64,000 bases of DNA from an uncultured Nitrospiraceae bacterium (GTDB lineage Bacteria > Nitrospirota > Thermodesulfovibrionia > Thermodesulfovibrionales > SM23-35): the NCBI GenBank assembly GCA_963727775.1, contig CAVSHB010000002.1, positions 211,599-275,598 on the forward strand. Reading direction: 5' to 3'. A program made the position numbers and the translations under genes. The notes beneath the pieces are model-generated. The model had not been told where the DNA came from, did not search any database, and saw nothing but the letters and a program-made list of their open reading frames with translations. Each line of letters begins with the position of its first letter. The first letter of the stretch is position 1. Positions 1 to 64,000 of the stretch are shown piece by piece.

Positions 1-814
1 ATTGTGCAAGTCCGATGACCTTCTCGGTTGAACTCCCCATAAGGACCTTTTTCAGCCCTGTTTTCCCATATGCTCCCATGACGATCAAATCGACACCTCT
101 TCCCCCGGCTATTTCAATTATAACGTTAAAAGATCTGCCGGTCGGGGTGAGAGCCTCAGCCGAAACACCTTCCTTTTGCGCCAACTCGACTACCTTGTTG
201 ACATTTGCAGTTGCTTCGTCCAATTCTCTCTCATCACGCATTGCCGATACAGCAAGCAGATGGCTTCCGCAACGCTTCGCAATCTCAATCGCCTCCGCAA
301 CCGCTGCAATGCTGTGCACCGATCCATCGGTGGCAACGAGTATTTTATTGTATTCCACCCTGGCCGCCTTCGGGACGACGAGTACCTTGCAGGGAGCAAG
401 GCCGATGACTTTTGCGGCAACTTCTCCCATAAGAAGCTTTGTCAACCCTTTACGCCCGTGCTTTCCGACAACGATAATATCGACTTTTCTCTCGGCAGCT
501 TCATCAATAATGTATTGGTACACGTTATCCCCATGGTAGAAGATAATCTCGCAGTCAAGCCCTTCCTTTGCAGCTCTTTCTTTTATAGACCTAAGATACT
601 TGATGACTTCTTGCTCTTCCTGCTCATAGGCCTTGGCCCCGATCGTCTCATATTCAGGATTTATCTCAAGCACCGATAATGCATAAAGCCTGCTTGAGCA
701 TTTCCCGGCGAAGCTTATCGCCTCACTAACTGCCCCTTCGCTGAATTCGGACCTATCTACCGCCAGAAGTATTTTCTCAAGTTTTGCTACCGGACAGAAC
801 CCTGTGTTTTCCAT
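1..814 (-). CDS. Universal stress protein with tandem UspA domains; the 3' end runs off the window start
   Basis: Minus-strand frame that is open to position 1, so it is absent from the ORF track. ATG at 814-812 is preceded by GGAGGG. My translation reads MENTGFCPVAKLEKILLAVDRSEFSEGAV...DIIVVGKHGRKGLTKLLMGEVAAKVIGLAPCKVLVVP...ILVATDGSVHS...DLIVMGAYGKTGLKKVLMGSSTEKVIG, which is two USP-type halves. The listed plus-strand ORFs 15-679 are its shadows. Confidence 0.8.
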   Translation of the reverse strand, partial: MENTGFCPVAKLEKILLAVDRSEFSEGAVSEAISFAGKCSSRLYALSVLEINPEYETIGAKAYEQEEQEVIKYLRSIKERAAKEGLDCEIIFYHGDNVYQYIIDEAAERKVDIIVVGKHGRKGLTKLLMGEVAAKVIGLAPCKVLVVPKAARVEYNKILVATDGSVHSIAAVAEAIEIAKRCGSHLLAVSAMRDERELDEATANVNKVVELAQKEGVSAEALTPTGRSFNVIIEIAGGRGVDLIVMGAYGKTGLKKVLMGSSTEKVIGLAQ

Positions 815-1292
815 ATTGCCCTCCCTTTTTTGACGTGACGCAATGCATCACTGGTAAACTTTTGTATACTGAAAGGCCGCGATCCCCCCATCGATAAAAT
901 AAACACAATTCTCATTAGTGGCCGTATCGTCATGATGGTGCATCCTCTTTCATCTTTGCGCCCCTTATAAACAGAGGGACCGCGTACACGATGGCCGCAG
1001 CCCGTTGCACAGAAACATCTAAGATAATCATATCGCGCTATCAGGAAGCCTGCAAGTATCGAGATAGTCGCACAATTATGAAAGAAACATCTTCCATATA
1101 AACCTCGCTAATGCTGACGCGATAATCAGAAAGATTTTCAAAGGGCTTCTCTGGTACTCCTGACTGTCTTTCATATTCTTATAAGAATATCACGACAAAC
1201 AACTTTTCCCGCATCGCCCAACTCAAGATTTACGTTTTTTCTATTTTGTCGGTGCGGGTATCGCAAGGGACTGTTTTAGGGTATAATCTTCC

Positions 1293-3935
1293 ATGAACCT
1301 CTATCTTATTGACGGGCATTCCTATGTCTATCGCGCCTATTACGCTATCCGGGAGCTCTCGAATTCTAAGGGCTTTCCCACGAACGCGATCTATGGCTTT
1401 ACCAACATGCTTCTTAAGATTATTAGGGAGAAAAAGCCCGACGGTATTGCGGTATCTTTTGACTCACCCGTACCCACAGAGAGACACAGGATATATGAAG
1501 GATACAAAGCCCAGAGACCTGAAACACCGGGAGACCTCATCGAACAGATACCTTATATCAGACGGATGATTTCAGCATTCAATATTAAGATATTCGAAGT
1601 CCCGGGTTACGAGGCGGACGATATACTCGGCGCTATAGCAAAAAAAGCATCCTCAGAAGGAATGGACGTATTCATTGTTACCGGGGACAAGGATATGCTT
1701 CAGCTTGTCGGTAATAAGATAAAAGTATATGACCCTATGAAAGATACAGTGCTTGATGAGGAATTCGTAAAGAAAAAATTCGGCGTCGGCCCGGAAAGAG
1801 TTACAGAGTTTATGGCGCTCACAGGTGATGCGGTCGATAACATTCCTGGGATCAAAGGGGTCGGTGAAAAGACGGCAAGGGAGTTGCTTTCTGAATTTGA
1901 AAGTCTTGATGCGATGCTGAGTAATACCGATAGGATCAAGAAAGAAAAGTTGAGGGTCCTTGTCTCCGAAAATGCCGATGTCGTTAGATTGAGCAAGAAG
2001 CTCGCAACCCTAGATACGGACGTCCCCATTGATATCAATACTGAAGAATTCCGGCTGAGAGAACCCGAATGGTCTTCGCTCCTTTCCCTCTTCAGAGAGC
2101 TTGAATTCGGGAGCCTAATGAAGCTTATTCCTTCAGGATCTCTAAGAAAGACCCATTACGAGGCGGTCTTTTCCATGGAAAGAGTTAAGGAGATATCTTC
2201 ACTCATCAAAGGCGATTTTGCGTTTGACACCGAGGCAACAAGCAGGGACCCGATGGTCGGAAGTCTTGTAGGGCTTTCTTTGTGTTTGGAAAACGGACAC
2301 GCGTTTTATATCCCTGTCTCCCATTCATATCCGGGAGCGCCTGTGCAGATAAACAAGAAAGAAGTATTACAAGCGCTTTCAGAGTTTTTTGAAGCTGAAT
2401 GGGTTGCAAAGACGGGGCATAACCTTAAATATGACATAATGATACTTGCACAGGACGGTGTTCATGTGCGGGGGACTCTCTACGACACAATGATAGCATC
2501 ATATCTGATCAATCCCAACAAACCGAACCACGGTCTCGCTGAACTTGCGCTGGAATATCTGTCTTACAGGAAAAAAACGTTTGTGGAGGTCATCAGGAAA
2601 CGGGCTTCTTTCTCTGAGGTGCCTTTGGAAGAGGCAGTTATCTATTCAGGTGACGACGCCAGCCTCAGCCTTGAATTAAAAAAACTGCTTTTTAATAAAT
2701 TAAGAGAAACCGGCCTTGAGGATCTTTATCTAAATATAGAGATGCCGTTGATTTACGTGCTTGCCGGCATGGAAACCGAAGGCCTGAAGATTGATGTTCT
2801 CAAGCTTAAAGGAATTTCAACAGAGCTTGATAAGGAACTCGATGCGCTGAAAAGAAGGATTTTTTTCCTCGCAGGCGAAGAGTTTAACATCAATTCACCT
2901 AAACAACTGAGTGTTGTTCTTTTTCACAGTCTCGGCTTGCAGCCGGGCAAGAAAACGAAGACAGGTTTTTCCACCGAGATGAGTGTCCTCGAAGAGCTTG
3001 CTGAAAGTCACGAGCTCCCAAGGGAGATACTCAATTACAGGAGCTTCCATAAACTGAAAACAACTTATATAGACGTGCTTCCGGCGTTGATAAATCCAAA
3101 GACGGGTCGTATCCATACATCGTTTAACCAGACGGTAACAGCCACCGGAAGGTTGAGCAGCAGCGAGCCTAATCTGCAGAATATCCCGATCAAAGGAGAG
3201 TGGGGCAGGCGTATAAGAGAGACTTTTATTGCTGAAGGAAATAATCTCCTCCTTTCAGCAGATTATTCACAGATTGAACTGAGGATACTTGCCCATTTGA
3301 GTAATGACGAGGGTCTTATTTCTGCATTCATGAGCGGCCTCGATATCCATGCGAGGACCGCATCCGAAATATTCGGCGTGCCTATCGATAAAGTGTCCGC
3401 TGAAATAAGGAGAGTCGCAAAAACAGTGAACTTCGGAGTTATTTACGGGATATCGCCGTTCGGCCTGTCGGAAACTCTGAGCATATCGCGGGAAGATGCG
3501 AAAAAATATATCGAGCAGTATTTTAAAAGGCACCCGGGTGTTCAAAGCTATATCGAAAAATGCCTCGCAAAGGCAAAGCATGATGGTTACGTTTCTACCC
3601 TTTTCGGGAGAAGGCGCGCTGTCCCGGAAATCAGAAGTAAGAACACCGGCACGAGACAACTGGGTGAAAGGCTTGCAATAAATTCTCCTATTCAAGGGAC
3701 GGCTGCGGATGTTATTAAAATCGCAATGATAAATATAGCGAAGAAATTAAGATCCGATAATTTGGAAACAAGGTTGATCCTTCAGGTTCACGATGAGCTA
3801 TTATTCGAACTTCCGGAAAAGGAGCTTGAAGCAGTAATGGATATTGTTAAGACCGAGATGGAGGGGGTGATGGCTCTGTCTGTCCCTTTGAGCGTCAGTA
3901 TAAACTATGGAAAGAACTGGGCGGAAGCACACTGA
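1293..3935 (+). CDS. polA: DNA polymerase I
   Basis: 880 aa. N-terminal 5'-3' exonuclease (LIDGHSYVYRAYYA, VTGDKDMLQL). 3'-5' exonuclease block (FAFDTEAT). Family A polymerase motifs (DYSQIELRILAHLS, RRVAKTVNFGVIYG, QVHDEL). Confidence 0.97.
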   Translation: MNLYLIDGHSYVYRAYYAIRELSNSKGFPTNAIYGFTNMLLKIIREKKPDGIAVSFDSPVPTERHRIYEGYKAQRPETPGDLIEQIPYIRRMISAFNIKIFEVPGYEADDILGAIAKKASSEGMDVFIVTGDKDMLQLVGNKIKVYDPMKDTVLDEEFVKKKFGVGPERVTEFMALTGDAVDNIPGIKGVGEKTARELLSEFESLDAMLSNTDRIKKEKLRVLVSENADVVRLSKKLATLDTDVPIDINTEEFRLREPEWSSLLSLFRELEFGSLMKLIPSGSLRKTHYEAVFSMERVKEISSLIKGDFAFDTEATSRDPMVGSLVGLSLCLENGHAFYIPVSHSYPGAPVQINKKEVLQALSEFFEAEWVAKTGHNLKYDIMILAQDGVHVRGTLYDTMIASYLINPNKPNHGLAELALEYLSYRKKTFVEVIRKRASFSEVPLEEAVIYSGDDASLSLELKKLLFNKLRETGLEDLYLNIEMPLIYVLAGMETEGLKIDVLKLKGISTELDKELDALKRRIFFLAGEEFNINSPKQLSVVLFHSLGLQPGKKTKTGFSTEMSVLEELAESHELPREILNYRSFHKLKTTYIDVLPALINPKTGRIHTSFNQTVTATGRLSSSEPNLQNIPIKGEWGRRIRETFIAEGNNLLLSADYSQIELRILAHLSNDEGLISAFMSGLDIHARTASEIFGVPIDKVSAEIRRVAKTVNFGVIYGISPFGLSETLSISREDAKKYIEQYFKRHPGVQSYIEKCLAKAKHDGYVSTLFGRRRAVPEIRSKNTGTRQLGERLAINSPIQGTAADVIKIAMINIAKKLRSDNLETRLILQVHDELLFELPEKELEAVMDIVKTEMEGVMALSVPLSVSINYGKNWAEAH

Positions 3936-3992
3936 ATAAATAAGCAACTTCTTTTAATTTCAGGTAAAATATGCGCTGATGGAGGGCAGGTT

Positions 3993-4778
3993 ATGGAGAA
4001 GAAAGCAACCACCAAGAAAATTTCCGACAAGTCAGAGAAAAAAGAAACGAAGAAAAAGCTAATAGCAGTCCCCCGATCCCCTAAGAAAATTGCTTCAAAA
4101 AAGAAAGGGACAAAAAAGATTGAGGAAAAGACTGTCAAAAAGGTAAAGGCAGAGACAAAGGTAGAGAAAAAGCCTATAAAGATTAAGGAAGAAGAAAAAC
4201 GGAAAACAACAAAAAAGAAGGGGCCTGCAAAAGGAAGGGAAAAAACTGAACAAAGCAAAAAGAAACCTGCCGTAAAAAGGACAGAGAAACGCGGCCTTAA
4301 ATCCTTAAAAAAAGCTGAAACAGGGAAGAATGCTGAGAAGCCCGCGAAAAAGGTCAAGCCTAAGGTCAAAAGAAAGGCCGAATTGAAGGAAACATTGCCG
4401 GCCGGCTATGAGGAAAACGGGATAACCCTCATGACCGTTGACCCGCTTAAGATTTTTACCTTCTGGGAAGTGCGGGAAGATACCCTGTCCAAATTTAAGG
4501 GCGATCTTGCCGTTAGGGTATATGATATGACAAACGCCGGTTTCGACAAGATGAATGAATGTAGCCATTTTGACCTGACTGTAAGCGAAAGGATAGGGGG
4601 AATGTATATAGATGCCGCCCCCGAAAAGGAATTTGTTGCGGACATCGGAATTGTCTGCGAAGGTGTTTTCATTTCGATAACGAGGTCTAACAAAGTCTCA
4701 ACACCACGGGCAACAGCTTCAGAAACAGAGGCATTGTCTTTAAGCTTCTTCGCCTCCGGCTTCCGCATAGGTTATTGA
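3993..4778 (+). CDS. Lysine-rich low-complexity N-terminal tail fused to a DUF4912-like C-terminal domain
   Basis: 261 aa. The first ~135 aa are dominated by K/E/T/P (KKxxxK runs). The C-terminal TLMTVDPLKIFTFWEVREDT...VRVYD resembles the DUF4912 signature as I remember it. Confidence 0.55.
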   Translation: MEKKATTKKISDKSEKKETKKKLIAVPRSPKKIASKKKGTKKIEEKTVKKVKAETKVEKKPIKIKEEEKRKTTKKKGPAKGREKTEQSKKKPAVKRTEKRGLKSLKKAETGKNAEKPAKKVKPKVKRKAELKETLPAGYEENGITLMTVDPLKIFTFWEVREDTLSKFKGDLAVRVYDMTNAGFDKMNECSHFDLTVSERIGGMYIDAAPEKEFVADIGIVCEGVFISITRSNKVSTPRATASETEALSLSFFASGFRIGY

Positions 4779-5298
4779 AAAGCAATAAATAGTTTCTGCG
4801 CAACTATATGTTGCACTGCTTTATTATTTACAAATCTTAATTATATCCCAGTGTTTGCACCGTACAATTGCATCATTTAATTAATCTCCATACCCCGCCG
4901 TCTCTGCGGCGGGCACCTTACGTCGTCGGGGTGCAGGGCGTCGGAGCGAAGCGCAGACCCTTGCCGACCCACGGGGTCTAATACCCCGTGGTGTCGTGCC
5001 GAGCAAAGCGAGGTTTAGTTTATTGCAGCGTTTCTTTCATAAAGAAATAATCTTATTAAATATCAAGGTGTTAAATATTTGGCATATGTATTGCTTTAAT
5101 AATAAAGATTATAAAGACATGAAATAATAAGCATATTAAGGACAAAAATATAATAAAATGGTAAAATGGTTCACAAATGTTTTTTGGTTTTCTTAAAGAT
5201 AAAAAAAATGTTGAGATTTTTAAAACAATACGATATTTTAGAGAGTCTGTTTTTAATAACACCACACTAAAAGAATCTTAAAAAAAGGAGGGAAGGTT

Positions 5299-6825
5299 AT
5301 GAAGAAAGTAAGTGTGTTGTTTTTCGCTGTTGTTTTTCTGTTGTGCATGACTGCCGCGCCTATTTTGGCTGCCGACACGTCCAAGGAAGTAGAACAACTG
5401 AAAGGTGAGGTGCAGAAACTGCTCAACAGGATCCAAGACCTGGAAAAGAAGCAGAAAGAAAGTGATAAGAAGTTGGACAGCGTGAAAGTAACAACAACGA
5501 AGATCGAGAAGGAAGAAGCGGCGTTAGAACAGGAAGGTAAACAAAGGGCGATGGCTTATTGGAGGGATGCTTTCGTAATTGAAACTGGAGACAAACGCTT
5601 CAGGTTACAGATGGGCGGACAAATACAGTTCGATACGAGGGTATTCGGTGATGGATCGAATAGTCCGAGTTCGTTCGACGTGCGGAGGGCCCGCTATGAT
5701 ATGAGGGGTAATATGCTTACCGGTAGCATAAATAACGAGTTCCGCCTCACTCTAGAGATGGCTGGATCGAACGCCCCGCTGCTCCAGAACGCCTACTGGG
5801 TATTTAAGTTCGCTCCCGAATTCAACCTCATGGTCGGGCAATTCAAGCCGCCGGTCAATTCATCCGACAGGTTGACAGAAGAAGTACATATTAACTTCAT
5901 AGAGTATGCAGCTGATACCCCCGTAACGGGTTATTATGATCGCGGGTTCAATATTATCAGCAAATTTTTCAACGAAAAAGTCCAGACCTGTGTAGGTATG
6001 ATCGACGGAGTAGGCGCGTCGGCCGATGTAAATACGGGTGACCTCGATAATAACAAGGACGTTTTTGTGCGTGTCCTCCTGAATCCTTTCAAGGACACGG
6101 ATATCGATGCACTGAAGAAGTTATATTTGGTTGGCAGTTATCAGGATGGTCTCCAGTCGATTAAGACTGCAAGGAGTGAAACAAATTTTAAGACTGAGGA
6201 CTACGAATCTCAGTGGTTCGCGTGGAACCCTACTAATTTAAGGATCCATCAACTCGAACGCTTCGGCGGTGAAGCACATTATATATATGGACCGCTATCG
6301 GCGAGTTATGAGTTTAATCGCGTTCAATGGGAAGGTATCGACGTGTATAAATCAGATGGCAAAACGCTGGACTATCGTATGCCTGGTTCTTATCATGCCG
6401 ATGTGCACGAAGCATGGATTAGTTATTTCCTTACAGGTGAATCGAAGAACTATCAGGATATCTTCGCTGCTTGGAGACAACCGAAACCCAAGAAGAATCT
6501 TAATCTGAAAGATGGAACATGGGGCGCTTGGGAAGTTATTGCAAGGTATACCTATCTCGATAGCTCTGCGAAACTTTTCGCACAGCAGGTGAAGAGTGAA
6601 AGTACTTCCTCGATACTTACTGGAGTGCAAAGAGGGGAAGCAGTGACCGCTGGACTACGCTGGTTGTGGAACCCTAAAGTTAGGTTGATGCTGGATGCGA
6701 ACTACCTTAAGAATGAGACAGGAAAAGGCATTATCGGCACAAACTCGTATGTAACATCAGGCGATACGAAAAAATACATGAAGGATGAAACCGCATTGCT
6801 TTTAAAGTTCATCCTGCAAATATAA
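5299..6825 (+). CDS. Outer-membrane phosphate-selective porin O/P family protein (OprO/OprP-like)
   Basis: 508 aa with RBS AAGGAGGG. Signal peptide MKKVSVLFFAVVFLLCMTAAPILA, then a coiled-coil segment. The beta-barrel-like body has RFRLQMGGQIQFDTRVF and ends in a terminal aromatic-rich strand pattern. Confidence 0.7.
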   Translation: MKKVSVLFFAVVFLLCMTAAPILAADTSKEVEQLKGEVQKLLNRIQDLEKKQKESDKKLDSVKVTTTKIEKEEAALEQEGKQRAMAYWRDAFVIETGDKRFRLQMGGQIQFDTRVFGDGSNSPSSFDVRRARYDMRGNMLTGSINNEFRLTLEMAGSNAPLLQNAYWVFKFAPEFNLMVGQFKPPVNSSDRLTEEVHINFIEYAADTPVTGYYDRGFNIISKFFNEKVQTCVGMIDGVGASADVNTGDLDNNKDVFVRVLLNPFKDTDIDALKKLYLVGSYQDGLQSIKTARSETNFKTEDYESQWFAWNPTNLRIHQLERFGGEAHYIYGPLSASYEFNRVQWEGIDVYKSDGKTLDYRMPGSYHADVHEAWISYFLTGESKNYQDIFAAWRQPKPKKNLNLKDGTWGAWEVIARYTYLDSSAKLFAQQVKSESTSSILTGVQRGEAVTAGLRWLWNPKVRLMLDANYLKNETGKGIIGTNSYVTSGDTKKYMKDETALLLKFILQI

Positions 6826-6841
6826 GAAAACATTCTGCATA

Positions 6842-6870
6842 AAGCGTCTTCGGGCGCTTATGCTTTTTTT
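6842..6870 (+). terminator. Rho-independent terminator after the porin gene
   Basis: AAGCG-tcttcggg-CGCTT stem-loop followed by a T7 run. Confidence 0.6.
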
Positions 6871-6910
6871 GTTTAGTAATGGTTGTATCTCTCGGGTTTC
6901 TTCACTTGCG

Positions 6911-6940
6911 GAAGGCCGCCAAATGGCGGCCTTCTTTTTT
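6911..6940 (+). terminator. Strong rho-independent terminator
   Basis: GAAGGCCGCC-aaat-GGCGGCCTTC is a perfect 10-bp stem followed by TTTTTT. Confidence 0.75.
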
Positions 6941-7008
6941 GATTTAAAATAATTGGCGCATCTGGGTTCTTCATGGGTCTATGCAATATATAGTGGTTTG
7001 AGTATCCT

Positions 7009-7428
7009 ATGTTCATGGATGAAAAAGTGTTTTATACAAAGATATTGGGAATCAAGCTGCCTTGGTTTGTAAAACAGGTTATTATGGACGAAGCAACTCA
7101 GCGAATCGACATTTATATGGAGCATGAGAAAGATATACGCGTCAGGTGTCCGGAATGTGGTGCGTTTTACGGCATGTACGATCACGCACCTGAGCGCGTT
7201 TATCGTCATTTGAACACCTGCCAAATGGAAACCTACATTCATGTTCGGCCACCGCGAGTAAACTGCCCTACGCATGGAGTTAAGCAGATAGAATCGGCGG
7301 TTGGTGAGAACGGCTCGGATATGAGTCATGCCTTTGAGAGTCTGGTCATTCGTGTTGCTCAAGAGTGCAGCATCGAGGGTACGGCCCGGCTTTGTGGATT
7401 GAGTTGGGATAAAGGATGGAATGCTCTG
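7009..7428 (+). pseudogene. ISL3-family transposase, 5' part (140 codons), truncated by the nested IS
   Basis: ILGIKLPWFVKQVIMDEATQRIDIYMEHEKDIRVRCPECG...RHLNTCQMETYIHVRPPRVNCPTHG is the ISL3 zinc-finger N-terminus. Homology stops at ...WNAL (codon CTG 7426-7428). Confidence 0.85.
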
Positions 7429-9274
7429 CGTATTTTCTTTTTAAAAACTACGAGGAACTCCATATGCTGCAATGATTTGAAGGCGATTTCTAATTTCAAG
7501 AAAATGGCTACAATTTTACCTTGAGCAGATCAAGAATCTTTTGCTGACTGTTATCCGGGGTGCAAACAATTCGGCACGAAGAGCCCTGCACTTGAAGTCT
7601 CTGCCTTCTCAGGCTCTTTAATCTCTCAATCACATACTCAAATGTCCATCTGCGGTGTTTATTTTTTCCGTCAGACTGAAACAGAGGCTTTAGTCTCTGA
7701 TTCATATGCCACTGCAAGTAGTAGGCAAGCATGCAAAGAAACACATGACAGCGGATTCGGTCGTCGGTCTTGTGATAAACGGGCCGCACCTCAAGCTGTA
7801 CGCTCTTTAAGTTCCGAAACGCCTGTTCTACAAGAGCAAGCTTTTTATATGATGCCACTATTGCCTGCTTTGCCATCAGCCCGGCAGGAACATCGGAGGC
7901 AATGATGTAACAGCCGTCAATCAATTCCTCAGTCTCGATCTTCTCTGTTTTTAATTTCCATGTGAGACGTCCATCCTGTACTGACCACTCTACAAATTTA
8001 CCTGTCTTCCACTTTCCCAGAACCTTCCCCACCCTTGCCGCTATCTTCTCGTTTGACGACTTCCGTTTTGATTGGGCTATGCTATCCAATGCCTTTCTGG
8101 TGACCTCAATCAAGCCTTTGCGTGTCACAGCTTCCCTTGTAGCGGTCTTTGGATTGCGGCATAAGCAGTATCGCCGTCCTATCGCCTCAGGATCCACTAC
8201 TTCAATAATCTCCTTTTCATCAAACATATCGATCTGAATCACCTTGCGTTCCAGTAGCTCTTTTATCTGGTGGTGTGTTAATGCCGATATTATATTGAGC
8301 CCTTTTACATCCTTAACCTTTTCGTAATTGGCATGAGTAACCATTCCACGATCACCTACAAAGATTATCTCCTGGATCCCATATTTTTTCTGCACCTCAG
8401 CTATTTTATCGGGTACCGTTTGAGCATCCTGAGTATTCCCAGGGAAAACTTCCACACCCACAGGGCACCCCTCGGGACTGCAAAGCAGCCCTATCACCAT
8501 CTGTTCATGCCCCCGCTTGCCGTCCCGGTTATATCCGAATTTAACGATCTCACTGTCTTCATACTCGCCCTCAAAATAACTGCTGGTTATATCGTAAAGC
8601 ACAAGCGCGCCGTTTCGGAGATGCTTTTTCGCCAATGTACTTTGGATGGCATCCTGCCTCTGTAAAAGACGATCCATAGGCTCATAACAATGCTTATCTA
8701 CGTCAACCGGCCCTTCTATCCCGCAGAGTTCCCATAATGCCGTGTCCTCCCATCTGTGCGATAAAGCCAGCTTGCTGCCGCTATATACTAAACGGCCGAT
8801 TATCATGGCAAGACAGTCTTTAACCCACTGCTCGGAATATCTCGAATAAATCATCTTGTCCAACTCTAATTCCTTCGCCAACTGCAATACCGCATAGGAA
8901 GCGCCGTACTCTTTCGATTCCGCGATTTTGTGAGCGTCGGCTGAACCCTTTACCAGCACATCGCCCCTGAAGGCGGCCTGTATGAGCTTTAGTTGTTCAA
9001 GACTCATATCCTTAATGGTCCCATGTGTCGTGTGCCTGATTTCGCCCTTCTCACGGAAGGTAGTGCGAATAACGCCGTAGTGCTTATTGCCGGAAGTCTG
9101 TATTTCGAGATGGGGGCGTGGCTTCTTTTTAAATGGCATGGCTACTATTATAGGATATGATTACCACTATGTCAACTATAAAATGCTATATTATATGGCT
9201 ACATTTGAAAGCCAAATACACGGTAATCTATTGTAATATAAGCATTTATGGGTGTTTTCATAAAAGAAAATACG
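7429..9274 (-). mobile_element. IS4-superfamily (IS1634-like) element nested inside the ISL3 transposase gene
   Basis: Terminal inverted repeats CGTATTTTCTTTT at 7429-7441 and 9262-9274 (13/13 bp, with further imperfect matches). Flanked by direct TCTG at 7425-7428 and 9275-9278. Removing the element plus one TCTG restores the frame ...WNAL-ERAVNRGRGRKVHRIPSRIGVDEK. Confidence 0.85.
7508..9139 (-). CDS. IS4/IS1634-family DDE transposase
   Basis: 543 aa with VLYDITSSYFEG, GYNRDGKRGHEQMVIGLL, IFVGDRGM and the C-terminal FRNLKS...RPVYHKTDDRIRCHVFLCMLAYYL block typical of IS4-type transposases. Confidence 0.8.
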   Translation of the reverse strand: MPFKKKPRPHLEIQTSGNKHYGVIRTTFREKGEIRHTTHGTIKDMSLEQLKLIQAAFRGDVLVKGSADAHKIAESKEYGASYAVLQLAKELELDKMIYSRYSEQWVKDCLAMIIGRLVYSGSKLALSHRWEDTALWELCGIEGPVDVDKHCYEPMDRLLQRQDAIQSTLAKKHLRNGALVLYDITSSYFEGEYEDSEIVKFGYNRDGKRGHEQMVIGLLCSPEGCPVGVEVFPGNTQDAQTVPDKIAEVQKKYGIQEIIFVGDRGMVTHANYEKVKDVKGLNIISALTHHQIKELLERKVIQIDMFDEKEIIEVVDPEAIGRRYCLCRNPKTATREAVTRKGLIEVTRKALDSIAQSKRKSSNEKIAARVGKVLGKWKTGKFVEWSVQDGRLTWKLKTEKIETEELIDGCYIIASDVPAGLMAKQAIVASYKKLALVEQAFRNLKSVQLEVRPVYHKTDDRIRCHVFLCMLAYYLQWHMNQRLKPLFQSDGKNKHRRWTFEYVIERLKSLRRQRLQVQGSSCRIVCTPDNSQQKILDLLKVKL

Positions 9275-9278
9275 TCTG

Positions 9279-10127
9279 GAGCGAGCGGTTAATCGTGGTC
9301 GCGGACGCAAGGTGCATCGCATCCCAAGCCGTATCGGAGTGGATGAGAAGTCCATTGCGAAGGGACACAAATACGAGTCTCTGGTTTACGATCTTGATGC
9401 AGGGACTGTTGAGTTTGTATGGGATGATCGTGGCCAGGAAAGTCTTGAAAGCTATTACCGGCAGTTTAGCAAGGAAGAACTGTCTGACGTTAAAGCTGTG
9501 GCAATGGACATGTGGGACCCGTATATTGCGGCTACAAAAGCTTATGTACCTGGTGCGGAAAGGAAGATCGTCTTTGATCGTTTTCATGTGATGAAGCATG
9601 TTCTGGCTGCGGTGGATGAGGTCAGAAAGAGAGAACATCGTGAACTTTCGGAGTGCGGAGAGCAAACTTTGAAGGGAACCAGATATCTGTGGTTGTGGAG
9701 CGAGGAGAATATTCCATCGTGGCGACGTGGAGAGTTTGAGGCATTGCGAGCCAAAGACTTGCAGATATGCCGGGCGTGGGCTATAAAAGAGAACCTTCGG
9801 CATCTGTGGGAGTATCGGTATGAGGCCCATATGAGAAACTATTTCAAGCGCTGGTATTTTTGGGCAACTCATTCTCGACTTGAGCCTATTAAGAAAGCGG
9901 CTAAGACGGTTAAGTCCCATATAGACAATATCGTTACTTACGCACGGCATCGCATTACCAACGCCTTGGGCAAGGCAATCAACGGCAAGATTGAGAAAGT
10001 TAAACGAATGGCTTGTGGTTTTCGCAATCGCTCCCATTATAGAACCGCCATTTATTTTCATTGCGGCGGACTGGACTTGTTTCCCAAACCGCCTGCTCAA
10101 CCAACACTATGCTTTCGAGCAACTTAA
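9279..10127 (+). pseudogene. ISL3-family transposase, 3' part (DDE domain)
   Basis: In frame with 7009-7428 once 7429-9278 is removed. IGVDEKSIAKGHKYESLVYDL...AVAMDMWDPYIAA...IVFDRFHVMKH...RNRSHYRTAIYFHCGGLDL is a typical ISL3 DDE region. Confidence 0.85.
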
Positions 10128-10255
10128 ACACTATCTGTTGGGGGTATCCATTAAAATGTCTGTTCCGGCAAATAATTAAGAAGCTTTATCTCTAAAACCT
10201 GTTCAATGCACTTGCAAGGGAATCGAAAAATACATTAGAATCAATCTTATAATTT

Positions 10256-10330
10256 GCCGGTGTAGCTCAGAGGCAGAGCAGCTGATTCGTAATCAGCAGG
10301 TCGTCGGTTCAACTCCGACCACCGGCTCCA
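10256..10330 (+). tRNA. tRNA-Thr (anticodon CGU), CCA encoded
   Basis: Hand-folded cloverleaf: acceptor GCCGGTG/CACCGGC, D arm GCTC/GAGC, anticodon arm GCTGA-TTCGTAA-TCAGC, T arm GTCGG-TTCAACT-CCGAC, then T-CCA. Confidence 0.93.
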
Positions 10331-10489
10331 ATTTTTCTTTTATAATTCATGCAGTTAGACATAGCCTAAAAATCACGCTGTAAGCCGTTCTAAAATTGTT
10401 CTAAAATTGTTCTAAAATCCAGAGATTCCGCGTCAGCTGCTCCGTGAAAAATAGATTTCAGATTTTCGCGGTTTCCTTATAGGATGAGG

Positions 10490-11647
10490 TTAAAATTTTT
10501 CGGGGCAAAAACGGGACAAAGCCCTACCACAAACCACGGTATCAGTCCCAGTAGGGTGAGTGTATATCTCGTTGGCTTGGTTCGTCTCGTGCCCGGTCAT
10601 GGCACGACGCTTGTCGGCGCTGATGTTGGCATCCTTTAGGAGCGTGTTTGCCAAGTGTCTAATCTCCTTGAATTTAAACTGCGGCACACCGTTCTCGTCC
10701 AGATACCCCGCCTTGTCCAGAGCGTTCCCCCACATGCTACGGAAGTGACTGTAGGGAACCCACCCTTTTGGCGACGCATGGCAAATGAGCCATGGGCTGA
10801 GTTCACGCCGATTTATTTTAAGATGTTCCAGGAAAGCCATAAAAGTAGGGTTCTCTGAATAGTCGATGACGATCGGTTTATCGGTTTTCTGACGTAAGAA
10901 TGATACGCGCTGCTTCTTCATATCAAAATCTGTCCATTTAAGGCTCTTCACTTCGTTCTCATGCTGGACGAGATGGAAGGCCAGCATGATTGCTCTCTTC
11001 AGCATCGGAGCGGCAAAAGGATAAATTTTTTTAAACAGGACTTCCTCTTCAAGCCTCAAGTTGTGTTTCTTCTCTTTGAACTTTTTTATTCCATCCGCTG
11101 GGTTGATATTTATATAGCCTTCATCTTTAGCAAACTGCAATATTACATGTAAGAGGGCAAGCCTCCTGTTTGCCTCATATGGTGTTTTTTTCAAAGATCG
11201 ATGGTACCTGATGATTTCTTGCCTGCTGATTTTAGAGGTAGGTTTATTGTTGAATTTCTTTTTAAGTTCTCCAGACATGCGTAGATAATTTCTGTTGGTG
11301 CTATCAGCAAGTGTCTTGGCGTCCTCATCGGCAGTCGCTTCGGTATCATTCTGAACTTCATCTTTAAAATACTGTTCTACGAGTGCGGAAAAGGCTATTG
11401 TCCTCTTATTGGTTCTTTCAATCTTTGAGATATCAAATCCCAATTCTTGGTTCAGATGGGCCTCTATCTCGGCCCATCTCCGCAAAGCTACACTCTCATC
11501 TTGCGTCCTTAGCGCGAACCATTTCGGTGGGCAGGCTTCTTCCACGACCCGGACGTAGTAAAACCAACCTTTTTTTAATATAAGGTGTCTCGGGTAATGC
11601 TTATTAAATTTCCTTTTCCTTCCCATCCTTAAAGAATTATATTTCAT
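10490..11647 (-). CDS. Tyrosine-type site-specific integrase (phage integrase family)
   Basis: 385 aa. C-terminal catalytic block FKEIRHLANTLL...AMTGHETNQANEIYTHP contains R...HxxR...H...Y. It lies 160 bp from the tRNA-Thr 3' end, the classical island arrangement. Confidence 0.88.
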   Translation of the reverse strand: MKYNSLRMGRKRKFNKHYPRHLILKKGWFYYVRVVEEACPPKWFALRTQDESVALRRWAEIEAHLNQELGFDISKIERTNKRTIAFSALVEQYFKDEVQNDTEATADEDAKTLADSTNRNYLRMSGELKKKFNNKPTSKISRQEIIRYHRSLKKTPYEANRRLALLHVILQFAKDEGYININPADGIKKFKEKKHNLRLEEEVLFKKIYPFAAPMLKRAIMLAFHLVQHENEVKSLKWTDFDMKKQRVSFLRQKTDKPIVIDYSENPTFMAFLEHLKINRRELSPWLICHASPKGWVPYSHFRSMWGNALDKAGYLDENGVPQFKFKEIRHLANTLLKDANISADKRRAMTGHETNQANEIYTHPTGTDTVVCGRALSRFCPEKF

Positions 11648-11894
11648 CCTGGTCTCCGTTTGCCAATTTTTTTATGTTATCGATAATATTCTGTGCTACG
11701 TTATCATCGCTGGATATGGAGACATACCACCGCCCGAAGATCTTCTTGACCCTGCCTGCAAGCGGACCACGATTGTGGAAATAGGCTTCGGTTGCCCAAA
11801 AGTGAATAGTGCTTTTGGGGGTCATCGGGAACTCAATCCCGCAATATTTCTGTAATGGTATTGTTGCCAAAGTTTTAGTGGTGGATTCCTTCAT
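11637..11894 (-). CDS. Putative excisionase/AlpA-like small DNA-binding protein
   Basis: 85 aa, overlapping the integrase start by 11 nt. STIHFWATEAYF...GPLAGRVKKIFGRWYVSI resembles the excisionase-family HTH with its G-R-W-Y/R motif. Confidence 0.4.
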   Translation of the reverse strand: MKESTTKTLATIPLQKYCGIEFPMTPKSTIHFWATEAYFHNRGPLAGRVKKIFGRWYVSISSDDNVAQNIIDNIKKLANGDQDEI

Positions 11895-12693
11895 TTTTGA
11901 ATTTGTTAAATTTCTGAGACATCTTACTTGAAAACTCCCATAATTCTTCTATCGTATTTATTGCCTCTTTTTTTTGTTTGTCACTGAGTTCATCGAACAA
12001 ATCCATCAGCTTATGCCCGATTGGCATAAGCTCTCGTTTAGCAGCCCATCTGAATCTTTTGATGAAACTTTCTATATTGTCGCCTATATTTTTGGATTTC
12101 TTTTGACAAATTTCGTTGTAAATTGCGTTTATGGATGCTCCAGTTTCCAAACGCTTTTTTTGGCCTTCAGAGGCGCTTCTAAAGATGCGATCTGCTCTCG
12201 CAACCGTATCAGATGAAACGCCAGCAATTTTGGAGAGTTCCTTGTTAGTATCGATAGGGTGAATCGCCTTTTCAGAATTCTGACAAAGCGATTTTCCGGG
12301 TGCGGTCTGTCCGTGCCCCTGGTTTTTCTTGGCCTTCTCCCCATAAAGGTGCTTCAACTGAAGAGCTAACTTTATACGTGTTAATGGATCCAAGTTTCGG
12401 CGAGCTACTTGGTTAGTTAATATCCATATTTTCGCATCAGACTTGTTTCTTACCTCTGGCGCCTCCATTAATTCAAAATGCAGTTTATATTGCATGCAAA
12501 TCGCAAATCGATTATGCCCGTCTACCAAGATATTGTCCCCGTCGCTTTCATAATATACGAGAGGCATTTTACAGCCATTTGCTAAAATATCTTTTTCCAG
12601 CCTGTCATATTCGTCTGTAGTCAATTTTGGCAACAAATTCTTCAGCTCTTTGTCGACAGTTATTTCACGCGTTGCGATTGCGGGAATCTTCAT
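11875..12693 (-). CDS. ParB/Srx N-terminal (ParB-like nuclease) domain protein
   Basis: LPKLTTDEYDRLEKDILANGCKMPLVYYESDGDNILVDGHNRFAIC carries the ParB-N DGHxR motif. I prefer the internal ATG at 12693 (MKIPAIATREITV) over the ORF-track start at 12804. Confidence 0.65.
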   Translation of the reverse strand: MKIPAIATREITVDKELKNLLPKLTTDEYDRLEKDILANGCKMPLVYYESDGDNILVDGHNRFAICMQYKLHFELMEAPEVRNKSDAKIWILTNQVARRNLDPLTRIKLALQLKHLYGEKAKKNQGHGQTAPGKSLCQNSEKAIHPIDTNKELSKIAGVSSDTVARADRIFRSASEGQKKRLETGASINAIYNEICQKKSKNIGDNIESFIKRFRWAAKRELMPIGHKLMDLFDELSDKQKKEAINTIEELWEFSSKMSQKFNKFKNEGIHH

Positions 12694-13438
12694 CCAATGC
12701 CTCCTGAATGACCAGTTGAGAGAACAGTGTTTCTTCGCATTTGATAACACTAATGCCATTGCGGATGGTATGTATGGGTATTCCCATTCGCTCAGCCAAA
12801 TCATAATAGATCCTTCTCACAAAACGAGTTAAATTTTCATGTGATAATCCTTTTTCTTTCGCAACGTTCTTGATGCGCACACCTTTTGTGCATATCGCGC
12901 GAAACACGAATAGTTTATTGAAGTCACAAAGGTTTCGAAGATGCAAAAGGTAGGCATTTATTTGGGCAATAAACCACTGAGCAACTTCTTCAGCGTCAGG
13001 ATCGCCTTGATTCAATTCTTTTTCAGTCTGCAGGATATGCGATTCTAAATCGTTTGTATCCGGATACTCTTCGATGCCGTGCTCATGGCCAGAGTTGTCA
13101 ATTCTTGTGACGCCGGCAGGTATCTCTATTTGTACCCAGATTTTTTCTATATTTTCGGTGATTTGAGTCTTATCGGTGTTATTGGTTGTCTTACTCCAAC
13201 CAGAGGCAAGTTGCTCCTTCGCAGAAGCGCTTTTCAGAATACCATAGACATAATTACTAAATGCACTACGCTTCCCTCTTTTGCCAGTGATTGTCTGAAA
13301 ATCTGGATTGAATGTTCCTGAATCAAGTGCGCATAGGAACGCACGATGAAGCACTGACTCCCCTTTGTCTCCCCAAACCCTAATGCAATGCCTTCTGAGG
13401 TGGGCATACTCTTCATCGTCTATCAGGTTGCTTAGCAT
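12665..13438 (-). CDS. Hypothetical protein with sigma-70 region-4-like HTH (possible island/phage sigma-like regulator)
   Basis: 257 aa. The C-terminal RIKNVAKEKGLSHENLTRFVRRIYYDLAERMG looks like a sigma region-4 HTH. The assignment is weak. Confidence 0.35.
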   Translation of the reverse strand: MLSNLIDDEEYAHLRRHCIRVWGDKGESVLHRAFLCALDSGTFNPDFQTITGKRGKRSAFSNYVYGILKSASAKEQLASGWSKTTNNTDKTQITENIEKIWVQIEIPAGVTRIDNSGHEHGIEEYPDTNDLESHILQTEKELNQGDPDAEEVAQWFIAQINAYLLHLRNLCDFNKLFVFRAICTKGVRIKNVAKEKGLSHENLTRFVRRIYYDLAERMGIPIHTIRNGISVIKCEETLFSQLVIQEALDEDSRNRNA

Positions 13439-13460
13439 GGTTTAAGCAGAAATACTTTTA

Positions 13461-13490
13461 TACATTAGTGTATGAATCATAGTATTCATA
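13461..13490. promoter_or_regulatory. Palindromic operator-like sites in the divergent regulatory region
   Basis: TACAttagTGTA (13461-13472) and TATGAATcatagtATTCATA (13471-13490, perfect 7-bp arms). A related ATATGATTCACA lies at 13504-13515, and TTACTTttattttacAAGTAA lies further on. Confidence 0.45.
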
Positions 13491-13570
13491 TAAGGATTAT
13501 AAGATATGATTCACAATAAGTCAACTGTTATTTACTTTTATTTTACAAGTAAAGATACTATAATATATTC

Positions 13571-14179
13571 ATGTATGTGGACATAGATTTTATAAGAAAA
13601 GTGCGGGAACTGCAGAATCTGAGCTTCTCTGACATAGCGCGAATGACAGGCCATACAAAGGCCACAATTGGTCAGATCGAAAAATACAACACTAAAGCGC
13701 TCTCTGAAGAAAATCTAAAAAGGGTTCTTCGCATAATAGGGATAGAGTGCACAAAAAACGAATGCTATTTTGCCCCTCAAGCATATATACAGTTTTTTCT
13801 AGATGAAGTGATACCTCTACTGTCCATTGATTATGAACCCCTTCTCTGGACACTAAACATTCTAATAAGTAAAATGAATTGTCCCAACATATATATTTAT
13901 AAATATGTGGATACAAACCGTATGTGGATCGACCGAGCCGTATTCGGCAATCCCTGCAAAGCTCTCATTCTGTGCGAGCCCACATTAGAAATAAAAATCC
14001 TTTTTAGACGAAAAATATTGAGCGGATATTTGGCAGATATCAGACTCTTTGAACCAGAATTACAACGTATATATGGAGCAGGTATCAGCTATTCCGAAAT
14101 ACAAGGTAACTACAACCTCACTGAAAGAAACATCCCAGTAGAATTGATCAATCAAATTCTGGAGACTCCTCGAAGCTAA
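13571..14179 (+). CDS. XRE-family helix-turn-helix regulator (cI-like position)
   Basis: 202 aa. The N-terminal FIRKVRELQNLSFSDIARMTGHTKATIGQIEKYN is an HTH_3 motif. It is transcribed divergently from 12665-13438. Confidence 0.7.
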   Translation: MYVDIDFIRKVRELQNLSFSDIARMTGHTKATIGQIEKYNTKALSEENLKRVLRIIGIECTKNECYFAPQAYIQFFLDEVIPLLSIDYEPLLWTLNILISKMNCPNIYIYKYVDTNRMWIDRAVFGNPCKALILCEPTLEIKILFRRKILSGYLADIRLFEPELQRIYGAGISYSEIQGNYNLTERNIPVELINQILETPRS

Positions 14180-14453
14180 TTGGAGTAACCGATCTTGAGT
14201 GTTGATCGGCTTCGAAGTTTGACCTGGCATCGGCGCTCATTTTGACCTTCACTGCCTTTAACTATTAGGGCAAATTAACAGTCGGTGATGTCACGCTTAG
14301 GTACCGATGGTGGCCACAATTGAAAGCCGATTCACAAATTATGAGTCTATCGTCCCTCGTTATGCAGCTTTTCAGATAACCAGTAGGTGCAATTGGTACT
14401 GCTCATGAATTTTGTTCAAAACAGAAAAACCTATTCTGTTCACTTTTATTAAA

Positions 14454-14547
14454 GTTCATTATTAATGAACAGTATTATTTGTTGAACAAAAGATAATTCC
14501 AAGGTTGACTTTTGTCCAATTATTTGCTATGTTCATTAATAGTGAAC
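14454..14547 (+). promoter_or_regulatory. Promoter with two GTTCA/TGAAC inverted-repeat operators upstream of the AbiEi-like gene
   Basis: IR1 is GTTCATTA-t-TAATGAAC (14454-14470, perfect 8-bp arms). IR2 is GTTCAttaatagTGAAC (14531-14547). TTGACT (14505-14510), a 17-nt spacer and TATGTT (14528-14533) form a promoter overlapped by IR2. Extra TGAAC half-sites lie nearby. Confidence 0.55.
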
Positions 14548-14580
14548 ATGTAATAATAGTGAACACTGAAGGTTAGAGTC

Positions 14581-15618
14581 ATGGTAAGAGAAGACATAGA
14601 TAATGAAATCATCCAACAAGCAGTAGAGGCACTGAAGAAGAATGTCCCATGGGAAATTGATATACAGACAAGGGAACAAGAGGCGAATCTTGCCTTCAAG
14701 GCAGACTTTGAAGTCCGCATGGTATTGCAGAACGAGGAGATATTGTTCTATGCCGAGGTAAAGGCAAATGTTACAAACGCAGGCAAAGCCTTGGCCCTGA
14801 TGCTAAAACGAGAGACGCCCCATCCGTTTCTTCTGGTTACCAGATACGTCAACCCTCAAATGGCAGAACAGTTAAGACAAGATGGGATAGAGTTCATCGA
14901 TACAGCTGGGAATGCATATATCAATCACCTGCCCACCTATATTTTTATTAAAGGAAACAGACCTATGGAAATCGACCGAACTGTTCGCGTAAGACGAGCT
15001 TTTCAACCGACGGGGCTAAAGATGATTTACGCTTTTTTATGCCATCCCGGGTTGGAGGATAAAGCTTATCGGGAAATTGCAAACATTGCAGATATTGCAC
15101 TTGGCGCTGTCGGATGGGTGACGAGAGACCTGAGAGATCTTGGATATATGATTGATATGGGTAAAAAAGGTAAGAAAATAATTAAGAAGGAAGAGCTATT
15201 GAAACGGTGGGTGATTGAATATGCAGAAAAAATGAGACCCAAGCTCTTTCTGGGGCGATTCAGAGGGCATGAAGGTTGGTGGCAACAAAAAACCTTGGAC
15301 CCAAATGTTGCACAATGGGGGGGAGAAGTGGCTGCTGCCAGAATGACCCAATACTTGAAGCCAGAAATCGTGACTGTTTATACCATAAAGGAGAATTTGG
15401 AACGATTCCTTATTGAAAACAGGCTCACGAAAGACCACAATGGAGATGTGGAAATTCTCGAAAGATTTTGGAAGCCAATACAGAATAACCTCTACGAGGA
15501 TAAAGTTCATCCGATACTTGTTTATGCTGATCTGTTGGCAACAGGCAATCAGAGGAACATGGAAACTGCAAAGGTAATTTATGAGCGAGATATTATTCGA
15601 CTTATCAGGGAAACTTAG
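14581..15618 (+). CDS. Putative type IV TA/abortive-infection antitoxin-regulator (AbiEi-like, long form)
   Basis: 345 aa. The central FQPTGLKMIYAFLCHPGLEDKAYREIANIADIALGAVGWVTRDLRDLGYM looks like a winged HTH. It overlaps the downstream nucleotidyltransferase gene by 38 nt and has paired inverted repeats in its promoter. Family assignment is from memory of AbiEi_3-type proteins. Confidence 0.5.
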   Translation: MVREDIDNEIIQQAVEALKKNVPWEIDIQTREQEANLAFKADFEVRMVLQNEEILFYAEVKANVTNAGKALALMLKRETPHPFLLVTRYVNPQMAEQLRQDGIEFIDTAGNAYINHLPTYIFIKGNRPMEIDRTVRVRRAFQPTGLKMIYAFLCHPGLEDKAYREIANIADIALGAVGWVTRDLRDLGYMIDMGKKGKKIIKKEELLKRWVIEYAEKMRPKLFLGRFRGHEGWWQQKTLDPNVAQWGGEVAAARMTQYLKPEIVTVYTIKENLERFLIENRLTKDHNGDVEILERFWKPIQNNLYEDKVHPILVYADLLATGNQRNMETAKVIYERDIIRLIRET

Positions 15619-16444
15619 TCCCCCTATTATCGATGCCGTCTATAATTTGAAGAAAGTAGCTGATTCTTTGAATATCCCATTGATCATTGTTGGGGCAACA
15701 GCGAGGGATATAATATTCGAACATCGTTATAAAATAAAATCTTCCCGCGCGACAAAAGACATAGATTTGGGGATAGAAGTCGCTGATTGGGATCAGTTCC
15801 ACATGTTCTCAAAAGCTCTTCTTGAAACAGGGAAATTCTCCTCAACGGAAGAGAAGCAGCGATTTCAATTCGGAGCTACCATTATTGATATAATTCCTTT
15901 TGGTTCTATAACTGACGAGCATAAAAAAATAAGCTGGCCTCCAGAACATGAGATCATCATGAGTATGCTCGGATTCAAAGAGGCATATGAGTATTGTCTA
16001 TCAGTAAGATTAAACACAGAGCCTGAACTTATTGTGAAACTTTCATCCCTGCCTGGGTTAGCGCTTTTGAAAATTATTTCATGGCAGGACAATTATCCAA
16101 ATCGCAGGAAAGATGCAGAAGATTTGCTGTTTATCATGAAGAAGTATTCACAAGCAGGAAATGAACCGAGGCTTTATGAGGAAGAATTACCACTTCTTCA
16201 AGAAGAAGGCGCCGATCCGATTTTAGCTGGAATTCGATTGCTTGGGAGGGATATGGCAAAGATATCTGATAGAGATACCATGCATACCATTAGTGAAATT
16301 CTGAAAAATGAAACAGGGGAACAGTCCAGATACAGATTAGTCGAAGACATGATAAGCAGTGTCCCATCAAAATATGATTTTGATGAGATCTTGAACGATG
16401 TAGAAAAGTTGAAACAAGGATTTTTTGAAACTGTAACAACGTGA
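15581..16444 (+). CDS. Nucleotidyltransferase-fold protein (AbiEii/AbiGii-like putative toxin)
   Basis: 287 aa. IIVGATARDIIFEHRYKIKSSRATKDIDLGIEV fits the pol-beta NTase G-x-[ST]...[DE]-x-[DE] pattern in the AbiEii style (R-x-T-x-DID). Confidence 0.55.
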   Translation: MSEILFDLSGKLSPPIIDAVYNLKKVADSLNIPLIIVGATARDIIFEHRYKIKSSRATKDIDLGIEVADWDQFHMFSKALLETGKFSSTEEKQRFQFGATIIDIIPFGSITDEHKKISWPPEHEIIMSMLGFKEAYEYCLSVRLNTEPELIVKLSSLPGLALLKIISWQDNYPNRRKDAEDLLFIMKKYSQAGNEPRLYEEELPLLQEEGADPILAGIRLLGRDMAKISDRDTMHTISEILKNETGEQSRYRLVEDMISSVPSKYDFDEILNDVEKLKQGFFETVTT

Positions 16445-16689
16445 CAAGAAACTGCTCACGTTGTCCATAAAACAACTCTCTTGTAGATGAGGAAGCTTAG
16501 GCAGAATCTGTCCTTGGCGCATAGTTACCCGGGAGCGTCCACACTTCTCCATCATTTCGTCACTAAAGGCATATTCATCGTCCTCAAGTGAAGTGGCGTT
16601 CTTCAAATGTTTGTCTTCGGGTACTAACATTCATGCCACTCTTCCAATCAAGAATAATTATCCTATCACTGAATCACCCTTGAGCTTAA

Positions 16690-18310
16690 CCCGAAAAGTG
16701 CAATTGGAAAAGACATGCCTATAGATCCAAGCCTATCAAGGCATTCTCGGAATTAGCGTTAGCAAAGCTAATCTTTACACTGTTTTTTGACATACCTCCT
16801 TTTGAAGTTTATTGTCATCATCCAACTGCAGTGCAATTATCAAGACCTGGCGGAAAGTATTGTCTTATGCGGTTAAAGAGGTATAACAGTTTTGATCGTA
16901 CTTTCTGTGTAAAGACGGAGATCCGCAATACCAGCCTTCTGCCATCTCCTCCCAATTGGGCGGGGAGGACAAAATACTTATACCGCAAGGTCTTCAGGCG
17001 TTCTATCTTTTCTTTCTGCCCCAGTATCTGATGTCGAAACAGGACAAACAGATTGTAGATGAATACCCGAATAAGCATTGCCGCCTCTGTTGAATAGAAA
17101 TACTTCATCGAGAACCCTCCAAGCGCAAAATCCTCTTTCAGTTCCTTGATGGTATTCTCATCGTTCGCCCTCGGCCTGCACTGCTTCCATACCTCATATG
17201 CGGGATCATGTGAATTGGTTATCCATACGCTGTAACGATAATTCCCTGTATCAAACTCATCTCTAAAAAGAGATAACTCCTTCCCCATCGCATGCGGCCT
17301 CTTCTTTATATCCTGCCGGACTGCAATGAATCTCCTGTCGGTTATCCAATCGACATGCTGGAAAAAGAACTCCGTGATCCATATCCCCTCTTCTATCCGC
17401 TTCCAGTTTTGTTGTGCATAAACCATCCTCTGCAAAGGACGGTATAGGCGAGCGGCTATGATATAGATTAATTTTCTCTTCTCAAGCAGTTCGATGAACT
17501 CCCTAAGATAAAATCCACTGTCTGCAATAATGCCCTTGATATCGATATGACCGTTGATCCTCTGCCATGTGGATTCAAAAAATCCAATAATGTTGTTCCA
17601 TGACATCACGTTGCCGGGGCGGTTCCAAAGATTTATCACATACTTGTTTCTGTTAAGAAATGCCAGAAGCGGGCTGTGGCTACCACGGCCCTTCTTCTTC
17701 GGGTTATATCCCCTCTTGACTCCCTCCTGTTTTCCGTATCGCTCAAGGACTGTAGAATCGAACGTCAACCAGTCCTCTTTGAGCTCTTTCCAGGGGATCA
17801 ATCTCTTCAAGTATCCCCATAATCCCTCCGACATCTCTTCCACTTCCTTCAGTTTTCTGATCTTCCTGAAAAGCCTGCCCAATGTCGTCGAGGCGATAGG
17901 AAGCCTCTTCACTGCAAAAAGATCGGTGAAAATCTCCTGCCAACCAAGATAAAGTAGATGAGAAAACCTGCTGCCTCCCGCATAGATCAGAAGGATGTAT
18001 GCCAATACCTTGCTGTATATCCCCATTCCATTGGGTGAACTCTCATGGATCGGAATCACCTCTTGCAAAATTCCTCTCAATTTGATCTTTTCAAAAAATG
18101 CAGCCAATAAACTGAATCCCCCATATGCCGTCATCTTCTTCTCCGTAAATCCAATCCTTACTTTATTTATTTCGATCTTTGTGCTACATTTTGACTGCAT
18201 ATTTCTATTCTCCTTTCGTTTAGAGTTGATGGTCGCTTAAACCTATTGATTCTAATACGAAAGGAGAATTTCTTCGGGGATATTATTTTAGGTCAACTGC
18301 ACTTTTTGGG
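16690..18310 (-). mobile_element. IS1380-family insertion sequence, copy 1
   Basis: The left end is CCCGAAAAGTGCAATTGG. The reverse complement of the right end is CCCAAAAAGTGCAGTTGA. TTAA flanks lie at 16686-16689 and 18311-18314. The element contains a 460-aa transposase gene. Confidence 0.85.
16818..18200 (-). CDS. IS1380-family DDE transposase
   Basis: 460 aa with MTAYGGFSLLAAFFEKIKL, FDSTVLERYGKQEGVKRGYNPKKKGRGSHSPLL and IIADSGFY. The first 241 aa are identical to the ORF at 61929-63311. Confidence 0.88.
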   Translation of the reverse strand: MQSKCSTKIEINKVRIGFTEKKMTAYGGFSLLAAFFEKIKLRGILQEVIPIHESSPNGMGIYSKVLAYILLIYAGGSRFSHLLYLGWQEIFTDLFAVKRLPIASTTLGRLFRKIRKLKEVEEMSEGLWGYLKRLIPWKELKEDWLTFDSTVLERYGKQEGVKRGYNPKKKGRGSHSPLLAFLNRNKYVINLWNRPGNVMSWNNIIGFFESTWQRINGHIDIKGIIADSGFYLREFIELLEKRKLIYIIAARLYRPLQRMVYAQQNWKRIEEGIWITEFFFQHVDWITDRRFIAVRQDIKKRPHAMGKELSLFRDEFDTGNYRYSVWITNSHDPAYEVWKQCRPRANDENTIKELKEDFALGGFSMKYFYSTEAAMLIRVFIYNLFVLFRHQILGQKEKIERLKTLRYKYFVLPAQLGGDGRRLVLRISVFTQKVRSKLLYLFNRIRQYFPPGLDNCTAVG

Positions 18311-18448
18311 TTAATGTGGGTTAGACGAATTGTTATCACACAATTGACCTCCCAATAATGACTGCTCAGCACTCATGACATGGGGAAGTAGAGGCTCAGC
18401 CGAAAGAAAATACTCAAAAAGATATAGCAGAACTGATAAAATAAGGCT

Positions 18449-18760
18449 ATGAAACAGGCAGTGAAAAATGTCGAAGAAGTCAAGGCAATACTTTCAGCTC
18501 ACAAAGACGAAGTTACCCGAAAGTATCGCGTGACCGAGATAGGTATTTTCGGTTCTTTTGCTCGCGGCGAACAGAGACACAGAAGCGATATCGATATCCT
18601 TGTAGAATTTGAGCAGAGGAATATCCCAGGACTCCTAAAGTTGATTGAGTTGGAGAGATATCTCGAGAAGATCCTTAGAAAAAGGGTGGACCTCGTGAGA
18701 AAGGGCGGCATACGGCCTGAACTCAGGAAAAGCATTCTTAGAGAGGTTGTTTACATATGA
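18449..18760 (+). CDS. mntA: Minimal nucleotidyltransferase antitoxin (MntA-type)
   Basis: 103 aa. GIFGSFARGEQRHRSDIDILVEF is the canonical MNT GSxxRG...DxD motif. A 4-nt ATGA overlap joins it to the downstream HEPN gene. Confidence 0.88.
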   Translation: MKQAVKNVEEVKAILSAHKDEVTRKYRVTEIGIFGSFARGEQRHRSDIDILVEFEQRNIPGLLKLIELERYLEKILRKRVDLVRKGGIRPELRKSILREVVYI

Positions 18761-19125
18761 TGAGAGAGTGGAAGCTCTTTATACAGGATATATATCAGGC
18801 GATACAGCACATAAAAGAGTTTGTCGGCACAATGAAGCGCAGGGAGTTTCTTGCCGATGAGAAGACCAGAAGCGCCGTCGCCTTCAAGATTGAGAATATC
18901 GGGGAAGCATCAAAGAATGTACCCAAGGAGATAAGGGCAAAATACAAGGAACTTCCGTGGACCAACATGGCGAGGATGAGAGATAAGATTACGCATTTTT
19001 ATTTCGGCATCGATTACAAAGTCGTCTGGTCTGTAGTCAAGAAAGAGTTGCCCGCTATAGAACCTGCTCTTACGAAAGTCCTGAGCGACCTGAAAGTTTC
19101 TGCGCCCAAGAAGAAGAAATCATAA
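18757..19125 (+). CDS. hepT: HEPN/DUF86 toxin (HepT-type)
   Basis: 122 aa. RMRDKITHFYFGIDYKVVW contains the R-x4-H HEPN motif of DUF86 proteins. Confidence 0.85.
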   Translation: MMREWKLFIQDIYQAIQHIKEFVGTMKRREFLADEKTRSAVAFKIENIGEASKNVPKEIRAKYKELPWTNMARMRDKITHFYFGIDYKVVWSVVKKELPAIEPALTKVLSDLKVSAPKKKKS

Positions 19126-19558
19126 ATGGATCTTTATACCCTCAGCCTGGAAAGAGAGGTTAAGTAATAACAGCTGCTATTATCATCGCAGGTGTGTTCT
19201 TCATCCTCAGCTTAGTCGTTTTAGCCCTGGACAAGAAGGCCGGGAAGAAGCGCAACTGCGGACACTAGTTTGTAATTCCTGTCTGTTTCCCACAGAGCCA
19301 AATATCGCCGTTTTAATTTCCTATTTCCATCATTGTGTTATTGCCCTAACCGGTTCTTTCTTTTTCCAATGTTGCGGAGAGCAGACAATACCTGGAGGCA
19401 CACTTGATAGCACAGGTGGATTGAGGGATCTTCAGTAGCGGACACGAAATCCGGTGATAGAGTTCAACGTCTATTTCTTGGTTCCCAAGAAGAATGTCTC
19501 GTTCCTACTATTATTCGTCCATTAAACAACTCTTTTATGAACAGAAGGGACGCTCACA

Positions 19559-19745
19559 CTAAAACCCTTCTCTGTCTGTCTTTCCTGTCCTCAAAAGTGA
19601 TAGGGTTTTGTGAACAGTGCTGGGCTTTTGCTTTGTCTGGTTCGCAATCTGACGAACTGATAGTCTAGAATTCTGCTCATGGACCTCGATGATCTTACGC
19701 CGATATATCGGAGAGAGTCCCCCCTGCCGATTTGCTTTCCCTATA
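19559..19745 (-). pseudogene. Remnant of a serine recombinase (resolvase) gene, C-terminal HTH part
   Basis: The reverse complement of 19531-19740 aligns by eye along its length with 39558-39766, the 3' end of the intact resolvase gene. It has scattered substitutions and a 1-nt deletion. It translates to LSPIYRRKIIEVHEQNSRLSVRQIANQTKQKPSTVHKTLSLLRTGKTDREGF*. No catalytic domain remains upstream. Confidence 0.75.
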
Positions 19746-19960
19746 CTGCTTCTCCGATCGTACCAAAGATCGATTCATCAATTCGGTAATGGGCGCTCAA
19801 GAAGAAGGTCGTTGGGCGTCGTAGTGACTGTCTTCTCCCTGCAGTTAGGCGCTTGACGGAAGCACTGCATCCAGCAAATGAATGCGAAATGGCTCAGGGT
19901 AGGTACAACTGCTGTGACGATAAAGATAGCGGCAGCCTATAAACATCGACAACCCAAAAC

Positions 19961-20446
19961 TCACGAAAGGACGCCGTGCTCTATGCGGCCAATGAGATCC
20001 TCGACTTCATCAGCACCCACTTGTGTATCGAGCAGTTCAAGCGGGATTCTCTCGCCGAGTCCATATTGAGGCTGTTTCAACCACGAGCGAGCATTCTCTT
20101 CGTCTCCTGTCAGTTCTATCGCTAAAGCGAGTATTCTTGCGATCCTATAGAGGCGGTCACTGGCCACAAGGGGCAGGCGAGCTGATAGCTTTCTTATTGA
20201 GCTAAGCTTCCTCTGGCTAATACCTAAGACATAGGACAAATCCTCTTTTGACATATCTAAAGCTTTCATGACACGCTCGCATGCGGTAAAGGACATACCT
20301 CTGCGTATAAGCCGATCAATACTTATAAAATCAACTTTTTTCATTCTTGTGCCAAGAATTGCCAATATTCTTAGGTTTAATCGTAATTCCATGTTTACAT
20401 GTTTCATTTTCAATCCGGAGTAAAAGTATTTTGCTAAGTATATCAC
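19961..20446 (-). CDS. Xre/MbcA/ParS-like antitoxin with DUF2384 toxin-binding domain
   Basis: The C-terminal ARSWLKQPQYGLGERIPLELLDTQVGADEVEDLIGRIEHGVLS is the characteristic DUF2384 tail. The true start is probably internal (MELRLN... or MKKVDF...). Confidence 0.75.
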   Translation of the reverse strand: MIYLAKYFYSGLKMKHVNMELRLNLRILAILGTRMKKVDFISIDRLIRRGMSFTACERVMKALDMSKEDLSYVLGISQRKLSSIRKLSARLPLVASDRLYRIARILALAIELTGDEENARSWLKQPQYGLGERIPLELLDTQVGADEVEDLIGRIEHGVLS

Positions 20447-20746
20447 GCGCGTAAATAGTCACAGAAATAGAAAACAGAATTCAACTTGTCAAATAATATC
20501 TGTGCTATATCAAGGGCCATCTATACCCCTATCCCATTCTTTCACGGAAAGCGTTCAATACCCGCCATACAAAACTCTCCTTGGATCTTCCTCGAAGAGC
20601 AACAGTCAACCTGATACTAAACACCCAGGACATTTCGGCGAGACCGTTGGTTTCCGATTATAACCTTGCGTCGTGCATGCAGCCTCAGTCATTTCCGGTC
20701 CTTCCTGAAATAAACGATTGATAGTGACTCCCCAACGGCCACGAAT

Positions 20747-21205
20747 TCATTTATTTGGTATGGGTACCGTGGACACTATTACGATTACTTTCACTAGAAA
20801 AATCATCACAACCAGAGTTAAATAAAAGGGCCAAACTGAAAACGACCCCAAAGCAGCAAAAAAGTTTTTGATCTTATTGCCAGAAGGACGCACACAATAA
20901 AGGTCAGTGGCCACCACCTTGCCACCATGTAATTTCTCGATAAATAAACTGTAAGAATCGCGGAACCTTTTTTCCAGCGATAGGTAAGAGGCATCGAGAA
21001 AACAAAATAAGGCCGTTGGTATAAGGGCTATAAGGGCAAATTGAGGCTTCCCCTTGTCAGCTACGATAACCAAAATTGCAGAAACTAGAGTAATACACCA
21101 TGCCTTGCATGACGTACTGTTGGAAGCCATCCGATTAATTACAGATTGCGTAATGCTGAGATGTGCCTGTACAGACGGAGAATCCTCTTTGAAATTATCG
21201 ACCAT
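20747..21205 (-). CDS. Small three-TM membrane protein, downstream partner of the TIR-like gene
   Basis: 152 aa. Hydrophobic segments WCITLVSAILVIVA, FALIALIPTALFCFLDASYL and FSVWPFYLTLVVMIFLVKVIVIV. Its start lies 4 nt after the stop of 21210-21716. Confidence 0.7.
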   Translation of the reverse strand: MVDNFKEDSPSVQAHLSITQSVINRMASNSTSCKAWCITLVSAILVIVADKGKPQFALIALIPTALFCFLDASYLSLEKRFRDSYSLFIEKLHGGKVVATDLYCVRPSGNKIKNFFAALGSFSVWPFYLTLVVMIFLVKVIVIVSTVPIPNK

Positions 21206-21209
21206 AGCT

Positions 21210-21716
21210 TCACTTTCTCTGAGCGGCCGCTTCTATCCAATCTTCAATATTGTCTTTTATATCATTATATGCATCCGTACTCTTTGGGTTATAGCACTTC
21301 ACCACGGTTGATAACTTTTTGCCCTTATTGGGGCCATCCGAAAAGGTGAAATCGTCAAATGGATTTTTGCCTTGGTTACATGTTCCAGTCCCAGTATCTT
21401 TTTTCTTCTTCGGGCAGCTTAAATTATGGATATAAATTCCCAAAAGCCCCCTTTTATCGTTCCAAGCTTTTTCTATTTCATACTTAACCAAAGGCCGACC
21501 TGCTGTTTTTTCACCTACAAGCACAATAACACAAGACCTGTACTGCATGTTGTCATCGATCCATTTTTTTACCCCGCCTTCTTTTTTTTGTAGCTTTTCC
21601 CATTCATTCGGGGAAACAGGTTCATCCCCTTCTATAACGCCCATATTTCTAATTTGTTGCACTCTAAATACATCGTTGTCGAAATGAAAACTGTAAAATA
21701 CTTGTTTCTTTGCCAT
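21210..21716 (-). CDS. TIR-like domain protein (MTH538/DUF1863 type, ThsB-like)
   Basis: 168 aa with RBS AAGGGGGG. KQVFYSFHFDNDVFRVQQIRN...CVIVLVGEKTAGRPLVKYEIEKAW...GLLGIYIHNL matches my memory of PF08937-type TIR-like proteins, including the conserved glutamate context W/V-x-x-E-I. Confidence 0.7.
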   Translation of the reverse strand: MAKKQVFYSFHFDNDVFRVQQIRNMGVIEGDEPVSPNEWEKLQKKEGGVKKWIDDNMQYRSCVIVLVGEKTAGRPLVKYEIEKAWNDKRGLLGIYIHNLSCPKKKKDTGTGTCNQGKNPFDDFTFSDGPNKGKKLSTVVKCYNPKSTDAYNDIKDNIEDWIEAAAQRK

Positions 21717-21878
21717 TTGGTTACCCCCCTTTTGAGTAACAACCGCAAGCCCTATAAAACATTCTTGTCCGAAGTCAAAAGTTGGCTACGGACTTTTGAA
21801 ATTGAACTTCCCGCCGACCCAGAGCTGTGAAGTTTTTAAGCTTCATAGGAACGCTCCATTGCTTGCTCTTGCATGAAG

Positions 21879-22097
21879 TCACTTTTTTTTCAAAAGTTGA
21901 TCGAGGGTTTCCACACCCTCGTTTTTCAAGACAGTACCGAGTTTAGTATTGGATCGATAACCCGTCGCGAACTTTTCTCCATATTCATCTCGTAATGTCC
22001 CGACCAATGTATCGTCCCGTTTTTTGCGGATCTGGCCGTCATTGTCTCGCATCCGGTCGTCGAGGCCTGTAGGGAAATGCTTCTGCTTCTTCGTCAT
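21879..22097 (-). CDS. Small conserved hypothetical protein (72 aa)
   Basis: I prefer the start MTKKQKHFPTGLDDRMRDNDGQIRKKRDDTLVGTLRDEYGEKFA..., which is preceded by GGAGGA. No function is recognised. Confidence 0.5.
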   Translation of the reverse strand: MTKKQKHFPTGLDDRMRDNDGQIRKKRDDTLVGTLRDEYGEKFATGYRSNTKLGTVLKNEGVETLDQLLKKK

Positions 22098-22444
22098 GTG
22101 TTGTCCTCCTTTTTTGCATCTGTGAAGGAAGAGCCTATTGGCCTCCTTCATCCATCTGTTGCTGCTCTACCTTAAATAGCACCTGAGCGTCAAATCAAAA
22201 CCTATTTGCCGCATTTGTGGTCGACCGTGGATGCGACTTATAACATTCACAGTCTTCGGCCCGGGCTTGCCTTACCTCACGGGACGGTATTTGACATTAG
22301 CCAAATGAAACTCCTCCCTTAAGGCGATTAATGACCGCCTCTGTCGTTTCGATATAATGGGCCTGAATATGGGAGTGCTCATGTGCCATTTAAAGCAGAG
22401 CATTTTATGTCGAACCTACATCCAAGCGTTTCATGGTTTTTGTC

Positions 22445-22717
22445 TTATTCCATGCCAAAATTTCTGTACTCTCCTCTATCATAATCATATACCTCAATTT
22501 CAACGGATCCGCCACTTCTGCTTATCGATTCCACTTCAACATCCTTATAGTCTCCCGTGTCATAGTCATATATCTCAATATCATTGCCCGACCTTACGAG
22601 ATTCCCTTTATCAATCTCAATATAATTTCCCCTGTCATAATCGTACCCGTCCTATGCTATTGCGCCGATAGGAAATAAAAGGAAACCGATTATTAACAAT
22701 AAGGTTGTTTTTTTCAT
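22445..22717 (-). pseudogene. Small secreted YDYD-repeat protein interrupted by an in-frame TAG after the signal peptide
   Basis: My minus-strand translation is MKKTTLLLIIGFLLFPIGAIA-[TAG at 22654-22652]-DGYDYDRGNYIEIDKGNLVRSGNDIEIYDYDTGDYKDVEVESISRSGGSVEIEVYDYDRGEYRNFGME*. RBS GGAGAG is present. It is not in the ORF track because of the stop codon. Confidence 0.6.
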
Positions 22718-22740
22718 AAATCTCTCCTTCTGACATTTTT

Positions 22741-23010
22741 TTATTTTGTGTTTCTGCGATTATAGTAACGCTCCAAATATTTGTCGGGATTCCCCCGTGT
22801 TATTTTGCCTTTGTTTGGGTTGAAATTACCGGGGAAGCTATAGTTCTTATAAGGATTGCTGGAAGGCTGCGTTCTCTGATACTGGCTGACATACGTGCCA
22901 TTACTTCTGAAATAACCTCTGACCGCTCCTGCGTCGGAAGACCTGGCAACGGTAAAGAAAAATATGAAAATTAAAGCGCTCATCAGTAAAACTGTTTTCA
23001 TTGTCCTCAT
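22741..23010 (-). CDS. Small secreted hypothetical protein
   Basis: I prefer the start MRTMKTVLLMSALIFIFFFTVARS (RBS AGGAGGGG). The mature part GYFRSNGTYVSQYQRTQPSSNPYKNYSFPGNFNPNKGKITRGNPDKYLERYY resembles a widespread small-protein motif. Confidence 0.55.
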   Translation of the reverse strand: MRTMKTVLLMSALIFIFFFTVARSSDAGAVRGYFRSNGTYVSQYQRTQPSSNPYKNYSFPGNFNPNKGKITRGNPDKYLERYYNRRNTK

Positions 23011-23163
23011 TTGTCCCCTCCTAAATTTTTTCTTATTACAAAGACTGCTGGAAAAGGATTTTTCTTCCATTGGAAAGTCAACTTTTTGATAATTAAAAAA
23101 TTCTATTAAGAATCAAGAAATTAATGTTTTAAAAGTTTCCTTAAAATCCTTATAATTCAATTT

Positions 23164-23766
23164 ATGTCAGATAATGTGCTTCAGATCATTAATGATTGCC
23201 TGTCCGATAAGGAGGGCGGCTGGGATCTTTTTTTTAAAGAGTACGCTTCCGTCGCCATGAACATTCTGAATCACCACTTCCCAAGCTTCTCGCAGGCCGA
23301 TAAAGACGACGTTATTCAAAATATTTTTTCAAAACTGCTAAAGGGCGGTCTCAAAAATTTCCAAGGCACCAATAAATATGAGTTTCTTGCTTATTTCAAG
23401 AAAATCGCGACTAATGAGGCGCGAACTTATCTTGAATATGCGGGGAAATGGAAGACCTCTGTATCTCTTGACCAGGGTAAAAATTGTGCTGACGACATAT
23501 TGCCACCCTTGGAAATCCCCGATAATAAGCCCTTGCCTGACGTAGAAATGGAAGGTAATGAATTGGTAAAGTTAATCCATACGGTTCTGGACGGCGTCCC
23601 GGTAGAAACCAAACAAATATTTCTAATGAAGGCTGAGGGATACAAGGACAAGGAGGTTTCCGACATATTGGGGATATCTATGGGTACTGTGGCATCTCGG
23701 TACTCACGAATCAGAGAAAAGTTGCGGCGCTTACTGGGCAACAATAATACGGAAGAAAAACACTAA
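23164..23766 (+). CDS. ECF-type RNA polymerase sigma-70 family factor
   Basis: 200 aa. Region 2-like DVIQNIFSKLLKG. Region 4 HTH QIFLMKAEGYKDKEVSDILGISMGTVASRYSRIREKLRRLL. Confidence 0.82.
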   Translation: MSDNVLQIINDCLSDKEGGWDLFFKEYASVAMNILNHHFPSFSQADKDDVIQNIFSKLLKGGLKNFQGTNKYEFLAYFKKIATNEARTYLEYAGKWKTSVSLDQGKNCADDILPPLEIPDNKPLPDVEMEGNELVKLIHTVLDGVPVETKQIFLMKAEGYKDKEVSDILGISMGTVASRYSRIREKLRRLLGNNNTEEKH

Positions 23767-23790
23767 AAAAGCAGTCTATAAAGAAGAGAA

Positions 23791-25269
23791 ATGAATATAC
23801 CTCTTAAAGAAAAGATAGAGAATCTCCTGCAAGACATCGATAGTCTGAAGACACCGGCATGTGTCGATATCAATACTATTGGTTTGTATGCCGAAAACAA
23901 GCTTTCGAACAAAGAAGAACAGAAAGCAGAGAACCACTTGCAATCTTGCCTTTATTGTCTAAAGCAGTTAAATGACATGAAGGAGATGCTTTATTTCCAA
24001 GAACAGAAGACTTCTATCTCTCCTGAACTTATTAAAAAACTTAGTGGGTTATGTCTGAAACAGGAAGAAACAATCCGAAAAACCGGCTTTCTTACGTTAT
24101 TCGTCGGCAAGATAAAAGACTTTCTTGCTTTTCCGTTCAGGCAATGGCGATATTCGGTAGTCGGCCTTGCGAGCGCATGTATGACAAGCCTGTTTATTTT
24201 GTTCTTTTTAAGGACTGAAACCCATAATGTTTTGGTGCCGCACATCGATTCAAACTCTTTCGTCAATATTAGAGCACTCAGCGACAGCGGTAAAGTGTTA
24301 AACGAGGCGCAAGGCGTTGTTATTAATTCCAAGGGGCTTGTAGCTTCCAATCTTTACCAGCTAGCCGGTGCTAGTTCCATTCAGGTTACTCTACGCGACG
24401 GCCGTACCTATCAGACAAGAAATATCTGGAAGGACGAGGACAAAAACCTTGCCGTTATGAAGATCAATAACGAATCACTTCCTTCTATACCTATCGCTGA
24501 TATAAAGCAGGTTAATATTGGGCAGAGCGTTTTTGTTGTCACGGACCCTACCATGGCAAAAAAAGGGTTCAAGGAATCGTTAGTAAGCGATTTCAAGCAG
24601 ATGCCCGGCAGGCGTAAAGAGAGCACGGTACAGTATATCCAGCTTGCGACATTTACTACAAACACCACAAAAGGGGCACTGATTGATGGACAAGGGAAAC
24701 TGGTAGGCCTTCTCATAACCGAAGAGAAGAATATTAATCTTGCCGTTCCGATCGCCGATGCCGAACGGATAGTAAAAGAAGGCAAAGCAATTCCCGTGAG
24801 CGAACTAAAACGAAACAAATTCTCTGCCGATGCGCTAAATTTCTATATGAAAGGCATTCTCGCCCGTGATGCGCAACGGTGGAACGAAGCAATGGAGTTT
24901 TATAAGAAGGCGCTGAAGCTTAACCCAAATTTGGTGGGCGCTCACATCGAGCTAGGATATGTATATTATATAAAGCATTTATATGATCTTGAAGCGCGGG
25001 AATATGAGGATGTTCTTAAGATCGACCCTCAAAACAAGGATGCTCTGTATTCATTGGGAACAAACTTGGAAACGAGGGGATTATTTAAAGAGGCAATAAA
25101 TAAATATGAAGAAGTAATTGCGCTTGATCCAGAGGATGCGGAGACAATTTTTGAATTGGGGCTGGCTTACCTAGCTCTGGGGCAGAAAGATAAGGCCATG
25201 ACGCTTTATCCTAAATTAAAGGCAATAGATCCCGGATATGGCGAGGTATTGAGGCGCTTAGGTAAATAA
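23791..25269 (+). CDS. Anti-sigma factor (zf-HC2) fused to a TM segment, a trypsin-like (HtrA-like) domain with a substituted triad, and TPR repeats
   Basis: 492 aa. HLQSCLYCLKQL is the H-x3-C-x2-C motif. The TM segment is YSVVGLASACMTSLFILFFL. The protease-like part is GVVINSKGLVASNLYQL...NLAVMKIN...TKGALIDGQGKLVGLL. The C-terminal TPR-like repeats include ALKLNPNLVGAHIELGYVY, VLKIDPQNKDALYSLG and VIALDPEDAETIFELG. Confidence 0.75.
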   Translation: MNIPLKEKIENLLQDIDSLKTPACVDINTIGLYAENKLSNKEEQKAENHLQSCLYCLKQLNDMKEMLYFQEQKTSISPELIKKLSGLCLKQEETIRKTGFLTLFVGKIKDFLAFPFRQWRYSVVGLASACMTSLFILFFLRTETHNVLVPHIDSNSFVNIRALSDSGKVLNEAQGVVINSKGLVASNLYQLAGASSIQVTLRDGRTYQTRNIWKDEDKNLAVMKINNESLPSIPIADIKQVNIGQSVFVVTDPTMAKKGFKESLVSDFKQMPGRRKESTVQYIQLATFTTNTTKGALIDGQGKLVGLLITEEKNINLAVPIADAERIVKEGKAIPVSELKRNKFSADALNFYMKGILARDAQRWNEAMEFYKKALKLNPNLVGAHIELGYVYYIKHLYDLEAREYEDVLKIDPQNKDALYSLGTNLETRGLFKEAINKYEEVIALDPEDAETIFELGLAYLALGQKDKAMTLYPKLKAIDPGYGEVLRRLGK

Positions 25270-25447
25270 CGTGTTTTGAATGGTCCGGCTGCAAACGTCT
25301 CGCCAGCTGCGTTGGTTTTCGATAGGAATATTCCTCCGGTCGTCGTAAAATGAATTGGATCTTATTTGTGGAGGGGCATTCGATGCCATTTTGTCCAAAT
25401 CCTGAACGCCCATATCCCAAAATTTGTTATATTTGAATCAGGGGATC

Positions 25448-25813
25448 ATGAAACAAGGGATTATCTCTAAAAAAGAAAATGGCAAGGTAATTGTAAGGCT
25501 TGCCAATGAGTACTATGAACGACAAGCCGTCTCCGCTGCGGCGCACAAACTGACTGATCGGTTTGTTGTTGTGATAGACCCCATAGATGACCGCGCTGTC
25601 GGCGTATACCTTGAACCGAAAGGAGATGCCAACCTTAATGAGCAAAGCATTGATGATGCGATTTCTGCATTCTGCAATGACATTTTGGATGAGCAGGTCA
25701 GGCTTGATCTCGACAGGCAGTATGGCAGCTTGCGTGACTTAATAGTCAGACAGGCTTTTACTCCCCTCACTTCTTCTGAATTATCAAACGAAGTCAAGGG
25801 ACTCAAGAAATAA
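25448..25813 (+). CDS. hxsD: His-Xaa-Ser system protein HxsD
   Basis: 121 aa from the internal ATG (MKQGIISKKENGKVIVRL...). AFCNDILDEQVRLDL resembles the LLNDYxLRE-type signature I recall for HxsD. It lies immediately upstream of the two paired radical-SAM genes. Confidence 0.65.
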   Translation: MKQGIISKKENGKVIVRLANEYYERQAVSAAAHKLTDRFVVVIDPIDDRAVGVYLEPKGDANLNEQSIDDAISAFCNDILDEQVRLDLDRQYGSLRDLIVRQAFTPLTSSELSNEVKGLKK

Positions 25814-25819
25814 GCCAGG

Positions 25820-27304
25820 ATGTCTTTTATACCTCAAACCAATACCTCACCCTATAACTTTTTGCCTTTCAAGTTTATGCGTTTCCATCACGAAAAGATA
25901 CTCCTTGTCAATGAGGCTGGTGAGTATCTTTTTCTTAGTGTGGAGGACTTTAACGGTTTCCTCAACTTTGGGCTACCTGCAGATTCCAACACTTATCAGG
26001 ACCTGAAGGCGAAACATTTTTTATACGCCTCTGATAAAGCTCTTGTGCCAACGATAGAGATGCTTTCAACCAAGTATCGTACTAAAAAAGCTTTCCTCAG
26101 AAATTTTACTACCCTGCATATGGTGGTTACAACTCTTAGATGCAATCACCGCTGCAATTATTGCCATGCATCAAGCCAGGATGCGAATGCACAGAAGTTT
26201 GATATGTCTATCGAAACAGCCCAGCGTGTAACAGAGGTCATCTTTGAGACCCCCTCTCCGATTATTAAGATTGAGTTCCAGGGAGGAGAGTCGCTCCTGA
26301 ATTTTAATGCAGTCAAAGAAATTGTAAGATACGCCGAACGCCTCAACAAAAAACGGCATAAACAGCTCAGCTTTGTGCTGTGCACGAACCTCACACTGAT
26401 TGACAAGGATAACTTACAGTTTCTCAAAGAGCATGATATCCTGATCTCCACATCCCTTGATGGCCCTCATGAACTCCATAATGCCAATAGGATAATGAGG
26501 GACGGTGGAGACAGCTATAACACCTTTATTGAGAAACTGGAACTTTCGAGGGGTATGCTCGGGCATGATCGAATATCGGCGCTCTTGACGGTAACCAAAG
26601 GTAATCTTTCCCTACTTCGGAATGTTGTCGATGAATATGTGAGACTGGGGTTTAACGGCGTATTTCTGAGGTCTCTGAACCCTTACGGATATGCGAAGAA
26701 AGAAAGCGGACGGCTGCTTCAGTATTCTATGGAAGAGTTTATTGAGGCATACAAACAGACTCTCGCATACATAATCGAGCTGAATCTGAAGGGCAGGTTC
26801 TTTTCAGAATATTTCGCCACTATCCTGCTTTCGAGAATCATGACTCCTTTTTCTACGGGCTTCATGGATCTCCAGTCTCCGGCCGGTGCCGGCATCCTTG
26901 GCGTGATATATAACCATAATGGTGATGTCTACCCTACGGACGAGGCAAGAATGCTCGCAAATACTGGGGATACCCACTTCAGGCTGGGCAACGTCCACCA
27001 TGATACCCATAATGAAATCTTCGGGAGTGCCCTCTTAAGGAAAATTACAAGGAACTCCTGCACGGAAACGATACCGGGCTGCCATGACTGTGCATTCCAA
27101 ATGTACTGTGGGGCTGATCCGATTCGTGCCTATTCACAACAGAATGACAATACATATATTGGGCACATCCCGAGCAGTGAGTTTTGCAAGAAGCATAAGA
27201 CCATAATTGCCTTCCTTTTTGACATCATAGAGAACAATCCCGACGCCTGTGATGTCTTCTGGTCCTGGATCACAAAGCGCAACCTGAAGGAAGTCAGAGT
27301 ATGA
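25820..27304 (+). CDS. hxsB: His-Xaa-Ser system radical SAM maturase HxsB (SPASM-type C-terminus)
   Basis: 494 aa. TLRCNHRCNYCHAS is the CxxxCxxC cluster motif. The C-terminal Cys-rich CTETIPGCHDCAFQMYCGADP is SPASM-like. Confidence 0.8.
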   Translation: MSFIPQTNTSPYNFLPFKFMRFHHEKILLVNEAGEYLFLSVEDFNGFLNFGLPADSNTYQDLKAKHFLYASDKALVPTIEMLSTKYRTKKAFLRNFTTLHMVVTTLRCNHRCNYCHASSQDANAQKFDMSIETAQRVTEVIFETPSPIIKIEFQGGESLLNFNAVKEIVRYAERLNKKRHKQLSFVLCTNLTLIDKDNLQFLKEHDILISTSLDGPHELHNANRIMRDGGDSYNTFIEKLELSRGMLGHDRISALLTVTKGNLSLLRNVVDEYVRLGFNGVFLRSLNPYGYAKKESGRLLQYSMEEFIEAYKQTLAYIIELNLKGRFFSEYFATILLSRIMTPFSTGFMDLQSPAGAGILGVIYNHNGDVYPTDEARMLANTGDTHFRLGNVHHDTHNEIFGSALLRKITRNSCTETIPGCHDCAFQMYCGADPIRAYSQQNDNTYIGHIPSSEFCKKHKTIIAFLFDIIENNPDACDVFWSWITKRNLKEVRV

Positions 27305-28479
27305 AGACATTCAGCGGCATTCCAACAAATCTAACAAGAACTCTGGTTGCGAAAGTTGTTAAGCATCCAAAAAGTCGATGGATGTCTTGGGTCCCTGAGC
27401 CAACGGCCTATGTAGCGGACACTCCTCCCAAGAGACTTCCGAAGGCCTCCGTTTATATATTCTCGGGACACGAGAATCTTAGTACAATCCCTGGCAAATC
27501 TCCAGTTGTTCATGGTGTCCCGCGGGATGTAGTTGCCCAGCTCAATGATGGTGACGTGGTAAAGATTGAAAAGGACGGGCAGGTGCAAGTGCTTTATGAG
27601 GTAGCATCCCAACAGAACGTGATTTTTGTAACCAACCGCTGTAATTTGCACTGCGTGATGTGCCCACAGCCGTCCAAAGCAGATGAGGAGGGGATGCTGG
27701 GGAATACCTTAAGACTCATTCGTATGATGTCCCCCGAAAGCACAAAGAACATTGCCATCACCGGCGGAGAACCTACCCTGCTTGGGCAGGGATTACAGAC
27801 TCTCATTAAATCTTGCAAGGACAACCTTCCGAGAACTTCACTTATTGTTCTTACAAACGGCACCAGACTCAAAGACTTAGAGTTGGTAAGGCAGCTGACC
27901 ATGGTCGGGCATCCCGCCCTTACGTTTGCTATCCCGCTTTATTCCGATGTAGACGTAATCCATGACAAGATCGTAGGTACCCCGGGGAGCTTTCATGCGG
28001 CCATCAGGGGGCTACACAATCTGGCCCTTTTCCGACATTTCGTCGAAATAAGAACCGTTGTCACCGCGATGAACTACACAAGGCTTCCCAAACTGGCCGA
28101 ATTTATCTATCGGAACTTACCTTTTGCTGCCCATATTGCCATCATGGCACTTGAAATGACAGGAAATGCCAGAGAGAACTCCGAGGCCATATGGATAGAT
28201 CCATTCGATTATACCCGTGAACTGGAGATGGCAGTGCGTATATTGAATAGGGCAGGGCTGAATGTCTCCATCTATAATCACCAACTCTGTGTTGTCCCTC
28301 AAAACATGTGGCGCTTCTGCAGACAGTCAATATCAGCCTGGAAAAACTCCTATATTGGGCAATGTGGCGAATGTCTGGTAAAACAAAAATGCGGCGGTTT
28401 TTTTACTACTGGCGGGCAATACATCAGCCAGCATATCAACCCTATATCGCATCTGTATGACCAACCTTTTGCGCCTTGA
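27301..28479 (+). CDS. hxsC: His-Xaa-Ser system radical SAM maturase HxsC
   Basis: 392 aa with a 4-nt overlap onto hxsB. TNRCNLHCVMCPQP is the CxxxCxxC motif. C-terminal CGECLVKQKCGG. Confidence 0.8.
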   Translation: MKTFSGIPTNLTRTLVAKVVKHPKSRWMSWVPEPTAYVADTPPKRLPKASVYIFSGHENLSTIPGKSPVVHGVPRDVVAQLNDGDVVKIEKDGQVQVLYEVASQQNVIFVTNRCNLHCVMCPQPSKADEEGMLGNTLRLIRMMSPESTKNIAITGGEPTLLGQGLQTLIKSCKDNLPRTSLIVLTNGTRLKDLELVRQLTMVGHPALTFAIPLYSDVDVIHDKIVGTPGSFHAAIRGLHNLALFRHFVEIRTVVTAMNYTRLPKLAEFIYRNLPFAAHIAIMALEMTGNARENSEAIWIDPFDYTRELEMAVRILNRAGLNVSIYNHQLCVVPQNMWRFCRQSISAWKNSYIGQCGECLVKQKCGGFFTTGGQYISQHINPISHLYDQPFAP

Positions 28480-28497
28480 CATTGCGCCTTGCTTTTG

Positions 28498-28526
28498 TTG
28501 ACAAACACTCGTCTGTGTGATATAAA
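28498..28526 (+). promoter_or_regulatory. Near-consensus sigma-70 promoter for hxsA
   Basis: TTGACA (28498-28503), 17-nt spacer, TATAAA (28521-28526). It lies 33 nt upstream of the hxsA ATG, which has RBS AAGAGG. Confidence 0.6.
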
Positions 28527-28558
28527 CTAAATAAGAGTACGATTTAAGAGGTGTATTT

Positions 28559-28834
28559 ATGAAATCATGGATTAAGAAAACAGCGTTAGGTCTAGTTGCC
28601 GCCCTTTCCTTTTTTGGCGTTAATGTTGGCTCGACCAATGCCTCCCTTCAGAGCGATACGGTAAAGATCAAGGAAAACACGCCGCTGTATCTCGAACACG
28701 CGTCAAACATCCTCACACATGCTCAGGAGAGAAACAATTTTTTGGCAGATCACGAATCGCACTACTCTCATGACAGCCATTCTTCCCACTCCTCTCATGA
28801 CTCACATTACTCACATTATAGTTCACGCGATTAG
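28559..28834 (+). CDS. hxsA: His-Xaa-Ser repeat precursor protein HxsA
   Basis: 91 aa. Signal-peptide-like MKSWIKKTALGLVAALSFFGVNVGSTNA. The C-terminus carries eight consecutive HxS triplets: HES HYS HDS HSS HSS HDS HYS HYS. Confidence 0.85.
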   Translation: MKSWIKKTALGLVAALSFFGVNVGSTNASLQSDTVKIKENTPLYLEHASNILTHAQERNNFLADHESHYSHDSHSSHSSHDSHYSHYSSRD

Positions 28835-29764
28835 TTAGGAACGGAAAAGAGCATGGGATAGACATAAGGCAGGTCTGGGCCTATTTATAATTTTCATGAT
28901 GTCCAGCCCAGAACCGCCTTTATTTTGTCAGTCCACCTGAAAGTCCGCAGTGCGGACTTCTATCGTATGGTGTCGAATACGGGTACAAACATAGATTTGC
29001 AACCATTTTGCCAGTTCACTTCTTTCTTCATCAAAGTCGCAAAGCAGATGATTTTATTGTTATGCAAGTTTCTTCTCCAAATAAACGAATCTGCGTCACA
29101 TTAATCAGGATTATATAACTTAACTAAAGTCTTTCTTTTCAAACCCGGACCGAACTACGCGACCATTGCTCCCGCAGGAGCAGCCCAAACCTACAGGCCT
29201 ATATGTGCGAGGGCATTGAGCAGTGAAGCACAGGAAACCTTGATCATCCCCCAGAATCAGAAAGAGTGAACTTGAGGCCGCCAAAGCGCAGACGAACAAG
29301 ACAGCAATGACCTTGTATTGCGAGTGGTGAGCAGGCCAAAGCTGGAAAAGATGGCAAGCCAGAAAACCAACAACACCAAGGGCGGCATAGGGAACGAGCG
29401 CTGCCCTAACTGCTGCGAGAGAAGCCAACGCATATCGTAAATTTCAGCTCTGATCTGCAGGGCTTGAGACTGAAGCCGGCGCCGGTCGTCGTTTCTTCGG
29501 TCCCGCTCTCCGCCTGGCCAACCTTCTTTGCTGCAATCGTGTTTTTCTCTTCCGGACGCACCCGTTCAATCGAGGCAATGAGAGAGCGATGCAGAATATC
29601 CCTGGCTTCTCTCGTCTCCAGCCTGTATCGTATCGCGCCATGGTGTTGTCAAGCATAACAATCTTCAAGACCGTTTGTTTGATCTCGCTGTTCATTGTAA
29701 TCTGGCTCATGATTCACTTTCATTTCTTCATGAGTCCAAATTACAGCGCCACCTGCTATGAAAC

Positions 29765-30310
29765 CTACGGCAAATAGACTCCGGAGCCTATGAAATAGTC
29801 TGTTCCCGGGATGGGCTCTACATACCCAAGCTTTTTGAACTCCTCTTTGGATCCGGGTTTGACCCAATAAAACTCAACAAACCCGCCGCCCTTCTTTGCA
29901 GCGGCGCTCAGCTCCCGGATGACAAATTTCCCCTTTACGTCTTTGTGATCGTAGAGGTTCTTTCCCTGGAGATTCTTTTGGGTCCCGTGGGCAATATTCA
30001 GACAGCTGTAATCATAGACATAAAAATACCCTGACTTATCTGCATAAAAACGTATGGGGTCGACAAAGGAACATATCATATCAACGCGCTCATTTTCGTT
30101 CTTTACCCCCTTGAGGATCTCTCCCAGTCCGACAGCAGTCGCGTGAACCACTGTCTTTGCTGTTTCCTTGTAACACTCCATGGATGTCTTATCATTTCCA
30201 TAGCCGACCCCGGCGCCCATGATAACTACTGCCACGGCGATAATCAATATTGCCAATAGCTGCCCCGAAGTGTTTCTCACCTTTTCTTTCTTACAATAAG
30301 TCATTGCCAA
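29765..30310 (-). CDS. Membrane-anchored single Cache (sCache_2-like) domain protein
   Basis: 181 aa. N-terminal TM segment LLAILIIAVAVVIMGAGVG. FYADKSGYFYVYDYSCLNIAHG...GGGFVEFYWVKPG...KLGYVEPIPGTDYFIGSGVY is a typical Cache_2 pattern. Confidence 0.7.
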   Translation of the reverse strand: MAMTYCKKEKVRNTSGQLLAILIIAVAVVIMGAGVGYGNDKTSMECYKETAKTVVHATAVGLGEILKGVKNENERVDMICSFVDPIRFYADKSGYFYVYDYSCLNIAHGTQKNLQGKNLYDHKDVKGKFVIRELSAAAKKGGGFVEFYWVKPGSKEEFKKLGYVEPIPGTDYFIGSGVYLP

Positions 30311-30365
30311 TCCTCCTTTTATTTATTACGAATAGGACGCTCCTGCAAAACGTCCGTAAAGACTG

Positions 30366-31841
30366 TCAAAAGTGAGGAGCCTTGACCGGCAGCTTCGCGG
30401 AATCGATGCCTTCGCACAGCGCGTTATCCACCGTCAGGTTGCCCTTGTCGTCAAGCCTCACCGTCCAGATAGTGTCGTAGTCGCTGCTCGGCCAAGCGGG
30501 CGCCTTTGGGCCTACATAGGTCGGGAAATGGGTCGAGATGAGCGCATCTATTATCGGCGGGAAGTGAGCGTGCTCCCACGCGAGCAGCACGGTCTGGTTG
30601 GAGAATTTGCCGCCTTTGAAGAAAAAATCGCTGGTGAGCTGGGGCAAGTTCGTATCGAATATCTCCAAACCTGCAACCAGATAATAGGGCAAGTTGTTCG
30701 CTATTGCATATGGCTGGACCGTTAACGAGGGTCTGACATACGAAAAATCGGAATTACCCAGAATGGCCTCAGCGCCCGGGGAAACCTGTGCGGGGTCGAT
30801 CGAATAAACCTGCGTGGGACTGATTTTGCCTCGCAGGGCATTTGGAAGATACAGCGCGCGCCATTGCCCCGCAGCCACAAAGTTGCCGTCGTCCCATCCG
30901 CGCACCGGATGCGCCTCCGCGTGCCGGATCATGTAAACCGTCTCGTTGGTGTTGATGGCATTGATCCCCCCCGTCGCCGAGATTTTGAAAAGCGAAGGCG
31001 TCGTATCCGGGCCCGGGCATGATGCGCCGGCTGCCGGTGAGGGCAGCACGGGGTATGTGGAAGGCGGGTCCAGATTGCTGTTGTAGGTAACCAGGCCGGC
31101 GCTTCCGGACGGCGAGATTGAGATCGCATAGACATAGTTGGGGCCCATATAGGTCGCAGGGAGATCCAGGTTGTAATTCTTGAGATTTTTGATATTTTCC
31201 ATCAGGGCGTGGATGGTCTCCCACGGCGCAGAGAAGACATAAAAACCCGGCAGGGTTGTATTGATAAGACCGGCTGCCAAGGTTTCGTTGTTGCCGTCTG
31301 TATCGTTGAAATCCAGTCCCTGGCAACCCTGGCAGACTACCAACGGCGCAGCAACTCCGCCGGGTACAGTCCCTGACGCATACGATGCATTAAGCGGGTA
31401 GCTATTGCCGGTAATTAAGGGCGAGCCCGCACCGCCCGCACCGGTTAGACTTATATGGTTGAGAAGGGCGAACTGCTGGATGGTCATCAGCGCCGCCATA
31501 TCGGGATAGTTGTTTTCGGTCTGCAGATGGGTCATCGGCTCAAGCGCATAGATGCGGTTTACATTCCTTGTCCCCAATACTCGCTGCTTCAGATACCCGG
31601 CCATGAGGAGCGTCCGCTGTAAACCCTGACTGGTGAGATTTGCGGTGCCCGGATCGACGTCACCGGACGCATGGTAAGCCAAATCATCGCTTACCACGAA
31701 GATCAGATTGATATTGTCGGCCTTCAACGGAGCTGGATGTTTATTATCGCCGGAAGATCCTCCTCCACATCCCGATAAAAGGGAAATCAGTAGCGCCGTT
31801 ATAAAGACGCCTGTTCGCAGAACAGAAATCATTTGCTTCAT
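30366..31841 (-). CDS. Secreted lipoprotein with a histidine-phosphatase-like motif
   Basis: 491 aa. Lipobox LLSGC. VYMIRHAEAHP resembles the RHGxRxP motif of histidine phosphatases. The gene is visibly GC-richer than its surroundings. Confidence 0.4.
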   Translation of the reverse strand: MKQMISVLRTGVFITALLISLLSGCGGGSSGDNKHPAPLKADNINLIFVVSDDLAYHASGDVDPGTANLTSQGLQRTLLMAGYLKQRVLGTRNVNRIYALEPMTHLQTENNYPDMAALMTIQQFALLNHISLTGAGGAGSPLITGNSYPLNASYASGTVPGGVAAPLVVCQGCQGLDFNDTDGNNETLAAGLINTTLPGFYVFSAPWETIHALMENIKNLKNYNLDLPATYMGPNYVYAISISPSGSAGLVTYNSNLDPPSTYPVLPSPAAGASCPGPDTTPSLFKISATGGINAINTNETVYMIRHAEAHPVRGWDDGNFVAAGQWRALYLPNALRGKISPTQVYSIDPAQVSPGAEAILGNSDFSYVRPSLTVQPYAIANNLPYYLVAGLEIFDTNLPQLTSDFFFKGGKFSNQTVLLAWEHAHFPPIIDALISTHFPTYVGPKAPAWPSSDYDTIWTVRLDDKGNLTVDNALCEGIDSAKLPVKAPHF

Positions 31842-31872
31842 CTGTCATATCCTTCTGTTTTGCATATGAACA

Positions 31873-33303
31873 TCAATAGGAGTTCACACAATCGATAAGC
31901 TCTTGTTTCCCCATATATCCAATACCGCACCAGTAAACCGGCCAGGTTGTGTCGGTAATTGGATTAAAAGTATTCGTAATGGGAATAGAGTAATTGTGCC
32001 CTGAGAAATAGTGCCCTCTGTAAAATGCCTGTTTTGCGCTATTCGTGGCAAGAACCGGAAAAAGATGTGACAGGGAATCGTTCAGAAGACCATGTACGGA
32101 ATACGCTTTTGAAAAAGTATAATAGCTATTGAACTGTTCCGGGTTAGCAGCGAGGTCATAGTTGAAGGAGGTATAGTCCGTGGCCTTCAAGGTGGCGCGG
32201 GAAAACGTAAAGACCTTGAATGCCGGGTTATTGCCGAAATAGGGAGCAATGCTGGGCGTTGTCACAGCCGGATTGCCGGGCGACATGATGCGATACTCGT
32301 CCATATGGGTATGGGCGATAAACGTCTGGGTTATAAGACCCGGATATTTTGCAAGTATTTTCAAAAAACTTTCTTGATAGTCCTCATTCCACATCATTAT
32401 GGCAGTTGAAATGTGACCGTTGGAATCAACAGCTTGTGCGGTTGAATATTTATCCGCGCCCGGAGGCACGTGCATTAAGAGCCATACCTTCTTGCCCCCG
32501 GCCTGGGCTGAAGCAAGCGTTAAATCAAACCAGTGAAGTTCAGCGGTTACCGCACTCGAAGTGGTGTCGCCGAAATAAGGGGAAAACTCGAATGTGTTGA
32601 GTCCTATAACCATCAAATCTGTGCCGGTCGGCTCTGCGGAATAATATCCTCCGCTCGTAAACGCATCAAGAAATGTCTGATGATCTACAGTGCCGTTCAC
32701 AAAGTTTGTGTAATAGAGTTCCGCAGTATCGGAAAGAAAACTGCTGTCGGGTCCGAGGCCTGTGTATGAATCGCTATTTCCAACGGCGAACATGACGGGA
32801 ATGTTTCCCACATACGACCTCACCTGCTGCATAAAAAAGGCAATAGTCTTGTCGGTAAAGGCCTTCATGGCAGCGACGTCTGCAGGGGTTGGGTTTTGGG
32901 CGTTTGCGGGGTCGTAAAGTCCGTAGAACGTTTGAGGAAGGTAATGCCCCAGCATGTCGCCGGTAAAGATAATCAGCGGACTGGCTCCCATATTCTGCCT
33001 TATGCTTGAGAGAGCGATCGCAAGCAAAGGGTAGTTGGTATCGCCGCCCCATACCGAAGGCGCTGATATGCCCGATGACTTAAAAATACTCTCCCACTCG
33101 CCGGCATCCGCAGCGACAAGCTTCGGAAAAAGAGACGGGTCATAGAAAGGATTGAAATGGACATCCGAGAAAACAAGCACCGGGAAGTCTTTGTTGCTGG
33201 TGTTGTTGGGCCCGCTGTCACCACCGCACGCAGCCAGTTGCAATTGGAGTATCAGGGCCAAAATCAAACCGAAAAGTCTTATATTTCTATAGCACGTGTT
33301 CAT
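31873..33303 (-). CDS. Secreted calcineurin-like metallophosphoesterase (sphingomyelinase-like phosphodiesterase type)
   Basis: 476 aa. Lipobox LAACGG. Motifs in canonical order: VFSDVHFN (DxH), FTGDMLGH (GDxxxH), VGNSD (GNxD), LMHVPPG, AHTHMDE (xHxH). Confidence 0.72.
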   Translation of the reverse strand: MNTCYRNIRLFGLILALILQLQLAACGGDSGPNNTSNKDFPVLVFSDVHFNPFYDPSLFPKLVAADAGEWESIFKSSGISAPSVWGGDTNYPLLAIALSSIRQNMGASPLIIFTGDMLGHYLPQTFYGLYDPANAQNPTPADVAAMKAFTDKTIAFFMQQVRSYVGNIPVMFAVGNSDSYTGLGPDSSFLSDTAELYYTNFVNGTVDHQTFLDAFTSGGYYSAEPTGTDLMVIGLNTFEFSPYFGDTTSSAVTAELHWFDLTLASAQAGGKKVWLLMHVPPGADKYSTAQAVDSNGHISTAIMMWNEDYQESFLKILAKYPGLITQTFIAHTHMDEYRIMSPGNPAVTTPSIAPYFGNNPAFKVFTFSRATLKATDYTSFNYDLAANPEQFNSYYTFSKAYSVHGLLNDSLSHLFPVLATNSAKQAFYRGHYFSGHNYSIPITNTFNPITDTTWPVYWCGIGYMGKQELIDCVNSY

Positions 33304-33855
33304 AACTGCCTCCCATAATGTTATTGAGCGCTAAAACCCGGCTAATATTTTATGCGTCAGTTCTTTTTGTCCGGTGGCTCTTTTCCCCCATGTTTAGAAC
33401 ACTATCAGATTCTGCTTCAAGTAGCAACTCATCGAAAGCGCAAAGCGCACCTTGCCTTTTGGGTCTCCCGAACCTATCCGTTGTCAAAGGAATAACATCG
33501 TGCCTGAGAAGTTGCGCAAGACAGCAGGCAGTCCGCTCATTGAAGGTTATGACAGAAGACAGCACACCACTGAGCGATGTCGTTTTACGCTTCAGCCCGC
33601 ATCCCGGCATGACTATACTGCCACGGGATGCGGACTCCCGCCTGATCTTCAGCTATTGAAAAGGTTAGGGTAAAATCTTCATTGTTGATAATTGATTTTC
33701 AAAAGAAACACGCATACTTGTCGCGTTCAATAATTGGGAGGACTTCTGTGAGCAGTTCAAACTTGCACCAGGCTCAGACATTGCTGTATCCTAAAACTCA
33801 GACATACTGCATAAGATCTGCTCACTGAAATCCCCATTCATAGGAGAGAACGCTA

Positions 33856-34268
33856 ATGAAGAAAAAGCCTGTTTTCGGGTTTCTTTTTTTTGTTTTGATG
33901 GTTTCGGCGGCACTATGGCCCATAAGGTCTGCGCGAGCCGAGGAGGTAGTGCGGGCAAAGCTTACCAACGGCCTCAGGGTAGTGATCGTCCGGAATCCGC
34001 TTGTGCCGGTAGCCACGACAGTGGTCAATTACCTTGTCGGTTCCGATGAGGCTCCCGCTGGATTCCCTGGTATGGCTCACGCACAGGAACATATGATGTT
34101 CCGTGGAACCCCCGGGCTCACAGCCGACCAGCTTGCGCGCATTACGGCGGAGATGGGGGGCAATTTTGACGCTGACACCCAGCAGAATGTAACACAGTAT
34201 TTTTTTACCGTGCCGGTCGAAGACCTGGATGTGGCCTTGCACATAGAAGCAATACGGATGAAAGGCGT
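33856..34268 (+). pseudogene. M16 (pitrilysin) family zinc peptidase, N-terminal fragment truncated by IS insertion
   Basis: Signal peptide followed by GMAHAQEHMMFRG (HxxEH zinc motif). Homology ends at ...IEAIRMKGV, where the IS inverted repeat begins. The ORF then reads into the IR as LGVCRT*. Confidence 0.85.
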
Positions 34269-35981
34269 CCTAGGAGTCTGTCGGACTTGAATTGCTGTTT
34301 TTGACAGCGGTTGGAATCCGAGAGAGTCGATTGTAGTTATTTTTCATGATTTGATCGTCTGTCATCGGTTCTTTCCTGCCGGTGTTTTGTTGGATACATT
34401 ATGCCATCGCCATTTTCAGGCGCCTACCTGGCTGTTCCTCAATGCATGCAGCCTTTTGATGTTCCATGCAATGCAGATCATATCCCACTCGCCATTGACT
34501 GCAGTAAAACCACGCAACAGGAATCGGTCAAATCCCATAGCTGCCTTGATTACCCCAAACGCCGGCTCCACAGTACTCTTGCGTATCGCATAAATTGCCT
34601 TACCGGCAACTGTCTTCAACCGATGTTTCATTCTTGTCACTGCATCAGCATCAACCGGCAATGGAGGCGGTTCGACGAATCGCTCCCATAAAGGCTGATT
34701 ATGACTCTGCCGATCTACTGCTATATATGGCTCTATTCCTTTGCTCTCACATTCTTGCACATTTGCTTCGCTGTAATACCCGCTGTCGGCTATTATAGTT
34801 TTTACTTTGCCAAGTTGTTCGGGCAGATATGTAAGCGCTTCAAGCGCTGGTTTCATCTGCTGTTTGTCATTGGATTGTTGTGTTACATGCGTTGCGACAA
34901 TAAGCATTGTTTCTGTATCCACGGCTGCTTGAGCATTATAAGCCTGCTTGAATCCTCCACCCGATGCCGGCATTATGCGAGATTCTTCATCGGTCAGATT
35001 GACCTGATCTTTGTCAGTTGGCCCGGCTGCAGGCGGCTTGGGTCCTTTGCCTCGGGGTTTCTTGCCGCTCTGCTTTTGTTTGGCTACACGCTCTGCCTGT
35101 TTCTTTTCACTGTCGGCTTGTTCCATTGCATGCCGCTCTGCCGCACGGCGCTCTATCTCAGCTTTTGCTTCAGCTATCATTTTCAGCCGCTTCTCTCGCC
35201 GCTCCAGCTCTTCCGGGATGTTCATGCCGTCAGGAATGTCAGCTTTGTCAGCAGCCTCAGCTTTCTTCATCAGTTCCGCCACTTCCACTTTCAACTTATT
35301 CTCTATTTTGCATGCATGCCCGTAGCTCAACGCCTTGTGCTTTGAGGCATTGGCTTTCATTTTGGTCCCATCCAAGCTGACCGTGCCTAACTTCAATACC
35401 CCGGTTTCTGCTGCTATCATTAGTATCTGCACAAACAGTTCTTTCAGCTTAGGCAAAAACCGACGTCGAAAGGTTGCTATTGTGTCATGGTCAGGGTGAC
35501 TGTTGGCTGCCACATACCGGAATGCTACAGAGTCGTACGTGCTACGCTCTAATTGCCTGCTCGAAAAGACTCCCGTCGCATATCCGTAAAATAATAATGC
35601 CACCAGCATCTCAGGGCTGTATGCCTCACTGCCTCGTCCTGCATAATCATTTTTCAACCGGTCAAGATTAAGCTGATCCACTATCTCTACGACAAATCTC
35701 GCCAAGTGACCCTCGGGCAACCATTCCTGCACCGACGGCGGAAATAAATATATCGTCTCTCTGTCACATTGTTTGAACATTATGCTGATCTCCTGTTGTT
35801 CATTCTTATGCCGCTTGTCTATTATGCCATAAGGAACGCCCATGCAGGTCTGTCGGACTTAGATAATTACAGGCCGAAAAGATTTCTGCTGCCCAGTTTG
35901 CAATAAAGGTTCTTAAGAGACTGCCGTGTCCTTCAAGAAGTAAACTTTTCAGAAATGTTGAAAGTCCGACAGACTCCTAGG
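34269..35981 (-). mobile_element. IS1182-family (IS5-like) insertion sequence
   Basis: Perfect 20-bp terminal inverted repeats CCTAGGAGTCTGTCGGACTT at 34269-34288 and 35962-35981. No direct repeat in the flanks. Confidence 0.85.
34416..35780 (-). CDS. IS1182/IS5-family transposase
   Basis: Start MFKQCDRETIYLFPPSVQEWLPEGHLARFVVEIVDQL (RBS AGGAGA). Also YSPEMLVALLFYGYATGVFSSRQLE, a central Lys/Glu-rich linker and a C-terminal DDE region (IADSGYYSE). Confidence 0.85.
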   Translation of the reverse strand: MFKQCDRETIYLFPPSVQEWLPEGHLARFVVEIVDQLNLDRLKNDYAGRGSEAYSPEMLVALLFYGYATGVFSSRQLERSTYDSVAFRYVAANSHPDHDTIATFRRRFLPKLKELFVQILMIAAETGVLKLGTVSLDGTKMKANASKHKALSYGHACKIENKLKVEVAELMKKAEAADKADIPDGMNIPEELERREKRLKMIAEAKAEIERRAAERHAMEQADSEKKQAERVAKQKQSGKKPRGKGPKPPAAGPTDKDQVNLTDEESRIMPASGGGFKQAYNAQAAVDTETMLIVATHVTQQSNDKQQMKPALEALTYLPEQLGKVKTIIADSGYYSEANVQECESKGIEPYIAVDRQSHNQPLWERFVEPPPLPVDADAVTRMKHRLKTVAGKAIYAIRKSTVEPAFGVIKAAMGFDRFLLRGFTAVNGEWDMICIAWNIKRLHALRNSQVGA

Positions 35982-36253
35982 TGGAATCGTATATTACTTA
36001 GAACCCCCCTGGCTATGAGGTCACTGATAGACCAAAATTCTTTACTGGCATTGCGAGCCTTACACTGCTGTGCCTGACGAACACCATTCTTTTGAATGAT
36101 CCAAAGATCGACTCCTTGCTCGTCATCACCGACGCCCTCAATGGTGACAGATTTAATTTTCTCTTCAAGAAGGGAAAGAAGTTGAGTGGCAACCCATCGG
36201 CCTTCATACCGGTTGCCAAGTTTATCCGCCAATCCTCCTGATTCAAATGGCAT
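35982..36253 (-). pseudogene. N-terminal fragment of a PD-(D/E)xK nuclease-like protein (DUF4297/Cap4-type N-terminus), truncated by the IS
   Basis: MPFESGGLADKLGNRYEGRWVATQLLSLLEEKIKSVTIEGVGDDEQGVDLWIIQKNGVRQAQQCKA fits the GG...G-x-x-Y-E/Q start and the E...D...QxK pattern. The ORF then runs into the IS inverted repeat (LGVCRTF...). Confidence 0.5.
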
Positions 36254-36518
36254 AGTTTGTTAATGATAATATGACCGCTTTGCTGAATACAAGAAGGCAA
36301 CTCTTTTGTCGGCGATTAGGTCAAAGTGCAAACGCAGTCCGTGGGATCAGGTGTTTATTCTTTTCTGACAAAGCTTGTTGAGTGTGCCCCTGTAACAATT
36401 TCCGTTTCTAACCTGCAGCGTGGTCACGGTGCTCTGAAGGTTCGATTACTGTGAGCAAGTAGCACCGCCACACCTGAAAGCCCGCATCAGTGTAAGATAA
36501 GAATCCTTTTTCTACTAT

Positions 36519-36851
36519 TCAACGGTAATATTCGCTGATTAGCTGATTTTGATAAGAGCGGGCTTTTCTTTCTTTTCTCCTCTCCCGTGTAATAACCCCC
36601 ACAAGAATTCCCATTCTCCCTAAGAATAATATTACGAACGCCCAGCGCATAGTGGTATTTATATCGTATGGGTCTCGTTCAGCCTGGGTAAAATCTACGT
36701 TCATGTGTTTAAAGCCTCTGTCCATCTTTTCTTCGAGCCTCACCATCTCAGTTTCGATGTCGCTATCCTTGGGACGATCCGCGGCAAATAAAAGCGAAGG
36801 GTAAAAAACTAAGTAACTCAATAATAAAACAAATGTTGTTTTCGTAACCAT
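36519..36851 (-). CDS. Small hypothetical membrane protein (signal peptide + C-terminal TM)
   Basis: 110 aa. N-terminal FVLLLSYLVFYPSLLFA and C-terminal WAFVILFLGRMGILVGVI, followed by a basic tail. Confidence 0.45.
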   Translation of the reverse strand: MVTKTTFVLLLSYLVFYPSLLFAADRPKDSDIETEMVRLEEKMDRGFKHMNVDFTQAERDPYDINTTMRWAFVILFLGRMGILVGVITRERRKERKARSYQNQLISEYYR

Positions 36852-37103
36852 ATCCTATATACATAAATATTCCACTCCAGCCGAAACAAACAAATAAATT
36901 TCAATTTCGGCGAAAAAGTGGGTGTAAGTAACTTGACAAATGGTCTGCCCCAATTTATATACAGCAAGGACAAAAAAAGACATAAGAAGGAGACACCATG
37001 AAGGCTCAGTTAAGAGGTGCATTTATCCAGGGATACATGTTGGGTGAAGATAAAAAGCCTTGAGCCCGCGCATAGCCCCAAAAGAGAAAGGAGACTTTTA
37101 TAG

Positions 37104-37565
37104 ATGAAGAAAAAGACATATGTGATTGACACATGCGTTTTGATCGATGATCCGGATGCCTTTTCCAAGCTCGGCAAAAACCAGATTGTTATTCCCGGCG
37201 CGGTTATGAAGGAGCTTGATGGTCTGAAGAGAAGCTGGGATCCCGATAGGGCTAAGCCCGCCAGACAGGTTACAAGGATTCTCGACAGGCTGAGCAGACG
37301 TCAGGACATTAAATTGGGGGCCACAACGTCTGCAGGATCTATTGTAAGAATATACAACAGTCACGCGGTAATAGATGACCTTGCCAGCGGCGCCGACAAT
37401 AGGATTGTGGGTACGGCAATACAGCTAACAATGGATGGAGATTATGTGATTCTCCTGACCAACGATGGGAACATGAGGAATATTGCAAGATCTTATGGCG
37501 TAACGGCAGAAGGTTACCCTCTCAGTCCAGATACTCTGATTAATAAATCAAAGAGGGCAGCTTAA
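37104..37565 (+). CDS. PIN-domain ribonuclease-like protein (PhoH/YlaK N-terminal PIN type)
   Basis: 153 aa with RBS AAGGAGA. YVIDTCVLIDDPDAF...VIPGAVMKELDGLK...DNRIVGTAIQL...VILLTNDGNMRNIA. Confidence 0.75.
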   Translation: MKKKTYVIDTCVLIDDPDAFSKLGKNQIVIPGAVMKELDGLKRSWDPDRAKPARQVTRILDRLSRRQDIKLGATTSAGSIVRIYNSHAVIDDLASGADNRIVGTAIQLTMDGDYVILLTNDGNMRNIARSYGVTAEGYPLSPDTLINKSKRAA

Positions 37566-37704
37566 AAGAATACCATGATGGATCCTTTATGTGGCAGCGG
37601 AGGCCTTTAGTCTTATCCCTGGTTAGACTGATTGTCCGTAGCCCAAAGAAACCAGGATGGCTATCGATAAAAATAACTTATAGATCCCAAAAGGAAGGAG
37701 GGAA

Positions 37705-38697
37705 ATGAAACAGATGAAATCAGACCTTAAACCTTATGAGCAAGTTAAAACCTTCTTTGTCCTTGATTCCTCCGATATGAGGAAGACCAGAGACCAACGG
37801 TCTTTTCTTGCCCTAAACTTGTCCGACAAGAGCGGCCAAATCAAGGGATACATCTGGGATGACCCCGAAGAGAAGGCGGAAGATCTGCGGGGCGTGTCAT
37901 ACGTATATGTAGAAGGAAAGACGAAACCGCATAACGGTACACTGATATTGTCGATCGAAGAGATAAGGTCGGCCCGCGAAGAGGAAATTGTTACAGCAGA
38001 TTTTTTGGAGGTGGTTCCGGGAGGGGTGGATCTTTGGATGAACTCCTTACATGAGAAGATCGAGACGATCGAAGATATGAATTGCCGATTGATTCTGGAT
38101 TCGCTGTTTTCGGATCAAAAGTTTCTGGAAGACTTCAGAATCGCGCCGGCCGCTATGACCGTGCATCACAATTATGTGGGCGGGCTGGTTGAACATTCAG
38201 TTAACACCATGTCACATGCAGCATACATGTCTGATAAATATCCTGCGCTGCTGGACAGGGATCTGCTTCTGACAGGGTCTCTCCTGCATGACATCGGAAA
38301 AACAAGGGAGTTGACCTCCGGAATAACAAGGTCGTATACCACGGAAGGCAAACTCCTAGGACATATTTCGCTTGGGGTCATGATCCTCGATGAGAAGCTT
38401 CGTCTCATGAAAAGATTCCCGGAGGATCTCGGGCTGCTCCTGACGCATATGATCCTATCTCACCATGGAAGTCTCGAGTTTGGCAGCCCTGTCAAGCCGG
38501 CAACTCCAGAGGCTGTTGCGCTTCATCATATTGAAAACACGGACGCTAAAATGAACCACCTTTTCTGCCATCTGAAGGACTCCGACCCGGAAGGCGCATG
38601 GAGTTCCTATGACAAGTACCTCGCATCAGAAATCTATCAAAGAAAACCGAAGAAGGAAATTGCTGACCGGTTAAGGGAGGTGGGCGCGTATGAGTAG
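37705..38697 (+). CDS. OB-fold + HD-domain 3'-5' exoribonuclease (YhaM-like)
   Basis: 330 aa with RBS GGAAGGAGGG. N-terminal OB-like segment (FLALNLSDKSGQIKGYIWD) and HD motifs (HHNYVGGLVEHS, LLHDIGK, ILSHHG). Confidence 0.78.
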   Translation: MKQMKSDLKPYEQVKTFFVLDSSDMRKTRDQRSFLALNLSDKSGQIKGYIWDDPEEKAEDLRGVSYVYVEGKTKPHNGTLILSIEEIRSAREEEIVTADFLEVVPGGVDLWMNSLHEKIETIEDMNCRLILDSLFSDQKFLEDFRIAPAAMTVHHNYVGGLVEHSVNTMSHAAYMSDKYPALLDRDLLLTGSLLHDIGKTRELTSGITRSYTTEGKLLGHISLGVMILDEKLRLMKRFPEDLGLLLTHMILSHHGSLEFGSPVKPATPEAVALHHIENTDAKMNHLFCHLKDSDPEGAWSSYDKYLASEIYQRKPKKEIADRLREVGAYE

Positions 38698-38977
38698 TCG
38701 CGGCAGAGAGCAAAGGAAGGTAACAATGCAAAAGGTAAATGCGGAAGATACGCTGGAAAATAAACCGGAAGTGATTTGGCACCTGAATATAGATCAGATC
38801 GACGAGATCAGTGGTAATGTGAGTTTTACCATTGCTGTTCTGGATGCTATTAGTGTAATGGGTACCGCCTGTGGGAATCTTGAGATTAAAGGGCGAACAT
38901 TGCTGCGTCTCGCGTCTGAAGCAGAAAAAAGAATGGAGCGCGTCAAAGAAATCATGACTGCCAGTAAAATTTACTGA
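38690..38977 (+). CDS. Hypothetical protein
   Basis: 95 aa ORF overlapping the YhaM-like stop by 8 nt. No recognisable motif. Confidence 0.35.
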   Translation: MSSRGREQRKVTMQKVNAEDTLENKPEVIWHLNIDQIDEISGNVSFTIAVLDAISVMGTACGNLEIKGRTLLRLASEAEKRMERVKEIMTASKIY

Positions 38978-39125
38978 AAACACGGATGCTAAACGGAGGA
39001 ACTCTCAAAAGAATTATTTTCCGGGATAGGCTGACTATTCACAGGAGTGTTGGTAATAATTGGCATCTGCTTCCCTGGGATGCATGTCAGTTTATAAGTG
39101 AAAAAGGATTGATGGAGGAGAGAAC

Positions 39126-39740
39126 TTGAAAGTTGCTATTTACGGGAGAGTCAGCACTATAGACAAGGGGCAGGACCCTGAGATGCAGATGAAACCCCTT
39201 CGGGAGTATCGTTTGGCACGAGGATGGGAACTTGAGGGGGAGTATGTTGATTATATTACCGGCGTCAAGGATCGCAGGCCCAAGCTCGACTTGCTCATGG
39301 ACGCTGCAAGGAAAAGACAGATCGATGGCGTCCTTGTGTGGAAACTGGATCGCTTCGGGAGATCTCTGAAGCATCTTATTGCCACCGTTGATGAGCTTAA
39401 TAGCCTGGGAGTCGGGTTTGTGTCCTACCAGGAGAACATTGACCTTACGACTCCTGTGGGCAAGCTTATGTTTCATATTATTGGTGCGATGGCCGAGTTT
39501 GAACGCGAATTAATCAGGGAAAGAGTTCGTGCAGGCATTGCAAACGCAAGAACAAAAGGAAAGCAGATCGGCAGGAGGGTACTTTCTCCGATAAACCGGC
39601 GTAAAATCATCGAGGCCTATGAGCAGAATCCCGGTCTATCAATTCGGCAGATTGCAAAGGAGACAAAGCAAAAGCCCAGCACTGTTCACAAAACCCTATC
39701 ACTTTTGAGAGCAGGAAAGATAGACAGAGAAGGGTTTTAG
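39126..39740 (+). CDS. Serine recombinase (resolvase/invertase family)
   Basis: 204 aa with a TTG start after GGAGGAG. VAIYGRVSTIDKGQDPEMQ (catalytic Ser), VLVWKLDRFGRS, and a C-terminal HTH (LSIRQIAKETKQKPSTVHKTL). Confidence 0.9.
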   Translation: MKVAIYGRVSTIDKGQDPEMQMKPLREYRLARGWELEGEYVDYITGVKDRRPKLDLLMDAARKRQIDGVLVWKLDRFGRSLKHLIATVDELNSLGVGFVSYQENIDLTTPVGKLMFHIIGAMAEFERELIRERVRAGIANARTKGKQIGRRVLSPINRRKIIEAYEQNPGLSIRQIAKETKQKPSTVHKTLSLLRAGKIDREGF

Positions 39741-39825
39741 TGTGAGTGTTTCTTCTGTCCACAAAAGAAATGTTTTATAGACAAAGAATAAACACTGAGT
39801 TAACTTCATAGGATAAGGAGGACAC

Positions 39826-40152
39826 ATGAGAGAACGCTATCAAAATGAAGAATATGTCACTTGGCCTGAATTTATTGTCTTAGCGGTTTTCAATACCTTG
39901 GCCATGATTCCTAACAACCTCACCGGCATCATCATGTTTTCAATCATCGGCAGTATAGGCGGTTGGCTTTTAGGGCTATCACCCGTAGGAACGTGGATTG
40001 CAGGCGGACTTAAATTGATTCACGTGGAGGCGCAGGCAGTCGATATCTACAAGCTTGGTGCGCTGCTTGGCTTCACAAAAGGATTTTTGCTGAGAGAGCC
40101 TGGCACAAATGTGAAGCGGTATACGGTGGCAGGAACCAGAAAGCTGTGGTAA
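39826..40152 (+). CDS. Hypothetical small membrane protein
   Basis: 108 aa with RBS AAGGAGGA and two or three hydrophobic segments (FIVLAVFNTLAMI, IIMFSIIGSIGGWLLGL). Confidence 0.45.
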   Translation: MRERYQNEEYVTWPEFIVLAVFNTLAMIPNNLTGIIMFSIIGSIGGWLLGLSPVGTWIAGGLKLIHVEAQAVDIYKLGALLGFTKGFLLREPGTNVKRYTVAGTRKLW

Positions 40153-40452
40153 AAAGGTTATAGTGGATAATTTGTGAATCGGCATGCACCTGGTCGCCTT
40201 GAATTTTGAAGCCGTCGCTCAATATCCAGTGACTTCAAAACCCATCTGGTATGCCTCTTATGCCGTTCATTGGATCGAACGGCCATTTGTTAAATCTCTC
40301 AACCATTTTCTCATATGCCCCGGTCTTATTTCCGGAAATAAAGATTTTTTGGCGAGATAAACCATCCCACCCGCACTTTACAAAAAATACTATATTGACT
40401 GGTTTGTTTAAATTTAATATCATATAGCTAAAATAGCCATATTAGCTGAGAG

Positions 40453-40725
40453 GTGATTATAGTGAAAGAAGCAGCAGCAACAGAAGCGAAAAACAGATTT
40501 GGGCATCTGATAGAAATGGCGATGACTGAACCAGTAGCCATCGAAAAAAAAGGCAGACCTGTCGCAGTGCTTATGTCAGTTGCCGAATATCAAAGACTAA
40601 CTGAGCTTGAAGACCGCTATTGGGGTGAAAGAGCCGCGAAGTCCCTGAAAGGTGGGTTCTTGACCCAAAAAGAAACAACTAAGTGGTTAAAAGGAAAGCT
40701 TAGTGCTGAAACTGCAGATAAGTAG
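40453..40725 (+). CDS. Phd/YefM-family type II antitoxin
   Basis: EAKNRFGHLIEMAMTEPVAIEKKGRPVAVLMSVAEYQRLTELE is typical Phd/YefM. A near-palindrome TAGCTAA-n10-TTAGCTG lies just upstream. Confidence 0.82.
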   Translation: MIIVKEAAATEAKNRFGHLIEMAMTEPVAIEKKGRPVAVLMSVAEYQRLTELEDRYWGERAAKSLKGGFLTQKETTKWLKGKLSAETADK

Positions 40726-40966
40726 GGAGGCACACAAGTTTCTCGATAACCTGCCCGCGAAGCAATTTCGTCAGATCGTCCACAAAATCTTTGATCTTCT
40801 CGATGACCCTCGGCCCCATGATTCAAAGGAATTGCGAGGCTATCCTTTCCTGAGGAACGACGTTGGAGAATACCGGATAGTCTATGACATCCAAGTAGAT
40901 ACGTTAAGACTCATTCTTGTCGGTAAACGCAACGATGCCGAAGTATACAAGAAGTTAAAAGGATAA
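40703..40966 (+). CDS. RelE/ParE-family type II toxin
   Basis: 87 aa, overlapping the antitoxin by 23 nt. FLDNLPAKQFRQIVHKIFDLLDDPRPHDSKELRGYP...GEYRIVYDIQVDTLRLILVGKRNDAEVY. Confidence 0.82.
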   Translation: MLKLQISREAHKFLDNLPAKQFRQIVHKIFDLLDDPRPHDSKELRGYPFLRNDVGEYRIVYDIQVDTLRLILVGKRNDAEVYKKLKG

Positions 40967-41510
40967 AGCAGATAAGGAAGATTTAATCCTTTATTGAGAT
41001 TTGATGAGTACCGTTCCTACTCAACACTTTCGGAAAATGAGAGCGGATGTTCATTTCTCCCTCTAATTACGTCTCACACGTCATAGTTCCGTCTGAGTTG
41101 AAGAGTTCATCCCGAAATGATTGATCCGCCGCTGACGCATACATCTCGTATTAAACAGCCTTGAGATTTTCCGAAGGGGATACTTTCAAAGCGAAATAGA
41201 TGACTGTTTCTTGGATTGCCAGTATTTGTTTGTATTGAAAACAAGCGGGCTGCTGCATAAATCTATCGACAATATATTTTTCAATGCTACATCTGAAGGG
41301 TATCGAATATCGACTGCACTTGAAATTATTGAATCCGAGGGATTGAATTAATCGGAGAACTCCTTCATCAAGTGTGCAAATTAAAAAACTGTCATGGACA
41401 ACATATTTCTTTTGCAAATATATATTTTGAAGATAGGATACTTTTGATGATTTCTGATTGAACTGATCGTCGATTCCTGATTAGGCATATCTTCAATAAG
41501 GGTGGGGCTC

Positions 41511-44474
41511 TTATTCCTTCTTAAAAAACATTTCAATTTCCACTGCTGGCAGAGGTTTGCTCAAGTAGAAACCCTGTCCCATATCGCACCTTAAAAGGCG
41601 CAGAAAATTCCATTGCTCCTCTGTCTCTATCCCCTCTGCAATTGTTTTTAAATTCAGGGTATGTGCCATGTTGATAATAGCCATGACGATTGAGGCAGAA
41701 TCAGGATCTCGTACCACTTCCCTTATAAAGGATATATCAATCTTCAGGTTATCAACCGGAAACCTCTTCAGATATGCCAAAGATGAATACCCTGTCCCAA
41801 AATCATCAATAGATACTGAACACCCTATCTCTTTCATTGCCGTAAGCACCGATCTGGTAAATTCTATGTCCTGCATAAATGCGCTTTCTGTTATCTCCAG
41901 GGTAAGGTGTGATGGATAAAACCCAAATTCTCCCATTATCCTTTTTACCATTTCTGCCAAATTCTTTTGCCTAAACTGAACTAATGACATATTCACAGAG
42001 ACGGGAACTACCGGATATCCATTGTTCTGCCATTCCTTGACCTGTCTCAGGGCTTCCCTTAATATCCATTCCCCCACCTCTATAATCATTCCCGTGTCCT
42101 CAAGCACAGGAATAAACTTCCCCGGGGGCACTAATCCCTTGTCCTTGCTTTGCCATCTGATAAGGGCCTCCATGCCGACCATCTTTTTTGTATTGATATC
42201 CCAGTAAGGCTGATAGTGGAGGATAAATTCCTTTTTAGTAATAGCCTTGTGAAGACCTTTTTCCATCAAAATGAGTTCCGATGCTTTAATATTTAAGTCT
42301 TCAGTGAAAAACTGGTAGGGTTTCATCCTCTCTTTCTTAGCTGTCCCAAGCGCCAATCCTGCAGCCTTCAGCAGTTCAGAAGCGCTCTTTCCGTCATTAG
42401 GATATAGTGAGACGCCGGTGCTGAAGGTCAGTACCAACTCATCTCTATCGACCTTTAAAGGGTAAGATATATCCTTTATGATCTTCTCTAAAACCATAAC
42501 AATATCATCGGCATGGGCAACATCGAGAAGCGCTATCCCGAATTCATCGTTTGAAAGACGGGCGATGGTATCTCCTTTTCGGACAGAGGTTGAAAGTCTT
42601 CCTGCGATCTCCTTTAAAACTCTGTCCCCGATCTCAGATCCATAGGTATCGTTTATGGACTTAAACCTGTCGATATTAGTGATTAAAACTGCGACAATCC
42701 TTGAAGTATATTCAGCTCGTGCTATGGCCTGGTTGACCCTGTCAAAAAAGAGGTTTCTGTTTGGAAGGTCTGTCAAAGAATCATAATACGCAAGATACTG
42801 GAGTTTTTCTGCCATTTTCTTGCGTTCGGTAATGTCTCTGAAATTTACAACAGCTCCAATAATTTTGCCTTCATCCATAATAGGATTACTTGAGTATGCA
42901 ACAGAAAAGTTTGTGCCATCCTTTCTCCAGAAAACTTCGTCCCTTACGTTATGATTAACAGAGCCGTCTTTCAAAGTCGCATAGATAGGACACTTGTCTT
43001 CAGGATATGTGCTTCCATCGTCTATCGAATGATGCCAGATTGCGTGACTGTGTTTCCCTATCAACTCTTTAGATTCATATCCGAGCATGCCAGCAGCTGA
43101 TGGATTTATAAATGTGTGGTTTCCCTGAAAATCCAACCCAATGATTCCTTCTCCTGTAGAGTTCAGGATCAATTCGTTGTGATGACGGAGATTTTGCATC
43201 ATTTCCTCTGCTTGCTTTCGCTCGGTGATGTCCCTGCCAATACCACAAATTGCTACAGGTTTGCCTTCGAGGTTTTTGAGCAACGTACCGGAGAACTCAT
43301 ATGGAATGTTTCTCCCGTCCTTGGTCAAAACTCTTGCCTCAAGACCGGCATAACCATTCCTAACCGCCATCTCAATAGCCTCCAATACTCGCCGGACATC
43401 TTCCTTTAAAAAGAAATCTACTGGCTGCATAGAAGATATATCGGCATCACTGTATCCTAAAACTGTATTTAATTTTTTATTCCACCTCAGAAACTTACCG
43501 TTAAAATCAAAAATGAAGAAGACGTCGGATAGAGAATTCAATGCGTTTTCTGTAAAGGTTTTCTCACTTCGAAGGTCCTCTTCTGCCCGCTTTCGCTCAG
43601 TGATGTCGCGGAAGTACCAGACTCTGCCATAGTACCTCCCGTCAACCCCAAACATCGGAGCAGAGTAACGGTCAAAGATCCTACCGTCACGTAGAGAAAT
43701 CTCATCCCGGCTGGTCTCCTGCCGGTGTTCATATAGGTAACGGACTTTCTGCAAAAAATTGTCGGGATCAACAATATTATCCAACACCGACTGCAATGTA
43801 CGCTCGTCGGATCTCGTTTCCAGTATCTCAGAAGGAATGTTCCACAGCTCACGGAATCGCCGATTGAACGAAAGTATCCTGCCGCTTTCATCAACCACGA
43901 GGATTCCATCAATAGAAGCTTCCTGCTGTGTAGACAGGATAACGTTTCGAAATGTTAACTCCTCCTCAGCCCTTCGGATCGCATCACGTTCTTTTTCAAG
44001 TTCCCGCACCTTTTTGTCCAGTTTCCGGGCGTAGACTTCCATCTGCATCCTGTCAAGTTCCGTCATCTCCGCAGGAAGTTGGTCCGGCACGGGAAGATGC
44101 CCGGCCCGCTGCTCTTTAATTACTTTTCTGATGGCACGGAAAAATTTCTCCGGTTCCATCGGCTTTATAAGAAAAAGCGACGCCCCGATCGCGATCGCCA
44201 GCTTTTCATCTTTCTGATCAATATAGGTGGCAGTATAAAAAACAAAGGGGATGGTTCGAAACCGCTCATCTGTCTTTACCCTGCGGCACAGCTCAAAACC
44301 ATCCATTTTCGGCATCATGATGTCCGAAATAATCAGATCAGGAGGCGATAGAGAAGCTTTTTCCAGCGCCTGTAGACCATTGGCAGCGCTCTCAACGGTA
44401 TATCCCTGGCTCAGGAGTGCGCGCTCAAGAAAAACCCTTGAATTGGCATCGTCCTCTACGATCAATACCTTCAT
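41511..44474 (-). CDS. Response regulator receiver + PAS x3 + degenerate GGDEF + EAL protein (likely c-di-GMP phosphodiesterase)
   Basis: 987 aa. REC domain (LIVEDD...PDLIISDIMMPKMDG). Three PAS-like blocks, each ending in RDITERK. The GGDEF position reads SNDEF. EAL motifs appear intact (EALIRW, DDFGTGYSSL, AEGIETEEQ). Confidence 0.9.
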   Translation of the reverse strand: MKVLIVEDDANSRVFLERALLSQGYTVESAANGLQALEKASLSPPDLIISDIMMPKMDGFELCRRVKTDERFRTIPFVFYTATYIDQKDEKLAIAIGASLFLIKPMEPEKFFRAIRKVIKEQRAGHLPVPDQLPAEMTELDRMQMEVYARKLDKKVRELEKERDAIRRAEEELTFRNVILSTQQEASIDGILVVDESGRILSFNRRFRELWNIPSEILETRSDERTLQSVLDNIVDPDNFLQKVRYLYEHRQETSRDEISLRDGRIFDRYSAPMFGVDGRYYGRVWYFRDITERKRAEEDLRSEKTFTENALNSLSDVFFIFDFNGKFLRWNKKLNTVLGYSDADISSMQPVDFFLKEDVRRVLEAIEMAVRNGYAGLEARVLTKDGRNIPYEFSGTLLKNLEGKPVAICGIGRDITERKQAEEMMQNLRHHNELILNSTGEGIIGLDFQGNHTFINPSAAGMLGYESKELIGKHSHAIWHHSIDDGSTYPEDKCPIYATLKDGSVNHNVRDEVFWRKDGTNFSVAYSSNPIMDEGKIIGAVVNFRDITERKKMAEKLQYLAYYDSLTDLPNRNLFFDRVNQAIARAEYTSRIVAVLITNIDRFKSINDTYGSEIGDRVLKEIAGRLSTSVRKGDTIARLSNDEFGIALLDVAHADDIVMVLEKIIKDISYPLKVDRDELVLTFSTGVSLYPNDGKSASELLKAAGLALGTAKKERMKPYQFFTEDLNIKASELILMEKGLHKAITKKEFILHYQPYWDINTKKMVGMEALIRWQSKDKGLVPPGKFIPVLEDTGMIIEVGEWILREALRQVKEWQNNGYPVVPVSVNMSLVQFRQKNLAEMVKRIMGEFGFYPSHLTLEITESAFMQDIEFTRSVLTAMKEIGCSVSIDDFGTGYSSLAYLKRFPVDNLKIDISFIREVVRDPDSASIVMAIINMAHTLNLKTIAEGIETEEQWNFLRLLRCDMGQGFYLSKPLPAVEIEMFFKKE

Positions 44475-44842
44475 GCTGTTTCACCGGTCAGTTGCCTGAT
44501 CTGGGATATGACACGTTCCGGGTCGATGGGTTTCTCGATATAACCGTCACACCCTGCGGACAAAAGCTTTTCCCGGTCACCTGACATCGCATATGAGGTC
44601 ATGGCGATTACCGGAATGCTGTTGCCTATTTCTGAACTCCGGATTTTACGCAGCACCTCCGTGCCTTCAATATCCGGCAGTTGGATATCGAGGATGATGA
44701 AATCAGGCCTTTTTTGCAGGGCCATTTCGAATCCCTCCATACCGGTTACGGCCTGAAGTGTCCGGTAACCAAACTTCTCCAGAAATCTGGTAATCAATAC
44801 CATATTGTCAGGGTTATCTTCAATGATCAGAGCTGTTTTCAT
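44471..44842 (-). CDS. Single-domain CheY-like response regulator
   Basis: 123 aa. ALIIEDNPDN...PDFIILDIQLPDIEG...IPVIAMTSYAMSGD. Confidence 0.9.
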   Translation of the reverse strand: MKTALIIEDNPDNMVLITRFLEKFGYRTLQAVTGMEGFEMALQKRPDFIILDIQLPDIEGTEVLRKIRSSEIGNSIPVIAMTSYAMSGDREKLLSAGCDGYIEKPIDPERVISQIRQLTGETA

Positions 44843-47010
44843 CGGATATCTCCTATTTTATTTATGTCAGAAGTCTGACTTAAGTCCCTGGGAACTCTTA
44901 AAGTAAACGCACTCCCATGCCCTTCCATGCTCTGAACCGAGACACTCCCTTGAAGAATATCAGTAGCAAGTTTTTTGGTAAGATATAGCCCCAGACCTGT
45001 ACCACCGGCTTTCACGCGTAAATGTGTATCCAGCCGCTCAAATGCCTCGAAAAGCTTCGGCATATCTTTTTCTGCAATTCCTATTCCCGTGTCAATAACA
45101 GAAATTTCCACATCAGCGTTCAGTTCACGAGCTGTAATAGTAATTCCGCCTTTTTCCGTAAACTTTACTCCGTTACTCAAAAAGTTAATGAGGCACTGCA
45201 GCAGCCTCTTCCTGTCTGTATTCAGCTTCACGTCCGCAGGTATGTCGACTGCCATAGTCAACCGTTTTTCCTTTAACTGTGGCTCTATGGTAGATAGTGC
45301 CTCATCAATAATATTTTTGAGTGAAACTTCCTCCGGAAATAAATCGAGTCTCCCGGCTTCAATTTTTGAAATGTCAATAACATCGGTGATTAAGGCAAGA
45401 AGATGTTTGGCTGACTGGTAGACCCTTGCAAGATTGTCCTTCTGCTCGTCGTTAAGTTCTCCGGATAATCCCTGCAGGGTCATGCCGGTGAACCCTATGA
45501 TGGAGTTCAACGGTGTGCGAAGCTCATGGGACATTGAGGCAATGAACATTGATTTGAGCCGGTCCAGTTCCTTTAACCTTTCATTAGCCGTTTCGAGTTG
45601 CTTCTTGGCCTCATTCACATCCTCCAGCAGTAACTGGAGGGCCTTCTGCGATCGCTCCAGTTCAATTGTCTTTGCCTCAAGGTCAGCCGTGCGTTCATTC
45701 ACAAGCTCTTCAAGATGAAGCCGGTACTTTTCCAACTCCGCCTCAGTCTGTTTCCGTTCTGTGATATCGGAACCAACGCTGAGGATTTCCAGTACCTTTC
45801 CCTCATTATCCTTTACTACTTTGTTAGTCCAGGAAATCCAGACTCTATCACCGTTACGTCGCATGTTTTCATTGATGTTTTTCTCAAAGTCTTCAGGGTG
45901 GGCACAAATTTCATCCATGAGAGGGCTCAGATCCCTGCCCGTGGTTTCTGATTCAGGAACAATAGTGCCGACTACATGACGGCCGAGAATTTCAGCTTCC
46001 GAGTAGCCGAAAAATTTCTGTCCAAATTCATTCAAGAAGGTGACTTCTCCCTCCCGGTTCCAACGAAGAATTATACTGTTGGCGTTCTGAACAAGCTCCC
46101 GATACTTCCGTTCGCTTTCCTGAAGCTTTTTCCCTGCCTGCTTACGGTCGGTGATATCTATAATGGAGGCAATACTCTTTTTTGTGCCCGGAATCATGGC
46201 AATGGTCAGGGATATTTGCTTGATATTGCCATACTTATCGATCAGCCTTAACTCATAATTCCCAGGAGCAGCTTCGGGATCGTTTCTCCTCAAGCTGTGA
46301 AAGTATTGCATCTTCCCGACATCCTCTTCCATAACGAATTCTGTCCACTTCATTTTTCCTTCAATTTCTTTTCGTGAATAACCGGATATCTTCTCTGCTT
46401 CTGCATTTGCCAGTGATATGGCGGTGTCCTCTTCGATTATGATCATGGCTGTCCCGGTATTTTCAAACACAGCCCTGTACTTTATTTCTGATTCGAGCAG
46501 ATTGTTCTCAACCTTTTTGTGCTTTGTGATATCTTCATACATCACAACAATGCCCTTTTCCAACATCCCTTTACCGATCACTGATGCGCTTATCCTGCAC
46601 AGTATTTCCTCACCATCCTTGCGCCTGCAGGGAAAATCCTCAGTATGGGTTCTCTGCTTCTCAAGCAATGGATAGAAGTGCCTGCCGATCTCCTCATAGT
46701 CTTTCTCGCTCCGATATAATAGCTGTGTTTTTTGCCCGATTATTTCATCGGGTTTCCAGCCGAACACTCTTTCAACCGCTTCATTTGCAAAGAATATTGT
46801 ACGATCTTTTAAACCGACAATTGCGTGAGGAATCGCACTGAGTATCGAGGACTGTAATTCTTGCAGTTGTTTGAGAGATGTCTTGAAAGAACGCGTATCT
46901 GTTGATGATTTGATAGGAACACTTTCATTGATAGAAAAAAGTTTTGTTTTGGGATACTCTTCTATAATTGACTTCTGACTTTTATTTGCTGTCTTTTGTC
47001 TTTTAATCAT
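44839..47010 (-). CDS. Multi-PAS sensor histidine kinase
   Basis: 723 aa. Three PAS-like blocks, a coiled-coil linker, the H-box FIASMSHELRTPLNSI, and an HATPase domain (NGVKFT, DTGIGI, GGTGLGL). Confidence 0.9.
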   Translation of the reverse strand: MIKRQKTANKSQKSIIEEYPKTKLFSINESVPIKSSTDTRSFKTSLKQLQELQSSILSAIPHAIVGLKDRTIFFANEAVERVFGWKPDEIIGQKTQLLYRSEKDYEEIGRHFYPLLEKQRTHTEDFPCRRKDGEEILCRISASVIGKGMLEKGIVVMYEDITKHKKVENNLLESEIKYRAVFENTGTAMIIIEEDTAISLANAEAEKISGYSRKEIEGKMKWTEFVMEEDVGKMQYFHSLRRNDPEAAPGNYELRLIDKYGNIKQISLTIAMIPGTKKSIASIIDITDRKQAGKKLQESERKYRELVQNANSIILRWNREGEVTFLNEFGQKFFGYSEAEILGRHVVGTIVPESETTGRDLSPLMDEICAHPEDFEKNINENMRRNGDRVWISWTNKVVKDNEGKVLEILSVGSDITERKQTEAELEKYRLHLEELVNERTADLEAKTIELERSQKALQLLLEDVNEAKKQLETANERLKELDRLKSMFIASMSHELRTPLNSIIGFTGMTLQGLSGELNDEQKDNLARVYQSAKHLLALITDVIDISKIEAGRLDLFPEEVSLKNIIDEALSTIEPQLKEKRLTMAVDIPADVKLNTDRKRLLQCLINFLSNGVKFTEKGGITITARELNADVEISVIDTGIGIAEKDMPKLFEAFERLDTHLRVKAGGTGLGLYLTKKLATDILQGSVSVQSMEGHGSAFTLRVPRDLSQTSDINKIGDIR

Positions 47011-47601
47011 TTAGAATGAACTGCTTTTTGACTTAATTTGGTCTTTCATCTAACGTTCCTGAATAAATTCACATGAGGTTGTTGAAAATAAACTTTCTAC
47101 AAGGCGAGATGTATGAAAACTTTTGTGCTGAAGCCATTATTGCCTCCATTTACAGCTGCAGAAGCATAGACCTGATTTTGATTATACCAGCTATAAAAAA
47201 TATTGCAACATCATGCATGTAATGTTCTCAGAATGGGATACAGCGCAAGTACATTATACAATCAGATTATCCCCTTTATGGCGTATTATCGGACACCTCC
47301 CATTGTTGCCTTTTCGTGCTTTACCCATTCCCAAATTATTTTTTTAAAGTTCTGCAATAACGATCCATATTGATTCCAGGGTCTGCACAATATTCCGGGA
47401 TGTTTAAAAATGAGAATTGTTGTTTGAAATGCTCGTCATTTGCCTTACCCTGAAACGCGACGTTGATTCGGAAATCTTTATATATCTATGACGACCAAAT
47501 GTACACAGTACTATGTGCTATACGTAACAAAATTGATTGATTCTTAGGACCACCAAGGGTCATGATCAAGCCTGCTTTTTCAAAAAGGAAGAGGAGGATC
47601 A

Positions 47602-48279
47602 ATGACCCAGGCAAGACCGATTGTCAGCAGACCACACAGCAGTGAAATCGAAGTAATAAGTTATCAGGATGTAGCAAGCTCTTATATTGATCGTATTCTT
47701 CAGAAGATTTCTGCAATGGAGTTTCCCGGCAAAGAGGCCTGCGAGAGCTACATGCGCCACAAGTGGAGAATGAATCACAAGCCAAGCACTCTTGAGAGCA
47801 GTCTCCACGCTGTGAGTTCCTTTCTCACTTTCTATGCCAGCATAGGGAAGAGCCAACTTCAAGATGTAGTCAGTGACGATCTTGAGAGATTTGTCGAACA
47901 CGAACAGGATCGAGGGCTGAAGGTCACGACGGTAAGGACAAGGCTTCATTGCCTCTTTGCTTTCCTGCGGTTTCTGATCGATCAGGATATCGTTGGCGAA
48001 CGTATACTCAAACGTAAGATCAAACTCAAAGTGCCTGATTTCCTGCCAAGAGCTATTGCACCGGGCGATGTAAGAAAGTTTCTTGGTGCTATTAAAGAGA
48101 TACGTGACCGTGCCCTGATACTCGTGCTCTTACGAACAGGCATGAGAATCGGCGAAGTTCTTCGCCTGAATGTAAGAGACTTGGATGTTAGGGAAAGAAA
48201 GATACACATTTATGAGGGGGAAAAGAACTGCCTTGGACGAGTGGTCTATCTCAGCGACGATGCTTTAATGGCCTTAAGG
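47602..48279 (+). pseudogene. Tyrosine recombinase 1, 5' part (226 codons), interrupted by IS21-family insertion
   Basis: SAM-like N-terminal domain and the start of the catalytic domain (ALILVLLRTGMRIGEVLRLNVRDLD...RVVYLSDDALMALR). Homology ends at 48279. Confidence 0.85.
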
Positions 48280-48444
48280 TGTGGGCGGCGGAGTAAAAGA
48301 ACTGGTAACGGAGGAACCGAAAGCGTCGCTGATGGAGCCAGCCTGAAGATTGCAGTTAGAATTAATGAGTAGACTGAAGAACCCACCTTAGAGACCCACC
48401 TTTACATACAATGATACCTACAACAAAGTAGTTGGAGGTAATCA

Positions 48445-48813
48445 TTGGTAAAGAGATGCATGCACTGTGGGCGGTATTTCACGCCTGATAAACGGATCGG
48501 AGCGAGGCAGAAAGTCTGTCAGCGAAAGCAATGCAAGCGGGCAAGAAAGAACCAGTCCCAGCAGCGGTGGCGCCAAAATAATCCTGAGTATTTCAATAAC
48601 CTGTATCTCGACTATGTCAAACCCTGGCGGCAGCGACGCAAAGAGCTACATGTGTCTCCCTTGCCGCGACAAATGATAAAAGACGAGATACCCCCTTCAA
48701 AGCCTTTACAGGAACTGGTTTTGCTGATACCGGGTGGCATTAAAGGGATGATAAAAGACGAGATACGACTGCGAAGGCTTGATAGTCATACGTTTGCGGC
48801 CTATGGGCCATGA
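48445..48813 (+). CDS. Extra ORF inside the IS21-family element (zinc-ribbon-like, basic)
   Basis: 122 aa. CMHCGRYF...VCQRKQCKRARKNQSQQRWRQNNPEY. Contains MIKDEI twice, encoded by 19-bp direct repeats. Confidence 0.45.
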   Translation: MVKRCMHCGRYFTPDKRIGARQKVCQRKQCKRARKNQSQQRWRQNNPEYFNNLYLDYVKPWRQRRKELHVSPLPRQMIKDEIPPSKPLQELVLLIPGGIKGMIKDEIRLRRLDSHTFAAYGP

Positions 48814-48888
48814 TAAAAGACGAAATGGACTCGTAATCGGCGCTGAGGTAAACTGGATCATCACATCAGGGAAGGAGATGATCCATCA

Positions 48889-50301
48889 ATGCAAGAATCG
48901 CTTCAAAACCGGGCGCGGCACCTATATCAGGTTGAAGGGTTGAGCCTGAATCAGGTAGCGACGAAGCTGGGCATATCGAGAAAAAAGGTTACCCGCCTCA
49001 TTCGGCAAGACGACACCAGGAGAAGATCCTCCGGTAACATCCTGGCGCCCTATGCGCGGTTAATTCAGCAGTGGTACACGGAATATCCGTTTCTGCAGGC
49101 CATACAGGTAATGGAGCGGCTGAAGGGCTACGGGTATGAGGGAGGGTATACGGCGGTGAAGGATTACACGCTCCCATTAAGAAAGAAGCGGAAGGGCAAC
49201 TCCTTCCATGCGCTGGAGTTTCTTCCAGGGGAAGAATCGCAGGTTGATTGGATGCAGAGGAGCATGCCTTTCGGGGTAGTCTACGGGTTCGGCTACATCC
49301 TGTCCTATTCGCGGTACCTTTACGCTCACTTCTATCTGAGGAGCTCTATGGAGTTTTTCCTGGACGGCCATATTGAGGCCTTCAAAGAAATAGGAGGTGT
49401 CGCCAACAGACATGCTTATGACAATCTCAAGTCCGTAGTCATAAAGAGAAAACCGGAGATAACTTACAATGCTCGTTTTTTGGACTTTGCACGGCACTAT
49501 AATTTCTCTATCCGTGCCTGCAATCCTGGCAAGCCTAATGAGAAAGGCAGGGTTGAGCGGGTCATCAGAGACATTGAAAGCTTCCTCGTCATCAATACCT
49601 TCGCCGATATCGACGATCTTAATAAAAGATTCGGCCTCTGGCGCATACAGAGAAATGCCAGGATTCACCGATCCACGGGAATGCCTCCTGTTGAGGCGTT
49701 AAAGCAGGAGAGACTCATAGCTCTCCCCCAAATCCATTACCTGCCTTACAGACAGGAGCCGGCATCCATCAACAAGACGTGCTTTGTGGAGTTCGACACC
49801 AACCGCTACTCAGTGCCATCCCAGTACGGAGATATGCCCTGCGACATCTTTGGGTATCCTCAGCACATAGAAATAGCGGTGCATGGCAGAAAGATAGCGA
49901 CGCACAAACGGGTATTCGACAGAAAACAAAAGATAGAACATCCTTCTCACCGCGAGAAACTTCTCAATATCACTCCCCACTATAAATACAAAAGGATGCA
50001 CCAGCTTCTGAAGTCCATGGACAAAAACATCGAACACTTCCTCAACCGCGCTGAACAAGAGGGACAGGATCCTCTTGAGGTTGCTTACGAACTGTTCAAA
50101 CTTCTTAAAGGCATAGCCAGGGAGACACTGATATCGGCGGTCAAGGCCGCCATAAGCATCGATACCTATAGAGTGACCTATATCCAGGGGCTTCTGGGTC
50201 CGGCGGGCAATCAGGACAATCCCGTGCATCCCCAGAACCCGGGGCTGTTACATATCTCATATGAAGGGAGGCAACTGAGCGATTATGATGAACTTATCTG
50301 A
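48889..50301 (+). CDS. istA: IS21-family transposase IstA
   Basis: 470 aa with an N-terminal HTH (LSLNQVATKLGISRKKV), a DDE core (QVDW...HAYDNLKS...KPNEKGRVER) and typical size. Confidence 0.9.
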   Translation: MQESLQNRARHLYQVEGLSLNQVATKLGISRKKVTRLIRQDDTRRRSSGNILAPYARLIQQWYTEYPFLQAIQVMERLKGYGYEGGYTAVKDYTLPLRKKRKGNSFHALEFLPGEESQVDWMQRSMPFGVVYGFGYILSYSRYLYAHFYLRSSMEFFLDGHIEAFKEIGGVANRHAYDNLKSVVIKRKPEITYNARFLDFARHYNFSIRACNPGKPNEKGRVERVIRDIESFLVINTFADIDDLNKRFGLWRIQRNARIHRSTGMPPVEALKQERLIALPQIHYLPYRQEPASINKTCFVEFDTNRYSVPSQYGDMPCDIFGYPQHIEIAVHGRKIATHKRVFDRKQKIEHPSHREKLLNITPHYKYKRMHQLLKSMDKNIEHFLNRAEQEGQDPLEVAYELFKLLKGIARETLISAVKAAISIDTYRVTYIQGLLGPAGNQDNPVHPQNPGLLHISYEGRQLSDYDELI

Positions 50302-50962
50302 GCTGTGGAGGCACTTCAGGCTCCTTGCGGATCTTGAAGCTCTTTCAAAAGAACAAAAGGAGTTTATGTTGAAGTTCCTCACCGAGGAGTATCATCGAAA
50401 GGAGTTAAAAAGGATCCAGTACCTCATGAACATGTCCGGCATCAAGAGAACAAAGATCCTCGATGACTTCGACTGGAAATATAATCCAAAGATACCAAGG
50501 GACAAGATCATAGAATACATGAACACCCAGTGGCTTAAGAAACCCAGCAACCTTGTGCTCATAGGCCCGGCCGGTGTCGGTAAAACCCATGTCGCAACCG
50601 CACTGTGCCATGATGCCCTTACCAAAGGCTGTCAGACGGTCTTTCTTACCTTGTTTGACCTCACCGCCAAAATGGCGAAGGCCAAGAGCATCTACAGCTT
50701 CATCGAATACCACGCGCGGGCAGCCGTTTGGTGTCTGGATGAGATCGGCTATGTGATCCCGAGCAAAGAACAGGCAGACTGCATCTTCCAGATAATCTCA
50801 AAAAGGGCGGAAGTGGGCACGACCATCGTCACCACCAACCTTGTACCGTCAAACTGGGGGAAGGTGTTTGATACCGTGACTGCATCGGCGATTCTTGATC
50901 GGCTCAGCATGAACGGAAAGTTCATCACCTTCGAAGGAAGGTCCTATAGAAATAGGCAGTAA
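50285..50962 (+). CDS. istB: IS21-family helper ATPase IstB
   Basis: 225 aa. Walker A GPAGVGKTH and Walker B VWCLDEIGY. Overlaps the istA stop. Confidence 0.9.
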   Translation: MMNLSELWRHFRLLADLEALSKEQKEFMLKFLTEEYHRKELKRIQYLMNMSGIKRTKILDDFDWKYNPKIPRDKIIEYMNTQWLKKPSNLVLIGPAGVGKTHVATALCHDALTKGCQTVFLTLFDLTAKMAKAKSIYSFIEYHARAAVWCLDEIGYVIPSKEQADCIFQIISKRAEVGTTIVTTNLVPSNWGKVFDTVTASAILDRLSMNGKFITFEGRSYRNRQ

Positions 50963-51123
50963 GCTGGGTAGAATAATAACGAAAGTTCCGAATCAGGGTT
51001 ACAACTGATTAGAGATAACTCGCCTCGGCGCAGGGCGTTCCACGCTGGATTGCGCCCTGACCAGCTACAGCAGGCATCCGCCGCCGCCATATTCGGTTCC
51101 TTTCGAGCGGCGCCCACATAAGG

Positions 51124-51459
51124 CTCTGGCTTAGAAAAAGAAAACATCAAAGCGAGTATCTATTCCCCGGTCTACAGCATAGACATTTAGGGTACACTCA
51201 AGCCCGCAATATTTTTGTGAAGTATATATGTGCTGCAGGGCTGCAGCATAAAGGTTACACGATCCACAGCATGAGACATACCTTTGCGAGTGAACTGCTG
51301 AACGCGGGCATGCGCCTGGAATGTCTCCAGCTCTTGTTGGGCCATCGCGATATAGAGATGACCCGGCGGTATGCTCGCCTTACCGATAAAAGCCGGGAGG
51401 AGGAGTACTTCCGTGCCATGGCGATTATCGAGCAAGGAGGCATTGATGGAGCCTACTGA
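51124..51459 (+). pseudogene. Tyrosine recombinase 1, 3' part
   Basis: In frame with 47602-48279 after removal of the IS and one TAAGG. LWLRKRKHQSEYLFPG...GYTIHSMRHTFASELLNAGMRLECLQLLLGHRDIEMTRRYARL contains HxxR, H and the catalytic Y. Confidence 0.85.
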
Positions 51460-52378
51460 GCTGATTGCGAGATACCGGAGATTTCTGAAGCGGAGGAACT
51501 ATTCGGTGCACACCGTGAAAAACTACGTCAATATCCTTGGTCATTTCAGTGCCTGGCTGCGGATTCCTATAGAGCGGGCAACGTCTAAAGAAACGGACGC
51601 CTATATGGACCATCTCTTGAGAAGGAGGAAGAAACCAAAGACCATCAATTGTCATTTCGGCTGCATCCATACCTTTTATGATTATCTTATAGAAGAGGAG
51701 AGAATGCCTATTGCCAACCCCGTCAAAAAGAAATACAGGCTTCGGTTACCGCGGCCGCTGCCCAAACATCTCAGAGACCAGCAGGTTGCAGCACTCTTCA
51801 ACGAAATCAGCGATACCAGAGATCGGGCCATGTTCATGCTAATGCTCAGATGCGGTCTGCGGGTTGAAGAGGTTGCGCGACTGACAGCAGATGCGATAGA
51901 GTATCGCAGCAGACAGCTTTATGTCTTCAATGGGAAAGGCAGCAAGGACAGAGTTGTCTATCTCAGCGATGACGCTCTGAGTACCTTAAAAACTTATATG
52001 GATAAACGTAGATGGTCGAAGGAGAAAAGGTTGTTCTTAGTGCAAAAGGGGCCGCTTAGGGGGAAGCCGATATCAGTTCGCGGCATTCAAAAGAGGATCG
52101 AACACTATGCACAGAGAGCGGGGATAGCGGTATCCTGTCATCACTTGAGGCACACTATGGCAACACAGTTATTGAATGCAGATGCCGATCTCGTTACCAT
52201 ACAGGATTTACTGGGCCACAGCCGGATCACTACAACGCAGTGCTATTGTAGAGTCTCCAATCTCAAAGTGCAGCGGGACTACTATAAAGCCATTAACGTT
52301 GTACTGCAAAGGACACAGCCAATAAGAGATGATAGCTTTGAGTGGGACAAAAAAGGGATAATAGACAACAGCATATAA
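51446..52378 (+). CDS. Tyrosine recombinase 2 (XerC/D-like), intact
   Basis: 310 aa from the ATG after AAGGAGG. It overlaps the recombinase-1 stop by 14 nt. YSVHTVKNYVNILGHF..., RDRAMFMLMLRCGLRVEEVARL, HHLRHTMATQLL, LLGHSRITTTQCYCRV. Confidence 0.88.
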   Translation: MEPTELIARYRRFLKRRNYSVHTVKNYVNILGHFSAWLRIPIERATSKETDAYMDHLLRRRKKPKTINCHFGCIHTFYDYLIEEERMPIANPVKKKYRLRLPRPLPKHLRDQQVAALFNEISDTRDRAMFMLMLRCGLRVEEVARLTADAIEYRSRQLYVFNGKGSKDRVVYLSDDALSTLKTYMDKRRWSKEKRLFLVQKGPLRGKPISVRGIQKRIEHYAQRAGIAVSCHHLRHTMATQLLNADADLVTIQDLLGHSRITTTQCYCRVSNLKVQRDYYKAINVVLQRTQPIRDDSFEWDKKGIIDNSI

Positions 52379-52443
52379 CCAACTGAAACTAAAAGAAAAA
52401 GTAGGTTTTGTTACGTATAGCAGGAAGTAATTGAGAGAGATTA

Positions 52444-52701
52444 CTAATCCATTTTCCAGGCTACATATAGAAAGACAGCGAAACAAATTGCCGATATAAT
52501 CAAGCCCGTGCATGAAAGACCTAATGACGCATTATTCCAAATAAAAGACGTTACTGAAAGAACTAAACCAGTGCCCGTACCTAATGAACAGATAAAACAA
52601 AGGATTAATTTTGAATCCTGAGCAAAACTGCGTTTTATAACCTCTAAGAACCCTTTTTTGAGAGATGAGATATATCCCAATATATAGGCTTCATCAATCA
52701 C
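52444..52701 (-). CDS. Small hypothetical membrane protein
   Basis: 85 aa with two hydrophobic segments. Its start overlaps the stop of 52701-52943. Confidence 0.4.
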   Translation of the reverse strand: MIDEAYILGYISSLKKGFLEVIKRSFAQDSKLILCFICSLGTGTGLVLSVTSFIWNNASLGLSCTGLIISAICFAVFLYVAWKMD

Positions 52702-52943
52702 TATTTTCTCAATTTCTTAGCAATATATACTCGGAGTTTGCACTGACAAAAAAAGATACCGCCAAAATGGAGAGAGAATTTACATTGCAATGGGTCCGCT
52801 ATTAGGCAAGCGACAAACGATTCTAACCCAACATCTCTTGCTTTACAGAGATTCTTCAGACCGGATGTATAACATGAAAATTCTTTTGGGCATTTCAGTC
52901 CGTCAATCATTTCCTCTATATGTTCTTGAATAGCCTTTTCCAT
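52701..52943 (-). CDS. Small Cys-rich hypothetical protein
   Basis: 80 aa with seven Cys (CPKEFSC, LCKA, VACL, QCKF, FFCQC). Promoter-like module A lies upstream. Confidence 0.4.
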   Translation of the reverse strand: MEKAIQEHIEEMIDGLKCPKEFSCYTSGLKNLCKARDVGLESFVACLIADPLQCKFSLHFGGIFFCQCKLRVYIAKKLRK

Positions 52944-53120
52944 GATTTACTTTATCAAAGTGGTGACGATAAAGATGTCAGCGGTGGGCTATTTTTTGTG
53001 TAGGACTTTCAGATTTTTTTTGTGGGCATTGTCCTACATCAAGCAATATATGAAAAAGCACTGATTCCAGAGCATATGTGGTGAACTGCCCCACACATGT
53101 TGAGCGCTAACGATTACCGG

Positions 53121-53184
53121 TTGTACAGCACAGAATTATTACATTTCTTAAAGGTGCGGCTTTCAGGAAGGAAGCTTGCGCATG
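53121..53184 (-). promoter_or_regulatory. Promoter-like repeat module, copy A (upstream of 52701-52943)
   Basis: Minus-strand reading: GCGCAAGCTTCCTTCCTGAAAGCCGCACCTTTAAGAAATGTAATAATTCTGTGCTGTACAA. Confidence 0.5.
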
Positions 53185-53225
53185 GGCTCTCCTTGCCCCA
53201 TGTCAACGGGTACCCCCTCGTCACT

Positions 53226-54876
53226 CTTTATCCTAAAAAAAGCAGTTAGAGATCATGCCACACCAGTTTGAGGGAGCAATTTCCCTGAATTTATGTTCAA
53301 AGGGCCGATGATTTTTCTAAAAGCATGCATTGCTACAATCCTCATCCGCTCAGCGATATTCAACTGCTCCGCAGTGGTCCTAATATCCCCGAGGAACAGT
53401 GATAGTCGTAACAATGCTCCCCGCACCTTTTCAGCCTTTGCATGAGGACTGGTAATAGTCAGAAAAGTCTGTCCCCCATGTTTTGTCTGTTTCGCAACTG
53501 CGTGTAACAGCAACGGTCTGCTCGTTATTGCCTCATGATGTTTATTTGGATTGGCCAGGCGCACAAACAGCGACCACCAGTTATATACAAGAGCTACCAT
53601 GCGACTAATCATGCGGCATCGCTTCAAATCCTTTGTCGTATATCCGCCCCAGCCCCACTGATTCTTTAACTCGTCAAAGATATTTTCACTGTCTGCACGA
53701 TCCCGGTAATGCTGTGCAATACTTGATACCTCATCAGAAAGAGAAGTCACCAGCACCGTGTACTCATACTTAGCCACTCCCCCTTGTGTCTCGATGAAAC
53801 TCATCTCCATTTGATCTTTCCCTTTTTTCTGCAAAAGAATATCCCCAGGTATAGGTCGGCGCAGCACGATCACCCGGCGACTACGGCTCCACCCAAATAA
53901 CTTCAGCTCTGACTCCATTCCATAGTATCCGGCACCGGCTTTTACCCATTCTTCCATCTCAAACATTCTCTCGATCAATCTTTTTACATTCTTCGTAATC
54001 CTCAGCTTTGTGACATAATGTATACTACGTTTTTCTGCCTCTGATAACACTCCCTCTACTCCAAACGCTATATCTCCACGGATGAAGGCCGGCCGATTAT
54101 CCCGGGGAATACTCTCTACCAATTCCCATAATCCAGCCGTGCTGTGACTCGATGCGGTCTCATTGCCCGCCTTCACTTCTACCTTTAACGCTAATCGTGT
54201 GTTTGCCATAAAATAACTGTGGTAACTGTGTGAGGGCCGCCCAGGTTTCTTAGGATTATATCCCACAACTGCCCCCTCTTGTTTGCCATACAGACACTTT
54301 ACCGTCGTGTCCGTATCAAGTATCCAGGAGGGGCCTGATACTGCCGATAATACAGGCATCGTGCAGCGTGCAAGCTCTGATTCAAGCCATTGTATCCCAG
54401 TCCCTTCTTCTATCTGCAATAAGGCCCGACGCGCCGCATCTTCACTGATTATCTTATCCATCCCCAATAACTCGGGATTCACTCCATCACTTCGTATCGC
54501 TGCGATATGTGCATATCGCTTATGTCCCGCAAGTATCGAAAGCATGAGAGTGCCTAACACGTTTCTCTTCTTCGGCGCATTCGGGCTGCTATAGGAGAGG
54601 GGACACTCTTTTACAAAGGAATCAAACAACCCGCTGACTTTCAGAAATTCTATGAAAAATGGCAACTGCCCCAATGGGGTAACAGCTGCATCAGGGTCCC
54701 ATTCTACGTGTATCTTCCCCGCATATGTATCAATTCCTACTGAGTTGCTCCTTGCTATCGCACGCCGTTTTGCCTCACCCATTAGGTGAACCCTCCTGCC
54801 ACTCTTTTTCCGTTTATTATTGCATGCTTCGCCCCTTATGTGTATCCCGTACCGCTTTTTTTAGGTTTATAGACCT
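53226..54876 (-). mobile_element. IS1380-like (IS4 superfamily) element, ends approximate
   Basis: Inverted matches TCTTTATCCTAAAAAAAGCAGT (left) versus the reverse complement of the right end TCTATAAACCTAAAAAAAGCGGT. Encloses a 509-aa transposase gene. Confidence 0.55.
53253..54782 (-). CDS. DDE transposase distantly related to the IS1380-family copies
   Basis: 509 aa. DTDTTVKCLYGKQEGAVVGYNPKKPGRPSHSYHSYF parallels FDSTVLERYGKQEGVKRGYNPKKKGRGSHSPLL of the other two transposases. Confidence 0.75.
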   Translation of the reverse strand: MGEAKRRAIARSNSVGIDTYAGKIHVEWDPDAAVTPLGQLPFFIEFLKVSGLFDSFVKECPLSYSSPNAPKKRNVLGTLMLSILAGHKRYAHIAAIRSDGVNPELLGMDKIISEDAARRALLQIEEGTGIQWLESELARCTMPVLSAVSGPSWILDTDTTVKCLYGKQEGAVVGYNPKKPGRPSHSYHSYFMANTRLALKVEVKAGNETASSHSTAGLWELVESIPRDNRPAFIRGDIAFGVEGVLSEAEKRSIHYVTKLRITKNVKRLIERMFEMEEWVKAGAGYYGMESELKLFGWSRSRRVIVLRRPIPGDILLQKKGKDQMEMSFIETQGGVAKYEYTVLVTSLSDEVSSIAQHYRDRADSENIFDELKNQWGWGGYTTKDLKRCRMISRMVALVYNWWSLFVRLANPNKHHEAITSRPLLLHAVAKQTKHGGQTFLTITSPHAKAEKVRGALLRLSLFLGDIRTTAEQLNIAERMRIVAMHAFRKIIGPLNINSGKLLPQTGVA

Positions 54877-54914
54877 TACTCCATATTCCGGTTGGTATCA
54901 CATACATACGGCAC

Positions 54915-55469
54915 TCATTGCCACCGGATAATGCGGTCTTCGTAGTCTATCTGGAAGCGGGAGCTTTTGAGCATATCATTGCCGAGCAGTCCGTCGTAAC
55001 TTCCGACCGCGCTAACCGGCACTTGGACACTACTAACCCGCCTCGGGCCGATGCTGATCGAATCGAGAACCACCAAACCAGCCAAGCTGAACCCTCCGAC
55101 CCCTTGTATCAGCGAAAGGTTGGCGTCTTTAGGGTTTATTTCCAGCTGCCTGGCAATATTCGGACTGATGAGCGATGTAGCAGCGCCAGTGTCAAACACG
55201 AACTGACCTTTGACCTCACGCCCCTTGTAGCTGACTGTGACCGGAACCACGATATGATTGTCTACAAGTTTGAAAGATGTCTCGGTCAGACTGTCACTTT
55301 CCTGAGCGTCGCGGGACACTATTTGAGCCTTATCTCCCGGATCGTCGGTAAATCTGACGTTGCCGTTATCGTCAATGTACTTATATATATCGGCGGCAGA
55401 CGGTGAGTAGAAAATGAGAATAACAACCGCAACGGTAAGATAGCCTACCTGTGAATGCGCAAGTTTCAT
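54915..55469 (-). CDS. DUF4124-like N-terminus + retropepsin-like (clan AA) aspartic protease domain protein
   Basis: 184 aa. DIYKYIDDNGNVRFTDDP is DUF4124-type. FVFDTGAATSLIS contains the D-T-G-A active-site motif. The C-terminal GLLGNDMLK fits bacterial retropepsin-like proteases. Confidence 0.7.
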   Translation of the reverse strand: MKLAHSQVGYLTVAVVILIFYSPSAADIYKYIDDNGNVRFTDDPGDKAQIVSRDAQESDSLTETSFKLVDNHIVVPVTVSYKGREVKGQFVFDTGAATSLISPNIARQLEINPKDANLSLIQGVGGFSLAGLVVLDSISIGPRRVSSVQVPVSAVGSYDGLLGNDMLKSSRFQIDYEDRIIRWQ

Positions 55470-55534
55470 AATGTGTTCTACTCCCTATCGAGTCCTGTGT
55501 TGTCGCGAAAATCTTTCCATTGATAATTTCCGAG

Positions 55535-55595
55535 TGTACTATGCAGAATTATATCAAGTTTCAAACATGTTTGCTTCAGGAAGAAGGGTTGCACT
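55535..55595 (-). promoter_or_regulatory. Promoter-like repeat module, copy B (upstream of 54915-55469)
   Basis: Minus-strand reading: CTTCTTCCTGAAGCAAACATGTTTGAAACTTGATATAATTCTGCATAGTACA. Confidence 0.55.
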
Positions 55596-55616
55596 TGTTC
55601 TTGTAATTATGCATGT

Positions 55617-56126
55617 TTAATAATTCGAAACACCCCATCCCCAAAGTATTGCCGGTATTTCAACTGCAAGGAGACCTCCAATGAAGGAGAACGCATTTGC
55701 AACAAAGCTGTATGCCATGCTTCTCAAAAGTGATGGCGCAGCTTCAGGTTGTCGTGTAAGTCTTGGTGATCGAAGAAGGTAAAAAACCGCTATCCCCTCG
55801 GCTAAGGTGACTGCGATTTCGCCGACAATTCCCACAATCGTCACGCCAACGAAGTTTTGCATTGCAACTATTGCAGTCATAAGAAGGATAAATGTGACGG
55901 TTGTAATCACTGTCCACACCCCTACAAATCGCCAGAAGTAGGGATTTGTTCCCTTTCCCAATCGCGCCACAATGACCCCTTCCATCGGCAGTAGGATGGG
56001 TACAACAACAAGTGGAACCGGGTTCAAGATTATTGGATCAGCGAAAGCGATGGACGGGCAAAGCATACTTGCCACCAGCAATATAAAAAGATCCCTAAGG
56101 TTGTTTTTTGATTCGTGATTATTCAT
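55617..56126 (-). CDS. Hypothetical polytopic membrane protein
   Basis: 169 aa with about five hydrophobic segments and no recognisable family. Confidence 0.5.
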   Translation of the reverse strand: MNNHESKNNLRDLFILLVASMLCPSIAFADPIILNPVPLVVVPILLPMEGVIVARLGKGTNPYFWRFVGVWTVITTVTFILLMTAIVAMQNFVGVTIVGIVGEIAVTLAEGIAVFYLLRSPRLTRQPEAAPSLLRSMAYSFVANAFSFIGGLLAVEIPAILWGWGVSNY

Positions 56127-56168
56127 CCTTCCATCTACGGCTACAAAGTCGTCCTTTCGGTTATAACC

Positions 56169-56213
56169 TGTACAATTATATCATTCTCATGTGGTCTCAG
56201 CTTCGGGAGGCAG
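56169..56213 (-). promoter_or_regulatory. Promoter-like repeat module, copy C (shortened; upstream of 55617-56126)
   Basis: Minus-strand reading: CTGCCTCCCGAAGCTGAGACCACATGAGAATGATATAATTGTACA. Confidence 0.45.
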
Positions 56214-56435
56214 TCTTACCCGTGGTAACTTTCGAGAATAACCGCATGTCTGTATTCTTCTTTCGAGCGAAAAGTTTGCTGAGAGCTCATCTGGCAGCAA
56301 ATTGGAAAATGCCTACAGAGTATAATAGTTTGGTAAAGACGATGACGACATTACATATTTTTTTATCCGTCCTTCTGGCTACTGACCCTTGGTCAGTCAG
56401 TTCCATTCGGGTTTCGAAAACATAAGACGAATGTA

Positions 56436-57281
56436 TTGATTATGACAAGAAGACTTAAGTTTCTACTAATCATCATGATATTGTTGGGCATATATATTGG
56501 CCGGAGCTATTGGCCATTTAAAGAGCAAATAAAGATAGAGACGGCTCATTACACTATCTATTCTACAGCGACGCAGCAGCAAACTATTCTTATCGGAGAA
56601 GCAAGTGAAAGCTTGTACGCTGCCTATACCGATTTTTTCAAAGATATGATAGATGCAAAAGAGCACAAGGGACGGCTAAGGATGAGGCTTTATAAGGATA
56701 GAGATGAGTTTAAGGCACACAACTGGAGTGCTCCCTGGGCAGAAGCATTCTATCACAACCCGTATTGTTATGCCTACTATCCCGAAAGTGAGGCCAATCC
56801 ATATCACTGGATGATACACGAGGGAACCCATCAATTAAACCGGGAAGTTGCCCATTTTAAGGTGCCCGAATGGATTGATGAAGGCTTAGCAACATATTTC
56901 GGTTCAAGCAAAATAAGAAATGGTAGATTGCAACCCGGTGAAATCGATGTGAACACGTATCCTATATGGATACTACAAACTATTTCCTTGACGGGCAACC
57001 TTCAGAAGGATATCAACAATAACAAGATAATTCCTCTTCGCGCCCTAATTACAGGGACAGGAGGGCCTAATATCATCAGGCATTTTAATCTATACTACGT
57101 CCATTATTGGAGCCTGACACACTTTTTATTTCACTATACGAACGGAAAATATTCTGATGGCTATAAAAGTTTGATCCGCGCAGGCGGCACATTGGAAGAA
57201 TTTGAGAAGAGAATCGGATCGGTAGATCGGATACAGAACGAATGGTATGAGTACTTGCGACAGAGCGTGTCAGAAGTGTAG
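56436..57281 (+). CDS. Putative HExxH-type metallopeptidase-like protein (DUF1570-like)
   Basis: 281 aa with an N-terminal TM/signal segment (LKFLLIIMILLGIYIG). WMIHEGTHQLNREV contains HExxH. Family recall is uncertain. Confidence 0.45.
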   Translation: MIMTRRLKFLLIIMILLGIYIGRSYWPFKEQIKIETAHYTIYSTATQQQTILIGEASESLYAAYTDFFKDMIDAKEHKGRLRMRLYKDRDEFKAHNWSAPWAEAFYHNPYCYAYYPESEANPYHWMIHEGTHQLNREVAHFKVPEWIDEGLATYFGSSKIRNGRLQPGEIDVNTYPIWILQTISLTGNLQKDINNNKIIPLRALITGTGGPNIIRHFNLYYVHYWSLTHFLFHYTNGKYSDGYKSLIRAGGTLEEFEKRIGSVDRIQNEWYEYLRQSVSEV

Positions 57282-57375
57282 AAAAAATGAAAGAGCCCTA
57301 ACAGTTAAGTCATGCCAAATATTAACTTAAGGTTGACATCAGTATAGAAGCGCGAGAGTCTTGTCTGTTCCCACT

Positions 57376-57432
57376 TGTACTGAACATGATTATATCAGGT
57401 TTCGGTGCCGTTGACTTCAACAAGGAAGGATT
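57376..57432 (-). promoter_or_regulatory. Promoter-like repeat module, copy D (between convergent gene ends; no obvious downstream gene)
   Basis: Minus-strand reading: ATCCTTCCTTGTTGAAGTCAACGGCACCGAAACCTGATATAATCATGTTCAGTACA. Confidence 0.45.
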
Positions 57433-57532
57433 ATTGCCTATCAGGACTCTCTGGAATACTACGTTTCTTTCACCCCGTAAGGCGCATAGCTTTTTTATCA
57501 AAGAGACCTGATAACCTTTAAAAACAGAAAGA

Positions 57533-58516
57533 TCAGAAAACATTCACTTTGAATGTCACTACTTTTGCAGGCGGCACATCCTTCTCCCAAGGTCTTATAT
57601 ATCTAAAGTTGATTGCTGTTTTACCCTTCCCGGTAGCCTCGAAGAGCCAAACTTCTTTACCTCCTGCACCGATAAGCCCGGTTTGCGATTTCCTATATTT
57701 GTTGCGCACTAACCTGATAATTGTGCTCTCTTTTGGGCTGATCATCTCCCAGTGATATCCTGTGGTGACGTTTGAATCAAGAACAAGCGTAAAATGTTGA
57801 CCAGGGGCTACTTCAATCTCCAAGCTGGGATTGCTGAACTCAAGTATATTCGATGCGACATTAATCACTTTTGCTCCGACAAAAGTACCGGAACTTTCGA
57901 AATCAAAGGCGATCAGTACAGTACCGAGAAGTTCACAAGCGTGACAGCCATTCTGGAGGCGGTAGGCAGCAACAAACCTCTTTCCCTTGTTTAAAAGATC
58001 TTCGCCCTTCACACAAGGGGCGTCATATCTGTCACCAGGCCAGAGATTCACTTTAGGAAAATTGTGGGCTATTTGTTCATACAGTTTGTGCTTCGTTAGG
58101 TCCACATTCTTTAAAATGTCATTATCGTCGATGTCGATGACCGACGGGTTTCCGTTTACGAGATAACATCCGTAGTTCTCATTCGCCCTAAATGGATAAA
58201 AAACTTGAGCGATATCCACCGCTCCGTCCCTTTGGAAGGCTGTTATATAGGCCGTATTTCCTATGTGTTTGGTAAAGACGATAGCCTCGCATGGGGCCCC
58301 TGAATCTTTCATCACGGTGACGAAACAAGCCCCAAAGTCCTTCACCGCTTCCATTGAACAGCGCTCAAGCACTTGTTGCCTAAAGGAACTACCGGGATTC
58401 CAGACTACTTCCGGACCTATCTGCTGATTTTCGGCTGAGGCGACACCAGTCAGGAAGCATATTATTATAAATATCTGGGCAATCAAACTCTTTATAGGCT
58501 CCCCTTTTTCTGACAT
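57533..58516 (-). CDS. Secreted protein with a C-terminal chagasin/ICP (inhibitor I42) domain
   Basis: 327 aa with a signal peptide. The C-terminal ~105 aa carry the three chagasin-family loops: NVTTGYHW, GAGGKEVWLF and YIRPWE. Confidence 0.62.
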   Translation of the reverse strand: MSEKGEPIKSLIAQIFIIICFLTGVASAENQQIGPEVVWNPGSSFRQQVLERCSMEAVKDFGACFVTVMKDSGAPCEAIVFTKHIGNTAYITAFQRDGAVDIAQVFYPFRANENYGCYLVNGNPSVIDIDDNDILKNVDLTKHKLYEQIAHNFPKVNLWPGDRYDAPCVKGEDLLNKGKRFVAAYRLQNGCHACELLGTVLIAFDFESSGTFVGAKVINVASNILEFSNPSLEIEVAPGQHFTLVLDSNVTTGYHWEMISPKESTIIRLVRNKYRKSQTGLIGAGGKEVWLFEATGKGKTAINFRYIRPWEKDVPPAKVVTFKVNVF

Positions 58517-58603
58517 CGCTTTAAGAATCTAAACCTCCCCCAAAAGACACTTCAAAACTCATTTCTCATTTTTTAAATCCAGCAAGACATTTCACCCATT
58601 CCA

Positions 58604-58668
58604 GTTGAACTGCGCACAATCATAGCACCTTTGAATGGTGTTACCTACAGGAAGGAAGCTTGCGCATA
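58604..58668 (-). promoter_or_regulatory. Promoter-like repeat module, copy E (upstream of 57533-58516)
   Basis: Minus-strand reading: GCGCAAGCTTCCTTCCTGTAGGTAACACCATTCAAAGGTGCTATGATTGTGCGCAGTTCAAC. Confidence 0.5.
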
Positions 58669-58818
58669 TACCTTCATCTTTTTTCACAATGCGTCTTTCG
58701 CCCCGTAATAAAAAGGGTATTTTTACGAGCGGATTCCCCGCTGGAACACCTCGGTTAGATGTAGTCATCATCGCCCAATGTCAGGGCTGACCCCATTCCC
58801 CTGTTACTTACAACAAGC

Positions 58819-60840
58819 TTATGAATCTGTTGATTTCTTGATATCAGTCTTGCCCTCAGAATCAATCTTCATACCAGTGAGTGCAATAGCCTGCGTAAGA
58901 ACTGTCGCGAGCCCTTCAGATGCACCGCCACTTCCGATCGTAAGAATATCAGGCATAATCTTAATCTTACCTGCAGAGATATGTTTTGCGAGCTCGATAG
59001 CCATAATAGCCTGTGGCCCGATGGCTGTCTTCTGCTTTTCGTAGGCTTCTGCGGTAGCCGTACCGATTGATTCGATTGCCCTGGCATCACCTTCGCCCTT
59101 CAATTTTGCGCTTTCCGCATTACCTTCGGCAAGTGTAACTGTTTCTCTTTTCTTCTGGTCGGCAACTTTGACGGCGATCTCGGCCCGAACAAGTTCCGGC
59201 TGTTGGTCGGCAGTGGCCTTTGTCTTTTCCATCTCAATTCTTGTAACTTCAGCCTTCTGCTGTTCCTTGTATTGTTCAGTCTGTTGCTGTGCAATAATTT
59301 TCTTTGTCTGTGTATCCATCAGCTCCTGGGGAAGTTTAATTTGACAAATGAGGACCGACACGCACTCAACATGATATTTTTCAAGTTCCAGCCGGGCCCT
59401 TGTTTCAGCCTTTGTCTGTTCTTCTTGTCTGTCCTGCATAAAGTTCATGGCTGAAGTGGTAGAAGCCTGATTTCTGAAGCTGGAATCAATCATTGGGTGA
59501 ATAACGTGAAGAATGAGATTGTCAATCGAACCGACTTTCGCCACCATATAGGGAGCTTGGTCCGGTCTGACTCTTACAACTACCTTAACGGATACTCCAA
59601 TAGGGAACCCGTCTTTTGAAATAACACTCAATGGGTCAAACCTTGTCTCTTTTGCATCATCCCAGTCTATCGTTATGTTTGTTGTGTCGATGATATATGG
59701 CATAAAGGCTAATCTGTTAAGATAGTATTTGCCGGGGCCGGCCACTTCTTCCTGGATGCCCCGATATCCTTTGGGAACCACATATTTCTCTTTGCCTTCT
59801 TCTTCGGTCGCCCCCATTTGAGTTGAGCCGAGTCTTCTCTTCATTTCAGATGTTGGCTCTTCACCCACATTTGAAACGACAACTGCAACCTGTCCACGCT
59901 CAACAACTGCAACGTCATCAAACGCAACATTAAACATTAACGGGTTTATATAATATGTACCGGGCTTTAGAACATCAAGCTGAGGTCCACGCTGGCCGCC
60001 GCCTTTAAGGAATGAATTGGCATCCTGAAAATCGGAGTGTCCGGCGACTGACTTGGCAACATATTCTTTGTCAGGAAGCGGATCACCATCCTTGGCGATA
60101 ACCAAACCGACTTTTGCAGACTCAATCACTGCGGCTGGCTCAGTTGCCACCTGGAATAAATGAGTGTTGATACGATAAGTCCCTGGGAGAAGGATATCGA
60201 TCTGTGGGCCTTTTTGCCCGCCATTCGCAAGAAACTTTTCACCAGCTTCAAAGTTATGATGGTCAGGCACACTTACTGCCAACAGTCTACCGGCAGCTAT
60301 AGGATTGCCATCCTGCGATGTAACAACTCCCACCTGACCTTTTTCGATAACAACTGCCTGAGCAATTGATACCTTAAAGAGGTATGGATTTATTCTGTAT
60401 TTACCAGGCGGGAGGATGTCAATCTGCGGACCTTTCTGCCCCCCGTTTTGTAAGAACGCCTCCCCATCCTGAAAAGAATTATGACCCTGTACCACCTTTG
60501 CAAATATTTTACCGGGAGGGATTGCGCTGCCATCGACTGATTCGATAAGACCGACCTGCCCGTCCATAATCTCTACAAACTCGCTCTTTTTTGCAGTATA
60601 AATAAACGGAATAAGAAAATGCATTCCCGGCCCCAGCGTCCTTGCCTGAATCCCGACTTCGTTGTTCATGGCAACGACCCTGCCCTGTGGCATCTTCCTG
60701 CCAAACCATCTCCGTTCAATAAGGGCAATCTCTTTACCACCGACAATAACAACTGATTGATATGCCAGGATTAAGGCGATAAATCCTATAATTATTCCCC
60801 CTACTGAAAGCACGCCGATCAAATGCGAAAGAATTTCCAT
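58819..60840 (-). CDS. Flotillin-like SPFH/band-7 family membrane protein with a triplicated N-terminal module
   Basis: 673 aa with an N-terminal TM segment. There are three ~85-aa repeats containing GGQKGPQIDILPPGKYRINPYLF, GGQKGPQIDILLPGTYRINTHLF and GGQRGPQLDVLKPGTYYINPLMF. These are followed by an SPFH core and an E/A/K-rich flotillin coiled coil. Confidence 0.75.
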   Translation of the reverse strand: MEILSHLIGVLSVGGIIIGFIALILAYQSVVIVGGKEIALIERRWFGRKMPQGRVVAMNNEVGIQARTLGPGMHFLIPFIYTAKKSEFVEIMDGQVGLIESVDGSAIPPGKIFAKVVQGHNSFQDGEAFLQNGGQKGPQIDILPPGKYRINPYLFKVSIAQAVVIEKGQVGVVTSQDGNPIAAGRLLAVSVPDHHNFEAGEKFLANGGQKGPQIDILLPGTYRINTHLFQVATEPAAVIESAKVGLVIAKDGDPLPDKEYVAKSVAGHSDFQDANSFLKGGGQRGPQLDVLKPGTYYINPLMFNVAFDDVAVVERGQVAVVVSNVGEEPTSEMKRRLGSTQMGATEEEGKEKYVVPKGYRGIQEEVAGPGKYYLNRLAFMPYIIDTTNITIDWDDAKETRFDPLSVISKDGFPIGVSVKVVVRVRPDQAPYMVAKVGSIDNLILHVIHPMIDSSFRNQASTTSAMNFMQDRQEEQTKAETRARLELEKYHVECVSVLICQIKLPQELMDTQTKKIIAQQQTEQYKEQQKAEVTRIEMEKTKATADQQPELVRAEIAVKVADQKKRETVTLAEGNAESAKLKGEGDARAIESIGTATAEAYEKQKTAIGPQAIMAIELAKHISAGKIKIMPDILTIGSGGASEGLATVLTQAIALTGMKIDSEGKTDIKKSTDS

Positions 60841-60917
60841 GTAACCTCCATTTTTATTGGTTTCCTTTAGCTTTGTTGCTTATCATTAATTTATCATGAT
60901 TCATATTTAATTCCGGT

Positions 60918-60972
60918 TGTACTGAGCATAATTATATCAGGTTTCCCTACAGTGGGTTTCAGGAAGAAGCAA
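60918..60972 (-). promoter_or_regulatory. Promoter-like repeat module, copy F (upstream of 58819-60840)
   Basis: Minus-strand reading: CTTCTTCCTGAAACCCACTGTAGGGAAACCTGATATAATTATGCTCAGTACA. Confidence 0.55.
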
Positions 60973-60980
60973 AGAATCTA

Positions 60981-61163
60981 TTATTTGAGCCCGATCTTTT
61001 TCCAAAACATAAGTCCAGGGCAAATTCCTGTTATCCCTGCAAGGGTAAATAAGCCAACTAGAATATAAAGGAACCAATGAACCTTATCAAAACCTGTTAA
61101 CCATATCCCTATAAAAATCAAGAAAGCGACTGTTATAAATTGTGCTCTCAGAGCTGAAGACAT
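60981..61163 (-). CDS. DUF2892/YgaP-like small inner-membrane protein
   Basis: 60 aa with two TM segments. LAGITGICPGLMFW resembles the DUF2892 C-terminal motif. Confidence 0.5.
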   Translation of the reverse strand: MSSALRAQFITVAFLIFIGIWLTGFDKVHWFLYILVGLFTLAGITGICPGLMFWKKIGLK

Positions 61164-61190
61164 AGTAAGCCTCCTTTGTTATTTTCCTTT

Positions 61191-61245
61191 TGTACTCAAA
61201 ACAATTATATCAGGTCTTCGAGTAGTGGACTACAGCTTGCTATAT
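61191..61245 (-). promoter_or_regulatory. Promoter-like repeat module, copy G (upstream of 60981-61163; distal box diverged)
   Basis: Minus-strand reading: GCAAGCTGTAGTCCACTACTCGAAGACCTGATATAATTGTTTTGAGTACA. Confidence 0.45.
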
Positions 61246-61322
61246 TGTAGTTAATGATGAGATCGATATATCTTCCAGGTAAGAATTGTTTATCCGGCAA
61301 AGGAAAGAAGGAGGAGATATTT

Positions 61323-61797
61323 ATGAAAGGGTTACGGACGAAAAGAGTAAACATGATAAAGGAAGGGGCATTGATAGTAGCGATAGACATTGGTATGGCA
61401 AGTAACCATGGGTGCTGTGTGGCAGCAGACGGGAGGAGCACCAAGACATTCAAGTTTGATAATACAAGAGAAGGACTTGATAGATTGTGGAACATGGTAC
61501 TTGCGAGCAAAACCAGATTTCAATGCAATGAGGTCATTATAGGATATGAGTCAACCGGACCTTATGGAGAGCCGTTGGTTCACTATCTCAAGCAGAAACC
61601 AGCAACGATCGTACAAGTAAACCCACTGCACACGAAGAGGATGAGAGAGATCAATGACAACTCTCCATTAAAGACTGATCGTAAGGATCCCCGGGTAATC
61701 GCGGATGTCATACGGATAGGGCACGCCTTAAGCGTCGTGGTCCCAGAAGGTGCTGCCGCCTATTTGAGAAGAATAAATAATGCACGGGAGAGACATA
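61323..61797 (+). pseudogene. IS110-family transposase, 5' part (DEDD domain), split by IS1380 copy 2
   Basis: Start MKGLRTKRVNMIKEGALIVAIDIGMASNHG after GGAGGAG. GYESTGPYGEPLVHYL, VNPLHTKRMREI, KTDRKDPRVIADV. Homology is broken at 61797. Confidence 0.85.
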
Positions 61798-61801
61798 TTA
61801 A

Positions 61802-63421
61802 CCCGAAAAATGCGTTTGCTATAGGCATACCTATAGAGTCAAGCCTATCAAGGCATTGGCTGATTTGTCGATATAAAAGCTAATACTGATGCTGTTTCTT
61901 GTTCCACCTCCTGAAAATTATGTTCTTTTTATCTAAATGCAGTGCAATTACCAAAACTGGGGGGAAAGTATTGTCCCACGCGGTTAAAGAGGTAGCGCAG
62001 TTTTGATCGTACTTTCTGCGTAAAGACAGAAATCCGCAATACAGGTTTCCTTCCATCCCATCCTAATTGGGCTGGAAGGACAAGATACTTGTACCGTAAG
62101 GTTTTCAAACGTTCTGTCTTTTCTTTTTGACCGAGTATCTGATGCCTGAACAGGACAAACAGATTGTAGATGAATACCCGAATAAGCATAGCCGCCTCCG
62201 TTGAGTAGAAATACTTCATCGAGAACCCGCCGAGTGCAAAATCCTCTTTCAGTTCCTTGATGGTATTCTCATCGTTCGCCCTATGCCTGCATTGCTTCCA
62301 TACCTCATATGTAGAATCATGTGAATTGGTTATCCATACGCTATAACGATAATGCCCTGTATCAAACTCATCTCCGAAAAGAGACAACTCTTTTCCCATC
62401 GCGTGCGGTCTCTTCTTGACATCCTGGCGCACTGCAATAAACCTCCTGTCGATTATCCACTCTACATGCTGGAAGAAGAACTCAGTGATCCATATCCCTT
62501 CTTCTACCTGTGCCCAGTTTTGTTGTGCGTAGATTATCCTCTGCAGCGGACGATATAGGCGAGCAGCTATGATATATACTAATTCTCTCTTCTCAAGCAG
62601 TTCGATGAACTCCCTAAGATAAAATCCACTGTCTGCAATAATGCCCTTGATATCGATATGACCGTTGATCCTCTGCCATGTGGATTCAAAAAATCCAATA
62701 ATGTTGTTCCATGACATCACGTTGCCGGGGCGGTTCCAAAGATTTATCACATACTTGTTTCTGTTAAGAAATGCCAGAAGCGGGCTGTGGCTACCACGGC
62801 CCTTCTTCTTCGGGTTATATCCCCTCTTGACTCCCTCCTGTTTTCCGTATCGCTCAAGGACTGTAGAATCGAACGTCAACCAGTCCTCTTTGAGCTCTTT
62901 CCAGGGGATCAATCTCTTCAAGTATCCCCATAATCCCTCCGACATCTCTTCCACTTCCTTCAGTTTTCTGATCTTCCTGAAAAGCCTGCCCAATGTCGTC
63001 GAGGCGATAGGAAGCCTCTTCACTGCAAAAAGATCGGTGAAAATCTCCTGCCAACCAAGATAAAGTAGATGAGAAAACCTGCTGCCTCCCGCATAGATCA
63101 GAAGGATGTATGCCAATACCTTGCTGTATATCCCCATTCCATTGGGTGAACTCTCATGGATCGGAATCACCTCTTGCAAAATTCCTCTCAATTTGATCTT
63201 TTCAAAAAATGCAGCCAATAAACTGAATCCCCCATATGCCGTCATCTTCTTCTCCGTAAATCCAATCCTTACTTTATTTATTTCGATCTTTGTGCTACAT
63301 TTTGACTGCATATTTCTATTCTCCTTTCGTTTAGAGTTGATGGTCGGGTAAACCTATTGATTCTAATACGAAAGGAGAATTTCTTCGGGGATATTATTTT
63401 AGGTCAACTGCACTTTTTGGG
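61802..63421 (-). mobile_element. IS1380-family insertion sequence, copy 2 (inside the IS110 transposase gene)
   Basis: Same termini as copy 1 (CCCGAAAAATGC... / ...GCACTTTTTGGG). TTAA flanks at 61798-61801 and 63422-63425. Confidence 0.85.
61929..63311 (-). CDS. IS1380-family DDE transposase (copy 2)
   Basis: 460 aa. Residues 1-241 are identical to copy 1. The C-terminal 219 aa differ at many positions. Confidence 0.88.
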   Translation of the reverse strand: MQSKCSTKIEINKVRIGFTEKKMTAYGGFSLLAAFFEKIKLRGILQEVIPIHESSPNGMGIYSKVLAYILLIYAGGSRFSHLLYLGWQEIFTDLFAVKRLPIASTTLGRLFRKIRKLKEVEEMSEGLWGYLKRLIPWKELKEDWLTFDSTVLERYGKQEGVKRGYNPKKKGRGSHSPLLAFLNRNKYVINLWNRPGNVMSWNNIIGFFESTWQRINGHIDIKGIIADSGFYLREFIELLEKRELVYIIAARLYRPLQRIIYAQQNWAQVEEGIWITEFFFQHVEWIIDRRFIAVRQDVKKRPHAMGKELSLFGDEFDTGHYRYSVWITNSHDSTYEVWKQCRHRANDENTIKELKEDFALGGFSMKYFYSTEAAMLIRVFIYNLFVLFRHQILGQKEKTERLKTLRYKYLVLPAQLGWDGRKPVLRISVFTQKVRSKLRYLFNRVGQYFPPSFGNCTAFR

Positions 63422-63425
63422 TTAA

Positions 63426-64000
63426 AGAGCGGACCGCTCTTCTCAACCAATTACGGCAGTTTGTGTTTCTCATATTCCCAGAATTTGGCCGAATAATAAA
63501 GACGATATTCTGCAAAACATCCTTACATATACTCAAGAAATATACGACACCGGCAAAGGTATGCAGCGTAAATATAGAGAAACTTGGAGGGGAAATGAGG
63601 AGATGTAGCATGGGCAAATTCGGGGTAGAACATGCTACGGCGCTGATCAATTATGCAAAGACCACCATCGGTATTCAAGAAGGGTTGGACGGATTAGTTA
63701 TGGATATACAGCACGCCCTCGTCCAGCTGGAGATGGTCGATAGTCTCATAGCGGAACTGGAGCACGAGATGGAGACAACCCTACAGCGCATACCCTACAG
63801 TCGCAAACTCCTGTCAATCAAAGGGCTCGGGATAGTAACGGTAGCAGGGCTTATTGGTGAGATAGGCGACTTTACAAAGTTTAAAACGCAGTCTGAGATA
63901 GCGAAGCTTGCCGGTCTTGACCTGTACGAAGTAAGCTCCGGGAAAAGACAAGGACAGAGGAGGATATCAAAGAGGGGCAGAAGCCTGTTACGGAAAATAC
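63426..64000 (+). pseudogene. IS110-family transposase, 3' part (runs off the window end)
   Basis: My translation in the restored frame is KERTALLNQLRQFVFLIFPEF...LLSIKGLGIVTVAGLIGEIGDFTKFKTQSEIAKLAGLDLYEVSSGKRQGQRRISKRGRSLLRKI, which is the Transposase_20 domain. It has no stop inside the window, so it is absent from the ORF track. Confidence 0.85.

Follow-up and report, generated by a model that had tools for sequence, protein, structure and literature searches.

A portable extended -10 promoter-like module of Thermodesulfovibrionales that may head gene cassettes joined at a CTTCCTG box

The sequence TGnTATAAT is an extended -10 element. Integron attC sites, too, closely precede the next open reading frame and always point the same way; the position of a repeated intergenic element is therefore no proof that it is a promoter. 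IS110-family elements target repeats of the REP type. Putative mobile promoters have been described as homologous promoter regions of 50-100 nt that precede non-homologous genes, within and between genomes, in families with at least 80% identity (Matus-Garcia, Nijveen & van Passel 2012, PMC3488235). In the IS110 family, bridge-RNA-guided recombination exchanges DNA at a core dinucleotide CT, and a sigma-70-type promoter spans the recombination core and is rebuilt by recombination (Durrant et al. 2024, PMC11208160). The array analysed here resembles each of these systems in part.

We found seven copies of a module of about 70 bp in the window (the whole stretch of DNA analysed, 64 kb). All are on the minus strand between 53113 and 61237, where a sequence-only reading had placed them; its picture of seven like copies holds for six strong ones, and c3 is degenerate. 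The module consists of CTTCCTG(W)A, 18 nt, TGATATAAT, 7 nt and AGTACAAnnGGAA, the last of these extending the conserved block further 3' than had been drawn. The spacing is fixed: the six strong copies align without gaps, with 20 nt from the end of CTTCCTG to the TG and 8 nt from TATAAT to GTACA, and this invariance replaces the ranges of 17-21 and 7-9 nt given earlier. Exact copies of TGATATAAT occur six times in the window when 0.84 are expected (none of 100 shuffles reached six); five are on the minus strand, at 55548-61212, in c2, c3, c4, c6 and c7, while c1 and c5 carry the imperfect -10 sequences TGTAATAAT and TGCTATGAT. The 13-mer CTTCCTTCCTGAA, with up to two mismatches, has seven matches against 2.46 expected, four of them inside modules. 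Module copies were also returned independently by a repeat finder, as direct-repeat families D1-D3. An HMM trained on 110 modules from other genomes and metagenomes only, with no window copies, recovered c6 (5e-15), c2 (5e-13), c4 (2e-12), c7 (3e-12), c5 (2e-9), c1 (1e-7) and c3 (1e-3, more precisely 1.2e-3). It returned no further site at E<1 in the 64 kb scanned, in agreement with the earlier remark that the module is seen nowhere else in the window.

Each module heads a one- or two-gene unit (except c4, which lacks a same-strand gene), and the units can be followed along the minus strand, on which all features lie unless stated. Module c7 (61183-61237) has TGATATAAT at 61212-61204 and a predicted +1 at 61196. 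The distal box ascribed to it is in fact replaced by the end of an IS110-family element, the sequence there being ...tatagcaag-CT-G|tagtcc. This element, inserted in the c7 box, has its left end and N-terminal DEDD domain (Pfam) on the plus strand at 61238-61883; an IS1380-like element (61798-63425) interrupts it, and it continues at 63403-64000. The cargo of c7 is a 60-aa DUF2892/YgaP-like membrane protein (60981-61163; Pfam), for which a module lies 19-21 nt upstream in 12 of 12 orthologous loci. The 3' tail of this cassette runs into the c6 box, and homology between the window and other DUF2892 cassettes stops at 60957-60960. Module c6 (60909-60979; box 60966-60960, TGATATAAT 60939-60931, predicted +1 60923) precedes a 673-aa SPFH/flotillin gene (58819-60840; Pfam). 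Homology to flotillin orthologues is limited to 60888-58803 of the window, and seven orthologues with 81-88% nucleotide identity have no module upstream, so that the link between gene and module is not conserved in this case. Module c5 (58599-58668; box 58654-58648), with a weak -10 and GTTCA in place of GTACA, heads a gene for a 327-aa protein with a C-terminal chagasin (I42) inhibitor domain (57533-58516; Pfam).

Module c4 (57368-57434) has the box variant CTTGTTG, a perfect TGATATAAT and a predicted +1 at 57381. Unlike the other six, it has no same-strand gene behind it, and it faces the 3' end of a DUF1570 gene that lies between c4 and c3 in the opposite orientation to the modules (56436-57281, plus strand), to which a transcript from c4 would be antisense. 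In the degenerate c3 (56172-56222), a CCTCCCG box at the correct spacing and a perfect TGATATAAT are followed by GTACA 1 nt, not 8, after TATAAT; its cargo is a 169-aa membrane protein without family match (55617-56126). Module c2 (55526-55596; box 55583-55577, TGATATAAT 55556-55548, predicted +1 55540) heads a gene for a 184-aa protein with DUF4124 and a retropepsin-like aspartic protease domain (54915-55469; Pfam, NCBIfam). A DDE-transposase insertion sequence with 22-nt terminal inverted repeats (53232-54865; Pfam, inverted repeat I4) sits in the tail of this cassette, where it separates the protease gene from the c1 box. Module c1 (53113-53182; box 53170-53164) precedes a two-gene unit (52444-52943) of a Cys-rich 80-aa gene (52701-52943) and an 85-aa membrane gene (52444-52701); the homologue of the Cys-rich gene in another locus (L068) likewise has an upstream module. 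The array closes with a lone CTTCCTG box (52421-52427) that lies 16 nt after the last stop codon and has no -10 following it; this box directly adjoins the end of a mobile element with two integrases.

The module is best read as an extended -10 promoter without a -35 element. As the sequence-only reading had recognised, TGATATAAT is a perfect 9/9 extended -10, with TG one base upstream of a TATAAT-like hexamer. TGnTATAAT is also near-invariant, and the best conserved block, in 35 secondary copies outside the selection by search patterns. A -35 hexamer at 16-18 bp is absent from the modules, and none of 17 promoter-like sites called corresponds to a module. The distance from the 3' end of the module to a gene start with a ribosome-binding site has a median of 49 nt. 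Open reading frames of at least 60 aa start within 300 nt downstream of 86 of 105 modules, versus 51 of 105 in the reverse direction. Transcription would start about 7 nt after TATAAT, which would place the CTTCCTG(W)A box, whose G is 20 bp upstream of the TG, at about -43 to -35 from the predicted start and make AGTACAAnnGGAA the conserved start region of the transcript. Each repeat would then be the 5' end of a small transcription unit with TGATATAAT as its sigma-70-type promoter. Extended -10 sigma-70 and class II promoters share with the module the perfect TGnTATAAT, the lack of a -35 at 16-18 bp, an upstream element near -40 and a gene start at leader distance. The module differs in its non-palindromic box with one invariant spacing, in the conservation of the first 14 (predicted) transcribed bases, and in that the box doubles as a rearrangement junction.

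Several other promoter or leader types were considered and set aside. A tRNA-Thr gene in the same window has a promoter that reads by eye as a canonical TTGCAA-18-TAGAAT, and the module is therefore a special class; this promoter, together with 122 kb of related DNA devoid of modules, led us to reject a generic housekeeping promoter. Readings as a heat-shock sigma-32-like or an ECF-like promoter (CCTGAA... and GAAAC-N17-AGTA) were dropped, as the cargo is free of heat-shock chaperone and protease genes, GAAAC shows only moderate conservation and the -10 matches the primary-sigma consensus perfectly. A CsrA-like leader (GUACAA..GGA) misfits in spacing and has no hairpin. Column statistics revealed no symmetric operator and no second half-site for the CTTCCTG box.

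Across related genomes and metagenomes from sediment we count about 170 sites with the module, including 12 full modules in Nitrospirota-type genomes and, in the metagenome scan, at least 120 contigs. Chance pattern matches in coding sequence (SAR11 and response-regulator matches) were set aside. Judged from these occurrences, the module is a clade-wide, portable element of Thermodesulfovibrionales (Nitrospirota); it has the conservation in related genomes that the sequence-only reading had asked for, and it is not private to one island as that reading supposed. The modules were collected with patterns requiring the -10 and AGTACAA, and their apparent conservation is thereby inflated. At box positions that the search did not demand, 115 unique foreign modules are 74-82% conserved (82% for the A at -19 from the TG), and in nine DUF2892 cassettes (eight foreign loci and the window copy) box columns are 83% identical versus 61% for non-box columns. 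Purifying selection on the boxes across genomes is thus supported by these comparisons. Searches of the literature for the motif strings and for promoter motifs in this clade retrieved nothing relevant.

Two or more modules occur in 33 of 132 loci, and the two members share a strand in 39 of 41 pairs of neighbouring modules. The 165 downstream genes, mostly one per unit, fall into 113 unrelated clusters. By Pfam they include TIR, RES, Nmad2, DUF2971, an adhesin, sensor domains, Usp and a rubrerythrin-like protein, and by eye we take others to be HU, GalU, a cold-shock protein, thiol peroxidase and methylglyoxal synthase. Many small co-directional genes, each with a promoter that is information-rich beyond -35/-10, are also found in phage T4 early promoter arrays and 'morons'; our modules differ in having no match in 2.9 million viral contigs, which led us to reject a phage origin, and in a cargo that by eye includes housekeeping-type HU, GalU and cold-shock protein.

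A plain regulon would account for part of these observations. In it, the CTTCCTG(W)A box (centre about -39) and the segment from +1 to +14 would bind one clade-specific activator, repressor or alternative sigma factor, and breaks in homology would mark the 5' limit of selection. Three boxes with invariant spacing, kept across genomes while the spacers drift, fit this account, as do the missing -35 hexamer, reminiscent of class II activator-dependent promoters, and some stress-like cargo (Usp and the rubrerythrin-like protein by Pfam; the cold-shock protein, thiol peroxidase and methylglyoxal synthase by eye). There is even a candidate cognate factor, a LuxR-type (GerE HTH) solo regulator that recurs in arrays (seven loci) and is itself headed by a module. 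However, the heterogeneity of the downstream genes, with TIR, RES, Nmad2, DUF2971, HU and GalU among them, makes a coherent physiological regulon doubtful, the island-wide one first suggested included. Flotillin orthologues do without the module, and modules number 6-7 per 8 kb in the window array, whereas stretches of 122 kb and 72 kb of related DNA have none. Taking into account also the junctions described next, we regard a plain regulon as rather unlikely.

Similarity between loci tends to break off in the CTTCCTG box. For all seven pairs whose downstream parts are 89-100% identical (at least 95% in six), it ends at the 5' edge of the box, and right-hand cassette ends stop inside the next box. 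In two pairs (L066/L120 and L144/L157) the match spans a whole cassette, and each of its two junctions falls in a box; the L013/L029 junction pair lies in one chromosome. Ends of homology blocks fall in a box in 37 of 179 cases, versus 0.5% for random positions (given the redundancy of the metagenome contigs, these counts are not wholly independent), and the DUF2892 cassette occurs in at least 10 contexts, the window included. A few breakpoints are instead at the edge of the -10 block (L136 versus L056/L160; L026-type versus L102) and would also fit recombination at any conserved block. Under a plain regulon, pairs 99-100% identical have left no time for the trimming of flanks, yet their similarity stops in the box on both sides. 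Because similarity is lost exactly inside the box at both ends and an IS110-family element has inserted at the same point, the units behave as promoter-bearing gene cassettes. The distal box, first interpreted as the site of a shared regulator, is indeed conserved, but as the place where homology of the units starts and stops it resembles a recombination junction no less than a regulator site. We therefore lean towards promoter-bearing cassettes, that is, extended -10 units in same-strand arrays that would be exchanged at the CTTCCTG box.

The whole module of about 70 bp could alternatively be a double-stranded att-like site of a cassette system, its likeness to an extended -10 being secondary or coincidental. 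The junctions in the box, three blocks at fixed spacing over about 60 bp that would fit one protein complex, same-strand arrays like those of integron cassettes, and the targeting of the same point by an element whose family rebuilds a promoter across its recombination core all agree with this. It nevertheless seems improbable, given that TGATATAAT is a perfect extended -10 and the best conserved block in unselected copies, and that the distances to the ribosome-binding sites and start codons behind it are typical of leaders. The lone box without a -10 at the end of the array also speaks against it, suggesting that the box alone is the junction and the -10 part of cargo expression.

Locally spread MITE/REP-like non-coding repeats, the alternative first raised for this locus, would likewise be multi-copy and intergenic and could attract an IS110-family insertion. 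Yet the repeat finder detected no inverted repeats within or around the modules, and DNA folding of three intergenic regions on both strands gave no significant fold (z-scores from +0.8 to -1.8; +0.76 and -1.83 unrounded). Over 63 columns, identity among the window copies is 52-73%, and at unconstrained columns they are 37% alike against a background of 31-32%; a 20-nt tail (ATGCGCAAGCTTCCTTCCTG) is identical in c1 and c5. With no fold, no inverted repeats and no excess likeness within the window over that between genomes, and with strict orientation towards genes, such a repeat is very improbable. The same range of identity, with likeness confined to functional blocks, is below the 80% of putative mobile promoters, which the modules resemble in preceding non-homologous genes and from which they differ in that the promoter travels with its gene from box to box and forms tandem arrays.

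No more credible is a classical integron-type array with attC repeats, or a structured RNA leader or small RNA. Tandem same-strand single-gene units and a tyrosine recombinase gene beside the end of the array (51371-52378) recall integrons, but the recombinase scores 114 bits against the cut-off of 265 bits for integron integrases (TIGR02249). Its gene comes second in a distinct mobile element of about 2 kb with two recombinases, which is found in unrelated contexts, and 72 kb of surroundings of that element's homologues contain no modules, so we rejected an integron. There is no hairpin potential, Rfam gave no match at E up to 1 in 52000-62000 of the window, and conservation lies mostly upstream of the predicted start; structures of the attC, MITE or RNA type were accordingly discarded. 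Module arrays share with integrons mostly single-gene units in one orientation, a conserved inter-unit site, exchange at a short core, cassettes common to different neighbourhoods and a mixed accessory cargo. They differ in lacking IntI and attC hairpins, and since the site is duplex and promoter-like, each cassette brings its own promoter instead of using a common Pc.

The enzyme might be sought in the IS110 family. As in that family, exchange would be at a CT core, a sigma-70-type promoter would span the core and the targets are conserved, multi-copy and intergenic, with an IS110 element inserted at the box here. IS110-family junctions from different loci have CT (AG on the other strand) at both ends, the exact cut being ambiguous from sequence, and cassette junctions are compatible with the same CT in CTTC[CT]G. 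One IS110-type element that inserts at exactly this core has in its right end box-like segments (UUUUCUUCCU and CAGUUCAG) that flank a hairpin. Unlike IS110 elements, the cassettes encode unrelated cargo with no DEDD recombinase and leave no room for a bridge RNA (leaders are down to 33 nt), and their ends differ from those of the insertion sequences except for GCAAG beside the core. IS110 homologues adjoin only three modules (c7, L143 and L089), and in L128 a fourth insertion lies within a box. At the module loci examined, no recombinase was consistently linked to the arrays. A tblastn search with a Hin recombinase sequence matched only 39141-39527 of the window, a site 13 kb away from the array, and none of the other module loci, and a serine recombinase link was dropped. 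Mobilisation of cassettes by an IS110-type enzyme is speculation.

For promoter-bearing cassettes, the stretch from box to box would be a discrete unit (G-WA-spacer, -10, leader, gene, tail, CTTC-CT). Copies of such units occur in different neighbourhoods, and the points of exchange would lie inside the box, where they can be narrowed to the CT of CTTC[CT]G. With the exchange point in the box, each cassette would carry its own -10 and start site and the box would be rebuilt at every junction. The analysis establishes the architecture of the module, where and in which orientation it occurs, the constraint on it and the positions of the junctions; we infer the start of transcription about 7 nt after TATAAT, the role of the box, as recombination core and/or protein-binding site, and the mode of movement. 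More tentatively, these arrays may represent an undescribed cassette system of Thermodesulfovibrionales, in which site-specific exchange would capture units that mostly carry a single gene, excise them and insert them anew, always at the CT of a CTTCCTG core inside a portable promoter, integron-like without integron integrase or attC, the enzyme perhaps being an RNA-guided IS110-type recombinase.

If the promoter reading is true, the module represents a class of promoters that, at about 30 constrained positions, is unusually rich in information, and would provide a ready-made expression part for a phylum with almost no genetics, as well as a handle on the factor that binds it. If the cassette reading is true, there would be a second route besides integrons to arrays of accessory genes, with a promoter in every unit and, within that promoter, a 7-bp core that serves as the joint, and the inserted element would show in nature how an RNA-guided recombinase of the IS110 type homes to a promoter element.

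All seven copies of the promoter-like module in the window (c1-c7, minus strand, 53113-61237, numbered by rising coordinate) were recovered by an HMM trained solely on 110 foreign modules from other genomes and metagenomes, with E values of 5e-15 to 1e-7 for c6, c2, c4, c7, c5 and c1 and of 1.2e-3 for the degenerate c3. No further site with E<1 was found over the 64 kb. The sequence-only reading, which had described seven minus-strand sites of this architecture (a CTTCCTG(W)A box, an extended -10 and a GTACA block) and none elsewhere in the window, is borne out on both counts. Six copies align without gaps when anchored on TG, with exactly 20 nt from the end of CTTCCTG to TG and 8 nt from TATAAT to GTACA. 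For the exact string TGATATAAT, six occurrences in the window compare with 0.84 expected, and five of them are on the minus strand at 55548-61212; the distal 13-mer has seven matches with at most two mismatches (2.46 expected), four of which fall in modules. The direct-repeat families D1-D3 of an independent repeat finder are the module sites. In c3, the box reads CCTCCCG at the right spacing and the -10 is perfect, with GTACA 1 nt after TATAAT, not 8; in c7, foreign DNA takes the place of the box.

The copies in the window are 52-73% identical, and their 14 unconstrained columns are 37% alike, compared with 31-32% between genomes. This low likeness indicates that they are not recent duplicates and that their similarity reflects constraint. 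The possibility that the module is a MITE is rejected on these columns, on the absence of inverted repeats in or around the modules (repeat finder, window) and on the absence of a fold. When the intergenic regions with c6, c2 and c5 were folded as DNA on both strands, the z-scores (+0.8 to -1.8) were no better than those of shuffles, which excludes an attC-like, a REP-like or a structured-RNA nature. The repeats are genuine and under functional constraint.

What is constrained resembles a promoter. TGATATAAT matches an extended -10 perfectly; there is no -35 hexamer at 16-18 bp, and a scan for promoter consensus sequences picks out none of the modules. Of the 105 foreign modules listed with sufficient flanking sequence, 86 are followed within 300 nt by the start of a mechanically called ORF of 60 aa or more, versus 51 of 105 in the reverse direction; the median from module end to ORF start is 49 nt. 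Ribosome-binding sites are visible downstream of modules, and at the DUF2892 loci the module lies 19-21 nt before the start codon in 12/12 cases. In nine DUF2892 cassettes (eight foreign and the window's own; a cassette runs from one box to the next), identity is 83% in the box columns and 61% in the other module columns. Transcription would begin 7 nt past TATAAT, at the A of AGTACAA; the starts predicted from the sequence lie at 61196 (c7, leader of 33 nt), 60923 (c6, 83 nt), 58611 (c5, 95 nt), 55540 (c2, 71 nt) and 53127 (c1, 184 nt). Copy c4 (57368-57434) has a perfect -10 and no same-strand gene; it points into the 3' end of a plus-strand DUF1570 gene (56436-57281), so that it would yield an antisense transcript, or its cargo was inverted. 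The module is not the generic promoter of the organism: the promoter of the tRNA-Thr gene in the window reads by eye as canonical TTGCAA-18-TAGAAT, and no module was found in 122 kb around seven flotillin orthologues or in 72 kb around integrase homologues of related genomes. The repeats are best read as extended -10 promoters heading mostly single-gene units; the promoter function proposed from the sequence alone is thus supported in silico, and we regard it as very probable.

The same proposal held that the promoters form a regulon private to this island, and this does not stand, since the module is found in other Thermodesulfovibrionales genomes and in at least 120 metagenome contigs. A scan of 185,579 species-representative genomes with a strict pattern returned 38 stretches, of which 12 are whole three-box modules. 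Ten of these are in MAGs of Thermodesulfovibrionales/Nitrospirota, including Dissulfurispiraceae and Ca. Sulfobium, and two in MAGs labelled Acidobacteriota and Bacteroidales, of putative binning; the remaining stretches, in SAR11 and in response regulators, are coding-sequence coincidences. The window itself belongs to the Thermodesulfovibrionales (Nitrospirota, Thermodesulfovibrionia), and the closest named relatives of its flotillin are Dissulfurispiraceae (93%). The metagenome scan, over contigs that are redundant and taxonomically unlabelled, used TGnTATAAT..TK...AGTACAA..GG only and did not demand the box, and almost all of the matches listed nevertheless carry CTTCCTG(W)A at the same spacing. 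The patterns used for collection prescribe the -10 and AGTACAA; in 115 unique modules from the matches listed, conservation is 74-82% at the box positions and 82% at the A two bases past the box. Another 35 copies were picked up through their proximity rather than by the pattern; in these, the box and TGATATAAT are the best preserved blocks and AGTACAAnnGGAA is looser. There were no matches among 2.9 million viral contigs and none in Rfam, and the motif turned up in no full-text search of the literature.

At 33 of the 132 module-bearing loci listed, at least two modules lie within a few kilobases. Adjacent modules are on the same strand in 39 of 41 pairs, 250-2400 nt apart and typically with one gene between them. 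The arrangement in the window is thus the norm for the module and not a peculiarity of one island. The array in the window ends with a lone CTTCCTG (52421-52427), 16 nt past the last stop codon and with no -10 behind it.

The genes carried are diverse: the 165 ORFs downstream of the modules listed group into 113 unrelated clusters, the largest of which is DUF2892 (13 members). Pfam assigns DUF302, a LuxR-type solo regulator, Usp, AAA ATPase, FIST, DUF169, a rubrerythrin-like protein, TIR, RES, Nmad2, DUF2971, CZB, sCache, a metal-resistance protein and an adhesin-like protein; others, named by eye, we take to be a cold-shock protein, thiol peroxidase, methylglyoxal synthase, HU and GalU. The cargo is a mix of accessory genes and not one pathway, which weakens the idea of a regulon. 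Nor is the link between flotillin and the module conserved, as the DNA upstream of orthologues at 81-88% nucleotide identity is unrelated from a point ~35-48 nt ahead of the ATG. Flotillin forms a discrete unit of ~2.07 kb (window 58803-60888; foreign loci L039, L042, L164, L165 and L167), with homology from that point to ~16 nt past the stop; its neighbourhood differs in each of seven related genomes, and the module lies upstream only in the window. The LuxR-type regulator (~200 aa, GerE HTH, N-terminal domain without assignment) occurs at 7 of the 132 loci listed (L061, L100, L108, L117, L138, L158, L159), headed by the module in several, and has no homologue in the window. It is a candidate for the cognate regulator, or simply a common cassette.

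To locate the limits of the cassettes, pairs of loci near-identical downstream of the module were compared stepwise upstream. Similarity ends at the 5' edge of CTTCCTG in all seven pairs (six 95-100% identical, one 89%), and the right-hand ends of the shared blocks lie inside the next box. On one complete chromosome, L013 and L029 share box, promoter, a 69-aa gene and a tail ending '...gatgttCTTCCTG', after which they diverge; L066 and L120 have 562 nt in common, ending 'aacataaCTTCCT', and L144 and L157 a 590-nt unit with boxes at both ends. An IS200-like insertion in one of the L013/L029 copies is a separate event. This IS200/IS605-type insertion (L029 5450-6065, chromosome OY970295.1) is found immediately past the stop codon in one of the two otherwise identical cassettes and encodes a 141-aa protein, by eye presumably TnpA-like. 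For blocks at least 88% identical, 37 of 179 informative ends fall within 3 nt of the box (0.5% for random positions) and 78 of 179 within 30 nt (2.5%). Among 26 unique junctions (blocks at least 94% identical, flanks unrelated), about 14 are true box junctions. Left ends start no later than TCCTG and right ends extend at least to TTCCT, which would confine the exchange point to the CT of CTTC[CT]G. Within the window, the DUF2892 cassette ceases to match its relatives at 60957-60960, in the c6 box. Assembly chimeras are an unlikely cause, because assembler k-mers are longer than the stretch shared at the box and because one pair is in a finished chromosome. We consider discrete box-to-box cassettes likely.

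In a minority of cases (L136 versus L056/L160; L026-type versus L102), the break is at the 5' edge of the AAACCTGATATAAT block, so exchange appears to occur also at conserved blocks other than the box. Some DUF2892 modules have displaced boxes, with CTTCCT only 9 nt before TG in L120 (4285-4330) and CTTCCTC about 5 nt further upstream in L123 and L150, which suggests exchanges at secondary TCCCT/TTCCT sites within the spacer. An identical 20-nt tail, ATGCGCAAGCTTCCTTCCTG, is common to c1 (53164-53183) and c5 (58648-58667); related GCAAGC...CTTCCTG tails are found in many foreign cassettes, and the end of an IS110 element likewise finishes GCAAG beside the core.

This IS110-family (DEDD) element is inserted into a CTTCCTG box (window 61238-61883 and 63403-64000, plus strand), and its right end falls outside the window. 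The same 65-nt IS110 end precedes two different modules, c7 and that of L143 (1-65), as '...tatagcaag-CT-G/WA' (the slash marks the junction). In L128 (1-1190), a copy with 90% identity has its opposite end joined to '...AG/GAAG', the CTTC-CT half of the box, and a distant relative in L089 (148-672) has a similar 'CTG/TA' junction. In the IS110 family, recombination takes place at a conserved CT core, across which a sigma-70 promoter is rebuilt (PMC11208160). The ~250-nt right end of the L128 copy has a significant RNA fold (z = -3.5), in which UUUUCUUCCU and CAGUUCAG flank a hairpin and resemble the two halves of CTTC-CT-GAAC targets; they may be target guides of a bridge/seek RNA. The junctions show an element of this kind homing to the box; that it also moves the cassettes is speculative.

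Other recombinases were considered. The Xer-like integrase beside the end of the array is no integron integrase but the product of the second gene in a two-recombinase mobile element of ~2 kb, which is found at unrelated sites. This element (window 47602-52420; recurring in L168-L173 in unrelated contexts) has overlapping tyrosine-recombinase genes of about 334 and 310 aa and a right end, ...GTTACGTATAGCA, that adjoins the terminal box of the array; in the window, its first gene (47602-48372) is truncated and split by an IS21 (IstA 48889-50301, IstB 50285-50962). No serine recombinase accompanies the arrays, as judged by tblastn with a Hin query. Mobile DNA is dense in the window, comprising a DDE IS within the c2 cassette (53232-54865; inverted repeats of 22 nt), two IS1380-like copies 92% identical (61798-63425 and 16686-18314), another DDE transposase (34416-35843) and a serine recombinase/invertase homologue (39126-39740).

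A dedicated site-specific mechanism for cassette exchange seems doubtful. We somewhat favour the combined explanation of a portable promoter module whose box is also a rearrangement junction. In place of a private island regulon, these comparisons point to a portable element that is clade-wide.
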